Shown piece after piece: positions 1-50,782 of a DNA stretch of 50,782 bases. The notes under the pieces are model-generated. The model saw nothing but the letters and a program-made list of their open reading frames with translations, was not told the origin of the DNA and did not search any database. The DNA is from Paracoccaceae bacterium (lineage in GTDB: Bacteria > Pseudomonadota > Alphaproteobacteria > Rhodobacterales > Rhodobacteraceae): assembly GCA_024304875.1 (NCBI GenBank), contig JAMWZF010000001.1:1-50782 (forward strand), written 5' to 3'. The position numbers were made by a program, and so were the translations under genes. Within the stretch, counting starts at the first letter, position 1. Each line of letters begins with the position of its first letter.

Positions 1-55
1 TCCTGCGGAAGGGTGTCTCGACGTATCTGTAGGACAGCCAGGAACAGAGGATCGA
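1..55. repeat. Terminal overlap, identical to 50728..50782 (signature of a circular replicon written linearly)
   Basis: tcctgcggaagggtgtctcgacgtatctgtaggacagccaggaacagaggatcga is read at both ends of the window. Collapsing it restores one in-frame gene. Confidence 0.95.
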
Positions 56-1018
56 CGCGACCAGCGCCGCCGCCGCAAGGGCGACGGGCAGGTGAACCTC
101 TGCCCGCAGGATGCGCAGATACGAGAAAATCGGCCAATGCCACAGGTAGAGCGAATAGGAGATCAGCCCGATCCCCACGAGGAGCGGATGCGCCAGGAGC
201 CTGTTGGCGAGACTTCCCGAACCGCCGGCTCCCGCATGGATCAGGGCGACGGCCCCGAGCACGGGCGGAAGGGCCGATATCCCCGGGAAGGCGGTCCCCG
301 CGTCGTAGGTCACGGCCGGCACCAGGATCGCCAGCAGACCGGCCGCCCCGAGCGCCTCCCGCAGCGGCGCGGCGCGCAGCGGCGGCAGCCTGTACAGCGC
401 GACGAGCGCGCCGAGCCCGAGCTCCCAGGCCCGGAAGAAGATCAGGTAGAAGGCCCAGTCGGGGCGGACCGGAAGGATCAGGGCCGCCGCGCCGAGCGAG
501 ACGACAGAGACCGCAAGCACCATCAGGGCCGCGGCTCCGGAGCCGAGCCGGGCGGTGATCAGGGCCAGGAGCGGCGGAAAGACCAGGTAGAACTGCTCTT
601 CCACGGCAAGCGACCAGGTGTGGAGCAGGGGCGCGAATTCCGCCGCCGGCGCGAAGTAGTCGAGCGTCAGGGAGAAATAGACGTTCGACAGGAACAGGGC
701 GGTCGCAAGCGTGGACTGGCCGAGGTCCTCCAGCTCGCCCGGCAGGAGCAGGATCAGCCCGGCGGCGAGGGTGGCCAGGACGACGGCGGCAAGGGCAGGA
801 AGGATGCGCCGCGCGCGCCTCTCGTAGAAGGTCCGCAGCGAGAAGGTGCCCGCGTCAATCTCCGAGGCGACGATCGAGGTGATCAGAAACCCCGAGATGA
901 CGAAGAACACGTCGACACCGATGAACCCCCCCGAAAAGGGCGGCAGCCCGGCGTGGTACAGGACGACGGGCAGGACGGCGACGGCGCGCAAGCCGTCTAT
1001 GTCGGCACGATATTTCAA
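1..1018 (-). CDS. Acyltransferase family 3 (OafA/YrhL-like) membrane domain. N-terminal part of a ~670-aa AT3+SGNH O-acyltransferase that continues at 49733..50727 across the circular junction
   Basis: Hand translation from TTG at 1018: [82 protein letters not shown]. It then reads on into GPADRPRTAVLAASALGLLSMVVV at the window end. 1018+995 nt = 671 codons. Not in the ORF track because it is open at the window edge. The TTG start is uncertain. Confidence 0.85.
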   Translation of the reverse strand, partial: MKYRADIDGLRAVAVLPVVLYHAGLPPFSGGFIGVDVFFVISGFLITSIVASEIDAGTFSLRTFYERRARRILPALAAVVLATLAAGLILLLPGELEDLGQSTLATALFLSNVYFSLTLDYFAPAAEFAPLLHTWSLAVEEQFYLVFPPLLALITARLGSGAAALMVLAVSVVSLGAAALILPVRPDWAFYLIFFRAWELGLGALVALYRLPPLRAAPLREALGAAGLLAILVPAVTYDAGTAFPGISALPPVLGAVALIHAGAGGSGSLANRLLAHPLLVGIGLISYSLYLWHWPIFSYLRILRAEVHLPVALAAAALVASILCSWLSYRYVETPFRR

Positions 1019-1086
1019 AGACGTTCTCTGGCTGCCGTGTCGGTCCCGCGATACCGGTCCGCGAAAGGCTATTGATCCGGTCTTTT

Positions 1087-3030
1087 TCAGGCAAGGTGTT
1101 GCGCCCGAGCCCATTGCAGCAGCATCAGCACCGTCCAGAGCTCGCGGCCGGCGTTCAGGTGCCGCGCCTGGTGGCGGGTCCAGAGCCGGGCGATGGCCGC
1201 GCCGTTCAGGCCGAGGGCGGACAGCAGGTCCTCATCCTGCATCAGGTCCTCCCCCCAGTCCCGCAGCGCGCCGCGGAGCCAGTCGTCGAGCGGGATGGCG
1301 AAGCCCTGCTTGGGCCGCTCGATCAGCTCCCGGGGGACGTACCGGTAAAGCACCTCGCGCAGCAGCCGCTTGCCGCCCTGCCCGTCCACGTGCAGGCCCA
1401 CGGGGATCTGCCGGGCCAGGCGTTCCACCCGCACGTCGAGGAGCGGCGCCCGGGTCTCCAGGCCGACGCTCATGGCGGCGCGGTCGACCTTGACCAGGAT
1501 GTCGCCGGGCAGATAGCCGGTCACGTCCCGCGCCATCATCCATTCCGCCATCTCCAGCCCCTCGGCGGCGGGGTCCCGGTCGCTGACGGGACAGGGGCCG
1601 ACAGGGCCGGACAGAAGCGCCTCGGGCCGGTTCGCAGTCGTGGCGAAGGTGCGGTAGAAGGCCTCGGCATCGCCGGCCGCCCGCAGGGTCGCGGCCAGCT
1701 TGGGCAGCTGCTGCAGGGTGGTCACCGGCAGGCCGAGGGCGGTGACGATCCGGTGCGACAGCCCCTCGCTGCGCAGGCCCAGCCAGGCCGCGCCCCCCAC
1801 CGCCCCGGCGCCGAGCCGGCGGAGGGCCCAGGGCAGCCGCGTCACCGACCGCCAGAGGCCGGGCCCCCGGATGTGGCGGTTGTAGCCGCCGAAGACCTCG
1901 TCCCCGCCGTCGCCGCTGAGGGCCACCGTGACATGCGCGCGCGCCGCCCGGCACAGCAGCGTCGTCGGGATCTGCGAGCTGTCGGCGAAGGGCTCGTCGT
2001 AGATCGCCGGCAGATCGGCGACGATGGCCAGGGCGTCGTCTTCCTTGAGGATGAACTCGGTATGATCGGTGCCGAGGTGCCGGGCCACGGCGGCGGCATG
2101 GGGCGCCTCGTTGAAGCGCGGGTTGTCGAAGCCGATGGAGAAGCTGCGAATCTGCCGGTCCGAGGCGGCCTGCATGAGGCTCGCCACCAGCGAGGAATCG
2201 ACGCCGCCCGAGAGGAAGCAGCCGAGGGGCACGTCGCTTTCCATCTGGTCCCCGACGACCTGCGCCAGGGTCCGGTCCAGCTGCGCGGCGGCCTCGGCGG
2301 GATCGGTGATCGTGGGCGGCTGGCCGAACCGCGCCTCAGGGCTGTCGTAGCGCAGGGGCTCGGGCGCTTCCCCGGCGCCCAGGCGCAGGATGCCGCCGGG
2401 GCGCAGCTTCTGCACCCCCTGGTAGATGCACAGGTGGTCGGGCACGTAGCCGAACTGCAGATAGGCGGCGAGGGCCGCGCGGTCGATCTTCCGGGCCTGC
2501 CCCCCCGCGACCAGGGCCGGCAGTTCCGAGCCGAAGAGCCACCCGCCGCCCGATGGCGCGAAATAGAGCGGTTTTTCCCCCATCCTGTCCCGGGCCAAGG
2601 ACAGCACGCCCTCCTGCCGGTCCCAGAGGGCGATGGCGAACATGCCCGCGGCGGCCTTTAACGCCTGCTCGAGGCCCCGCTCCACGATGGCGGCCAGCAG
2701 GGTTTCGGTGTCGGAATGACCCCGCCAGTCGGGCGCCGCACCGGCGCTTTCCAGCTCCGCGCGCAGCTCGGCGTGGTTGTAGATCTCGCCGTTGTAGGCC
2801 AGCACGTAGCGGCCGCAGGCCGAGGTCATCGGCTGGGCGCCGGCGGGGCTGAGGTCGATGATCGACAGGCGCCGGTGCCCCAGCGCCACGCCCGCCTCCG
2901 GGTCGCTCCAGTGCCCCTCGGCATCGGGGCCGCGGTGGCGGATGGCGTCGGTCATCGCCCGCAGGCGGACCTCGGCGGTCGCCGGATCGGCGAAGGGCTG
3001 AAAGGTCACGAAACCGGCTAATCCGCACAT
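1087..3030 (-). CDS. Asparagine synthase (glutamine-hydrolysing) family amidotransferase, AsnB/WbpS-like
   Basis: 647-aa ORF starting MCGLAGF (Ntn Cys2). Has the GATase-2 motifs HRGPD and YNGEIYN, and the PP-loop FLSGGVDSS. Confidence 0.9.
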   Translation of the reverse strand: MCGLAGFVTFQPFADPATAEVRLRAMTDAIRHRGPDAEGHWSDPEAGVALGHRRLSIIDLSPAGAQPMTSACGRYVLAYNGEIYNHAELRAELESAGAAPDWRGHSDTETLLAAIVERGLEQALKAAAGMFAIALWDRQEGVLSLARDRMGEKPLYFAPSGGGWLFGSELPALVAGGQARKIDRAALAAYLQFGYVPDHLCIYQGVQKLRPGGILRLGAGEAPEPLRYDSPEARFGQPPTITDPAEAAAQLDRTLAQVVGDQMESDVPLGCFLSGGVDSSLVASLMQAASDRQIRSFSIGFDNPRFNEAPHAAAVARHLGTDHTEFILKEDDALAIVADLPAIYDEPFADSSQIPTTLLCRAARAHVTVALSGDGGDEVFGGYNRHIRGPGLWRSVTRLPWALRRLGAGAVGGAAWLGLRSEGLSHRIVTALGLPVTTLQQLPKLAATLRAAGDAEAFYRTFATTANRPEALLSGPVGPCPVSDRDPAAEGLEMAEWMMARDVTGYLPGDILVKVDRAAMSVGLETRAPLLDVRVERLARQIPVGLHVDGQGGKRLLREVLYRYVPRELIERPKQGFAIPLDDWLRGALRDWGEDLMQDEDLLSALGLNGAAIARLWTRHQARHLNAGRELWTVLMLLQWARAQHLA

Positions 3031-4115
3031 GGCACGGCCTTTCCGGGGGGCTGCCCCTCTGCCAGCAGCGCATCGCAGGCCTGGCGGTAATCCTCGCGGA
3101 ACAGCCGCGCGCCCGCCCAGTGCCGCGCCGCCCGGTCCGAGACCGCCCGCCAGCGCGCGGGGTCGGCCAGGAGCCCTTCGACGCGCGCGGCGGTCTCTTC
3201 GGGGGTGGTGACATGGATGCCGTGGTCGCCGTCCCGGCAGTAGCGGGGGATCTCGCCGACCGGGGTGACCACCGGGACCAGCCCGATCGACATGGCCTCG
3301 ATCACCGACATCGCCATGCCTTCGAACCGGCTGGTCTGCAGGTAGAAGCTGTAGTCCCGGGCACGGCGCAGCAGCTCGTCCTGTGCCAGAGGTCCCATGA
3401 AGCGCACCGCCCCGCCGAGGCCGAGGGCCGCCACCTGCGCCTCAAGCCCGGCCAGGGCCCCGCGATCGGGGCCGAAGATGTCGAACCGGGCGCCCGGCAG
3501 CCGGGCATGGATGGCGGCGAAGACATCCAGCGCGCGCGCCAGGTTCTTTTCCTCCTGCAGCCGGCCCCAATAGACGAACGCCGGGGCGGGCGCCCTGTCC
3601 GCCGCGGCGGCGCCGGCGACAGCGGGCAGCTGCGTCAGGAACGACAGCACCCTGCCCCGCCGCCGCGCCCGTTCGGGCACCCGCGCCTCCAGGGTGGAGG
3701 CCGAATCGGCCCAGATCTCGTCGGCCAATCCCATGGCCAGGCGGTTCAGCAGCCAGTCGAGGACATGCACGTCCACCGCCGAATGCAGGAACAGCGCCGT
3801 CTTCGTCCGCGGCCGCAGGAGCTTGAGCGCGATGAAGGCCGGGCAGGCGCGCCAGAGCGAGGCGACCGCCAGGTCGGCCCGGCTGCGCAGGGCGGCCCGC
3901 AGGAGCCGCCAGTGCGCCAGCGGGTTGTTCACAGAGACCGCGGCGCCATGCCAGTCGTCCGGAAAGACCTCCACCGCCGAATGAGTCACCAGATAGGCGC
4001 GGCGGAACCGCACGGGGCCATTCGGCCCCTCCCACCGGGCCGGGACGGTGCGCAGGGCGGTCTCGACCCCGCCCACGGTGTCATAGGGGACCAGATGCAG
4101 GACCTGCCGCGTCAC
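3018..4115 (-). CDS. Glycosyltransferase, GT-B fold (GT4-like)
   Basis: 365-aa ORF. C-terminal half has the typical GT4 signature SRFEGMAMSVIEAMSIGLVPVVTPVGEIP. The GTG start overlaps the upstream stop (GTGA). Confidence 0.85.
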   Translation of the reverse strand: MTRQVLHLVPYDTVGGVETALRTVPARWEGPNGPVRFRRAYLVTHSAVEVFPDDWHGAAVSVNNPLAHWRLLRAALRSRADLAVASLWRACPAFIALKLLRPRTKTALFLHSAVDVHVLDWLLNRLAMGLADEIWADSASTLEARVPERARRRGRVLSFLTQLPAVAGAAAADRAPAPAFVYWGRLQEEKNLARALDVFAAIHARLPGARFDIFGPDRGALAGLEAQVAALGLGGAVRFMGPLAQDELLRRARDYSFYLQTSRFEGMAMSVIEAMSIGLVPVVTPVGEIPRYCRDGDHGIHVTTPEETAARVEGLLADPARWRAVSDRAARHWAGARLFREDYRQACDALLAEGQPPGKAVPCAD

Positions 4116-5269
4116 CGGCCGGACCGTTTTCTGACAATCTCCGTCCCGAGCGCCTCGTAGGCCCGCGCGGTCAGCTGCGCATCGTACCGGCTCACCGCCC
4201 TCTCCCGCGCGGCCGCGGCCAGGCGGCGGGCCTCGTCCGGGGCCTCCAGCAGACCGCCGAGGGCGCCGTGAAGCGCCTGCGCATCGCCGGAGGGATAGAG
4301 CAGGCCGACATCCGGCGTGACCATGTTGGTCACCCCCGAGACGGCGCTGGCCACCACCGGCAGGCCGACGGCCATGGCCTGCATGATGGAATTGCTCATC
4401 GTCTCGCCCAAGGTGGCATGGACGTAGATGTCGAGGCCGCGCAGCAGGTCGCGCACGCCCGCGGTGCCGAGCGTGCCGTGCAGCGTGACACGGGTTTGAA
4501 CCCCCAGGCGCCGGGCCTCGGCCTCCAGCGCCGGCCGGGTGGTGCCATCCCCGGCGATCTCGAGCCTCAGGTCGAGGTCCGGGCGGGCCGCGCAGAGGCG
4601 CCCGAAGGCATCGATCAGGGTCAGGTGGTCCTTGGTCGGCTGCAGGCGCGCCACCATGCCGAGGCGGATCACCGGGCCGGACAGCAGGCTGTCCGGCCAG
4701 CCGGGGGCGGGGCTGAAGTCCTCGATGTCGAGACCGTTGGCGATGATATGGACCTTGCCGGGCCGGTGCAGCAGACGCAGCTTGGCTGCCGCCGTTTCGG
4801 CCGCATCCTCGGTCAGATGGACGACGGCATCGACATTGGCATGGGCCAGGGCCAGCGAGCCCCAGTCCTTGAGCGACTTGGTGGATTGCGGCTCGGTCTC
4901 GCGCAGGAGCACTGCGGCCCGCGACCGGTTCCGCACGATCGAGGGCGTCGTGGCCAGCCCGTGCACGAAGACCAGATCGGGATCGTCCTGAAAGATCGCC
5001 CGCCGCAGGCTGCGGTAATAGGCGATGTAGTCCCGCCCGGGAACCTTGGGCACATAGCGCCAGGCCATGCCGCGCCGGTCCAGACGGGTGGTGTAATCCT
5101 CCAGCGGCGGCTCCACTCCGGTCAGGACGGCGATATGCTCCGCCCTGGCGAAAAACCCCGCATCGAGCATCCCGAACATGACCGCCCCGTGCCCGCCGAG
5201 GCCGGAATAGAGAACGTGGACGACCCGCCGGATCGTGGTGTCTTCGGTCATGGGCGATGTGTCTTTCAT
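4112..5269 (-). CDS. Glycosyltransferase, GT-B fold (GT4-like)
   Basis: 385-aa ORF with LGETMSNSIMQAMAVGLPVVASAVSGV (E-x7-E-type region). Alternative ATG at 5251. Confidence 0.85.
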   Translation of the reverse strand: MKDTSPMTEDTTIRRVVHVLYSGLGGHGAVMFGMLDAGFFARAEHIAVLTGVEPPLEDYTTRLDRRGMAWRYVPKVPGRDYIAYYRSLRRAIFQDDPDLVFVHGLATTPSIVRNRSRAAVLLRETEPQSTKSLKDWGSLALAHANVDAVVHLTEDAAETAAAKLRLLHRPGKVHIIANGLDIEDFSPAPGWPDSLLSGPVIRLGMVARLQPTKDHLTLIDAFGRLCAARPDLDLRLEIAGDGTTRPALEAEARRLGVQTRVTLHGTLGTAGVRDLLRGLDIYVHATLGETMSNSIMQAMAVGLPVVASAVSGVTNMVTPDVGLLYPSGDAQALHGALGGLLEAPDEARRLAAAARERAVSRYDAQLTARAYEALGTEIVRKRSGR

Positions 5270-5282
5270 GGGTGCAATCGTG

Positions 5283-6008
5283 TCATGGACGCCGCCGCTT
5301 GGCCGTCAGGGCCAGTCTCAGCGCCAGGCCGAGGGGGCGGACAAGCGCGGCGGGCCAAGTGCGGGCACGGACCTGGTCGAAGCTGATGAAGCGCGCGGCA
5401 TTGGTCGCCATGAAGTGGCCAAGCGCGTCGATCGCCTCGTCGGTCATGTTGTTGAGGTGCAGGCAGAGCGTATAGACCCCCGCGCCGAAATGCACCGGCC
5501 GTTCGAAAAGCTGCGGCACGAAAGTCAGCCCGTCCTGGCGCCAAGGGACGATCCCGTAGCCATCCGTCAGGGTGGTGAAGCCGAGGGACTTCAGGGCCGT
5601 CAGCGTCGCGCGGTCGTAGCTGTGGAACGGCGCCATGAAGACATCCGTGCCAAGCCCCTCGCGAGCGAGGATCGCCTGCCCCGCGGCCAGATCGGCGCGC
5701 TGGTCGTCCAGGCCCCGCCCGGCGAATTCGCTCCGCGGCGTGATCCCCAGAAGGCCGCGGTCCGACGTATGGATCAGGTGCCGGTAGCCGTGCTGGGAAA
5801 TCCCCCAGCCCTCGCCGCGCAGATCGCGCATCATCTGCCAGAACCCGGGGTCCGCCGCGTCGATCTGAAGGTCGGGGTCGCGGTTGTCCGGCACCACCCC
5901 CATGAGCGGCCGGACCCCGGCCCGGTCGAAGGCGGCACGGGCACGGGCGAACTTCCCATGATCCATCGTGGGGCAGATGTCGTCCAACCTGATCACGAAC
6001 CGCGTCAC
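5283..6008 (-). CDS. DUF2334-like predicted polysaccharide deacetylase
   Basis: 241-aa ORF: RLDDICPTMDHGKF..GWGISQHGYRH..EFAG resembles the DUF2334 / divergent NodB fold. GTG start. Confidence 0.6.
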   Translation of the reverse strand: MTRFVIRLDDICPTMDHGKFARARAAFDRAGVRPLMGVVPDNRDPDLQIDAADPGFWQMMRDLRGEGWGISQHGYRHLIHTSDRGLLGITPRSEFAGRGLDDQRADLAAGQAILAREGLGTDVFMAPFHSYDRATLTALKSLGFTTLTDGYGIVPWRQDGLTFVPQLFERPVHFGAGVYTLCLHLNNMTDEAIDALGHFMATNAARFISFDQVRARTWPAALVRPLGLALRLALTAKRRRP

Positions 6009-6022
6009 CGTACCCGTCCCTT

Positions 6023-7714
6023 TCAGCCGACCTGATCCTGAAGCGTCGCGGCGATGCGGTCAAAGCATTGCCGATAGGCCGCCTCCTCCGCCCCGTGGGG
6101 ATCGCCGAGTTCGCCCGAGGGGTGGCGCGCGAGATCGTCGAAGAGGATCGCGCGGGATTCCAGGTCCGGGCGGGCGGCCTGCAGATCGGCCAAGGTCCGA
6201 TAGTCGAAGACGACGATGCGCGCGCCGCCGGCCAGAAAGGGGGCGACCGCGTGAAGAGGGGCGGAGCGATGAGAACTGCCGTCCAGCCCCCGGTCCCGCA
6301 GGAACCGCGCCGCGGCGGGGCTGATCGCCCGCCCCTGCAGCGGCAGCATCCCGGCGGAGCGCACAGAGTCGAACCCCGCGTCGCGGAACAGGATCTCGGC
6401 CACCGCGCTGCGGTTGACGTTGCCTTGGCAGAGAAACAGCAGCGGTTCGCTCCGGTCCAGCCGGCGGAAACGGTGCCGGCGGGTCAGCCGCGCCGCCGCC
6501 ATGCGCCGTGCAAGGCCCGCCCGGCGCCAGGCCCGCGCGACCACCGGATTGAGCTGGCCGAGGGCCGGGCGCAGATCATCCCCCTGTTCGATGTCGAGAT
6601 GCTCGCGCCCCAGGGCGGCCCGCGGCAGCGCACCCAGCCAGTCCGCCAGGGCCCCGAAGCGGCGCTGGCCGATCACCCAGCGCAAATCGGTCTTGAGGTT
6701 GCGCACCCGCACCGGCCGGTCGCTGCGGATCACCTCGTCCGGCAGCGGCAGGCCGAGGGCGACCGCGACGGCGAGCGCTGGAAAATCCACGCCGGCGCGG
6801 ATCGCCGTCTCGATCGACCCCCAGGGGCGGCAGTTCATCTCCATGATCGTCAGCTGCCTGGCGTTTTCCTTCATCTCGATCATCATCAGGCCGGTCCACT
6901 CCAGCCGGGCGGCCATGTCCCGCGCGATCCCCAGGGCCGTCTCGGTCACGGGCACGTTGCAGCGAAAGCTGCTGCCGCCGCCGTCAGGCGGCTCGTGCAG
7001 TCGGCGGTTCATGCTGACGGCCACCAGCCTGCCGCGGTCGGCCAGAAGGTTCAGCCCGACCCCCTGCCCCGCCACCGGGCGCTGCACGAGAACCGGCCCG
7101 CGGGGCAGGTCCTCGGCCAGCTTGCGCTCCAGCCGGGCTGGCTCGGCGCATTTGCGGACCTCAAAGGTATGGATGATCCCCTGCCCCAGGCGGCAACTGC
7201 GCACGGGCTTGACGTAGACCGGGCCGTCCTTCAGCGCGGCGAAGGCCGGCGCGGGATCGTCCCCCTCCTTCAGGAGAATGCTGTCCGGGGCGCCGAGGCC
7301 GACCTGCCGGGCCAGATCCATGGCCTCGGCCTTGTCGACGGCCCTAAGGTAGGCCTCCGGCGCCGGCCCGACGATCGCCGTGCGCGCCGCCAGCGCCGCG
7401 TGGTCGGCATGGACCAGCTCGCAGGCCACGTCGGTGATCGGGAAGAGCGCGTCGTAGGCGTGTGCCTCCAGATGCGCCGCGAGGCGGGCGCACACCCCAT
7501 CCGGGTCCGTCACCGGCGCGCCGAGATGGATGCGCCCCCGGCAATAGCGCGACAGCTCTGCCGGCTGGCGGACAGGATCGAAGGCCGCGATCTCGACCAC
7601 CGCGCCCCGCCGCCCCAGCGACCGGCAGACCGACAGCGCCGCCCGCTCGTTGCTGCCCAGAAGCAGGATCCGCTTTCCCGAAAGGTCCCTCATCGACTCC
7701 GGCCCACTCGTCAT
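6023..7714 (-). CDS. Fusion protein: N-terminal ATP-grasp ligase domain plus C-terminal low-molecular-weight phosphotyrosine phosphatase domain
   Basis: 563-aa ORF. ATP-grasp features: VYVKPVRS, LVQRPVAGQGVGLN, MIEMKENARQLTIMEMNCRPWGS. C-terminal LLFLCQGNVNRS is the C-X5-R-S P-loop (nt 6407..6430), and DPHG follows near the end. Confidence 0.8.
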   Translation of the reverse strand: MTSGPESMRDLSGKRILLLGSNERAALSVCRSLGRRGAVVEIAAFDPVRQPAELSRYCRGRIHLGAPVTDPDGVCARLAAHLEAHAYDALFPITDVACELVHADHAALAARTAIVGPAPEAYLRAVDKAEAMDLARQVGLGAPDSILLKEGDDPAPAFAALKDGPVYVKPVRSCRLGQGIIHTFEVRKCAEPARLERKLAEDLPRGPVLVQRPVAGQGVGLNLLADRGRLVAVSMNRRLHEPPDGGGSSFRCNVPVTETALGIARDMAARLEWTGLMMIEMKENARQLTIMEMNCRPWGSIETAIRAGVDFPALAVAVALGLPLPDEVIRSDRPVRVRNLKTDLRWVIGQRRFGALADWLGALPRAALGREHLDIEQGDDLRPALGQLNPVVARAWRRAGLARRMAAARLTRRHRFRRLDRSEPLLFLCQGNVNRSAVAEILFRDAGFDSVRSAGMLPLQGRAISPAAARFLRDRGLDGSSHRSAPLHAVAPFLAGGARIVVFDYRTLADLQAARPDLESRAILFDDLARHPSGELGDPHGAEEAAYRQCFDRIAATLQDQVG

Positions 7715-7715
7715 G

Positions 7716-8483
7716 TCAGCGGACGCCCCGCAGGCGGCCGGCCAGGTATTGCCCGATCGTGGGGTGATACCATTGCCGTCCCTCTCCCTCGGTCGGCAGG
7801 GGATCGGGCAAGGTCTCCCCCCGCCGCAGCCCCTCCAGGACCTCGACCAGGGCCGGCAGCGCCGCGCCCAGTTGCAGCAACGGATAGGTCACGAAAGTGT
7901 CCTGCGGGCCGGGCACGGGCCGGACATGGGCCAGCACGCCCCCGGTGTCCACCCCGGCATCGACCAGATGCAGCGTCGCCCCGAAGTTGCCGGGCTGCCC
8001 GGTCCAGAGGGCCCAGTAGCCGCCGTGCACGCCCCGGAACTCCGGCGTGATCCCGGCGTGGATGTTCAGCACCGGCGCCCCCGCGGCATTGAGCGTGTCG
8101 GGCTTCACGATCCTCGTGCCGCTCAGCACCACCGCGTCCGGGGCGAAGCGCCGTAGATGGTCCCGGGTCTCGGCCGCATTGACCGAAGGCACCGGCACGA
8201 CGCGCGCGCCGGGCAGCGGATCGGCGGTCAGATCCGCCTCTTCCATGATGGCGGCCAGGCGCGGGGCGGCCCGCCGCCGCAGGACCGGAAGCACCAGACC
8301 CAGGAACAGCACCTGCCCCAGGACCGGTCCCCATCCCAGGCGCCGCGCCCGCCCGCGCAGGAGCGCGCGCTTCGACTGGGGCGGCTCGACCAGGACCAGA
8401 AGGTCGTCGAACCCCTCGCGCAGCAGGCGGCCGACGAGGATATCGGTGCTCTGCCCGGGCGCGGCGAGAACGGCCAGCTTCAT
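7716..8483 (-). CDS. Formyltransferase (Formyl_trans_N-type, Fmt/ArnA N-domain-like)
   Basis: 255-aa ORF. LNIHAGITPEFRGVHG and HLVDAGVDTGGVL match the N-x-H...D catalytic pattern of folate-dependent formyltransferases. Confidence 0.8.
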   Translation of the reverse strand: MKLAVLAAPGQSTDILVGRLLREGFDDLLVLVEPPQSKRALLRGRARRLGWGPVLGQVLFLGLVLPVLRRRAAPRLAAIMEEADLTADPLPGARVVPVPSVNAAETRDHLRRFAPDAVVLSGTRIVKPDTLNAAGAPVLNIHAGITPEFRGVHGGYWALWTGQPGNFGATLHLVDAGVDTGGVLAHVRPVPGPQDTFVTYPLLQLGAALPALVEVLEGLRRGETLPDPLPTEGEGRQWYHPTIGQYLAGRLRGVR

Positions 8484-8507
8484 GAAGGGACCCGCAGGGA
8501 GCGCATC

Positions 8508-9536
8508 TCAGGGCGCCCCGAAGATCGCCGCCTCGATCTCCCTGGCATGGGCGTCCGGATCGTAGAGCCTGTCATAGAACTCCCGTCCGTTCCGGGCGAT
8601 CCTCTCTCTCTCGGCGTCATGGGCGATGTAGAAGCGCGCCTTGTCGACCATGTCGTCCCATGTATCGAACCAGACGTAGTCCCGGTCCGCCACGATCGGC
8701 TCGCGCAGCCATATCTGGCCGAGGTCGGTTTCGGACAGGCAGAAGGCGCCGCACCAGAACAGCTCGAGATGGCGGAAGGTGAAGGGGCCGATGCCGTCGA
8801 GTGCCAGGTTGATGCGCGAGGTCAGGATGTGGTCCCGGTAGGACTTGGAGCCGATCGGCTCGGCGACGAACTCCGCCGGCACGTCGAAGCCGGGATCCCC
8901 GGGGATGATCCCGCCGACGGGGCGGATGTCGGGGCTCCGCGCCAGGCGGGCCCAGGCCTCGATCCGGTTGTCGTAGCGGTTCTTTCCGACCCGGCCGATG
9001 AAGAAGGCGTCGTGCCGCTTCTGGGTCTCGAAGCCGAACCGGGGCGGACGCCGTCCGATCTTCAGCCAGGGCATCCGGTTGAACAGGGGGCTGAGCGGGT
9101 TGGCGAGGATCGTGGGCACGATCTTGCGCCGGTTCGCCTCCGACAGGTCGTAGACGCCGAGGTCGCTGAAGGGCTCCCTCTTGAAGATCACCGAGCACAG
9201 ATCGGCGAACCTGTCCTCGATCATGACCTTGGGCTGGGCCTGCTGGACGAGAAAGCAGACCGGGATCGGGCCGAGGGTCAGGAGCCGCTTCGCCTCGGCG
9301 AAGTCCAGCTTCCGGATGCCGCACTTGGAGCTGAAGACGATGGCCTCGCTGCGGGCGAAGATCCGCTCCGGCGCGCGCAGGAAGGCCTCCATCGAGACGA
9401 AGTCGACGCTGAAGGCCCGCGACAGCGCATGCTTGAAGAACCCCGCCTGCCCGGCCGAATACCCCAGGGTCCGGCGCGCGAAGTCGTGCAGCGGCGAATG
9501 GGTCTCCTTCGCCTCGACGTAGGTGACATGTCTCAT
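8508..9536 (-). CDS. CgeB-like / Glyco_trans_1_2-type putative glycosyltransferase
   Basis: 342-aa ORF. C-terminal part (INLALDG..FRHLELFWCGAFCLSE..DYVWFDTWDDMVDKARFYIAHDAERERIARNGREF) resembles the CgeB spore-maturation/DUF3880 glycosyltransferase family. The ATG overlaps the upstream stop (ATGA). Confidence 0.6.
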   Translation of the reverse strand: MRHVTYVEAKETHSPLHDFARRTLGYSAGQAGFFKHALSRAFSVDFVSMEAFLRAPERIFARSEAIVFSSKCGIRKLDFAEAKRLLTLGPIPVCFLVQQAQPKVMIEDRFADLCSVIFKREPFSDLGVYDLSEANRRKIVPTILANPLSPLFNRMPWLKIGRRPPRFGFETQKRHDAFFIGRVGKNRYDNRIEAWARLARSPDIRPVGGIIPGDPGFDVPAEFVAEPIGSKSYRDHILTSRINLALDGIGPFTFRHLELFWCGAFCLSETDLGQIWLREPIVADRDYVWFDTWDDMVDKARFYIAHDAERERIARNGREFYDRLYDPDAHAREIEAAIFGAP

Positions 9537-10519
9537 GGACGCGCTGCCTTTTCGGTCGCGGGGAGGTGCGGCTGACCGGACCCCGCCATCGTCCGCGACA
9601 CCATCCCGTATTCATCCCTGAGCCGGGCGAAATGAGACAGGATCCGGTCCAGACCGGCAAGGTTGGCGGCCAGGTCGGCCCCGAAGTTGTGCGGATGCCA
9701 CCACAGGTGAACCCCGGCACCGGTCCGGGCGGCCCGCGTCATCGCCCGCTCGAGGACCGAGAGGTGCCGGCCGTGAAGCGCCGCCAGCCGCCCGGCACGG
9801 GGCCGCAGGAAGTGGCTGGCCGGGACGTTGTCGCCCCCGGGCCGGTAGAGATGCGGGCCCAGGACCCCGGTATGGGCATCGACCAGCCGCATCAGCCGCC
9901 GCGGCAGGGTCTGGCCAGCCCCCGCGGCGGGGCGGTAGGCCCAGGCGGCCGGATTGCCCCGGTAGCGCCGGATGCCCCGGTGCCGGATGATCTCCAGATG
10001 CGCCGGGCCGTACTGGTTGCGGGGAAAGACGATGGAGCGCAGCGTGATGCCCCGCGCCGCCGCCACCCGGCAGGCGGCATCGAGATCGGCGGCAAAGCTC
10101 TCGGGGCTGGCGCCCTCCTCGAGGCAATAGAAATGGGACATCGTGTGGGTCGCGATCTCCTGCCCCGGGCAGCCGGCGATCCGCGCGATGAGCGAGGCGC
10201 CGAAGTAATGGGGGTCGCTGGACTCGTCGGCACCGACCTCGTCCAGGTAGCGGTAGTTCGACAGCGCCGCGCGCGCGTAGCGCGGCCGCAGCTCCTCGGG
10301 CGGCAAGGCTTCCATCAGTTCCTCGCGGCTTTCGCAGAACAGGGCCCCGACGGTTGCCCAGGTCGCCTGCACGCCGTGCCGCTCGAAGCGCTCGAGCATC
10401 GCCGGGATCGCCTCCCGCCCGCCCAGGATGTTGGCGCCGTAGCCGGCCCGCGTGGCATGGTCGCGCATCCCCCAGAGGAGTTCGAAATCCAGCGACAGGA
10501 CAAGCTCCCCGCCGCTCAT
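9533..10519 (-). CDS. Polysaccharide deacetylase (NodB-homology, exosortase-locus type)
   Basis: LSLDFELLWGMRD..GVQATWATVG..EIATHTMSHFY..IVFPRNQY. I trimmed the track ORF (start 10558) to the ATG at 10519, which overlaps the upstream stop as ATGA. Confidence 0.8.
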   Translation of the reverse strand: MSGGELVLSLDFELLWGMRDHATRAGYGANILGGREAIPAMLERFERHGVQATWATVGALFCESREELMEALPPEELRPRYARAALSNYRYLDEVGADESSDPHYFGASLIARIAGCPGQEIATHTMSHFYCLEEGASPESFAADLDAACRVAAARGITLRSIVFPRNQYGPAHLEIIRHRGIRRYRGNPAAWAYRPAAGAGQTLPRRLMRLVDAHTGVLGPHLYRPGGDNVPASHFLRPRAGRLAALHGRHLSVLERAMTRAARTGAGVHLWWHPHNFGADLAANLAGLDRILSHFARLRDEYGMVSRTMAGSGQPHLPATEKAARP

Positions 10520-11664
10520 CGGGACGCCGTCCCCGCCGGCAGGCCCAAGGCCTCGCACCAGGCGTCCATGACCCGCTCGGGCGCGAAGCGCCGGGTGACC
10601 GCCGGCGCCGCCGCGGCCAGGGAGGCGCGCAGCCCCGCATCCCCCATCGCCCGGTCCAGGGCCTCGGCCAGCGCCGGGACGGTCAGGTCGCGGACCAGCA
10701 GGCCGTCCACCCCGTCCTGGATGATCTCGTCCGGTCCGGTGTCGCAGGCGAAGGCCACGCTGGCGACGCCTGCGCCCATCGCCTCGACGAGCACGTTGGG
10801 AAACCCCTCGAAGCGCGAACTGAGGACGAAGAGATCCGCCGCCGCGTACCAGTCCGGGACATTGCCCAGATGACCGGGCAGGATCACCCTCTCGGCCAGT
10901 CCGAACCGGGCGGCCGCATCCAGGATGTCCTGACCCGAGATCCCCCCTTCCGACCGGTCGGCCAGCAGGCCGGGGATGGCGAGGTCCCAGTCCGGGTAGT
11001 CCTCCGCAAGACCGGCGAAGGCCTCGACCAGGATGTCGAAGCCCTTCTGGAACGGCTTGGTCCCGACCGCCAGCAGCAGCCTGCGCCCCGGGCGCAGGAC
11101 CTCCTCCGGCCGGACGAAGGGCGGCCCGGAGGGCAGATCGGCCTGGACGGCATTGGGGATGATGGCCACCCGGCGGCTGCCCGTCTCCCGGCGCAGCCAG
11201 TCGCCGATCGGCTGGGTCTGGGCCACCTGCGCATCCGAGAAGCGGTAGACGAGGCGGCGCATCGCCGTCCAGATCCGGTCCTGCCGGCGATGCCAGGGGG
11301 CGTTGCGCTCCGACACGACGACCCGCACCCGCAGGCCGAGGGCGGCCACGACGGAGACGACCGATTCATGGGGCATCATCGCCAGCAGCGACGTCACCCG
11401 GTGCCGGCGCAGCACCCGGCGGACGCTGAGGCAGCGGCGGATGTTGATGAGGAGCTTGCCCGGCAGCGTGCTGCGCCCCTCGTCGAAACCCACGGTCTCG
11501 CGCCGGATGCCCTCCGGCAGGGTGAAGAAATCCGCCTTGGGCGCGGAATGGGTCAGCACCACGACGTCATGGCCGCGCCGGTGCAGCTCGGTGGCGAGCC
11601 AGACCGTCACACGCTCCGCGCCGCCCGCCTTGAGCGTGCCGATGAAGAGACAGACGCTGCTCAT
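10516..11664 (-). CDS. Glycosyltransferase, GT-B fold (GT4-like)
   Basis: Lower part of the 701-aa track ORF: MSSVCLFIGTLKAGGAERV..SSRFEGFPNVLVEAMGAGVASVAF. The ATG at 11664 overlaps the upstream stop (ATGA). Confidence 0.85.
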   Translation of the reverse strand: MSSVCLFIGTLKAGGAERVTVWLATELHRRGHDVVVLTHSAPKADFFTLPEGIRRETVGFDEGRSTLPGKLLINIRRCLSVRRVLRRHRVTSLLAMMPHESVVSVVAALGLRVRVVVSERNAPWHRRQDRIWTAMRRLVYRFSDAQVAQTQPIGDWLRRETGSRRVAIIPNAVQADLPSGPPFVRPEEVLRPGRRLLLAVGTKPFQKGFDILVEAFAGLAEDYPDWDLAIPGLLADRSEGGISGQDILDAAARFGLAERVILPGHLGNVPDWYAAADLFVLSSRFEGFPNVLVEAMGAGVASVAFACDTGPDEIIQDGVDGLLVRDLTVPALAEALDRAMGDAGLRASLAAAAPAVTRRFAPERVMDAWCEALGLPAGTASR

Positions 11665-12437
11665 GCCGAGGAGCCTCCGCGCACCCGGCGCAGCAGCCGG
11701 CCCGCGGCGCGGCGGGGCCAGCCCAGCACCCGCTTCCGGGCCAGGGCGGCCAGCCAGGCGCGGCGGCTGACGAAGGAATAGCGGTAGAAATGACAGATCC
11801 GGGGCCGCGCCTCGCGCCGGCCCCAGAGCCAGAGGTACTTGGGATAGCGGATGTTGTATTCGGGCGGCAGCGTGGCGACGTGCAGGTCCGAATTCCACAG
11901 CAGCTCGCGCAGGGTCACCTGGTCCTTGCGAAAGCCCGCCTCCCGGTAGCTCTCCGACCAGGCCTGCAGCAGCGCGCGGGTCTGGGGGTTGCGGCGCACC
12001 GCCACGACGCCGGTGTTGAACTGCGGATAGGCCTCGGGCAGCGCCCGGATCCAGACGGCCTGCGTCTCGGCGCGGACGCGGGCATGGGCATGGGCCATCG
12101 CGATGTCGAACCGCTCCAGAAGGTCGAAGAGCTCGCTCACGTCCTCGAGCACGCGGATGTCGGCGTCGAGGAACAGGGTGCGCTCGAAGGGAGAGTTCAT
12201 CAGGCAGTCGACCTTGGAGCGGTGATGCGCCCCCTCGAGCTCGATCACCGGGTCGAAGATGTCGGCAAGCGGATGGCCGAGGGCGCCGGCATCGGTGAAG
12301 AGCGCGATCGGCACTTCCGGCATGTGCCGGCGCACCGACCGGGCCGCGGCCTCGGCGCAGGCGATGTAGCGCGCGCCGGTGGCGACGAAGACGACGCCGG
12401 AGCTCGGGGCTTGGGCCGGGGACGAGGTCTCGGTCAT
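11661..12437 (-). CDS. GT-A fold nucleotide-diphospho-sugar transferase (GT8-like)
   Basis: MTETSSP..VVFVATGARYI..TLFLDADIRV (DxD)..QFNTGVV. The ATG at 12437 overlaps the upstream stop (ATGA). Confidence 0.6.
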   Translation of the reverse strand: MTETSSPAQAPSSGVVFVATGARYIACAEAAARSVRRHMPEVPIALFTDAGALGHPLADIFDPVIELEGAHHRSKVDCLMNSPFERTLFLDADIRVLEDVSELFDLLERFDIAMAHAHARVRAETQAVWIRALPEAYPQFNTGVVAVRRNPQTRALLQAWSESYREAGFRKDQVTLRELLWNSDLHVATLPPEYNIRYPKYLWLWGRREARPRICHFYRYSFVSRRAWLAALARKRVLGWPRRAAGRLLRRVRGGSSA

Positions 12438-13192
12438 GTCCAGGCGGCTTTCCGCAGCTCGGCATGGATCCGGGCCGGGTCCATGCGGTCGCGCAGCCGG
12501 ACGATGCCCCGCGCGAGGCGATAGTCGGCCGTCGGGGCGGCCCTGGCCCGGCGCATCCCCGGCCTGCGGCAATCGACGAGGTCGCGCCCGACATGGGCAG
12601 ACAGGGCCTGCAGGCCGTCATCCGCCGTCATGAAGTCGGCATAGTCGAGTAGCAGCATCTCGGGATGCCGGCGCTTCACCTCCAGAAGGTGCCGGTTGTA
12701 GACGCACCAGGCGCGCAGGGCGTCGGGCAGGTAGGCCGGATCGCGGCTGATCCAGCGGCGGCCGGCCCGCTTGAGGTAGTGGCCGAAGACCTCGACCGGA
12801 TCGCGGAAGACGCCGACCAGCCGCGGCGCCTCCAGCATCTCCTCCCAGAAGTCGAAGGTCAGCAGCGTCCGCGGGTCCTTGAACCCCCAGGGCCCGGCCC
12901 CGGCGAGGCCGTCGATCACCGCCCGGGCGCGCGCGCGGTGCGCCGGCGTGACCGCATCCGTAGCCAGAGGACGGATCACCCGGAAACTGTGGCCGCCGTC
13001 GTCGCGCAGAAGCTCCATGTTGAGCTCCCGGGTCTCGGCGCGCTCCATCTTGTTGCCGTCGTCATAGCCGCCCGCCGCCATGTCGCCCACCATCGGGATG
13101 CCGCTGCGATGCAGGGTATCGGCGATCAGGGTCGTGCCGGACTTGTGCATGCCGAGAAGGACGATCACCAAGGCCCAAAACCCCGATGACAC
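12434..13192 (-). CDS. Sulfotransferase family protein
   Basis: 252-aa ORF. LLGMHKSGTTLI is a PAPS 5'-phosphosulfate-binding loop. GTG start, position uncertain. Confidence 0.7.
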   Translation of the reverse strand: MSSGFWALVIVLLGMHKSGTTLIADTLHRSGIPMVGDMAAGGYDDGNKMERAETRELNMELLRDDGGHSFRVIRPLATDAVTPAHRARARAVIDGLAGAGPWGFKDPRTLLTFDFWEEMLEAPRLVGVFRDPVEVFGHYLKRAGRRWISRDPAYLPDALRAWCVYNRHLLEVKRRHPEMLLLDYADFMTADDGLQALSAHVGRDLVDCRRPGMRRARAAPTADYRLARGIVRLRDRMDPARIHAELRKAAWT

Positions 13193-13250
13193 CCGCCGTC
13201 AGGGCGGCCTGACGGGACGGATGGAGCGGACGACAGGAGGTCTGCGGTCT

Positions 13251-14294
13251 TCACCAGCCGAGCCCCAGGAAACAGGGACCTTGCGTCGCCTCGGGAAACT
13301 GGATCCCGTTCTGCCGGCCGTTCCACTCCATGACGCAGACTTCTCCCGAACGATCCACACAGACATCCCAACCGATACACCGCACGAAGGGGACGACCCG
13401 ATGCAGTCGTTTCACAACCTCGACGGCCTCCCGGAACATCGGATAGTCGAACCCAGAGAAGGGCACGCCCGTATCGGTATGCCGGTCGACCTCGACCCAT
13501 CCGCCCGTAAACCCCGTATCGCTCAAGCGTCCGGTATTCAAACATACGGCAATGCGGATCTGCGAAGCGTCCGTGACACGGGTGTCCTCCCCGGTCCCCA
13601 GCCTCAGGTGAGCACTGCGAAGCTCCACCAGCCCTTCGGTGTTCAATACGGTGTTCAGACGGAGAGTCGAAACCGCTTCGGAAAAAAACGCGGAGAGACC
13701 GGCGTCCTGGTCGATGAAACTTTGGAAAACACCGGATTCGGAAGTCTTTTCCATGAATTCAGCGGGCTTAAAAGACTCTGGATCGAAAATCCAAACTCCC
13801 ATACCCTTCCGTGACATGTCGGACTTGAATACCACCCGCTCCCGCGAAGAAAAAAGAAAACTCTTCGCTTCCGATGGTGAAAATACTTGTCCGTCGCTGT
13901 CGGAGAATATTCCGTTTGCATACGTCAAGAGATCCGGAAAGCGATCTGATCGGAATATGATCCGGCTCATCGACTTCAAACCGGAAATTCGCCCGTGCTG
14001 ACCCTGTATTTTCGGGACAATGATACGCCCCCAATAGTTGGGGGCCAGCCATCCCTCCCGAAATTCCCCTGCAACCCTGGAATACACATAGAACCACGGC
14101 GCGTAATTTCTGCTTCCCAATACATCGACAGAGTACTCGTCACACTTTTTCTTGATATTTTCCGGCAAGGGCCCCCTCTGCCGCTCCAGGGATTTGAGCG
14201 CACGAAGAGCATTATTTATGCTCTTTTCATGATAAGCACGATCCTCCTGTTTTGCTCTTATATTTCGAATTGATTTTTTTGCTTTATTCAACAC
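13251..14294 (-). CDS. Sugar-transfer-associated ATP-grasp family protein
   Basis: 347-aa ORF in a markedly AT-richer segment. C-terminal IGWDVCVDRSGEVCVMEWN is the ATP-grasp Mg/ATP motif. GTG start. Confidence 0.6.
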   Translation of the reverse strand: MLNKAKKSIRNIRAKQEDRAYHEKSINNALRALKSLERQRGPLPENIKKKCDEYSVDVLGSRNYAPWFYVYSRVAGEFREGWLAPNYWGRIIVPKIQGQHGRISGLKSMSRIIFRSDRFPDLLTYANGIFSDSDGQVFSPSEAKSFLFSSRERVVFKSDMSRKGMGVWIFDPESFKPAEFMEKTSESGVFQSFIDQDAGLSAFFSEAVSTLRLNTVLNTEGLVELRSAHLRLGTGEDTRVTDASQIRIAVCLNTGRLSDTGFTGGWVEVDRHTDTGVPFSGFDYPMFREAVEVVKRLHRVVPFVRCIGWDVCVDRSGEVCVMEWNGRQNGIQFPEATQGPCFLGLGW

Positions 14295-14368
14295 CTGCGA
14301 AACACCTTAACTTTATATTATTTGCACAAGATTCGAGTCAGAAGAATCCGCCCTGTCAAATCCCAGTC

Positions 14369-15274
14369 TCATGGCAGATAGGCCTGGCCGATGTCCTCGA
14401 TCAGCCGCGCTTCCGCCGCTTCCCACATTTTCCCCAGTTTCCTGTCCCATTCCGGATTGAACTTCTGAAGGGAGTTGCTCTTCCACAGACTGCCGGGTCG
14501 CAAGGTCACTTCTCCCAGAAAGATGTCGTCGTCCGACTCGTAGAGGTCCACGCGCATGAAAGGCGTCGGGACGGAGCGGGAGACGGCTTCGGCCGCCTTG
14601 ACGAGGGCCGCGAAATTCCGGGGCGGCGGCAGGGCCGAGACATAGGCAAAGCCGTGCAGGTCGATTCTGCCGATGTCCCGACCCTCTGCAGACCACATCT
14701 TGTACTTCTTCTTCATGGCACTGTTCAGTTCCAGCTGCCGGACGAACCCCACCTCTCCGTAGAAGGCAAAGACCTTCCAGTTCATCGACGGCTGTCCGCC
14801 CGCTTCGATGAGGTCTTCGGCAATCAGGGGGACGCCGTCGAACCTTTCCAGACCGACCTTGCGCAGGTGTGTCAGATCGGCCGGATAGCGCTCGCCCGAG
14901 ACGATGTTGACGAGCTGCGCCCCGCTCTTCTCCAGCAGGAACACGCCGTTCGCCCCCGACCCGACAAGAGGTTTGACGACGAACCTGCCGGGAAGCGCAT
15001 CCAGGTCGAACCGGCCCAGGTCGTCGTAGGGGCCCTGAAGGATTTCGGCGGTGCGCACCCCGGCCTTCCGCGCGACCTCCTTCTGTCCGATCTTCGTCTC
15101 GATGTCGTAGATCGGACCCTGGGACACGCCCCGGTTGGCACGGACCAGATCAGCCAGCCGCTTTCTTTCCGCCAGCTTGGCATAGAAACTCGGCCCCGGA
15201 ATCCTGCGGCGCCGGTAGGTGTCGCGATAGCGGGTGAGCCGTTCGCCGATCCGGCCGAAAACGTCCGATGTCAT
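14369..15274 (-). CDS. TupA-like ATP-grasp ligase
   Basis: 301-aa ORF: FVVKPLVGSGANGVFLL..LIAEDLI..WKVFAFYGEVGFV..MRVDLYESDDDIFLGEVTLRPG matches the TupA-like ATP-grasp pattern. Confidence 0.7.
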   Translation of the reverse strand: MTSDVFGRIGERLTRYRDTYRRRRIPGPSFYAKLAERKRLADLVRANRGVSQGPIYDIETKIGQKEVARKAGVRTAEILQGPYDDLGRFDLDALPGRFVVKPLVGSGANGVFLLEKSGAQLVNIVSGERYPADLTHLRKVGLERFDGVPLIAEDLIEAGGQPSMNWKVFAFYGEVGFVRQLELNSAMKKKYKMWSAEGRDIGRIDLHGFAYVSALPPPRNFAALVKAAEAVSRSVPTPFMRVDLYESDDDIFLGEVTLRPGSLWKSNSLQKFNPEWDRKLGKMWEAAEARLIEDIGQAYLP

Positions 15275-15278
15275 TGTC

Positions 15279-17120
15279 TCAGCCCTCGCTTCCCAGGCTG
15301 GTGAGCGTGCGGAACACCGCGTTCTCCGCCGCCAGCCGCTCCCAGGTATCGAAGCCCGCCACCCGGCCCTTGTCGAGCACCAGGATCCGGTCGCAGCGGC
15401 GCACGGTGCTGAGCCGGTGGGCGATCATGATCAGGGTCTTGTCGCCGGGCAGCCCCTCGGTCGCCGCCATCACCTCCTGTTCGGTGACGTTGTCGAGGGC
15501 CGAAGTCGCCTCGTCGAAGACGATCAGGTCGGCGTCGCGGTAGAGCGCCCGGGCGATCCCGATCCGCTGTCGCTGCCCCCCCGACAGGCGCAGGCCCCGC
15601 TCGCCGATGGGGGTGTCGTAGCCCTGGGGCAGCTCGGTCCGGATGAAGGCGTCGAGCTGGGCGTGCCGGGCCGCATTCTCGACCTCGCCCCGGTCGATCT
15701 TGCCCGGCGGCACGCCGAAGGCGATGTTCTCGGCGATGCTGGAATCCAGAAGGTAGATGTCCTGGGGCACGTATCCCACGACGCTCCGCCAGCCCGTCAG
15801 GTTGTCGGAGGTCACCATCTCTCCGTCGACGCGGATGGTGCCGGCGGTCGGCCGCAGCAGGCCCAGGAGGATGTCGGCGAGGGTGGTCTTGCCCGCCCCG
15901 CTGGTGCCGACGACGCCGATCCGCTCTCCGGCCCGGATCTGCAGGGTCACCGAATCCAGCCCGGCCCGTTCGGCATTCGGGTAGCGATAGCTGATCCGGT
16001 CGAGATCGAGCGTGTCGCGCAGCCGCAGGGGCGTCGTCGTGCGGTTCGGGGTTCGCGGCGCCGCGACCCCGCTCGTCAGCCCTTCGTAGACCGCGTCGAC
16101 CGCCGCATGGCCGTAGCGCAGCGATCCGATGCTGGCATACAGACGGCTGAGTTCCGGCATCAGGCGCTGCGCCGCCAGGGCCATGACGCCGAGGGTCGGA
16201 ACCAGCTCGGCCATGGTTCCGGCTGGATCGGAGTCTCCTCCGTCGAGCATGATCAGGCAGATCAGGATGACCCCCGAGAAGACCATCGTCTGGATCAGAT
16301 AGGGCGGCATCTGGGTCAGGACCGCCTTGCCGACGTTCGAGCGCGCCATCTCCTCGGACTGCCGGGAAAAGCGCGACAGGAAGACACGTTCGCTTCCCAG
16401 CAGCTTGATGTCCTTGATCCCGGTCAGGGCCTCGCCGGCGGCCTTGAAGCGTCCCCTGTTGGCGATGTTCCGCACCTTGCCCAGCTTCTTCAGCTTCTTG
16501 CTGCTCGACCGCAATGTCAGGGCGAATATCACGGACAGGCACAGGATCGCCGAAAGGGAGATGACCGGGTCCACCCAGATGACGACCGCCAGGACCGTGC
16601 AGAGGGTGATCGTCGCCGAGATGGCCTCTGTCGCGGGGCGGATGAACGACTGCACCACGGTGCTCGTCTCGTTCAGGATGCGGGCGCTCATGTCGCTGGA
16701 ATGGGCCGTCAGGAAGTATTCGTAGGGCTGGTGCAGGTAATGGGCCAGCAGACGCTGGCTGATGCTGTGAATCCGCATCATGGCAAAGCGCGAGATGACG
16801 TAGATGCGCAGCATCTGCATCATGTTCGCCACGACGATCATCGCCATCGTGCCGACCCCCAGCGCGACGATGAAGGCGTATTGCGAGGAGAAGCCGAACC
16901 GGTCGTAGGCCCAGGAGAGCGGCCCCACCGTCTCGATCCGCGAGGGATCGGACAGGACCGTCAGGAACGGCAGGACCGAGCCGACCATGACCGCGGCACT
17001 GATCGCCGAGGCGATGACGACCGCCAGGACGATCAAGGCGGACCGCCGCTCGCGCGGCTCCAGCAACGCCCAGCCCCGGCGCCAGAGGGACGCGTTGGAC
17101 GATGACTCGTCCGTTACCAT
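15279..17120 (-). CDS. ABC transporter, fused permease/ATPase (MsbA/PglK-like exporter)
   Basis: 613 aa, taken from the 1173-aa track ORF and trimmed to ATG 17120 (MVTDESSS). Six-TM region, then Walker A GTSGAGKTT, signature LSGGQRQR and Walker B LIVFDEATSALD. Confidence 0.9.
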   Translation of the reverse strand: MVTDESSSNASLWRRGWALLEPRERRSALIVLAVVIASAISAAVMVGSVLPFLTVLSDPSRIETVGPLSWAYDRFGFSSQYAFIVALGVGTMAMIVVANMMQMLRIYVISRFAMMRIHSISQRLLAHYLHQPYEYFLTAHSSDMSARILNETSTVVQSFIRPATEAISATITLCTVLAVVIWVDPVISLSAILCLSVIFALTLRSSSKKLKKLGKVRNIANRGRFKAAGEALTGIKDIKLLGSERVFLSRFSRQSEEMARSNVGKAVLTQMPPYLIQTMVFSGVILICLIMLDGGDSDPAGTMAELVPTLGVMALAAQRLMPELSRLYASIGSLRYGHAAVDAVYEGLTSGVAAPRTPNRTTTPLRLRDTLDLDRISYRYPNAERAGLDSVTLQIRAGERIGVVGTSGAGKTTLADILLGLLRPTAGTIRVDGEMVTSDNLTGWRSVVGYVPQDIYLLDSSIAENIAFGVPPGKIDRGEVENAARHAQLDAFIRTELPQGYDTPIGERGLRLSGGQRQRIGIARALYRDADLIVFDEATSALDNVTEQEVMAATEGLPGDKTLIMIAHRLSTVRRCDRILVLDKGRVAGFDTWERLAAENAVFRTLTSLGSEG

Positions 17121-18253
17121 GAGGTGGCGGCGCGGGGTTTCCGGGACATCCGCCGCAGCAGATCGTTGCATTGCTTCTCTCCGAGGAAATACAGGGCCCA
17201 GCACGGCAGCAGGATGACGGGCAGGGCGAGGATCCAGATCCAGTAGCTCTCTATGTCTCTTGTGTTGATCCCGTAGGACTGGTCGAGGATCAGCTTGACC
17301 AGCTGGATGATGGCCCAGTGATAGATGTAGATCGAGTAGCTGAAGAACCCCCAGTTCAACAGCCGCCTCGATGTCCAGGAATGCGGAAGGTTGCGGATGC
17401 ACAGGACGGCGAAGCAGATCATCAGGAAGCTGGAGATGGCGTTCGGTCCGCCATAGGCCGTCTTGACGAGCAGGATGCCCAGCAGAAGCCCGAAGGAGAC
17501 CGCAACGAAGGGCCGGACCGACAGGACGGGGATGCGGTCGATGTAGTGATAGGCGACGACCCCGGACATGAACCAGAACGCGGCGTTGATCGCGAAGTTC
17601 ACCCATCTGGAGGAGGCCGGCAGCATCTCCGGCCCCCAGAACACGGCGCCGATCAGCGACAGCACGATGGAGGCGGCGAAGACCGCCGGAATGGCCGACC
17701 GCCGCCAGAGAAGGAGGGGACACAGAAGGTAGAAGATCACCTCGTAGGGCAGCGACCAGAACTGCGCCGTCATGGGAGAGGAGACCTTGACGTAGGTCGC
17801 CATCCAGAACAGCCCCTCGGCCGTGCAGAGATACTCGGCGCATTCCGCCGATCGGTCGTTCGCCGGGTCGAAGACGGTGTAGAGGACGCAGACGAAGGCA
17901 GCGAGCGCGATGGCCACCAGATAGGGTGGCCAGATCCGGATCAGACGGCGCTTGTAGAACTCCGGGGCCGACGAGGTGTGCAGCATCGAATGGGCCATGG
18001 CATAGCCGCTGACGCAAAAGAACAGGATGACGAACTCGATCCCCAACGAGGTGGCCTGCAGCAGGGCGATCGACGCGTAGTCGTAGAGGCCGAGAGGCTC
18101 GGTCGCCTCGGCGATGGTCCGCGCCCCGCCCTTGAAGAAATTGCCCCGCGTATGATTGATGACGACGTAGACGGCGGCCATGCCACGGATGAAATCCAGC
18201 ACATGGGTCGGCACGATCTCCGGCGCGGATTGTCCTGAGGGGGCGACGCTCAT
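17114..18253 (-). CDS. Acyltransferase family 3 membrane protein (no SGNH domain)
   Basis: 379-aa ORF: LDFIRGMAAVYVVINH..FFCVSGYAM..multiple TM helices. Confidence 0.8.
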   Translation of the reverse strand: MSVAPSGQSAPEIVPTHVLDFIRGMAAVYVVINHTRGNFFKGGARTIAEATEPLGLYDYASIALLQATSLGIEFVILFFCVSGYAMAHSMLHTSSAPEFYKRRLIRIWPPYLVAIALAAFVCVLYTVFDPANDRSAECAEYLCTAEGLFWMATYVKVSSPMTAQFWSLPYEVIFYLLCPLLLWRRSAIPAVFAASIVLSLIGAVFWGPEMLPASSRWVNFAINAAFWFMSGVVAYHYIDRIPVLSVRPFVAVSFGLLLGILLVKTAYGGPNAISSFLMICFAVLCIRNLPHSWTSRRLLNWGFFSYSIYIYHWAIIQLVKLILDQSYGINTRDIESYWIWILALPVILLPCWALYFLGEKQCNDLLRRMSRKPRAATSW

Positions 18254-18259
18254 GCCGTC

Positions 18260-19535
<1,276 letters not shown>

Positions 19536-19543
<8 letters not shown>

Positions 19544-21443
19544 GGGCAGGATTCTCCTGGATGGCGGCGCTTCGGGATGCCGCAAATTCTCTTAATGGTG
19601 TTTCGGTGAACAGCCGATGACCGATGTATGCTGCACCCGCCGGTGTGAGGTGAGACCCGTCGTGGGAAATCATCTCGCCCTCCGGCGTCAGAAGCGGACA
19701 CCCCTCCTCGCATAAGGTCCCGATCACATCGACAAAGATCTCGTCGGGCAATGTATCACTAAGCAATACGTTGGTTTTCCAGTCATTTTCAGAATACGGG
19801 CCGCGTGCAGCTTGTCCATTCCGGCTGACGATCTTTATCAACTCTCGACGGGATCGCTCGAACCTTTTTGATCCAATAACGAAAGTGCGCTGTCCGTCGG
19901 GAAAATCCATCGCAGCCAGAGTTTCCGGCAGGCGTGTGGCCGACCAATCTGCCCAACTTGAGGCGAAGATGACCACATCGGCGCGGCGGACCCGGTCAAC
20001 CTGCTCTTGTGACAAAACTCTTCCGCGACATATCTCCCGATCTTGTTCCGCGATGAACGGACTGATCGTTTCGTACAAAGAACCGAAATGTATCTGGCAA
20101 CGAACTGGGACATAATGGGTCGATATGTTGAAGCCCGAAAAAGCGCCGGTCTCCTCGACCATGTTGTAGAAGTCTTGGCTGAAACTGTCGCCGACGATCA
20201 TCAGGTTGGGCCTGTCCTCGCTGAAGGCCTTGCCCTGCAGTGCGTTGTAGGCAGTCCTCACATACTGTCCGTACTCGGGGTCGCCCATTGCGATGAGCGG
20301 TCTGTAGGGTTCCGGGTAGCGGCCCGGAAAACCCGCCGTCTGCACAAACAGAAATCCGAAGATGATCGCCACAACGTTTCCTGCCGCCGCCATGGAAAAG
20401 ACCGCGCCGCGCCCGAAACCGTCCTTGCGTCGGAACGGGCGTTCGACGAACCGCCACGACAGCCCGGCCAGCCCCAGCGACGCCCCTGCCAGCAGCAGCA
20501 TCAGCCAGAGTGGCGGCTCGGTCTCCGGGGCCGTCAGGCGGGCGAAGGCGAACAGCGGCTGGTGCCAGAGATAGGCCGAATAGCTTATCAGCCCGATCCC
20601 TACGGCCGGCTTCCAGGACAGCAGACGCCCCGCCAACGTGGCGGGTTGCGCGGCATAGAGTACGGCAGCCGTGCCGAGGACCGGCAGCAGGGCATGAAAG
20701 GAGGGAAAGGGCGTCTGGGGGCCATAGAGCAGCACCGACACGGCTATCGCCGCCAATCCGGCAAGCCCCAGCGCCTCGGCCAGGATCCCCGACGGCTGTG
20801 GCCGCCGCATCAGCCAGAGCGCCAGAAGAGCACCGATCCCCAGCTCCCACGCGCGCGTCGGCAACAGGAAGAAATTGGCGCTTGGAACGCGCGTCGATGC
20901 GTAGTCCGCCAGGAGGAGGGAACAGACTGTCAGCGTCGCCAGGACCATCCAGACCGCCCGAAGTTTCCACCGCCACAGCGCCATCAACACAAGTGGAAAG
21001 ATGATGTAGAACTGCTCCTCGACCGCGAGGCTCCAGGTATGCAGCAGCGGGTTCAGTTCCGACGCGGCTGCAAAATATCCCGATTGCTGCCAGAACAGGA
21101 TGTTGGACACGAAGAGCGCCACGGCCACGAGACCCTGCCCGAAGGCTTTCAACTCGTAGGGGAGCATGATCGCCAGGGCCGCCACCGACGAGGCGGCGAG
21201 CACCAGAAACAGGGCGGGCAGGATGCGGCGGGCCCGGCGCTCGTAAAACCGCACGATCGAGAAGTCGCCCGCCGCCAGTTCGCGCGCGATGATCCCGGTG
21301 ATCAGGAAACCTGAGATCACGAAGAACACATCGACCCCGACAAACCCGCCGGACAGGCCTTCGATCCCGGCGTGAAACAGGATCACGGGCAAGACCGCGA
21401 CAGCGCGCAGGCCGTCTATTTCGGGGCGATACTGCACCGTCAC
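19536..21443 (-). CDS. AT3 + SGNH-domain O-acyltransferase (OafA-like), paralogue of the junction-spanning gene
   Basis: Track ORF (802 aa) trimmed to the GTG at 21443, which overlaps the epimerase stop (GTGA). [52 protein letters not shown]-terminal [17 protein letters not shown] is the SGNH part. Confidence 0.85.
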
Positions 21444-22459
21444 TTCCCGTGATACTCCCGGAACCACGCCACGAAACGGGCGATGCCGTCCTTGAAATCC
21501 GTTTGCGGCCGGTAGCCGGTCAGTTCCTGCAGGAGCGTGGCGTCGGCCCAGGTGGCGGGGACGTCGCCCTTCTGCATTTCCATGTAATTGCGGATCGCAG
21601 TCTTGCCCAAGCTCTCTTCGATCGCGTCGATGAAGTCCAGCAGGCGCACCTTGTCGGAATTGCCGATGTTCACCACCCGGAACGGGGCCACCGGCGACAG
21701 GCTGTCCCATTCGGGGATCTCGTCGGCCGAGGCGGGGCGCTGCGGCACCGCGTCGATCAGCAGGCGGATGCCGCGCACCAGGTCGTCCACATAGGTGAAA
21801 TCGCGGTACATTTCGCCGTGGTTGTAGATGTCGATGGGCCGGTCGTCGAGGATCGCGTCGACGAACTTGTAGAGCGCCAGGTCCGGCCGCCCCCAGGTGC
21901 CGTAGACGGTGAAGAAGCGGAACATGGTCGTCGGCAGGTTCCACAGGTGGGCATAGGAATGGCCCATGCTCTCGGTCGCCTTCTTCGTCGCGGCGTAGAT
22001 CGTCAGCTGGGTGTCGGCCTTGTCCTGCTCGGAGAACGGCATGTCCTCGTTGGCGCCGTAGACCGAGGAGGTGGAGGCCATCAGCAGGTGCCGCACCTCC
22101 AGCCGCCGGGCCGCCTCCATCACGTTGAAGGTCCCGACGATGTTGGCGTCGATGTAGGCGCGGGGATTCTCGAGGCTGTAGCGCACCCCGGCCTGGGCGG
22201 CGAGATGGACGATGACGTCGGGCCGGAAGTCGTCGGCCACCCCATCGAAGGTCTCCCGGTCCTCGAGCATCCCCTCGGTCGCCGCGAAATTGGGGTTCTG
22301 CAGCAGGGTAGCGTGCCGCCGCCGTTTCAGCGCGACGTCGTAGTAGTCGGTCATCCCGTCATAGCCCCGGACGATGAACCCTTCCTCCAGCAGCAGCCGC
22401 GCGAGGTGGAAACCGATGAACCCGGCGGTGCCGGTGACGAGAACGCGGGGTTTGGTCAT
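21440..22459 (-). CDS. NAD-dependent nucleotide-sugar epimerase (UDP-glucuronate 4-epimerase-like, CapI/LpsL type)
   Basis: 339-aa ORF: VLVTGTAGFIGFHL, YAATK catalytic motif, RFFTVYGTWGRPD. Confidence 0.9.
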   Translation of the reverse strand: MTKPRVLVTGTAGFIGFHLARLLLEEGFIVRGYDGMTDYYDVALKRRRHATLLQNPNFAATEGMLEDRETFDGVADDFRPDVIVHLAAQAGVRYSLENPRAYIDANIVGTFNVMEAARRLEVRHLLMASTSSVYGANEDMPFSEQDKADTQLTIYAATKKATESMGHSYAHLWNLPTTMFRFFTVYGTWGRPDLALYKFVDAILDDRPIDIYNHGEMYRDFTYVDDLVRGIRLLIDAVPQRPASADEIPEWDSLSPVAPFRVVNIGNSDKVRLLDFIDAIEESLGKTAIRNYMEMQKGDVPATWADATLLQELTGYRPQTDFKDGIARFVAWFREYHGK

Positions 22460-22489
22460 GGTGCTGGGTCCAGGATATCGAGAGGTCTG

Positions 22490-23617
22490 TCAGGCAATCC
22501 TGCCACGGGCAGGCTGCAGGGTTTCGAGAACGGACCGGTAGGCCTCCACCACGATCGTCTGATCGTACTCCCGCTCCATCTTCGTGCGGGCGGCTTGCCC
22601 CATTTCGGCGCGCGCGTCGAGGTCGAGATCGAGAAACCTCTCGCAGGCCGCGGCCAGACTGTCACTGCTGCGGGCGGCGCAGAGGAACCCCGAGACCTCG
22701 GGATCGACTACGGCCCGGCAGCCGGGCACGTCCGTCGCGATCAGGGGACGGCCGAGGGCGGCGGCCTCGATCAGCGTGCGGGGCGCCCCCTCGCGGTAGG
22801 AGGGCAGCACCACGCAATGGGCCTCCGCGATGGCCGCCCGGACGTCGTCCACGACGCCGAGATACTCGATCGCCCCCTCCTCCACCCAGCCTTGAACCGT
22901 GCCGGCGTCGATCGCGGAGCGGTTCTGCGAGGCCACAGCCCCCAGGAGCTGGAACCGGGCCCCGGGATGGCGGGCTTTCACCCGGCGGGCGGCCTCGACG
23001 TATTCCACGATCCCCTTGTCCCGCAGAAGACGGGCGATCAGCAGGAACACCGTCTCTTCGGTCCCCGCCGGGTAGGGCACGGCGGCAAAGCGCTCCAGGT
23101 CGATCCCCGAGCCGGGCAGGAGCCGGGCCTGCGGCGCGCTCACCAGGCCCCGGCTCAGGAACAGGTCCCTGTCGTCGCCGTTCTGGAAGAAGACGGCCGG
23201 CAGCCCGCGGAACGCCCGGCGGTAGAGCGCCGTCGCCACCCGCTCCAGCACGGACCCAGACAGGAAGGCCGTCCCCAGGCCGGTGACATTGGGCACGAAG
23301 GGAATCCCCAACCGCTTGGCCGCGAGGGCCCCGAAGAGGTTGTTCTTGATCGTGAAGCTCAGGACGACATCGGGGCGGATCTCGCGGAACAGGCGGCGGA
23401 ACCGCCACAGCAGCCGCGCGTCGGCCAGGGGGTCGAGGCCCTTGACGTCCATCTCGAGGTGCCGGGTCCGGCAGCCCTCCGCCTCGAGCCTGGGCGTCGC
23501 ATCGTCCTTCGGCGCGAGCACGACGACCTCGTGCCCCTCGGCCAGCAGCGCCCGGACCAGCGGCAGGCGGAAATTCCAGATGTTCCAGGCCGCGTTCACG
23601 GTCATCACGATCCTCAT
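22490..23617 (-). CDS. Glycosyltransferase, GT-B fold (GT4-like)
   Basis: 375-aa ORF: MRIVMTVNAAWNIWNFRLPLVRAL..PSYREGAPRTLIEAAALGRPLIATDVPG. Confidence 0.85.
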   Translation of the reverse strand: MRIVMTVNAAWNIWNFRLPLVRALLAEGHEVVVLAPKDDATPRLEAEGCRTRHLEMDVKGLDPLADARLLWRFRRLFREIRPDVVLSFTIKNNLFGALAAKRLGIPFVPNVTGLGTAFLSGSVLERVATALYRRAFRGLPAVFFQNGDDRDLFLSRGLVSAPQARLLPGSGIDLERFAAVPYPAGTEETVFLLIARLLRDKGIVEYVEAARRVKARHPGARFQLLGAVASQNRSAIDAGTVQGWVEEGAIEYLGVVDDVRAAIAEAHCVVLPSYREGAPRTLIEAAALGRPLIATDVPGCRAVVDPEVSGFLCAARSSDSLAAACERFLDLDLDARAEMGQAARTKMEREYDQTIVVEAYRSVLETLQPARGRIA

Positions 23618-23633
23618 GGCCGCCCCTGCCCCT

Positions 23634-24416
23634 TCATCGGCCCGTGACCCGATAGGCGATCCGGCCGACCCATTCGCGCAAGGCGATGTTGATCAGCCCG
23701 AGGTTTCGCTGGAAATTCCATCCCAGGCCGTCGGACCAGGCGCGGGTGCGGAAATCCACCGGATAGGGAACGATCCCCTCCCACCCCGCGGCGGCGAAAC
23801 TGTCCACGGCCCGGGGCATGTGGAAGGCGCTAGTGACCAGGACCCATCGCTCGCCCGCGCCCGGTGCCGCGAGCGCGTGGGCAAGCCGGGCATTCTCGGC
23901 CGTGTTGCGCGAGCGGCTCTCGAACATGAGCCGGTCCGGCGCGATCCCCTGCGCCTCGAAGATCTGCCGTGCGATCGCGGCCTCGCTCACCGGCGCGCCG
24001 CCCGCGTCCCGAAGCCGGCCGCTGCCGCCGGCGAAGAGCACTCTCGCCTCCGGATGGCGCCGGGCCAGCAGCAGGGCCGCCAGGTAGCGGTCCCCGCCCT
24101 CGCCCAGCTGCGGCTGACCCGCCCGGCGGCTGGCCGCCACGTCCTCCCCGCCTCCCAGGACAATGATGCCGTCGACGTCCTGCAGCTCCGGCGCCGGGGG
24201 ATGGACGGTCTCGATCGGGCGCAGAAGGACATCGCCGAGAGGCAGGACCCCGATCCCGAGAAGGGCAAGGGCGAGAAGGGCCGCGGCGCCGCGCTGCAGC
24301 CGGATCCGGTGACGCAGGCCGGCCCAGAGCGCGGCCAGGGCCAGGATCAGCAGCCATGCTTCCACCGTGAGCGCCGCACCGACGAGCTTCGAGACAACGA
24401 AAAAAAGGGTGTCCAC
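23634..24416 (-). CDS. DUF218 (YdcF/ElyC family) membrane-anchored protein. First gene of the long minus-strand operon
   Basis: 260-aa ORF: N-terminal TM helices, IIVLGGG, SRNTAENA, VLVTSAFHMPRA. GTG start. Confidence 0.8.
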   Translation of the reverse strand: MDTLFFVVSKLVGAALTVEAWLLILALAALWAGLRHRIRLQRGAAALLALALLGIGVLPLGDVLLRPIETVHPPAPELQDVDGIIVLGGGEDVAASRRAGQPQLGEGGDRYLAALLLARRHPEARVLFAGGSGRLRDAGGAPVSEAAIARQIFEAQGIAPDRLMFESRSRNTAENARLAHALAAPGAGERWVLVTSAFHMPRAVDSFAAAGWEGIVPYPVDFRTRAWSDGLGWNFQRNLGLINIALREWVGRIAYRVTGR

Positions 24417-24695
24417 GTCACCGACGCCGCGCTGATCCGTCAGGACCGGGGGTCTGCCGGTCTCCTAGCATGGCTCGCGCACGGCCATTGGATGCGCTCC
24501 AGGCCGGCCTGCCATTCGAAGACCCATATTGCGCCTCAAAATGCAACACCGGGCCCTTTAAGCACGCCCCATGGCTCTCGAACAAGACACCTCCCCCGCA
24601 GCGGCGGCAGCAGACCCCCGGAAACCGGCCGTGTTGCCGGGCAACCTCACCCTGGGCCGGCGCCGGGTGCGCGATCGTGAACGGCGGCGCGGATC

Positions 24696-25226
24696 ATGAA
24701 GCATTGTTCCCGCATCGTGCCCGGGGACTGGCACCTCGTCCTGTGCAAGCCGAACCAGAATCACGTCGCCTTCCGGAACCTCCGGGCGCTGGGGGTCGAT
24801 CTGTTCATGCCGCGCCACAGAGCCAGCCACCGCTGGCGAGGGCGCCTGCGCGAGGAGATCCGCCCGGTCTTTGCCGGTTACATCTTCATCGCGACCGACC
24901 CCGAGCGGCCCCGGTGGGACAGGATCGGCGCCACCCCCGGCGTCTCGCGCCTCATCCGCTTCGGCACCGACCGGCCGGCTCGCGTGCCGGCGGAAATCGT
25001 GGCGGGGCTGATGGCGCGCTGCGATGCGGAGGGGCTGCTTCGGCCGATGAGCGACGACCTGTCGGTCGGGGACAGGGTCCGGGTGCTCGGCGGGCCGTTT
25101 CACGACTTCCTCACCTGTGTCGAGCAGATCGACCCGGACCGCAGGCTGCACGTTCTCCTGGACCTTCTGGGGCAACGGACCCGCGTCCGGCTCGACCCTT
25201 CGGCGGTGGTGAAAACGGCCGAATGA
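24696..25226 (+). CDS. NusG-family paralogue (RfaH-like operon-specific antiterminator), NGN + KOW
   Basis: 176-aa ORF: WHLVLCKPNQ..PVFAGYIFI (NGN) and GDRVRVLGGPFHDFLTCVEQI (KOW). Confidence 0.8.
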   Translation: MKHCSRIVPGDWHLVLCKPNQNHVAFRNLRALGVDLFMPRHRASHRWRGRLREEIRPVFAGYIFIATDPERPRWDRIGATPGVSRLIRFGTDRPARVPAEIVAGLMARCDAEGLLRPMSDDLSVGDRVRVLGGPFHDFLTCVEQIDPDRRLHVLLDLLGQRTRVRLDPSAVVKTAE

Positions 25227-25359
25227 ACAGTAACGCGCCGGGTGCCTTTCGCGGGCGCTGCTGTTCTACCCGATCGGGCTGGTCGCCCGGCCATCTTGAA
25301 CGTGATCCGTGTCTCGGCGCTACTAATCATCGGGTTCGAGCGGAACCCCAATCTGGCCC

Positions 25360-25395
25360 GCGAAACCGGGCCCGGGGTTTCGCATGCGAAACCCC
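25360..25395. repeat. Palindromic candidate parS: 22-bp perfect palindrome GGGGTTTCGCATGCGAAACCCC (25374..25395) plus an extra GCGAAACC half-site at 25360..25367
   Basis: Read directly. It is self-complementary and lies 17 bp beyond the parB stop. The core recurs at 29315..29332. Confidence 0.6.
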
Positions 25396-25411
25396 TGACC
25401 GCCGACAGAGA

Positions 25412-26437
25412 CTAATCCGCCGGTTCCGACCCTGTTTCCGCCGAAATCCAGGCCTGGAGCGCCGCCACGAGCTCGGCCGTGACACCCGGTCCCGACAGCC
25501 GCACATCGTCCGTGCCCCGGGGGCTCGTGACCCGGATGCCCGGCGCAACTTCCCGGTCGATGGCGGGCGGCGTATCGGCTCTATCCTTGCCCGATTGTCC
25601 GCCTGCATCCGTCAACGACGCCTCCAGAAGACGCCGTTCCTCCGCCGCCGTCGTGGCGGGGCGGCTTGCCAGGCGGTTCGACAGGGCCGGGCCGAAGGCA
25701 GGCTCCTCACGGATCGCCTTGACCAGTCTCAGGCCCAGATGTTCGGGGATCTCGGCCGGGAAGCGCGGGTGGCCGCGAAGAGCCTCCACCAGGGTCACGA
25801 AGGACCTGATCTTGGACCGTTTCGCCTTGGGCACGGCGGCAAAGAGAGCCTTCAGTGCCGCCTCGGTATCGGGATAGATGCCCGCCTCGGCCGCCGAGAG
25901 CGCCAGATGGGCCTTTTCGTAGAAGCTGAGCCCGGCGCGGATCTCGTTCTCCTCGACCATCGCCAGATAGGCCTCGGCGGCGCCTTCGGGCTGGCGCACC
26001 AGAGCCTTGACCTGGCCGAAGCGGTCCGGGTCCTCGGCGGCGAGGGCCTGGAGCACCCGCAGGCGGCGCAGACCCGAAATCAGCCCGTACTGGCGCCGGT
26101 GGTCCCGGGCGCCGCGGTCCACCACCTCGATCGGGGTCTGCTGGCCGCGGGCACGGATGCTGTCCGTCAGCGCCGCCAGATCCTCGGGATCGAGCGTCAT
26201 CCGGTCCCGGATCAGGTAGCCCGCGTCGATGGCCTCGAGCGGCAGGGACAGGACCAGGCGTCCTTCGGACCGGGCGGCGGCCAGTTCCCCGGCGACGGCA
26301 TCGAAGGATGCGGCCCGGGCGGAATCGCTCACCACCTCCGCGATGGGCGCGCGTGCCAGGACCGAAGGCGCGGTCTTGGGCTGGATCAGGGTCGCTTTCT
26401 CGGGGTCCACGGGGCTCAGCCTTCTGCGTTTGGCCAT
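25412..26437 (-). CDS. parB: ParB-family partition protein
   Basis: 341-aa ORF: ParB N-domain motifs RARGQQTPIEV and YGLISGLRRLRVL. Sits directly downstream of parA. Confidence 0.85.
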   Translation of the reverse strand: MAKRRRLSPVDPEKATLIQPKTAPSVLARAPIAEVVSDSARAASFDAVAGELAAARSEGRLVLSLPLEAIDAGYLIRDRMTLDPEDLAALTDSIRARGQQTPIEVVDRGARDHRRQYGLISGLRRLRVLQALAAEDPDRFGQVKALVRQPEGAAEAYLAMVEENEIRAGLSFYEKAHLALSAAEAGIYPDTEAALKALFAAVPKAKRSKIRSFVTLVEALRGHPRFPAEIPEHLGLRLVKAIREEPAFGPALSNRLASRPATTAAEERRLLEASLTDAGGQSGKDRADTPPAIDREVAPGIRVTSPRGTDDVRLSGPGVTAELVAALQAWISAETGSEPAD

Positions 26438-26493
26438 CTGCTCTCCTGTCTGCCCGGGCGGGGCTTAATCCGGCTCTAATCCTGCGTGCGGTG

Positions 26494-27888
26494 CTATTCG
26501 GCGGCCATGGTGGCCGCGGCCTTCTCGTCCCGCCGCCAGACCCCGTAGAGGAGCCGTTTGAAGGCGGCGTAGGTCTCGTCGAAGGTGGCGCGGCCCCGGG
26601 CGTAGGTCTCGCGGTTGAAATCGCGGTAGTCGGCCTCGTAGATGCCATGGACCTGTTCCCCCGCCTGGCCGATCAGGGCGGTGAAATCCTGCCGGAACGG
26701 GGTCAGGGTGCGGCCCATGTAGGCCTGCATCAGACCCGCCATCTCGGCCTGCTGGGCGCTGTCGAACCGGGTGACTACCGCCCGCACCGCATCCCATTCG
26801 AAGGCCATCTCCTCGCGCCCCAGCGCCCGGGCGGCGAGGTTCTCGGCCTCCTCGATCGAGGAGAAGGTGGCATGCAGCATGTCGAAGAAGCGGCCGGTCG
26901 AGTCGAACTCGAGGAACGAGGCCCCGACAGGGACCAGCAGGATGTCCGCCGCGGCCAGGCCGTTGATCGTCAGGTAGCCGAGGGCTGGCGGGGTATCGAG
27001 GAAGATCAGGTCGTAGCTGCCGAGGACCGAGCGCCCCTCCCCCATGCCCTGCCCCGCCAGCGCGTCACCGAGCGCGTCCCAGAGCTTCCAGCCCCGCGCG
27101 GCCATCCGCCAGACCGGGATCTGGAACTCGGACCAGTAGAGGTTCAGCTGCGCGCCGATCAGGTCGATGTTGGGCCAATGGGTCTTCTGGATGACGTTGG
27201 ACGGCCCCAGCCGCATCGCGTCGCTCAGGGCTTCGTCGAGCGGCAGCGGCGCCTCGCCCCGGTCGAGACGGCGGCGGTTCTCGGACTGAAGGTATTCGCC
27301 GTAGTGCCGGGCCAGGAGCGGATAGACCGTCTGCCATTCGTCGGCGACCCGGCCACCGAAGATCGAGGTCATGGACCCCTGGCTGTCGAGGTCCACCACC
27401 AGCACCTTGTAGCCGTCGAGGGCGGCGCTCATCGCCAGATGGGCGCAGGTCGAGGTCTTGCCCACCCCTCCCTTGAAGTTCGCCACCGCGACCACCTTGG
27501 CGGGCAGGCCCTTGGGGCGATAGGGCAGGTAGTCCTTGGCCTTGGACCCCTCGGCCGCGAAATGGGCCCGCAGGCGCAGCACCTCGTCGAGGGTGAACCA
27601 CTTGGCGCCGCCCTCGGTCTCGCTCACGCCCTGGGGCAGGTCGGGGTGCTGGCGCAGGACCCGGCGGAAATGGGCCGGGGCGACGGGGATCAGGTACTTG
27701 GTGATCTCCCAGGTTGAGAACAGCCGAAGCCGCTTTTCCCCGGTGTCGTCGAGCCCCCGTCCGGCGAGATCCGTCCGCCCCTTTTCGCAGGCCGCCGCGA
27801 TCGCCGCCAGCGCCTCGGTGGTTGTTGGCGGATCGATTCCCTGCAGCGCCTGGTCCGGCGAGAGGTTGAAGTAGGGAGGTGTGCCCAT
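26494..27888 (-). CDS. parA: ParA-family partition ATPase with N-terminal extension (type Ia)
   Basis: 464 aa from ATG 27888 (MGTPPYF), GAGGGG-like SD about 9 nt upstream. Deviant Walker A NFKGGVGKTS, then VLVVDLDSQGS. Confidence 0.9.
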   Translation of the reverse strand: MGTPPYFNLSPDQALQGIDPPTTTEALAAIAAACEKGRTDLAGRGLDDTGEKRLRLFSTWEITKYLIPVAPAHFRRVLRQHPDLPQGVSETEGGAKWFTLDEVLRLRAHFAAEGSKAKDYLPYRPKGLPAKVVAVANFKGGVGKTSTCAHLAMSAALDGYKVLVVDLDSQGSMTSIFGGRVADEWQTVYPLLARHYGEYLQSENRRRLDRGEAPLPLDEALSDAMRLGPSNVIQKTHWPNIDLIGAQLNLYWSEFQIPVWRMAARGWKLWDALGDALAGQGMGEGRSVLGSYDLIFLDTPPALGYLTINGLAAADILLVPVGASFLEFDSTGRFFDMLHATFSSIEEAENLAARALGREEMAFEWDAVRAVVTRFDSAQQAEMAGLMQAYMGRTLTPFRQDFTALIGQAGEQVHGIYEADYRDFNRETYARGRATFDETYAAFKRLLYGVWRRDEKAAATMAAE

Positions 27889-28018
27889 GCTGCTCGGCCC
27901 CTCTGATGTATCGTGTTTTGACCAGACTACCGCGAAACGTGGCACATGCAAGGAAAAACGGCTCTTTCTGTGCCCTTTCTAAGCAAAATCAAATGGTTGT
28001 TCTGGGCGCCTTGGTTTG

Positions 28019-28080
28019 CTTGTTTAGGCGCAATCCCCATGCCGGCCTGTTAAATTGTGTTATTTGTTTAGTTAAGGCGC
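28019..28080. other. AT-rich stretch with repeated TTGTTTAG (28020, 28064); candidate DNA-unwinding element of oriV
   Basis: cttgtttaggcgc..ctgttaaattgtgttatttgtttagttaaggcgc is the most AT-rich stretch between parA and repA. Confidence 0.45.
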
Positions 28081-28137
28081 TGGACAGTGTTCCCTAACTG
28101 CCTTGCGGCAAATGCTTTTTTCAAGAGCTTTCTGATC

Positions 28138-28194
28138 GGAGCGACTCCGATCCCCCGAAGGAGCGACTCCGAACCACCGCCGCGGTGACTCCGC
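28138..28194 (+). repeat. Iteron-like direct repeats: GGAGCGACTCCGA at 28138 and 28160, degenerate GGTGACTCCGC at 28184
   Basis: Two perfect 13-mers 22 bp apart and a third related copy 24 bp further on, about 100 bp upstream of repA. Confidence 0.6.
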
Positions 28195-28218
28195 TCCCAC
28201 GATCCGCACTGGACCGAC

Positions 28219-28227
28219 TTATCCACA
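28219..28227 (+). promoter_or_regulatory. DnaA box (perfect TTATCCACA)
   Basis: Exact consensus 9-mer between the iterons and the repA start. Confidence 0.6.
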
Positions 28228-28296
28228 GGCCGTACCCTAGGTGTCACTGAAACCACGAATCCCCCGGCAGAGGGGACGGGCGAGGCAGGCAGTGAC

Positions 28297-29295
28297 ATGA
28301 TCGAGACGGCAGGGCCGGGCATGGCCAGGGGGCAGGGCGACTTCTTCGTCTGCGACATCCTCGCCGCGATGCCCAAGCACGATCTGGCCTCGATGGAACA
28401 TCCGCTGTTCTCTCTCTCGACCCGGCCGGACCGGCGCATCCTCGACTACACCCACAACGACACCCGCATCGTCATCACTCCCTCGGTCAAGGGGCGGGCC
28501 ACGATCTTCGACGCCGACATCCTGATCTTCTGCATCAGCCAGCTGGTCGCGGCGCTGAATGCGGGGCGCGAGGTGGCGCGCACGCTGACGCTCACGGCCC
28601 ACGACCTGATGCTGGCCACGGGGCGGGACACCTCGGGCGACGGCTACAAGCGGCTGCGCGATGCCTTCGAGCGGCTGGCGGGCACCCGCATCACCACCAA
28701 CATCGTGACGGGCGAGACCGAGGTGACCTCGGGCTTCGGCCTGATCGAGAGCTGGGAGATCGTGCGCCGCACGCGGGCAGGGCGCATGGTCTCGGTCAGC
28801 GTGACGCTCTCGGACTGGATCTACCGGGCGGTGCTGGCGCGGTCGGTCCTGACGCTGAGCCGCGACTACTTCGGCCTGCGCAAGCCCCTCGAGCGGCGAC
28901 TCTATGAACTGGCGCGCAAGCATTGCGGACGGCAGGCCGTCTGGCCGGTCTCGCTGGAGGTGCTGCTGAAGAAGACCGGCTCGGCCTCGCCCCGCCGGGT
29001 GTTCCGCGCCATGCTGCGCGAGATCGCCGCCCGCGATCCCCTGCCTGACTACACGCTGAGCGAACAGGCGGACGACCTGTGGCGGATCCGGCCCCGGCGG
29101 CTGGCCGAGGAGGCGGCTGGCGCAGGTCCGGTGCTGAAGCCCGCCACCCTGGACCAGGCCCGCGCGTTGGCCCCTGGCTGGGATCCTTACGGGCTCGAGG
29201 CGGAGTGGCGCGAGATGTGGCACCGTTCGGGTCGCCCGCCCCTGCGCAGCCCCGACCGCGCGTTCCTGGGCTGGCTGGCCAAGCGGAAGGGGTAG
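28297..29295 (+). CDS. repA: Replication initiator protein A (RPA/RepA family)
   Basis: 332-aa ORF. DFFVCDILAAMPKHDLASMEHPLFSLS is the hallmark N-terminus of the replication initiator protein A family. Alternative start at MARGQGD. Confidence 0.85.
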   Translation: MIETAGPGMARGQGDFFVCDILAAMPKHDLASMEHPLFSLSTRPDRRILDYTHNDTRIVITPSVKGRATIFDADILIFCISQLVAALNAGREVARTLTLTAHDLMLATGRDTSGDGYKRLRDAFERLAGTRITTNIVTGETEVTSGFGLIESWEIVRRTRAGRMVSVSVTLSDWIYRAVLARSVLTLSRDYFGLRKPLERRLYELARKHCGRQAVWPVSLEVLLKKTGSASPRRVFRAMLREIAARDPLPDYTLSEQADDLWRIRPRRLAEEAAGAGPVLKPATLDQARALAPGWDPYGLEAEWREMWHRSGRPPLRSPDRAFLGWLAKRKG

Positions 29296-29314
29296 GGCGC
29301 GCCCGGGGCCGGAA

Positions 29315-29332
29315 GGTTTCGCATGCGAAACC
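29315..29332. repeat. Second copy of the palindrome core GGTTTCGCATGCGAAACC (candidate parS)
   Basis: 18-bp perfect palindrome 20 bp after the repA stop, identical to the core at 25376..25393. Confidence 0.55.
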
Positions 29333-29365
29333 CTGGGCGCACCGGGTCGGGGCAGGGGGGCTGGG

Positions 29366-30058
29366 TTACTCGACGGGCCGCGGGTCGATGAGCAGCGCCA
29401 GGATCCAGCCGGCGACGAAGCCCCCCAGATGGGTCTGCCAGGCGAGCTGACCGGCCATGGCCCACCACAGCACGAGGTTGAGCAGGGCGAGCAAAAGCAC
29501 CGCCCGCGCGACCGGCCAGAGACCCTCGCGGGAAGCGTAGCGGTCCACGTAGGCCCAGGCGAGGAGGCCGCCCGCCAGGCCGAAGAGCGCCCCCGAGGCC
29601 CCCACCATGGGGCGCAGCTCGGGTGCCAGAAGCGCGAAGCCGGCGCCGCCCCCGAGGCAGGCCCCGGCATAGAGCAGGGCGAAGGCGCCCTGTCCGACCC
29701 GGTCCAGGACCGCACGGCCGAGCGACCACAGCGTGATCATGTTGACCGCTAGGTGGACCGGGCCGCCGTGCAGGAAGCCGTAGGTGACGAACATCGTGTA
29801 GGGCTGCGCGGCGTAGTTCGGCCGCCAGGCCTGCAGAAGCCCCGGCCAGAAGCCGAAGTACTCGTAGGCCATCTGCCGCAAACGGGGCGGGCCGAACAGC
29901 TGCAGGTCGCTCAGGGTGAGGACGATCTCGATCAGGGCGCAGAGCGCGATCAGGGCGTAAAGGGACAGATGACCTCGAATCGGCCTGCCTCCGGAATCTG
30001 GGTCGCGACGCAGCGCCGGGAGGCGAAAGGCGACACAATTTTGGGCACCGAAGCCCAT
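29366..30058 (-). CDS. Rhomboid-family intramembrane serine protease
   Basis: FLHGGPVHLAVNM, GASGALFG (catalytic Ser) and HLGGFVAGW (catalytic His). ATG at 30058 preferred. The track start at 30097 is GTG. Confidence 0.85.
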   Translation of the reverse strand: MGFGAQNCVAFRLPALRRDPDSGGRPIRGHLSLYALIALCALIEIVLTLSDLQLFGPPRLRQMAYEYFGFWPGLLQAWRPNYAAQPYTMFVTYGFLHGGPVHLAVNMITLWSLGRAVLDRVGQGAFALLYAGACLGGGAGFALLAPELRPMVGASGALFGLAGGLLAWAYVDRYASREGLWPVARAVLLLALLNLVLWWAMAGQLAWQTHLGGFVAGWILALLIDPRPVE

Positions 30059-30158
30059 TGTGGCGGGCTTGTAAACAACACCGCCGGCGCCGGGCACACG
30101 TCATGCGGGAATTCAGGCAAATCAGGCGTTTTTATGGCGCGAGCAAGGCTTGTCCAAG

Positions 30159-30187
30159 TTGACACGGCGGCTACCATAGCGTTAACT
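30159..30187 (+). promoter_or_regulatory. Candidate sigma-70-type promoter for the VPLPA-CTERM gene
   Basis: Perfect TTGACA (30159..30164), 17-nt spacer, weak -10 TTAACT (30182..30187), about 70 nt upstream of the ATG. Confidence 0.3.
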
Positions 30188-30256
30188 TTTTAACGAAGGA
30201 AAACCGCACCTTTGGGATTCTGTGTCCCGGAGCCGTGCGCCACAAGGGGTAAAGTT

Positions 30257-30997
30257 ATGACAGTACTAAAAGCATTGGTCGTGGCGTCCGCTTCGATTTT
30301 CGCGGCCTCCACCGCCTCGGCGGCAACCATCGATTTGTTCGATGATTTCCAAAAGGTCGAAGACGATTCGAACGGGGCTGTTCAGGGTTCGGAGGTTGCG
30401 GCGCCGGTCATCGGCGGTTTCCGCGATCTGTGGGTTGAGACATCGCCCGAAATTCCTGGCCTGTCGACGTCGCTGACTGTGGCCGGTGGGTTCTTGTCAT
30501 TCAGCAACGATACTGGCCAGCAAGGTATCGGCCAGGTTGCCTATGATGGTAACGATGGCGCTCCTACGGGTCTGAACAGCATCGATACTGATGGTCTCGG
30601 GATCGCAGGGGTGATCGGGAGCGGTCTCGACCTGACCTTCGGTCTCACCAATCCGGCGTTCTTCTTCGAGGTTCTCGAGGCGGACGGCGACTTCGTGTTC
30701 AGCGCGACAGTTTATGACATGGCCGGAAACGTCCATACCTATGTCGAGAACATTTTCGACGGCGCTTTCAGCCCGTTCCTGTCCTTCAGTGAATTCACCA
30801 GCGAGGGTGTGGACATGACGGACGTTGGCGCTGTCATCTTCCAGGTCGACTCGGTTTCGACCGGCATCTCGATCGATGGCGCCCTTGGCTCCATCACGGT
30901 TGTTCCGCTGCCTGCCTCCGCCCTGCTTCTGCTGGGTGGCCTGGGTGGTCTCTTCGGGGCCTCGACCCTCGTCGGCCGTCGGCGCCGCGACGCCTGA
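30257..30997 (+). CDS. Secreted VPLPA-CTERM protein (exosortase XrtD cargo)
   Basis: ATG at 30257 with AAGGGG SD. Signal peptide MTVLKALVVASASIFAASTASAA. Acidic Gly/Asp-rich body. C-terminus VPLPASALLLLGGLGGLFGASTLVGRRRRDA = motif + TM helix + Arg cluster (nt 30899..30994). Confidence 0.9.
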   Translation: MTVLKALVVASASIFAASTASAATIDLFDDFQKVEDDSNGAVQGSEVAAPVIGGFRDLWVETSPEIPGLSTSLTVAGGFLSFSNDTGQQGIGQVAYDGNDGAPTGLNSIDTDGLGIAGVIGSGLDLTFGLTNPAFFFEVLEADGDFVFSATVYDMAGNVHTYVENIFDGAFSPFLSFSEFTSEGVDMTDVGAVIFQVDSVSTGISIDGALGSITVVPLPASALLLLGGLGGLFGASTLVGRRRRDA

Positions 30998-31013
30998 TCC
31001 AAGGCACAGACGC

Positions 31014-31048
31014 AGTTTTCAAGCGGTGGTCCGGAAACCCGGGCCACC
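31014..31048 (+). terminator. Rho-independent terminator after the VPLPA-CTERM gene
   Basis: cggtggtccgg-aaac-ccgggccaccg: 11-bp stem (one G.U pair), 4-nt loop, followed by ttttctttt. Confidence 0.75.
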
Positions 31049-31149
31049 GTTTTCTTTTGGGCAGGCAAAACCCGTGGCTCTGCCCCCGGCGGGTCGTGGC
31101 GGTAAGAGCTTCTACACGCTCTGCGGTGGTTCGGTAAATTGGATGCAAT

Positions 31150-31189
31150 CTTAAGGCGACTGCTGCCTTAAACCTGCCTTAATCCTGCC
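31150..31189. repeat. 11-bp-phased CTGCCTTAA repeats (31163, 31174, partial 31185) with an inverted CTTAAGGC at 31150. A further TTAAGGCA lies at 31283..31290
   Basis: Read directly in the AT-richer intergenic region upstream of the priming sugar transferase. Confidence 0.5.
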
Positions 31190-31347
31190 CACTGGTTCAG
31201 CATCGGAAACAATATTCCTCTTGAATTCCAATGTTTTGTCCTAGTTGTCAATCAAGGCCGCCGCCAGAAAAACGTGGACAAATTAAGGCAATTTCGTGTA
31301 AATTTCAGGTGGGTGGTTTTGCTGGATATCTGTTGCTGGGGAAGATT

Positions 31348-32211
31348 ATGACCTACCAATTTCGAGAGGACTCGCTGCCTCCTCTCTCTCGCTCCGATTG
31401 CACGACTGACGCAGACGCCTCGAAGGTGCGTCCCACGGTCTGGGATCGCGGCATCGCGCTGCTCGCTCTGGCTCTCTTCTCGCCGATCCTCGTCCTCGTG
31501 ACCCTGGCCATCGTGCTGGGCGGCCAGAAACCGATCTTCTTCCAGGAGCGCGTCGGGCATCAGGGCCGGCTGTTCTGGATCTTCAAGTTCCGCACCATGC
31601 CCGACGAGGGCTGGAAGTCCGCGCGGGCGCGGGCGCAGACCAGCCGGATCGCGCGGGCCCGTCTTGCCGTCTTCAGCCGGGTCTCGGCCGTGCTGCGGGC
31701 CACCGGGCTCGACGAGCTGCCGCAGTTCGCGAACATCCTGAAGGGCGACATGCAGGTCCTGGGGCCGCGCCCCTTGATGGTCGAGGATTTCCTCGCGCTT
31801 CCCGATCGCCGGCTCGAGCGCTGCGCGGTTCTGCCCGGCATCACGGGTCTGGCCCAGATCAACGGCGGCCAGGATCTGGACTCCAATTCCAAGCTCGCCC
31901 TGGATCTCTATCTCATCAAGCATCGCTCCCCCGCCATCGCGGCCAAGATCGTGATCCGGTCCGCCCTGCGCATCCTGGGCGGCAACGGCGCGACGGCGAC
32001 CGCCTGCGCGATCGATCTGGAACGGGCCAGGGACGAGATGGCGGCGGGCCGCAAGGGTCCGATCCTGCCCGCCGTGACGCATCGGGCGGGGGGCGTCCGG
32101 CCCTTCGCGCGCTCCTCTTCGGCCGGAACGCGAACCCGCGCATGGAGCCGGGGCGAATTGCGCACCGCCCGCGTGGCGCCGGCGGCCCCGGCAGGGGACG
32201 TCTCCCGCTAG
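31348..32211 (+). CDS. Undecaprenyl-phosphate sugar phosphotransferase (bacterial sugar transferase, EpsB/ExoY/WbaP C-domain type)
   Basis: TM helix GIALLALALFSPILVLVTLAIVL, then PIFFQERVG, FKFRTM, DELPQF, GPRP, PGITGLAQI. An in-frame ATG at 31231 is an alternative start. An unusual ~65-aa Arg-rich tail follows the conserved end. Confidence 0.85.
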   Translation: MTYQFREDSLPPLSRSDCTTDADASKVRPTVWDRGIALLALALFSPILVLVTLAIVLGGQKPIFFQERVGHQGRLFWIFKFRTMPDEGWKSARARAQTSRIARARLAVFSRVSAVLRATGLDELPQFANILKGDMQVLGPRPLMVEDFLALPDRRLERCAVLPGITGLAQINGGQDLDSNSKLALDLYLIKHRSPAIAAKIVIRSALRILGGNGATATACAIDLERARDEMAAGRKGPILPAVTHRAGGVRPFARSSSAGTRTRAWSRGELRTARVAPAAPAGDVSR

Positions 32212-32354
32212 GGCGGCGGCCCCGGGGATCTCCACCAAGGATCGGCCTTCGGTCTCTTGCCTCCGCAAGGACCGAAGGTCTCGTTTCGAAGATTGCGAAG
32301 GCATGATATGAGACCGCCCTCGACGGGGTCTCGATTGAGGAAGCACAGGGCCAG

Positions 32355-33956
32355 ATGACAACGACGGATCAGTTCGCCAATCGATCTGCGCTTGGCTGGA
32401 TGAACTGGGGGCTGTTCTGGCTTCTGGTCGCCACCGTCGCGGCGGCCCTGTTCTTCCGGGACGGTTTCGAGGTGCTCCTCGACGCCTGGAGCGAGCCCGA
32501 ATACAGCCACGGTCCCCTGATCCCGGTGCTGTCGGCCCTGATGTTCCTGCGGGACCTCAAGCAGTACCCGGTCCAGCCCGGCCCCAAGCGGCACCGCTGG
32601 CCCGGCGTGCTGGTCGTCCTGCTGTCGATCGCGGTGGCCGTGCTCGGGACCCTGCTCCACGCCGATTCCTTCCTGGCCTACGCGATGATCGTCTGGGTCG
32701 GCGGGGTGCTTCTGATCAGCTTCGGCTGGGACACCGGAAAGCACCTCTGGCCGGCCGTCCTTCACCTCGTCTTCATGCTGCCGCTGCCCGGCATGATCTA
32801 TTACCAGGTGTCGACCTTCCTGCAGCTGGTGTCCTCGGAACTCGGGGTCTGGTTCCTCCAGCTCGCCAGCGTGCCGGTCTACCTCGAAGGCAACATCATC
32901 GATCTGGGGGTCCTGAAACTGCATGTGGCCGAGGCCTGTTCCGGCCTGCGCTACATGTTCCCGATCATGAGCTTCTCCTACATCTTCGCCTTCCTCTACC
33001 AGGGGCCGACCTGGCACAAGGTCGTGCTTTTGCTGGCGGCCGCTCCGATCGCGATCTTCATGAACTCGGTCCGGATCGCGATCGCCGGCATCCTCGTGCA
33101 GCAGTTCGGCATCGAATGGCTCGAAGGCTTCACCCATTTCTTCGAAGGCTGGGTGATCTTCATGATCAGCATCTTCCTCCTGATCGCCCTGGCCTGGATC
33201 CTGCTCAAGCTGAATCCGCGCAAGATGTCGCTGGCCGAGGCGCTCGACCTCGAGACCGACCAGATCGTGCCGCAGATCAAGCGGCTGCAGTTCGTCTATC
33301 CCTCCCCGGCCCTGATCACCGCCGCGGCGCTCATGGTCACGGCGGTCACCGTCGCCCCGCTGATCCCGGAGCGGGTCGCCACCGTGCCGGACCGGGACAG
33401 CTTCGCCCTCTTCCCGCGCGAGATCGGCGCATGGCGCCAGTACGGCACCGAGCAGCGGTTCTCTCCGGAGATCGAGGAGAGCCTCTCGGCGGACGACTAC
33501 CACGCGGTGCAGTTCGCCCGGGCGCCGGGCGAGCCCTCGCTGGACTTCTTCTCCGCCTGGTACACCGACCTGTCCGAGGACGGCGTGCAGCACACGCCCG
33601 AGATCTGCCTGCCCGGGGCGGGATGGGAGATCGCCCAGGTGGAGCGCATCGACCTCAGCGGAGAGCTGGGGCTGGAGGATCCCTACCGGGTCAACCGCGT
33701 CATCCTGCAGAAGGGCCAGGACCGGATGCTGGTTTATTACTGGTTCACCCACATGGGCCGCGCGATGCCCTCCAACACCGAGGCCAAGTTCAGCGTCATG
33801 ACTCGGGGGGCCTTCAACGACCGGCTGGACGGCGCGATCATCCGGCTCATCGTGCCGATCAGCGAGTCGCATACCGAAGCGGATGCCGCCGCGCAGATGA
33901 TCGACTTCCTCAAGGCGGCGGGCCCCCAGCTGCCACGGTTCATCCCGGGCGCCTGA
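32355..33956 (+). CDS. xrtD: Exosortase (XrtD-type, VPLPA-CTERM-specific) fused to an EpsI-family domain
   Basis: 533-aa ORF, polytopic N-half with the exosortase catalytic signatures EACSGLRY (Cys codon 32937..32939), NSVRIA and FTHFFEGW. C-half has the EpsI-like HTPEICLPGAGW. Subtype assigned from the VPLPA cargo 1.4 kb upstream. Confidence 0.85.
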   Translation: MTTTDQFANRSALGWMNWGLFWLLVATVAAALFFRDGFEVLLDAWSEPEYSHGPLIPVLSALMFLRDLKQYPVQPGPKRHRWPGVLVVLLSIAVAVLGTLLHADSFLAYAMIVWVGGVLLISFGWDTGKHLWPAVLHLVFMLPLPGMIYYQVSTFLQLVSSELGVWFLQLASVPVYLEGNIIDLGVLKLHVAEACSGLRYMFPIMSFSYIFAFLYQGPTWHKVVLLLAAAPIAIFMNSVRIAIAGILVQQFGIEWLEGFTHFFEGWVIFMISIFLLIALAWILLKLNPRKMSLAEALDLETDQIVPQIKRLQFVYPSPALITAAALMVTAVTVAPLIPERVATVPDRDSFALFPREIGAWRQYGTEQRFSPEIEESLSADDYHAVQFARAPGEPSLDFFSAWYTDLSEDGVQHTPEICLPGAGWEIAQVERIDLSGELGLEDPYRVNRVILQKGQDRMLVYYWFTHMGRAMPSNTEAKFSVMTRGAFNDRLDGAIIRLIVPISESHTEADAAAQMIDFLKAAGPQLPRFIPGA

Positions 33957-34023
33957 GTCCCGCCTTCGGGCTGGAAAGTCCCGGGGCCGTTTGCGATCCT
34001 CGGGCCTCGAGAAGAGGCCCGAC

Positions 34024-35586
34024 ATGCGCATCCCGATGACCATTCTCTGTTCGATCCTGCTGGCGGCCGGCGGGCCGCTGCGAGCCGAGCGGGTCGCCCT
34101 GACCGCCGCCGACCTCGTGCCGCTGCGGCCGCAGGTCTGGATCGCGCCGGAGCTCGTCCTGCCCCCGACCGACTCCGCCGTGCCCCTGCTGGGGGCGGAG
34201 GCCGGCCGGGACGGGACGCGTCTGCTCCGCCACCTGGGCGCGGCCGAGGACATCGCCGGCTTCGACGGCATCCTCTACGACAACCGAGACCGGGGCCATT
34301 CGACCCTCGACCCCGGCATCTATCCCCGGCTGGCGTTCCTCGACTACGACGACAGCCTTGTCGCCCGGGGGTTCGACCAGGGACTCGCGGGCCGGATCAT
34401 CCTGCCCCATGTGGTGATCGGGAATGCCTCGCTGGCCATGACCGGGGCCCTGGGGCGCAGCCTGCCGCGGCTGGCCATGACCGACGCGTTCTGGCGCGAC
34501 GTGACGCCGCTGCTCTACGGGGCGAACCACCTTTACGTCTATCCCGAGCACCTGGACCACGACAGCGCCGACAGGTTTCCCCTCAACTGGCCCTACATGG
34601 TCGTCAGCCAGGGCTCGTCCCGGTCCGATCGGATCTTCGTCGAGGCCTTCGCGATGACGCTCGCCGCCTTCCCGCCCGAGACCTTCGCGGCCCTGCGGGA
34701 GGAGGGCCTGGTAGCGCCGACCCTGCAGATGATCCTGCGGCAGAACCTGGCGCCGGTGGAGACCCGGGCGGACTACCTCTCCGGCGTCGCCCATCCGCCG
34801 GTCTTCGACGGGCGCCAGGTCCGGATCGGCCGGATGGTCGCGCAGGCCTCCGGGATGCGCCCCGAGGACATTCCGCCCCTCGTCGTCCTGCGGGTGATCG
34901 AGGAGGACTTCGCCGCCGCTGCGGGACTTGCGCGGCTGGACGAGCGCCTTCTCGACAGCCCGGCCGCCATCGCGCGGCTGTGGCGCGGACCCGCCTGGGA
35001 GCGGGAGATGACGGTGACGGCGGAGGACACCGCCGCGCGGCCCGGCCAGACCCTCAGCTTCGAATGGCGCCTGCTGCGCGGCGACCCGGACCGGGTCCGG
35101 ATTGAGCCCCTGGACCGCGAGGGACGCAGCGCGCGGATCCACGTCACCTGGCACGATCCCTGGACCGAGCCGGCGCCGGGGCAGGGCGGCGCGATCTCCG
35201 AGCGCCGCCTGTCGCGCGTCGACATCGGCGTCTTCGCTGCCTCGGGCGGGGGTCCCGACAGCGCCCCCGCCCTGATCTCGATCGACTTTCCCGCTCACCA
35301 GCTCCGGCAGTACGACCGCTGGGCCGACGGCAGCTATCGGCTGATGTCGATCGATCACGACGCGCGGGGGCGCGAGGTCTACTTCGATCCGCTGCTCTAC
35401 TGGTCGGCTCCTTGGACCGACCGGGCCCGCTACGACGCGGCGGGCCGTCTGTCGGGCTGGGAGCGGCAGGACAGGGCAGGGGAGACCACGATCGTTCCCG
35501 CCGATGCGCCCCCCCTGTCGCTGGCTCAGCCGGACATCGCGACCGACAATCCGGCCGCCTCGATCCTGCGCCGACCCGCCGACTGA
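34024..35586 (+). CDS. Secreted protein of unknown function (no family recognised)
   Basis: ATG 34024 with GAAGAGG upstream. Signal peptide MRIPMTILCSILLAAGGPLRAE. 520 aa, coding-like composition, 67 nt after the exosortase stop. Confidence 0.7.
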   Translation: MRIPMTILCSILLAAGGPLRAERVALTAADLVPLRPQVWIAPELVLPPTDSAVPLLGAEAGRDGTRLLRHLGAAEDIAGFDGILYDNRDRGHSTLDPGIYPRLAFLDYDDSLVARGFDQGLAGRIILPHVVIGNASLAMTGALGRSLPRLAMTDAFWRDVTPLLYGANHLYVYPEHLDHDSADRFPLNWPYMVVSQGSSRSDRIFVEAFAMTLAAFPPETFAALREEGLVAPTLQMILRQNLAPVETRADYLSGVAHPPVFDGRQVRIGRMVAQASGMRPEDIPPLVVLRVIEEDFAAAAGLARLDERLLDSPAAIARLWRGPAWEREMTVTAEDTAARPGQTLSFEWRLLRGDPDRVRIEPLDREGRSARIHVTWHDPWTEPAPGQGGAISERRLSRVDIGVFAASGGGPDSAPALISIDFPAHQLRQYDRWADGSYRLMSIDHDARGREVYFDPLLYWSAPWTDRARYDAAGRLSGWERQDRAGETTIVPADAPPLSLAQPDIATDNPAASILRRPAD

Positions 35587-35601
35587 CATGCGATCCGCAG
35601 G

Positions 35602-35624
35602 GCGGCGCCCCCCGGGGACGCCGC
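35602..35624. terminator. GC-rich hairpin between convergent genes (possible bidirectional terminator)
   Basis: gcggcgcccc / ggggacgccgc arms with one bulge. No U-tract on either strand, so weak. Confidence 0.25.
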
Positions 35625-35637
35625 AAATGGGGAACGA

Positions 35638-38148
35638 TCAGTCCTCGCCGGCGGTCTCTTCTACAGTGTCTTCCGTCGGCTCTTCCGCAGTCTCTTCCGC
35701 GGCCTCGGCCGCTTCGGCCTCCTGCAGGCTCTGCACCAGGCTGCGCGCCTCCTCGATCTGGGGCCGCGTGTCCGCCGGCCCGGCGATGTCGATGGCCCGG
35801 CGGAACTGCTCCAGCGCCTCCGCGCTTTGCTCCGTGGCCAGGTAGGCCTGGCCGAGGTGGTATTGCACCATGGGATCGTTCGGCAGGCCCTCGGCGGCGG
35901 CCTCGAGATAGGGCAGGGCGGCGGCGCTGTCGCCCCGGCGGTGCAGAAGCCAGCCGTAGGTGTCCTGCAGGGGCGGCGCCGAGGCGTCGCGCAGGCGGCG
36001 GGCGATCGTCCAGGCCCGGTCGAGGCTCTCCTCGTCGTCGCGATAGGTCGTCAGCAGGCTCGCCAGGTTGTTGGCCACGACGAGAGAGCTGGAATCCTGC
36101 GCATAGAGCCGCTCGTAGATCTCGATGGCGGCGTCGATCTCTCCGTCCTGCTCGAGAAACGAGGCCTGCGCCCAGAGCAGGTTCGCCGCATCGGGGGTCT
36201 GGTCCAGACCCTCTTCGATGGTGGCCTGCGCGGTCTCGCGGTCGCCCAGGCGCTGGTGGAGCCGGGACAGTTCGATCCACAGGTCGGGCCGGGCCGGGGT
36301 CGCCTCGAGTATGGCTTCGTAGGTGGCGATGGCGCCCTCCAGATCGTCATTGGCTGCCTGGGCCACCGCCAGAAGGACGTCGAGCGAGGCGTCGTCCGGG
36401 TAGTCTTCCTGCAGTTGCCGCGCCGCGGCCAGGGCACTTTGGGTATCGCCGGTGCCCAGCTGGGCGCGGATCAGGGTGATGCGCGTGGCCAGGGTGGCAT
36501 CGGCGGAATTCGACAGCGTCTCGAGAAAGGCCATGGCCTCTTCCGTGCCGCGCTGGCGGTTCAGCCGCTCCGCCTCGATCGCATTGGCCGCCTGCAGGGC
36601 GGCTTCGTTCCCGAGGCGCCGCAGCGCGTCGGCCACGGCCTGGGCCCGGCCGAAATCCTCCATCGCCAGGTAGAGGTCTCCCAGGGTGGTCAGCAGGTCG
36701 GGGTTGGCCGGGGCCAGCCGCAGCGCGTCGAGCAGGATGTCCTCGGCCGGCAGGTAGCGCTCTTCGCCGATCAGCACGCTGGCCAGGCGCAGGGTCTCGG
36801 CCGGGGCGTTGCCCGAGGCCTCGACCGCCCGGGCCAGGAAGTCCCGGGCCAGTTCGGACTGGCCGGCCCGCACATAGGCATTGGCCATGAGGGTCATCGC
36901 CTCGGCATCCGCAGGCGCCTGGTCGAGGGCCACCCGCAGGGCGCTGATGGCGGCGTCGGTGTCGTCGGCCTGGATCTGCCAGGCGGCCTGCATCTTGAGG
37001 GCCCCGGCATCCGTCTCGTCCTCGGCCAGAACCTCTTCCACCCGGGCCCGGGCGCCGACCTCGTTGCCGGTGGCCAGCAGCATCCGGGCCAGGGCGACCT
37101 TGGCCCGGCGGGTCTGCTCGGAGGGCTCTGCCCCGGCCAGCAGGCTTTCCATCTTCGCGATGGCCTCGTCCTGCCGGCCTTCGGTGAAGTCGAGTCCGGC
37201 GTCGATGATCCGGAACGGCATCGGATCGGGCTGCTCGGCGATCGCCGCCTCGAGCTCGGCGCGGGCGACGTCCGCGCCGCGCAGTTCGACGAGAAACCGG
37301 ATCAGGTCCAGCCGGGGCCCCGGGTTGTCCGGTTCGGCCGCCGCGACCAGCTCGCGCAGGAAGGCCTCGGCCCCGTCGAGGTCGTCCTGCGACAGGTAGA
37401 ACCGGATCAGGGTGGCCTTGTGGGCGTCGTCCTCGGGGAAGAGCTCGACCAGCTCGCGCAGTTGCGCCTCCACCGCGTCCATGTCGCCGAGCTGCGCCAG
37501 GATCTGCAGCCGGTCCTGGTAATGGCGGCGGTTGGTCGGGTCGTCCTCGATCAGCCAGTCGATCTCGGCCAGGGCGCGGGTGAAGTCCTGCTCGCGCATG
37601 GCATGATCGACGAGGATGCTCCGCAAAAGCGCATTGTCCGGCTGGTCGGCGAGCATTTCGTCGGCCTGGCGGCCGAGCTCGCGCATGGCCGCGGCATCCT
37701 GGGCTTCGGCGGCGGCGCGATAGTCGCGCACCAGGGTGATCGCCTCGACCCTGGGGTCCTCCGGGGCCAGCTCCACCAGGCGCAGCCCGTGGCGCTCGAC
37801 CTCCTCCCAGTTGCTCCCGAAGAAAGCCATCTCCGACAGGAGGATCCGGGTCTCGATGTCGTCCGGGTCCTGCTCCGCCACCCGCAGGTACTGATTGTAG
37901 GCCCCCTGGACGTTGCCGCGCTCCATCTGAAGCTCGGCCATCTTGAGCCGCGCGTCGATGTGGGTCTCGTTGAGCTGGAAGACGTTGCGCAGCTCCACCA
38001 TGCCCCGATCGATGTCGCCCTCGGCAATGAGGGTCAGGGCATTCTGGTAGTGCCCCTCGGCGCGGTCCTCCGCGGATCTGCAGCCGCTCAGCGCCAGGGC
38101 GGCGCAGAGGGCGAAGATGGCGGCAAGGGGGGTACGCAGAACGGTCAC
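35638..38148 (-). CDS. prsT: PEP-CTERM/exosortase-system TPR-repeat lipoprotein (PrsT-like)
   Basis: 836-aa ORF with lipobox ALALSGC and TPR-like repeats throughout (A..Y..AL...P....A...L). Acidic C-terminal tail. Confidence 0.8.
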   Translation of the reverse strand: MTVLRTPLAAIFALCAALALSGCRSAEDRAEGHYQNALTLIAEGDIDRGMVELRNVFQLNETHIDARLKMAELQMERGNVQGAYNQYLRVAEQDPDDIETRILLSEMAFFGSNWEEVERHGLRLVELAPEDPRVEAITLVRDYRAAAEAQDAAAMRELGRQADEMLADQPDNALLRSILVDHAMREQDFTRALAEIDWLIEDDPTNRRHYQDRLQILAQLGDMDAVEAQLRELVELFPEDDAHKATLIRFYLSQDDLDGAEAFLRELVAAAEPDNPGPRLDLIRFLVELRGADVARAELEAAIAEQPDPMPFRIIDAGLDFTEGRQDEAIAKMESLLAGAEPSEQTRRAKVALARMLLATGNEVGARARVEEVLAEDETDAGALKMQAAWQIQADDTDAAISALRVALDQAPADAEAMTLMANAYVRAGQSELARDFLARAVEASGNAPAETLRLASVLIGEERYLPAEDILLDALRLAPANPDLLTTLGDLYLAMEDFGRAQAVADALRRLGNEAALQAANAIEAERLNRQRGTEEAMAFLETLSNSADATLATRITLIRAQLGTGDTQSALAAARQLQEDYPDDASLDVLLAVAQAANDDLEGAIATYEAILEATPARPDLWIELSRLHQRLGDRETAQATIEEGLDQTPDAANLLWAQASFLEQDGEIDAAIEIYERLYAQDSSSLVVANNLASLLTTYRDDEESLDRAWTIARRLRDASAPPLQDTYGWLLHRRGDSAAALPYLEAAAEGLPNDPMVQYHLGQAYLATEQSAEALEQFRRAIDIAGPADTRPQIEEARSLVQSLQEAEAAEAAEETAEEPTEDTVEETAGED

Positions 38149-38292
38149 GAGGTCAACTCCCGGGGTTTCGGACGGTCTCTGGGGGAGACCGGGTCTTGCA
38201 TCAGTATGTTGCGAGGTTTGTCGTGGAATACAGGGTTTTGCACAAGGCCTCGCGACCTTGTGTGTGCGCCGCGGCCCGGGGCAGGGGCCGTC

Positions 38293-38943
38293 TCAGTCCC
38301 CGCCCGTCAGGCAGATCGCGGGTTCGACCCCCGGCCAGAACCCGTGGGGCAGAAGCGTGATGGCCCAGGTGGCGGCGTATTCGGCGAAGTCGAGAAGGCT
38401 GAGCTGACGGATGTCGAAGGCCTCCCCGGGATCCGAGACGACCCGGACGACACCCACCGGCCACAGCTCGTTGCGCAGGGCGACGGAAGCGCGCGCCATG
38501 TGGCTGCGCGAGGTGATCAGGGCGACGGCCCGCCCGGCATCGGGCTGCCGGTCCAGCCAGCATCCCGTCTCCCAGGCGTTCTCGATCGTCGTATGGGCGT
38601 CCGGCGCCAGGACGATCCGGCCGGTGTCGAGCCACTGGACCTGCTCGGGAGGCAGCGAGAACTGGGTGGCGAACCGCTCCGGGTCCAGGCCCGCGTCCCC
38701 GTTCACGCCGGTGATGAAGAGACGGTCGACGCGGCCCTCGGACAGCAGATCCAGCCCGGCCCGGATCCGGTCGAAGTCCCCGGTGAAGACCACGGCGGTA
38801 CCGGGCAGGTCGCCGGTCCGCTCGGGGGTGGTGGCGCGGTTCACGAAATCCAGCAGCAGGGCCCCCAGGACCACGGCGACCGCCCCGATGAGGGCAAGGA
38901 TCCTGACGATCGTCCGGACCAGGCCGGCGAAGAGCGAGCGCAT
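38293..38943 (-). CDS. DUF218 (YdcF/ElyC family) protein, second copy
   Basis: 216-aa ORF with N-terminal TM helix, AVVFTGD, HTTIENA, LITSRSHMARA. Confidence 0.75.
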   Translation of the reverse strand: MRSLFAGLVRTIVRILALIGAVAVVLGALLLDFVNRATTPERTGDLPGTAVVFTGDFDRIRAGLDLLSEGRVDRLFITGVNGDAGLDPERFATQFSLPPEQVQWLDTGRIVLAPDAHTTIENAWETGCWLDRQPDAGRAVALITSRSHMARASVALRNELWPVGVVRVVSDPGEAFDIRQLSLLDFAEYAATWAITLLPHGFWPGVEPAICLTGGD

Positions 38944-39363
38944 GGGCGCCTCTTTGCTGTGATGCTGCGGGGGGCCTTATCATGCTTCGCCCGGCGCCTG
39001 AACCGCAAGAGTGCCCGCCGGCGCAGAGGATGCCGGACCCCTGTCTTCGGGACCGGCAGGGCAGCGCCGGGGCCGGATACTGGGGAAATCCGCTCATATG
39101 GGGCCGAAAACGGCTTCGCGGTTTCTGAAAGGTCGAAGTCGGTGTACCCCGGGTACAAGAACGACGCTCGTCCTCGAGGCGGGCCGACACCGTGGGCAGT
39201 GCATTCAGTGGAAATATCGAACCGCCGCGTTCCGATTAGTTCATATTCTTCGATTATTGCGAGGATACCTTCGCAATAGTTTGGCCCGGGATATGCCCTA
39301 AATCGAACAACATTTCCCAGAAAGAATGGACGAGAGGCAAACAACAAAAGTGGAGTGGTAGCG

Positions 39364-42033
39364 ATGCGAGGTCTGAACCCTGCTCGAGCTCGACTTCTCG
39401 AAACCTTCGGCCTGGATGCCGAACTGAACTGGGGCCACGGGTGCCGGCTGGCGGACACCGAGGGCCGCGAGTATCTCGACTTCCTGTCGCAGTACGGCGC
39501 CCTGCCGTTCGGACACAATCCGCCGCAGATCTGGGCGGCGATGCGCGGCGAACAGAACCTGTCGCGCCCCTCCATGGTCCAGCCTCTGCGCGCCACCGGA
39601 GCCGAGAAGCTGGCCGGGACGCTGGCCGACATCACCCCCCATGACCTGAGCGTCGTGATGTTCGCGAACTCCGGCGCCGAAGCCGTCGAGGCCGCGATCA
39701 AGCTGGCCCGGGCCCGTTCGGGCCGCGATGTCATCCTGTCGACCCGCAACGGATTCCACGGCAAGACGATGGGCGCCCTCTCGGCCACCGGAAAGCCCAT
39801 GTATCAGAGGGATTTCGGCGGCCCGGCCCGGAACTTCCATTATACCGCCTTCGGCGATCTGGATGCTCTCGAGGCGGAGCTGAAGGCCAATGCCGGCAAG
39901 ATTGCGGCTTTCATCGTCGAACCCATCCAGGGCGAGGGCGGCGTGGTCTGCCCGCCGGATGCGGACTATCTCGACGGGGTCATCGCGCTCTGCCGTCAGT
40001 ATGGCGTGTTCAGCATCTTCGACGAGATCCAGACCGGGCTCGGCCGCACCGGCAAGCTGTTCGCCTGCTCGGACTGCGCCGCGGCGCCCGACATGCTGCT
40101 TCTGGGCAAGGCGCTGGGGGGCGGCCTGATGCCGATCTCGGCCGTGGTCATCCGGCCCGAGGCCTGGGACGACCGGTTCGGCATGCTGCACAGCTCGACC
40201 TTCGCCAACAACAACCTTGCCTGCGCCGCCGCCAGCGCCTCGATCGAGCTTCTGACCAAGGACGACGGGGCGCTCGTCAAGGAGGTGGCCAGGAACGGCC
40301 GGTACTTCGAGGACCAGCTCAATGCGCTGAGCGCCCGGTATCCCGAGGTGCTGATCGGCCGCCGGGGCCGCGGCTACATGCAGGGCCTGCAGTTCGCCGC
40401 CATCCACGAGCGCGGCGACTCCGCCTCGATGGCCTATTGCGGCCTCAACGGCGGCTTCATCGGGCTGCTGAGTTCCTATATCTTCAACGTCCAGCGCGTG
40501 CTCACCGCGCCGGTCTTCAACAATGCCCAGGTGATGCGGCTGCAACCGCCCCTGGTCGCGGGCCGGGCCGAGATCGACGAATGCGTCGTGGCCCTGTCGC
40601 AGACCTGCGAGATCCTCGACAAGGGCGACTACCGCGCGCTCATGCAGCACCTCGTGACCCCCAAGCGCCGGGCACAGCTGGCCGAGACGCCGATCGTGCA
40701 GCCGCAGCAGGGGCCGGCCCGGGACGTGCCCGAGGCGACGCCGGGGCGCTTCTGCTTCCTCATCCACTACACCGAGGAAGAGGACGTGCTGCGCTCCGAC
40801 CCGTCCTTCGCCCGGTTCACCGAGACGGAGCGGGACACCTGGATGGAATGGGTCAAGCGCGTCGGCCCCGGGTTCGCCTGGCCGGTCACCGGCGGCACTT
40901 CGCGGACCGGGGCGCGGGCCGAAGGCATGATCATGTCGGTGCCCTTCCTGCCCAAGGACATGGTCGGCAAGGGCCGCAAGACGGCCCGCGAGACGATCCA
41001 GTCCGCCGCCGACATGGCCACCGATTTTGGCGCCAGCCGGCTCGGCCTCGGGGCTTTCACCTCCATCGTGACCAACGGCGGGGCCGCGGTGGCGGGCCGC
41101 GGCGTGCCGGTCACCAGCGGCAATACCCTGACGACCGTCTCGGCGGTCAAGGCGCTGCTGCGCGCCGCCCGGCGGGTCGAGATCGACCCGGCCCAGGCCA
41201 ATGTCGTCGTCATCGGGGCCACCGGCGCCATCGGCCGCCTGGCCAGTCTGATGATGGCCCGCTGGGCCGGTCAGCTGACCCTGGTCGGCAATGCCCAGAA
41301 CTGCCATGCCCAGAGCCTGCTCGACCGGGTGGCCAACGAGGTGGTCGACAGCCTCGTCACCAACGGTCCGGACCCCCGGGCGGGCGACCTGAGCGCGACG
41401 GTCCAGTACATGCTGGCAGGTCGTGACGCACCGCAGGAGAACCGGCTGAAGGCGCTGACGCGGGCCTGCCGGGATGCCGATCTGCCCCTGCCGATCGCGA
41501 CCACCACCGATCTCGACCGGGCCCTGGCCGACGCCGATCTCGTCATCGTGGCGACCAACGCCGATGTGGCGCTTGTCGATCCGGCGCAGATGCGCCCCGG
41601 AACGGTCGTCTGCGACGTGGCGCGGCCGCCCAACGTGGCGCCGGCGGATCTGTCGGACAGCGGTGTCCTCGTCTTCGACGGCGGCCTGGTCAGACCCCCG
41701 TTCCCGGTCAACCTGGGACCGTTCCAGACCCTGCCCGAAGATCTCTGCTGGGGCTGCATGGGGGAAACCATGCTCCTGGCCCTCGAGGGAGAGACGAAGG
41801 ACTACAGTCTCGGCCGCGATCTCAGCCTGGAGGATGCCGACCGCGTGGCGGAGATGGCCCAGCGTCACGGCTTCGAACCGGCAGAGCCGCAGTGGCACGG
41901 CCAGTTCCTGCAGGAGGCCGATTTCGACCGCGTCGCCGCGGCCCGCCGCGCGCGGGAGATGGGCCCGGGCATCGGCCTGGTCATGGACCCCGCATCGGTT
42001 TCGGCCCCGTCGCGCGTCTGGGCCGCCGAATAG
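39364..42033 (+). CDS. Fusion protein: class-III (omega) aminotransferase domain plus acyl-ACP-reductase-like NAD(P)-binding domain
   Basis: ATG 39364 with GGAG 9 nt upstream. N-half: NSGAEAVEAAIKLAR, EPIQGEGG, DEIQTGLGRTG, LLLGKALGGG (PLP Lys). From residue ~462 (nt 40747): GLGAFTSIV, TSGNTLT, VVVIGATGAIG, GCMGETMLLALEG (Cys codon 41755..41757), HGFEP. As I remember cyanobacterial acyl-ACP reductase, it has ALGGFTSII, TTGNTHT, VVGATGDIG, ACFAEAMLLEFEG and HGFQP at the matching positions. Confidence 0.8.
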   Translation: MRGLNPARARLLETFGLDAELNWGHGCRLADTEGREYLDFLSQYGALPFGHNPPQIWAAMRGEQNLSRPSMVQPLRATGAEKLAGTLADITPHDLSVVMFANSGAEAVEAAIKLARARSGRDVILSTRNGFHGKTMGALSATGKPMYQRDFGGPARNFHYTAFGDLDALEAELKANAGKIAAFIVEPIQGEGGVVCPPDADYLDGVIALCRQYGVFSIFDEIQTGLGRTGKLFACSDCAAAPDMLLLGKALGGGLMPISAVVIRPEAWDDRFGMLHSSTFANNNLACAAASASIELLTKDDGALVKEVARNGRYFEDQLNALSARYPEVLIGRRGRGYMQGLQFAAIHERGDSASMAYCGLNGGFIGLLSSYIFNVQRVLTAPVFNNAQVMRLQPPLVAGRAEIDECVVALSQTCEILDKGDYRALMQHLVTPKRRAQLAETPIVQPQQGPARDVPEATPGRFCFLIHYTEEEDVLRSDPSFARFTETERDTWMEWVKRVGPGFAWPVTGGTSRTGARAEGMIMSVPFLPKDMVGKGRKTARETIQSAADMATDFGASRLGLGAFTSIVTNGGAAVAGRGVPVTSGNTLTTVSAVKALLRAARRVEIDPAQANVVVIGATGAIGRLASLMMARWAGQLTLVGNAQNCHAQSLLDRVANEVVDSLVTNGPDPRAGDLSATVQYMLAGRDAPQENRLKALTRACRDADLPLPIATTTDLDRALADADLVIVATNADVALVDPAQMRPGTVVCDVARPPNVAPADLSDSGVLVFDGGLVRPPFPVNLGPFQTLPEDLCWGCMGETMLLALEGETKDYSLGRDLSLEDADRVAEMAQRHGFEPAEPQWHGQFLQEADFDRVAAARRAREMGPGIGLVMDPASVSAPSRVWAAE

Positions 42034-42293
42034 GCGGCCGGCGCGGGTCAGCGCCTTATCCAGCACAGGGGCAGGGGGCCTGCGGGGCCCCCATGCGCCG
42101 CTTCTGCCGCCCCTGTCGCGGGCGGCATCTGCGGCGGTGACGTGGTTCCTCTATACAACAAGCTGGAAAATGCCGCATCGGACAGATTGCCGAACCCGGG
42201 TCGATCAGGGTTAACTGCCGCCAAACAGCAGCTTGCAGTTCGTTCCGGCGGCTGTTGGCTCAAAGAAAATCTGGCCGCGCGGGACGCCCGAAC

Positions 42294-43436
42294 ATGACAA
42301 AATCAACTGCCCGTGTGACGAGACTCGTCACCTTCGCTCTCCTGCTGGGGACGCTTGCCGCCTGCGGACTGCCGCGGTCCGGCCCCACCCGGGGCGAGCT
42401 TCTCAGCGCCGCGACCGAAGGCGGGGTCACCACCTTCGTCATCGCGGTGGACGAACGGATCACCCAGGTGATCCCCTCGCCGCCGCAGACCTCGTTTCCC
42501 GCCAGCTTCGTCGCCGCCTCGCCCCTGACGCCCGGTGTCATCCGCCCCGGGGACGTGCTGAGCTTCACCGTCTTCGAAAACGTCGACGACGGCCTGTTCT
42601 CCCAAGGCGCCGGGGCGTCCTCGATCGGAGCGCTTCAGGTGGATGAGGACGGTTTCGTCTTCGTGCCCTATGTCGGGCGCATTCTCGCCGCCGGAAACAC
42701 GCCCGAGCGCATGCGGCAGATCATCACCGAGCGGCTCGAGGAACAGACCCCGCGGCCCCAGGTGATCGTGCAGCGTACGGCGGGCGACGGCGGCACCGTC
42801 TCCATCGTCGGAAACGGGGTCGCCGGCCAGGGCTCCTTCCCCCTCCAGCGGTCCAACCTGCGGCTCATGGGTCTTCTGGCCTCGGTCGGCGGCGTCACCG
42901 CGGACCCCGAACTGGTGAGCGTCATCGTCATCCGCGACGGCCACCGGGCGGAGATGCTCTACGAGGACATCTACGACACCCCCAGGTACGACATCGCGCT
43001 GCGCCCCGGGGACAGGATCATCGTGGAGAGCGACGATTCCAGCTTTATCTCCCTCGGCGAGACCGGCAGCCAGGGGATCATTCCCTTCCCCAGAAAGAAC
43101 ACCTCGGCGCTTCAGGCGATCGCCACGGTGGGCGGGCTGAGCGGCGGGACGGCCGACCCCACGGGCGTGTTCATCATCCGGGATGAAACGCCCCAGGTCG
43201 CCAATGCCGTCCTCGGCCGGACCGATTTCTCCACCCCGCAGCGGATGATCTACGTCATCAACCTGACCGAACCCAACGGGCTGTTCCTGGCGCGAAACTT
43301 CAATATCCGGGACGGGGACACGCTCTACGTGACCGAAGCGCCGTTCACCCAGTGGTCGAGGGTGCTCAACGCGATCATCGGCACGGCCGGCCGGGTCCAG
43401 ACGATCGAGACCATCGCGACGAACGCCACGAACTGA
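42294..43436 (+). CDS. Polysaccharide export outer-membrane lipoprotein (Wza/EpsE-like, Poly_export + SLBB)
   Basis: ATG 42294, lipobox LLGTLAACG. PGDVLSFTVFE..LQVDEDGFVFVPYVGRILAAGNTPERMRQIITERL is the Poly_export motif region. Confidence 0.85.
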   Translation: MTKSTARVTRLVTFALLLGTLAACGLPRSGPTRGELLSAATEGGVTTFVIAVDERITQVIPSPPQTSFPASFVAASPLTPGVIRPGDVLSFTVFENVDDGLFSQGAGASSIGALQVDEDGFVFVPYVGRILAAGNTPERMRQIITERLEEQTPRPQVIVQRTAGDGGTVSIVGNGVAGQGSFPLQRSNLRLMGLLASVGGVTADPELVSVIVIRDGHRAEMLYEDIYDTPRYDIALRPGDRIIVESDDSSFISLGETGSQGIIPFPRKNTSALQAIATVGGLSGGTADPTGVFIIRDETPQVANAVLGRTDFSTPQRMIYVINLTEPNGLFLARNFNIRDGDTLYVTEAPFTQWSRVLNAIIGTAGRVQTIETIATNATN

Positions 43437-43690
43437 GGGCCGCGGGACGGGGAGGGGCCGGCCCGGTCCCTCCGGGCGGCTCGAGGTGCTGCCGTATAAT
43501 CAATGTTATGTGAACTGTTCGCCCATCCGGGGCGCCGCGGGGGATGCATCCGTCGACAGTCAAGGCCGCAGGCCGGCTTTGTTCCCTGCGCGGGACCTGC
43601 GAAATCGCATGCTTTCACTATGACCTCTAACCATATATCCCCTGCGGTGACGGATGCGCCGCGGCCCCGCTTCTGGTAACAGTTCCTCGT

Positions 43691-44572
43691 ATGACAGCAG
43701 CCCTTTACAACGATCATTTCGGATTTCGAGAACGCCCGTTTTCGCTGTCCCCGGACCCGGATTTCCTGTTCTGGTCCAAGGCCCACGCCCGGGCCCTGTC
43801 GGTGCTGGAATACGGGGTGATGACCCGGGCTCCGATCACGGTGGTCTCGGGCGAGGTCGGAACCGGCAAGACGACCCTGATCCAGGCCCTGCTGCGGACG
43901 GTGGAGGAAGACGTCACCGTCGGACTGATCTCGAACGCCCGCGGCGACCGGGGAGATCTGCTGCGCTGGGTGCTGAGCGCCTTCGACGTCCCGGTGTCCC
44001 AGGATGCCGACTACGTGACCCTCTTCCAGAGCTTCCAGGACTTCGTGCTCGGCGAATACGCCGCCGGCCGGACCGTCGTGCTGATCGTCGACGAAGCGCA
44101 GAACCTCGGCGCCGAGACCCTGGAGGAGCTGCGCCTGCTGACGAACATCAACTCCGGCAAGGACGAGCTGCTGCAGATCATCATGGTCGGCCAGCCCGAG
44201 CTGCGCGACATCATCTGCCGGCCGGAACTGCGCCAATTCGCGCAGCGGGTGACCGCCACCTATCACCTCGATCCGATGTCCTCGGACACCACGGTCGCCT
44301 ACGTGATTCACCGGCTCAAGCATGCCGGCGGCACCGGAGAGGAGTTTTCCCTCGATGCCATCCACTTCGTCCACGGCCAGTCGGCCGGCATTCCCCGCAT
44401 GGTCAACAAGATCTGCGATCTCGCCCTCGTCTATGCCTCCAGTGCCGGCGACGCCCAGGTGAGCGTGGAGACCATCGAGGAGATGATCTCCGACGGGCTG
44501 ATCCTGAATCCGCCCCAGCCCCTCTTCCTGCGGGGGCCCGGGATCGACGCGCTCGGGAAGGCGGCGGAATGA
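43691..44572 (+). CDS. ExeA-like AAA ATPase (exosortase-locus secretion ATPase type)
   Basis: 293-aa ORF: FGFRERPFSLSPDPDFLFWS, Walker A GEVGTGKTT, Walker B VLIVDEAQNL, MVGQPEL. Confidence 0.85.
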   Translation: MTAALYNDHFGFRERPFSLSPDPDFLFWSKAHARALSVLEYGVMTRAPITVVSGEVGTGKTTLIQALLRTVEEDVTVGLISNARGDRGDLLRWVLSAFDVPVSQDADYVTLFQSFQDFVLGEYAAGRTVVLIVDEAQNLGAETLEELRLLTNINSGKDELLQIIMVGQPELRDIICRPELRQFAQRVTATYHLDPMSSDTTVAYVIHRLKHAGGTGEEFSLDAIHFVHGQSAGIPRMVNKICDLALVYASSAGDAQVSVETIEEMISDGLILNPPQPLFLRGPGIDALGKAAE

Positions 44573-46137
44573 GCTTCGACTTCGGATTCTACTGGGCCGT
44601 GCTGCTGCGCCGCCTGCCGGTCATGGCGCTGTTCGCGCTGCTGTTTTCGGGCATGGGGGTCTTTGCCGCCCTGCAACTGCCCGATGTCTATTCGACCTCC
44701 GCACGCCTTCTGGTCGAAGAGCCGCTGATCCCGGACAACATGGTGGCCTCCACGGTGCAGTCGAGCGCCATCGAGCAGCTTGCCGTCATCGAGCAGCGGC
44801 TGCTGACCCGGGCGAACCTGATCGACATCGCCAACAGGTACGACGTCTTCGAGGACATCCGCCAGATGGCGCCCGACACCGTCGTGGCGCGGATGCGCGC
44901 CGCCACCGACATCAGCCGCCCCCGCGCCGGGCGCAGCGGGGATCGCGCCACGCTGATGACCATCGGCTTCGAATCCCATTCGCCGCAGATCGCGGCGGAC
45001 GTGGTCAACGAATACGTGACCCTGGTCCTCCAGGAGAACGCCCGGTTCCGGGCCTCCCGCGCCGAGAACACGCTGGAATTCTTCGAACAGGAGGTCGAGC
45101 GCCTGAACGCCGAACTCGACCAGCAAAGCGCCGAGATCGCGCAGTTCAAGGCCGAGAACGCCAATGCCCTGCCCGAGGACCAGGCCTTCCGGATCGGGCG
45201 GCAGACCCTGCTGCAGGAGCGGCTGGCCCAGTTCGAGCGCGATCTGAGTGCCCTCGCGCAGAGACGGCAATCCGTCGTGGACGCCTACGAGACGGCCCAG
45301 GCGCAGCAGACGCCCACCCCCACGGCCCAGCAGCGCAGCTCCTACGAGGAGGAGCTGATCATCGCCGAGGCCGATCTCGAGAATCTGCGGAGCGAATACT
45401 CGGACGACAATCCGCGCATCTTCCGGCTGGAGGAACGGATCGACCGCCTCAGGACGATCATCGCGGCCCAGAACGAGGCCAATGGCGTGGCGGTCGGCGA
45501 AGAGGAACGGGCCTCGGCGCAGGAGGCTCTTCTCGAGGCCACCCTGGCCGACATCGACAGCGAGATCGAGACCCTGCAGACCGCGCGGGACACCACCTCG
45601 GCCGATCTGGACAGACTGCTCGAGAACATCTCGCGAAGCGCCGCGAACGCGCTTCGGATCACCGAACTCGAGCGCGACTACACCAACATGCAGGCGCGCT
45701 ACAATTCCGCGGTCTCCAACCTGAACACCGCCCGGCTGAGCGAGAGGCTGGAAGCGACCTCGCAGGGGCAACGGATTTCCGTGATAGAGAACGCCAGCGT
45801 GCCCCGCGTGCCGAGCGGACCGAACCGGACGGCGATCGCCGCCGGGGCCGTCGCCCTGGGGGTCGGTCTGGCCGTCGGCTATTTCATCCTGCTCGAGGTT
45901 CTGAACCGCTACATTCGCCGCCCCGCAGAGCTCAAGGAGCGCTGCGCGACCACCCCGATCGCCACGATCCCCTACATGGAAAGCTGGGGCGAACGCCTCA
46001 TCCGGCGGACCGGCCTGGTGGCCGCAATGCTTGCCGTGCTGATCGCCGTGCCGGCGGGGCTGTGGTATGTCGACACCTATTATCTGCCTCTCGAACTGAT
46101 CGTTCAGAGAGGCCTGGACCGTCTCGGTCTCGGCTAG
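44569..46137 (+). CDS. Polysaccharide chain-length determinant (Wzz/GumC/EpsF-like, PCP family)
   Basis: ATG 44569 overlaps the upstream stop (ATGA). N-terminal TM + Wzz motif (YSTSARLLVE), long coiled-coil region, second TM near the C-terminus. Confidence 0.85.
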   Translation: MSFDFGFYWAVLLRRLPVMALFALLFSGMGVFAALQLPDVYSTSARLLVEEPLIPDNMVASTVQSSAIEQLAVIEQRLLTRANLIDIANRYDVFEDIRQMAPDTVVARMRAATDISRPRAGRSGDRATLMTIGFESHSPQIAADVVNEYVTLVLQENARFRASRAENTLEFFEQEVERLNAELDQQSAEIAQFKAENANALPEDQAFRIGRQTLLQERLAQFERDLSALAQRRQSVVDAYETAQAQQTPTPTAQQRSSYEEELIIAEADLENLRSEYSDDNPRIFRLEERIDRLRTIIAAQNEANGVAVGEEERASAQEALLEATLADIDSEIETLQTARDTTSADLDRLLENISRSAANALRITELERDYTNMQARYNSAVSNLNTARLSERLEATSQGQRISVIENASVPRVPSGPNRTAIAAGAVALGVGLAVGYFILLEVLNRYIRRPAELKERCATTPIATIPYMESWGERLIRRTGLVAAMLAVLIAVPAGLWYVDTYYLPLELIVQRGLDRLGLG

Positions 46138-46162
46138 AGACCGGGCGAGCATTGGGAATCGA

Positions 46163-46969
46163 ATGGAGAAGCTGAGAGCCGCGATCGACAAGGCCCGCCA
46201 GACGCGGAGCGATCATGTCCCCGCCAGGGCCCCGCGCCCGGAGCCCGCCCCGGCGGCGCCCTCGAACCTTGCCCGGTGGGAGGCCCTGGCCCCGCTCGAG
46301 ATCGAGGAAAGGCAGCTCGTCCGGCACCGGGTCGTGACGCGCCTGGCGAATGCGGCGGCCACCCCCTTCGACATCCTGCGGACCAAGACGCTCCTGCAGA
46401 TGCGCCAGAACGGCTGGAAACGGCTGGCGATCACCTCGCCCATGCCCCGGTCGGGCAAGACCACCATCGCCTGCAACCTCGCCCTCGGCCTCGGCCGGCA
46501 GGGCGATCTGCAGTCGATCCTCCTCGACCTCGACCTGCGCGATCCCTCGGCCCACAAGTTCTTCAAGACCCGCCCGCCCCACGGCATCAGCGAGGTTCTC
46601 ACCGGCGCCGTGCCCTTCGACAAGCAGGCCCTGCGGTACGGCAGCAATGTCGCCATCTCGATGGCGCAGAAGGCCGAAGCCGACCCGACCCAGATCCTTT
46701 TGTCCGAAGAGGCCACGGCCGCCATCGACAAGATCCAGGCCGATTTCGAACCCGACATCATGATCTTCGACCTGCCGTCCGTCCTGGTGAACGACGACAC
46801 CCGGGCCTTCCTGAAGAACGCCGATTGCGCCCTGATCGTGGCCCGGGCCGAAAGGACCCAGTACGACCAGTTCGAGGCCTGTCAGGCCGAGGTCGCGCAG
46901 CATACCAACATCATCGGCACGGTCCTGAACGCCTACCGGCACGACAAGCGATCGACGGGAAAGGCCTAG
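46163..46969 (+). CDS. BY-kinase-like P-loop ATPase (CpsD/EpsG-type partner of the chain-length determinant)
   Basis: 268-aa ORF: Walker A ITSPMPRSGKTT, Walker A' ILLDLDLRDP, Walker B IMIFDLPS. No C-terminal tyrosine cluster. Confidence 0.75.
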   Translation: MEKLRAAIDKARQTRSDHVPARAPRPEPAPAAPSNLARWEALAPLEIEERQLVRHRVVTRLANAAATPFDILRTKTLLQMRQNGWKRLAITSPMPRSGKTTIACNLALGLGRQGDLQSILLDLDLRDPSAHKFFKTRPPHGISEVLTGAVPFDKQALRYGSNVAISMAQKAEADPTQILLSEEATAAIDKIQADFEPDIMIFDLPSVLVNDDTRAFLKNADCALIVARAERTQYDQFEACQAEVAQHTNIIGTVLNAYRHDKRSTGKA

Positions 46970-46982
46970 GGCCGGCAGGGGC

Positions 46983-48089
46983 ATGTGGCCTTACTGGATC
47001 CTCTTCCTCATTCCGGCCATGGTCGCGATCTCGGCGCAGCCCGCCCGGACCCTGCGCGCCGACGGATCCCGGCGGATCACGCTGACCGGGTCCTGGCTGC
47101 TGGTCCTGATCGTCTTCATCCTCTTCATCGGACTAAGGGACCGGGTCGGCGGGGACTGGTTCAACTATTTCAACTACCTGTTCCGCGCCGAGACCCAGAC
47201 CGTGCAGGAGGCCCTGCAGCGCGCCGATCCCGCCTATGAACTCCTGAACATCCTCAGCCTCGAGCTGGGCCTCGGGGTCGTCGGGGTCAACCTGTTCTGC
47301 GGCACCGTCTTCTCCCTCGGGTTGATCATCTATGCCCGGTCCATGCCGCGCCCCTGGCTCGCCCTCGCCGTGGCCATCCCCTACCTGACCGTCGTGGTCT
47401 CCATGGGCTATGCCCGCCAGGGAGTTGCATTGGGCTTTGCAATGATCGGGCTCGTCGCCCTTGGCCGCGACCGCTTCCTCTGGTTCGCCTTCTGGGTGGT
47501 CCTGGCCGCCAGCTTCCACCGCTCGGCGGTCTTCCTGATGAGCATCGCCCTGCTCAACCTCGATTTCCGGAAATTCATAAACCTGCCGATCCTGCTGCTG
47601 ATCGGCTTCGGGATGTATGTCGCCTTCCTCGAGGACAGCAGCGAGGTCCTGATCGAGGTATACATCGAATCCGAGATGCAGTCGGACGGCGCGTTCATCC
47701 GCCTGCTGATGAACGCGGTGCCGGCGCTTCTCTTCCTGCGCTACCGAAAGAGGTTCTCGATCAGCCGGGGCGAGTACAAGACCTACTCGACCATGTCCTA
47801 CCTGTCCCTGCTGTTCTTCGTCGCCCTGGTCGCCGGGCTGCTGCCCTCGACGGCCCTCGACCGCATGGCGCTCTACATCCTGCCGATCCAGGTCTTCGTC
47901 TTCTCCAGCCTGCCGGACAACATCGGGAAGACGGAGTCCGGCAGGAAAGGGATGATCTTCCTGATCCTGGCGTATTACACCCTGGTGCTGCTGGTCTGGC
48001 TCAACTTCGCAAACTTCTCGCACTGGTGGCTTCCCTACCGGATGTTCCCGCCCCTCGACATCTACGAGGCCTACGACATGAGCCGGTGA
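46983..48089 (+). CDS. EpsG-family membrane protein (putative Wzy-type polysaccharide polymerase)
   Basis: 368-aa polytopic ORF: GDWFNYFNYLF and MGYARQGVALGF are typical of the EpsG family. Confidence 0.7.
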   Translation: MWPYWILFLIPAMVAISAQPARTLRADGSRRITLTGSWLLVLIVFILFIGLRDRVGGDWFNYFNYLFRAETQTVQEALQRADPAYELLNILSLELGLGVVGVNLFCGTVFSLGLIIYARSMPRPWLALAVAIPYLTVVVSMGYARQGVALGFAMIGLVALGRDRFLWFAFWVVLAASFHRSAVFLMSIALLNLDFRKFINLPILLLIGFGMYVAFLEDSSEVLIEVYIESEMQSDGAFIRLLMNAVPALLFLRYRKRFSISRGEYKTYSTMSYLSLLFFVALVAGLLPSTALDRMALYILPIQVFVFSSLPDNIGKTESGRKGMIFLILAYYTLVLLVWLNFANFSHWWLPYRMFPPLDIYEAYDMSR

Positions 48090-48200
48090 GTGGCAGGGCC
48101 CGGCAACCGGACCGGCCGGGCCGCCGCTCGACGGTGGCGGGCCGAGGGGCTAGACTCATGATCGCCGACCTCGACGCATCAACCGAAGAGCCGCTGGAAA

Positions 48201-48830
48201 TTGACAGAGATACAGGAACGCGGCGACGCCAGGCCGCCCAAGGTTTTCGGAATCGGGTTCCACAAGACGGGAACCTCCACCCTGACAGAGATCCTGAGGG
48301 CCTTCGGATACAGGGTCACCGGCCCCAACTGGACGACCGAGGAGGATATCGCCGACACCTACCTCGAAAGATGCCGGGCGCTCTCGCGGACCTACGACGG
48401 CTTCCAGGACAATCCCTGGCCGCTGGTCTATCGCGAGATGGACCGGATGTGGCCGGGGTCGAAGTTTATCCTGACGACGCGCGACGAAGACAAATGGATC
48501 CAGTCCCAGATCAAGCATTTCGGGCGCCGCGAAACACCGATGAGACGGCTGATCTATGGCGAGAAATACGGCCGTCCCGCCGGGAACGCGGACCATTACG
48601 TTTCGGTTTTCCGCGCGCATAACGCGGCGGTCCGGGACTATTTCAGGGGCCGCGAGAACGACCTCCTCGAGATCGACCTCACGAAGACTCCCCAATGGCA
48701 GCCGATCTGCGACTTCCTCGGCGTCGATGTTCCCGACCTGCCTTTTCCTCACGCGAACTCCAGGGAGAGCCGCATGAGGAACGACCCGCTCTGGAAGCGG
48801 ATGGTGAAGAAGGTTCTTCTCAGGATATGA
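48201..48830 (+). CDS. Sulfotransferase family protein
   Basis: KVFGIGFHKTGTSTL PAPS-binding loop near the N-terminus. The only in-frame start after the upstream stop at 48159..48161 is TTG 48201. Confidence 0.65.
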   Translation: MTEIQERGDARPPKVFGIGFHKTGTSTLTEILRAFGYRVTGPNWTTEEDIADTYLERCRALSRTYDGFQDNPWPLVYREMDRMWPGSKFILTTRDEDKWIQSQIKHFGRRETPMRRLIYGEKYGRPAGNADHYVSVFRAHNAAVRDYFRGRENDLLEIDLTKTPQWQPICDFLGVDVPDLPFPHANSRESRMRNDPLWKRMVKKVLLRI

Positions 48831-48891
48831 GACCGGATCATCAGCCCCGGGCAGATACCGGACACCACAGCCCGAACCGATCGGCGGCCGC

Positions 48892-49725
48892 ATGAAGGTG
48901 CGGGACAGGTATTCCGTCTCGCAGAAGGCCACGATCCCCGCCTGGCTGCGTCATCGGTCCATCATGCTCGCCCAGGCCGTGCCGGACCTCTTCGCCAGGC
49001 CGCACCGGTCCGATGTCGACCACGTCCTGATATGTGGCTGCGGCCACAGCGGAACCACTCTCCTGGCGGCCAAGCTGGGCCAGCATTCCAGGGTCCTGCT
49101 GATCGAGCGCGAGACCGGGACCTTCGAGGGCACGGTCAGCGCCCATTGCGCGCGGCGCATCCTGACCGAATGGGACTATTTTGCACGAAAGCTGGGCAAG
49201 GCGGCCGTCGTCGAGAAGACGCCGAAGCACGTCCAGTTCATCGGCAAGATCAGGCGGATCCTGCCGGAGTCGAAACTGGTCTTCGTCTGCCGGAACCCCC
49301 TCGACAACATCGCCTCGCTCTACCTGAGGTTCAAGGATCTCGACGCCTGCATCGGTCGCTGGAATGCAGACAACCGGGCCGTGCTGGCGAACCGGGAGCG
49401 TCCCGGGACCCATCTGGTCCGCTACGAGGATCTCGTCTCCGCGCCCCGGGAGCAGATCTCCGGCCTGCTCGGCAAGCTCGGCTTCGAATGGGAACCGGAG
49501 ATACTCGATCCGGGTCGATCGACCTATGCCACGGCCGGGACGAAGGGGACGATGGCCGTCCGCGCCCGGCAGGTCCAGCGCGAGATCACGCGGAACACCG
49601 GCGGCTGGCGAAAGGTCTTCTCGCAGGCAGAGGCGGAGACGGTCATTGGCAGGACAAGGGCCGTGGCCGGTGCGCTCGGGTATCCGGCCGACCTGGCGGA
49701 CTACGACCGGTACGACCCCGACTGA
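48892..49725 (+). CDS. Sulfotransferase family protein
   Basis: 277-aa ORF: ICGCGHSGTTLL (5'-PSB loop), VFVCRNPLDNIAS (3'-PB region), RYEDLV. Confidence 0.75.
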   Translation: MKVRDRYSVSQKATIPAWLRHRSIMLAQAVPDLFARPHRSDVDHVLICGCGHSGTTLLAAKLGQHSRVLLIERETGTFEGTVSAHCARRILTEWDYFARKLGKAAVVEKTPKHVQFIGKIRRILPESKLVFVCRNPLDNIASLYLRFKDLDACIGRWNADNRAVLANRERPGTHLVRYEDLVSAPREQISGLLGKLGFEWEPEILDPGRSTYATAGTKGTMAVRARQVQREITRNTGGWRKVFSQAEAETVIGRTRAVAGALGYPADLADYDRYDPD

Positions 49726-49732
49726 AGGGCGC

Positions 49733-50782
49733 TCACTGCCGTTCCGCCAGCCGGCTGTCCTGGCGCAGGACGTCGAGAAGTCTCGCCGGCAACATCTCCT
49801 GCGCCGTCCGCCGGCTGATGTGGTTGTCGTCGCGGTAGAGCGGCACCCCGTCGGCGCCGGTGACCGCGCAGCGGGTGCCGTCGCAGAAGAGATCGTCCAG
49901 AGGAAGATACCGGACCCCCTCGTGGGCGCCGGCAATCTCCGACAGGATCCGGTTGGTCTGTCCCGCTCTCGCCCGAACATCCGCGGCGGACAATCCCGGT
50001 CCGGCGCGCCGGGCGCCGAGCATTTCGGCGCGCGCGCTGGCCCGCGGGACATCCCACCCCACTTCCGGAACGGACCCCACCAGGACGACACGGCGCCCGG
50101 TGTCGAGGATGTCCCGGACCGTCGCCGTCAGGGCCGCCTCGACAAGGGGGGCATTGCCGTCCTGCGCAGGGCGTCCCGCGGCGCCGCCCGCCCAGGTCAG
50201 GGCGACCGGCTGCCCGGCTTCCTGCCGGTACCGCGTCCCCTCGACCGAGAGGGGCCACCGGGCGGCGAGAATGACGACGGACATGTCGTCCCGCTCCCGC
50301 AGAAGGTCCCAGGCGGCGGCGTTGAGGGCGCTGCAGCGCCGGGATTCGGGAACGCGGTGCAGCTGCCGGAGCGGGGGACAGGCACTGGTTCCGATGAACA
50401 GTCCTGTCCGTCCCGCCTCCCGCGCCGCCAGGTCGACCCCCTGCCTCATGGCCTCCGCGTGGCTGTCGCCCCAGAACAGGAAGTCGACCGGGCGCCCGTC
50501 CGCCTCCGGACCCAGGGAGCAGAGGCCGTCGGACGGCAGCTTGTCGAAGCACCGGCGCCGGTCGGGGTTCTGGTTGTCGACCACGGCGGCCAGACTAGCG
50601 GCCTCGGGTGACAGCCGGCCGGGCAGGCCACCGGCCAGGTGAAGCCCCCCGCCGACCACGACCATCGACAGAAGCCCCAAGGCCGAGGCCGCGAGGACGG
50701 CCGTGCGCGGCCGATCGGCGGGGCCTTTCCTGCGGAAGGGTGTCTCGACGTATCTGTAGGACAGCCAGGAACAGAGGATCGA
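49733..50782 (-). CDS. SGNH-hydrolase-type C-terminal part of the junction-spanning AT3+SGNH O-acyltransferase (continues upstream at 1018..1)
   Basis: FLFWGDSHAEA (SGNH block I) and YRDDNHIS (block V). The reading frame stays open to the window end and joins 1..1018 once the 55-bp overlap is collapsed. Confidence 0.85.
   Translation of the reverse strand, partial: SILCSWLSYRYVETPFRRKGPADRPRTAVLAASALGLLSMVVVGGGLHLAGGLPGRLSPEAASLAAVVDNQNPDRRRCFDKLPSDGLCSLGPEADGRPVDFLFWGDSHAEAMRQGVDLAAREAGRTGLFIGTSACPPLRQLHRVPESRRCSALNAAAWDLLRERDDMSVVILAARWPLSVEGTRYRQEAGQPVALTWAGGAAGRPAQDGNAPLVEAALTATVRDILDTGRRVVLVGSVPEVGWDVPRASARAEMLGARRAGPGLSAADVRARAGQTNRILSEIAGAHEGVRYLPLDDLFCDGTRCAVTGADGVPLYRDDNHISRRTAQEMLPARLLDVLRQDSRLAERQ

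Follow-up and report, generated by a model that had tools for sequence, protein, structure and literature searches.

Fused enzymes that convert acyl thioesters into amines are known from pigment pathways. In PtTamH, from the tambjamine YP1 pathway of Pseudoalteromonas tunicata, a class-III transaminase at the N-terminus is connected by a linker of ~50 aa to a C-terminal reductase resembling the acyl-ACP reductase AAR, and the enzyme converts TamA-bound acyl-ACP to fatty amines (PMC9594044). PigE, from the MAP pathway of prodigiosin in Serratia (4PPM), holds the same two domains with the reductase at the N-terminus; experiments with feeding and with cell lysates support a two-step reaction in which a thioester is reduced and the aldehyde then transaminated (PMC8341465). 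Partner requirements of such enzymes can be strict, since PtTamH did not accept free acyl-CoA (PMC9594044) and no turnover of NAD(P)H was observed for purified PigE (PMC8341465). AAR itself is a stand-alone protein of ~340 aa that hands its aldehyde to an aldehyde-deformylating oxygenase. The PigE authors further pointed out a parallel to the GluTR-GSAM pair of tetrapyrrole biosynthesis (PMC8341465), in which a Cys-dependent NADPH reductase turns an activated acyl group into an aldehyde for a class-III PLP enzyme.

The stretch of DNA analysed here (the window; 50,782 nucleotides) is a complete plasmid (50.7 kb, RepA type) given over to an XrtD/VPLPA-CTERM exosortase exopolysaccharide (EPS) system, and one of its genes probably encodes a bifunctional enzyme of the TamH/PigE type (Table 1). 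The initial annotation had proposed a one-protein route from thioester via aldehyde to amine, which is well supported by homology to PtTamH and PigE, and knew of no characterised example of the fusion. PtTamH (PMC9594044) and PigE (PMC8341465) are such examples; the enzyme type is thus already characterised, and what is new is its setting on a roseobacter XrtD exopolysaccharide plasmid rather than in a pigment gene cluster. The ORF (39355/39364..42033, + strand) is one uninterrupted frame. ATG 39364 is the likely start codon because a GGAG lies 8 nt upstream and the N-termini of homologues begin at the same point; an alternative start, GTG 39355, overlaps the GGAG.

As in PtTamH, transaminase, unannotated linker and reductase follow one another on a single polypeptide, and the reductase carries GxxGxxG and the catalytic Cys. 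The protein is collinear with the TamH-type representative P0207, including an insertion in the Rossmann subdomain, although identity to the TamH type is only ~38% (38% over 865 residues for P0207). Its best NCBIfam match is PigE, with 534 bits for the whole protein (in four stretches) and 180 bits for the C-terminal half alone, compared with an equivalog cut-off of 850 bits (NF053554) and with the domain order reversed. The long-chain acyl-ACP reductase equivalog TIGR04058 scores 81 bits vs. a cut-off of 449.7, the domain being fused here to a transaminase. Because it falls below both equivalog cut-offs, the fusion protein is, as judged from these profiles, an orthologue of neither PigE nor AAR, and substrate specificity is not transferable from either.

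Table 1 Features of the fusion gene and its surroundings in the window.
Feature	Position	Strand	Basis and remarks
Third ATP-grasp gene, fused to low-molecular-weight phosphatase	6023-7714		Pfam scans
Two ATP-grasp genes (ATPgrasp_ST, TupA-like), candidate amide ligases	13251..15274	-	Pfam scans
Rhomboid intramembrane protease	29366..30097	-	Pfam Rhomboid E=6e-28; syntenic with VPLPA-CTERM and fusion genes
Secreted 246-aa protein, VPLPA-CTERM sorting signal at end	30257..30997	+	Translation, synteny
VPLPA-CTERM-specific exosortase XrtD fused to EpsI domain	32355..33956	+	TIGR04152 603.6 bits vs. cut-off 400; Exosortase_EpsH and DUF3485
PrsT-like TPR lipoprotein of exosortase system	35638..38148	-	TIGR02917 E=2.4e-71, below cut-off; TPR families
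DUF218 membrane protein	38293..38943	-	Pfam DUF218; divergent from fusion gene, syntenic in related loci
GGAG Shine-Dalgarno	39352..39355	+	8 nt before ATG 39364
TA-TR fusion gene (class-III aminotransferase and AAR-like thioester reductase)	39364..42033	+	889 aa and stop; Pfam, NCBIfam, PDB, full-length homologues
Class-III PLP aminotransferase domain, residues 24-413	39433..40602	+	Aminotran_3 E=4e-84
PLP-binding Lys249 codon, within LLLGKALGGG	40108..40110	+	Translation
Pro/Gln-rich inter-domain linker, ~30 aa, about residues 432-461	40657..40746	+	Translation
AAR-like thioester reductase domain, about residues 462-845	40747..41898	+	phmmer vs. 6JZQ/4PPM, AF2, Foldseek, collinearity with P0207
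GATGAIG nucleotide-binding motif, G618/G621/G624	41215..41235	+	Invariant in alignment A2; aligned to AAR VGATGDIG
Cys798 codon, equivalent to acyl-accepting Cys294 of AAR and Cys296 of PigE	41755..41757	+	Invariant in alignments A1 and A2
EPS export/polymerisation genes downstream of fusion, co-directional	42255..49725	+	Profile matches

The N-terminal half is a class-III PLP aminotransferase, as initially annotated, with both DEIQTGLGRTG and LLLGKALGGG present in its translation. Its closest PDB entry is PigE (4PPM, E=4e-77), followed by 4UOX (E=8e-72; YgjG, putrescine omega-transaminase type), and it is of the YgjG/PigE type, in contrast to the GSAM type of the tetrapyrrole pair. Lys249 is at least 90% conserved in an alignment of 49 fusion proteins (A2) and kept in all 21 full-length locus homologues aligned (the L025 row, which is not a fusion ORF, is left out of this number). 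The linker is in frame and occurs in every full-length homologue.

Over its C-terminal 459 aa the protein aligns by phmmer with the S. elongatus acyl-ACP reductase 6JZQ (E=3.6e-22, ~24% identity, Cys aligned) and with the N-terminal reductase half of 4PPM (E=5.8e-37), PigE being the closest solved-structure relative of both halves. The motif-by-motif match to acyl-ACP reductase claimed earlier is borne out: the pairs GLGAFTSIV/ALGGFTSII, TSGNTLT/TTGNTHT, VIGATGAIG/VGATGDIG, GCMGETMLLALEG/ACFAEAMLLEFEG and HGFEP/HGFQP all align with 6JZQ, and the codon named for the acyl-accepting Cys is exact in the translation. This Cys is also shared with PigE (GCMAETI vs. GCMGETM). With an AF2 model of the domain (pLDDT 93.3), Foldseek ranks AAR structures first (6JZQ/6JZU; E=2.6e-23, TM 0.81 on the target), indicating the same fold, Cys and nucleotide motif. 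Unlike AAR, the domain is joined to a transaminase and contains an insertion of ~50 aa (about residues 634-716) in the Rossmann subdomain, which is common to TamH-type proteins; an aldehyde-deformylating oxygenase was not found in any Pfam scan of the window. Shikimate_DH and THF_DHG_CYH_C profiles match only a stretch of ~40-70 residues in the Rossmann core, with scores close to the gathering threshold, and an identity as shikimate or THF dehydrogenase is rejected, as Foldseek clearly favours AAR and gives shikimate dehydrogenases only TM 0.38-0.45. Together with the presence of Cys798 this excludes a better fit to Cys-less shikimate/saccharopine-type dehydrogenases, which the initial annotation had kept in view. 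HemA matches are weak (E=2e-4) and limited to the Rossmann part; compared with GluTR-GSAM, the similarity is restricted to the nucleotide-binding region, and a tRNA-binding domain is lacking.

The second-best structural matches of the model are TAD domains (16-18% identity, TM 0.67-0.75), which bear on a different reading, namely that only the aminotransferase is catalytically relevant while the AAR-like domain performs other chemistry (e.g., TAD-like amidative release) or acts as a nucleotide-binding/regulatory module. AAR-fold TAD domains, with the same Cys and bound NAD, have been proposed to form amides and not aldehydes, and for the related carmabin TAD amidation rather than reduction was proposed (bioRxiv 10.1101/2024.10.28.620694). 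Moreover, thioester reductase activity went undetected in vitro for purified PigE (PMC8341465) and for PtTamH on acyl-CoA (PMC9594044). We nevertheless regard an aminotransferase acting alone as improbable. The domain is much closer to the AAR/PigE reductases (24%, TM 0.81) than to TAD domains, and throughout the fusion family the Cys, GxxGxxG and the E/T following the Cys do not vary. Chemically, coupling to an omega-transaminase is meaningful only when the reductase delivers an aldehyde, and amines were indeed obtained from the TamA-TamH cascade (PMC9594044).

At least 17 Rhodobacterales genomes, as well as members of other phyla, encode full-length collinear homologues of 873-901 aa that span the same junction, the TA-TR junction is kept in >20 genomes, and the finished plasmids Haematobacter pOT1-1 and Rhodovulum pRGUI04 carry the uninterrupted full-length fusion. 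Residues D220, E221, G618, G621, G624, C798, E801 and T802 are invariant in A2, and the catalytic motifs are likewise kept in 21 full-length genomic homologues. Split or truncated versions exist among the metagenomic homologues (P0014/L065, P0060), i.e., such errors do occur in this GC-rich gene. However, the chance that the fusion is an assembly or frameshift artefact joining two genes is negligible in view of the uninterrupted ORFs across the junction and of a census of the best 150 cluster representatives (clusters at 50% identity), in which all 48 proteins of at least 800 aa contain Aminotran_3 and share one architecture; the assembly error considered in the initial annotation is thereby excluded. 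Ten of these 48 also contain AMP-binding domains and nine contain PP-binding domains, so that the acyl-activation and carrier steps are in some cases part of the fusion as well. Distant fusions (34-42% identity) have mixed neighbours, including an APC permease, a PPDK-like enzyme, a thioesterase and flavoproteins, which are uninformative for the present clade.

For this authentic, conserved fusion, with the domains and catalytic residues observed, we infer the chemistry from PtTamH and PigE. The AAR-like domain would accept onto Cys798 an acyl group carried as a phosphopantetheine thioester (acyl-ACP or acyl-CoA), and NAD(P)H bound at G618-x-x-G621-x-x-G624 would reduce the Cys-bound thioester to an aldehyde. 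By the same analogy, the aldehyde would pass to the N-terminal PLP domain (Lys249) and be transaminated to a primary amine. Transamination and thioester reduction are reversible in principle, which counts for a catabolic direction, in which a primary amine (putrescine-like or fatty) is deaminated to an aldehyde and the AAR-like domain acts as an acylating aldehyde dehydrogenase yielding acyl-CoA. In addition, the closest relative of the aminotransferase after PigE is the putrescine aminotransferase YgjG, a catabolic enzyme, and some distant fusions adjoin amino-acid/polyamine-type permeases. The catabolic direction nonetheless has little probability: both fusions studied by experiment run biosynthetically (PMC9594044, PMC8341465), the gene leads a biosynthetic array for EPS export in a surface-matrix locus, and Pfam scans of the plasmid found neither amine-uptake nor beta-oxidation genes.

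For the biosynthetic route, the source of the acyl group is a point of difference from the pigment systems. Whereas PtTamH has a dedicated adenylation-ACP partner, TamA, in its pigment gene cluster, the fusion gene lacks a nearby ANL or ACP gene; instead of a TamA-like ANL-ACP partner in a bipyrrole pigment gene cluster, its context is an XrtD exosortase/EPS plasmid, and the prodigiosin genes pigD and pigB of the PigE system are absent. Pfam scans of all ~41 window genes revealed no AMP-binding or PP-binding domains, and phmmer searches with the ANL-ACP segments of mega-fusions and with E. coli AcpP gave no match in the window. The only ACP/AMP-ligase candidates in related Rhodobacterales loci were an AMP-binding-like ORF in locus L009 (~5 kb from the fusion and unrelated) and a Leisingera gene cluster. 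As the plasmid carries no dedicated adenylating enzyme or ACP, we tentatively suggest that the enzyme probably takes its substrate from the cell's common pool of acyl-ACP or acyl-CoA.

The fusion gene opens the EPS export array, which further comprises a Wza-like exporter, an XrtA-type ATPase, a chain-length determinant, a tyrosine-kinase-like P-loop protein, an EpsG-family polymerase and two sulfotransferases; no terminator-like site was seen on the + strand between the fusion gene and the array (42034-42254). XrtD and a VPLPA-CTERM substrate lie in the same locus, as does a rhomboid protease with a weak rhombosortase match (33 bits, below the cut-off). In 15 related loci an orthologue of the VPLPA-CTERM protein lies at a distance of 130-750 bp from the fusion gene, with three different orientations represented. 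Haematobacter and loci L014-L017 have only this VPLPA-CTERM gene beside the fusion gene, with no EPS or ATP-grasp genes nearby. Within a plasmid collection, XrtD is present in all three strains with a plasmid-borne close homologue of the fusion (53-55% identity, 96% coverage; two complete assemblies and one other). The enzyme thus likely serves the XrtD/VPLPA-CTERM exosortase exopolysaccharide system of Rhodobacterales as part of an accessory module. The link is not obligatory and is one-directional, because most XrtD plasmids have no fusion gene on the same replicon (~21 in the collection, where only Rhodovulum sp. P5 pRGUI04 combines the two) and some VPLPA-CTERM relatives, in Palleronia, Rhodovulum marinum and one metagenome contig, have no adjoining fusion gene.

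Since one VPLPA-CTERM beta-sandwich protein neighbours the fusion in 15 loci, even where no further gene of the system lies close by, the arrangement also allows a more specific reading, in which the enzyme makes an amine-bearing molecule (a fatty amine, or an amine later placed on lipid or EPS) that serves as acceptor or anchor for the XrtD-cleaved VPLPA-CTERM protein. The exosortase acceptor has been described as an 'unknown periplasmic nucleophile' (Haft 2006, PMC1569441), and precedents exist in the ethanolamine-containing adduct made by rhombosortase (PMC6219818), the lipid-anchored substrates of archaeosortase (PMC7157517) and the amine of a linking sugar in type IX secretion (PMC7468200). 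We consider the acceptor role a long shot, and a general role as XrtD acceptor is weakened by the predominance of XrtD plasmids without the fusion gene. If the reading is true, it would identify the nucleophile of an exosortase system, and an amine-forming enzyme conserved beside a sorting substrate in any case provides a concrete, testable handle on exosortase anchoring chemistry. Literature linking exosortases with such a fusion was not found; a mention of VPLPA-CTERM was unrelated. A structural model of the VPLPA-CTERM protein predicts only a generic beta-sandwich that weakly resembles carbohydrate-binding modules (TM 0.3-0.45), and no functional assignment follows from this predicted fold.

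As judged from the gene neighbourhood, the amine would most likely be used in building the cell-surface matrix, either attached to the polysaccharide as a substituent or serving as a lipid-like component. The initial annotation had pointed to three ATP-grasp ligases and uronic-acid enzymes on the plasmid, and ATP-grasp genes, a UDP-sugar dehydrogenase and an epimerase are indeed present. The three ATP-grasp proteins include a TupA-like one and one of the 'sugar-transfer associated' type, and with the fusion gene heading the EPS array, these enzymes could, as the initial annotation suggested, ligate the amine to uronic-acid carboxylates of the EPS. Such amide linkage is unlikely, as co-conservation does not support it: ATP-grasp homologues occur within 10 kb of the fusion in only 2 of ~20 related loci (L005, L006), and the conserved neighbour is the VPLPA-CTERM protein and not an ATP-grasp enzyme, as the loci with this gene alone illustrate.

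The enzyme type as such adds little, given that TamH and PigE already establish a fused route to amines and that dozens of 50%-identity clusters with this architecture exist across phyla. The proteins described here nevertheless form a distinct clade that may take general acyl-ACP or acyl-CoA, because it has no fused or adjacent adenylation-ACP partner, and that is attractive for fatty-amine biocatalysis. Moreover, the genetic link of the enzyme with the XrtD/VPLPA-CTERM matrix system of marine Rhodobacterales is undescribed, and it resides on a RepA-type plasmid related to surface-polysaccharide plasmids. Megablast retrieved no near-identical annotated plasmid. RepA is 75-78% identical to that of the 63-69-kb plasmids of Roseobacter denitrificans and R. 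litoralis and of Rhodovulum pRGUI04, all of which carry XrtD, and ~71% identical to that of Phaeobacter plasmids of 68-69 kb. Phaeobacter 'biofilm plasmids' are among the roseobacter RepA-I plasmids (PMC5030684), and like these the present plasmid carries surface-polysaccharide genes as cargo.

The fusion gene is a single reading frame without interruption, with a GTG or an ATG as possible start (Table). Because a GGAG at 39352–39355 lies upstream of the ATG and the N-termini of homologues correspond to the ATG start in alignment, the protein has 889 residues, the length originally proposed. Its aminotransferase half is spanned by Aminotran_3 (Pfam; residues 24–413, E=4e-84), carries the PLP lysine Lys249 in LLLGKALGGG (codon 40108–40110) and has PigE as its closest solved relative (PDB; E=4e-77).

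The C-terminal 459 residues were used alone as a query against all PDB sequences. PigE, through its N-terminal half, is the closest solved relative (4PPM, E=5.8e-37); the acyl-ACP reductase (AAR) of Synechococcus elongatus (6JZQ/6JZU) is matched at E ~4e-22. Each of the five motif pairs listed in the initial annotation is aligned in these matches, including WGCMGETMLLALEG vs FACFAEAMLLEFEG, and the position it gave for the cysteine codon (41755–41757) is exact. Of the NCBIfam models, PigE scores best (180 bits), followed by the AAR equivalog model (81 bits), and neither reaches its cut-off; Pfam THF_DHG_CYH_C and Shikimate_DH cover only ~40–70 residues of the Rossmann core with threshold-level scores. 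An AlphaFold2 model of residues 453–889, generated from an 80-sequence alignment, has a mean pLDDT of 93.3. In a Foldseek comparison of this model with the PDB, AAR structures occupy ranks 1–7 (E=2.6e-23, TM 0.81 normalised to AAR), followed by carmabin 'TAD' domains (TM 0.67–0.75, 16–18% identity), whereas shikimate dehydrogenases reach only TM 0.38–0.45. A shikimate-type dehydrogenase lacking the cysteine, considered from the outset as an alternative identity, is rejected on these TM values, the threshold-level Pfam matches and the presence of the Cys codon; on the predicted structure, the C-terminal domain is an AAR-fold domain. Relative to AAR, the model contains an insertion of ~50 residues in well-predicted helices (about residues 634–716), located in the region of the Rossmann domain and common to TamH-type proteins.

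Creation of the fusion by an assembly error, the other alternative raised earlier, is ruled out. When one genome per GTDB species was scanned, collinear full-length homologues with 54–76% identity were found in at least 17 Rhodobacterales, including Thalassococcus, Sulfitobacter, Marivita, Roseovarius, Shimia, Marinovum, Heliomarina and Phaeobacter, and finished plasmids of Haematobacter massiliensis (901 aa) and Rhodovulum sp. P5 (862 aa) carry the fusion annotated as a single gene. Homologues with 34–42% identity occur in Syntrophothermus, Dongiaceae, Ketobacter, Burkholderiales and Sulfurifustaceae in the same scan. The fusion is genuine and widespread; cultivable carriers of an orthologue include Shimia aestuarii DSM 15283, Rhodovulum sp. 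P5, Sulfitobacter sediminis MJW-29 and Haematobacter massiliensis OT1. Motifs kept among 21 aligned genomic homologues are DEIQTG, GKALGGG, FxFxxH, GLGAFTS, T(S/T)GN, G(A/V)xG(A/S)(I/V)G, CDVARP, (G/A)C(M/L)xET and HGF. With the C-terminal domain as query, an exhaustive phmmer search of 1.84 billion cluster representatives yielded 2,562 matches at E≤1e-3. Of the 150 best matches, 48 proteins are at least 800 aa long, with the domain at ~455–890 or later; the architecture census that had been proposed as a check thus found Aminotran_3 in all 48, and AMP-binding and PP-binding domains in 10 and 9 of them, respectively. Across an alignment of 49 fusion sequences there is no variation at D220, E221, G618, G621, G624, C798, E801 or T802, and at least 90% of the sequences keep K249. 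At the level of sequence, a single polypeptide contains both catalytic domains in intact form, none of the residues invariant in the family is missing, and the protein is under purifying conservation.

The initial annotation knew of no characterised example of this fusion, but two have been described. In PtTamH an N-terminal PLP-dependent transaminase (TA) is joined by a ~50-aa linker to a C-terminal thioester reductase (TR), a homologue of AAR with GxxGxxG and Cys887; fatty amines are formed from fatty acids when PtTamH acts together with TamA, an adenylation-ACP protein (PMC9594044). PigE contains both domains in opposite order; its thioester reduction and aldehyde transamination are supported by feeding and cell-lysate experiments, and NAD(P)H turnover was undetected with the purified protein (PMC8341465). 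A TamH-type protein is collinear with the whole window protein (38% identity over 865 residues), which is a further member of the TamH/PigE kind but, with scores short of the equivalog cut-offs, an orthologue of neither. The proposed route from thioester via aldehyde to amine therefore matches the established mechanism of the family (PMC9594044, PMC8341465): the original observation was correct, and its enzymology right yet already known. By analogy with the experimentally studied homologues, an acyl group would be transferred from a phosphopantetheine thioester to Cys798 and reduced there by NAD(P)H to an aldehyde, which would be handed to the PLP domain and transaminated to a primary amine. 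Two aspects are notable, namely the occurrence of a TamH/PigE-type enzyme in a form that has no partner, and its undescribed association with an XrtD/VPLPA-CTERM exosortase system on a small roseobacter plasmid.

The two ends of the window share an identical 55-nt sequence (1–55 and 50728–50782). With one copy trimmed, the frame of an AT3-SGNH acyltransferase gene (2109 nt, 703 codons) stays open across the junction, so the window is a complete circular replicon, closed at 50,727 bp. Its RepA is 75–78% identical to those of XrtD plasmids, i.e., the 63–69-kb plasmids of Roseobacter denitrificans and R. litoralis and pRGUI04 of Rhodovulum sp. P5, and ~71% identical to RepA of Phaeobacter 68–69-kb plasmids, the size class to which RepA-I 'biofilm plasmids' belong (PMC5030684). 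The cargo is almost entirely a surface-polysaccharide (EPS) system. Domain scans and homology searches found no AMP-ligase, ACP or aldehyde-deformylating oxygenase in the window, and since an AMP-ligase/ACP partner is missing there, the general pool of acyl-ACP or acyl-CoA probably supplies the substrate.

Features of the plasmid discussed in the text
Feature	Position	Strand	Remark
AT3-SGNH acyltransferase	1114..1 joined to 50727..49733	-	reads through junction
ATP-grasp + low-molecular-weight phosphotyrosine phosphatase domain	6023-7714	-	one 563-aa protein
Replication/partition module	25412-29295		ParB, ParA, RepA (RPA family)
Rhomboid protease	29366-30097	-	weak sub-threshold rhombosortase match
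Secreted VPLPA-CTERM protein	30257-30997	+	C-terminus ...SITVVPLPASALLLLGGLGGLFGASTLVGRRRRDA, textbook VPLPA-CTERM signal
XrtD, VPLPA-CTERM-specific exosortase	32355-33956	+	TIGR04152, 604 bits vs cut-off 400
Secreted 531-aa protein	33991-35586	+	signal peptide
Fusion gene	39364-42033	+	ATG start; alternative GTG at 39355
EPS cargo, sugar side			glycosyltransferases, sulfotransferases, acyltransferases, asparagine synthase, UDP-sugar dehydrogenase, epimerase
EPS cargo, other			three ATP-grasp proteins, ABC transporter, priming sugar transferase
EPS export/polymerisation			Wza-like exporter, PEP-CTERM-type ATPase, chain-length determinant and kinase-like partner, EpsG-type polymerase

Within the EPS locus, GC is 0.62–0.65 at ~13200–21400 vs ~0.70 elsewhere. 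This stretch holds two ATP-grasp genes, an ABC exporter, two AT3 acyltransferases and a UDP-sugar dehydrogenase, and the third-codon-position GC of only 0.61 in the ATPgrasp_ST gene suggests that this segment of the locus was acquired separately. The gene combining ATP-grasp and phosphatase domains adjoins DUF2334 and formyltransferase-like genes.

Synteny was assessed by tblastn of all window proteins against related loci. Companions of the fusion gene are XrtD, a PrsT-like TPR protein, a DUF218 protein, a rhomboid protease, the exporter and the secreted 531-aa protein, which matches no Pfam or NCBIfam model and recurs at 55–61% identity in at least seven related loci, adjacent to the fusion gene or to XrtD. 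The most persistent partner is the VPLPA-CTERM orthologue. In 15 loci (L002, L004, L005, L008-L017, L061, L062) a reading frame ending in a VPLPA-type tail is found at a distance of 128–753 bp from the fusion gene, in three arrangements (same strand upstream, convergent or divergent), and in the 54–57%-identity clade (L014-L017) and Haematobacter pOT1-1 it is the sole window gene kept within 10–12 kb. The protein has a Gly-rich transmembrane part in its sorting signal (LLLLGGLGGL), and its family is without a Pfam or NCBIfam domain. The ~100 members, all Rhodobacterales-like, keep the motifs IDDF, GGxRDL, FSN, YDG, GLGGxDLT and FFFEV; the model (pLDDT 87) is a predicted beta-sandwich only weakly like carbohydrate-binding modules. 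The association is asymmetric, as three relatives of the VPLPA-CTERM protein have no fusion gene nearby.

XrtD is found on 24 Rhodobacterales plasmids vs only three plasmid records for close fusion-gene homologues, and all three strains with such a plasmid-borne homologue also have XrtD. The fusion gene is therefore probably an accessory module in a subset of XrtD systems, and its gene context suggests that the amine feeds the XrtD-associated surface matrix. Ligation of the amine to uronic acids by the ATP-grasp proteins, as first envisaged, is a possible fate, but co-conservation does not support it, as ATP-grasp homologues lie near the fusion gene in only two loci. The amine could also form all or part of the acceptor to which XrtD transfers its VPLPA-CTERM substrate. 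The persistent adjacency of the two genes is compatible with such a role, other sorting systems provide precedents (PMC6219818, PMC7157517, PMC7468200) and the nucleophile of exosortases is still an 'unknown periplasmic nucleophile' (PMC1569441); however, the fusion gene is absent from most XrtD plasmids, and we consider an acceptor role improbable.

Several neighbouring and related loci deserve mention. The rhomboid protease gene is back-to-back with the VPLPA-CTERM gene and syntenic in at least eight related loci. In Rhodovulum marinum a VPLPA-CTERM relative without the fusion gene as neighbour (L066, 4502-5164) adjoins a FeeM-type N-acyl amino acid synthase, another lipid-amide enzyme next to an exosortase substrate. 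Larger relatives of 1,400–1,600 aa (representatives P0151, P0162, P0171, P0190, P0201 and P0206) have AMP-binding and PP-binding domains in addition to the TA-TR core. A 1,395-aa relative with both domains is encoded on Leisingera thetidis plasmid pBMJM1_4 (L063, 11959-16146); on Leisingera plasmids this gene adjoins an MMPL transporter and a second adenylating enzyme, and the locus has the appearance of an uncharacterised gene cluster for a lipid amine. At L021 (12717-14398) and L023 (12724-14457), two distant proteobacterial loci, the fusion gene is followed by a 117–131-aa ORF and an APC-family amino-acid/polyamine permease, a conserved trio that points to another role in this clade, in amine import or export.
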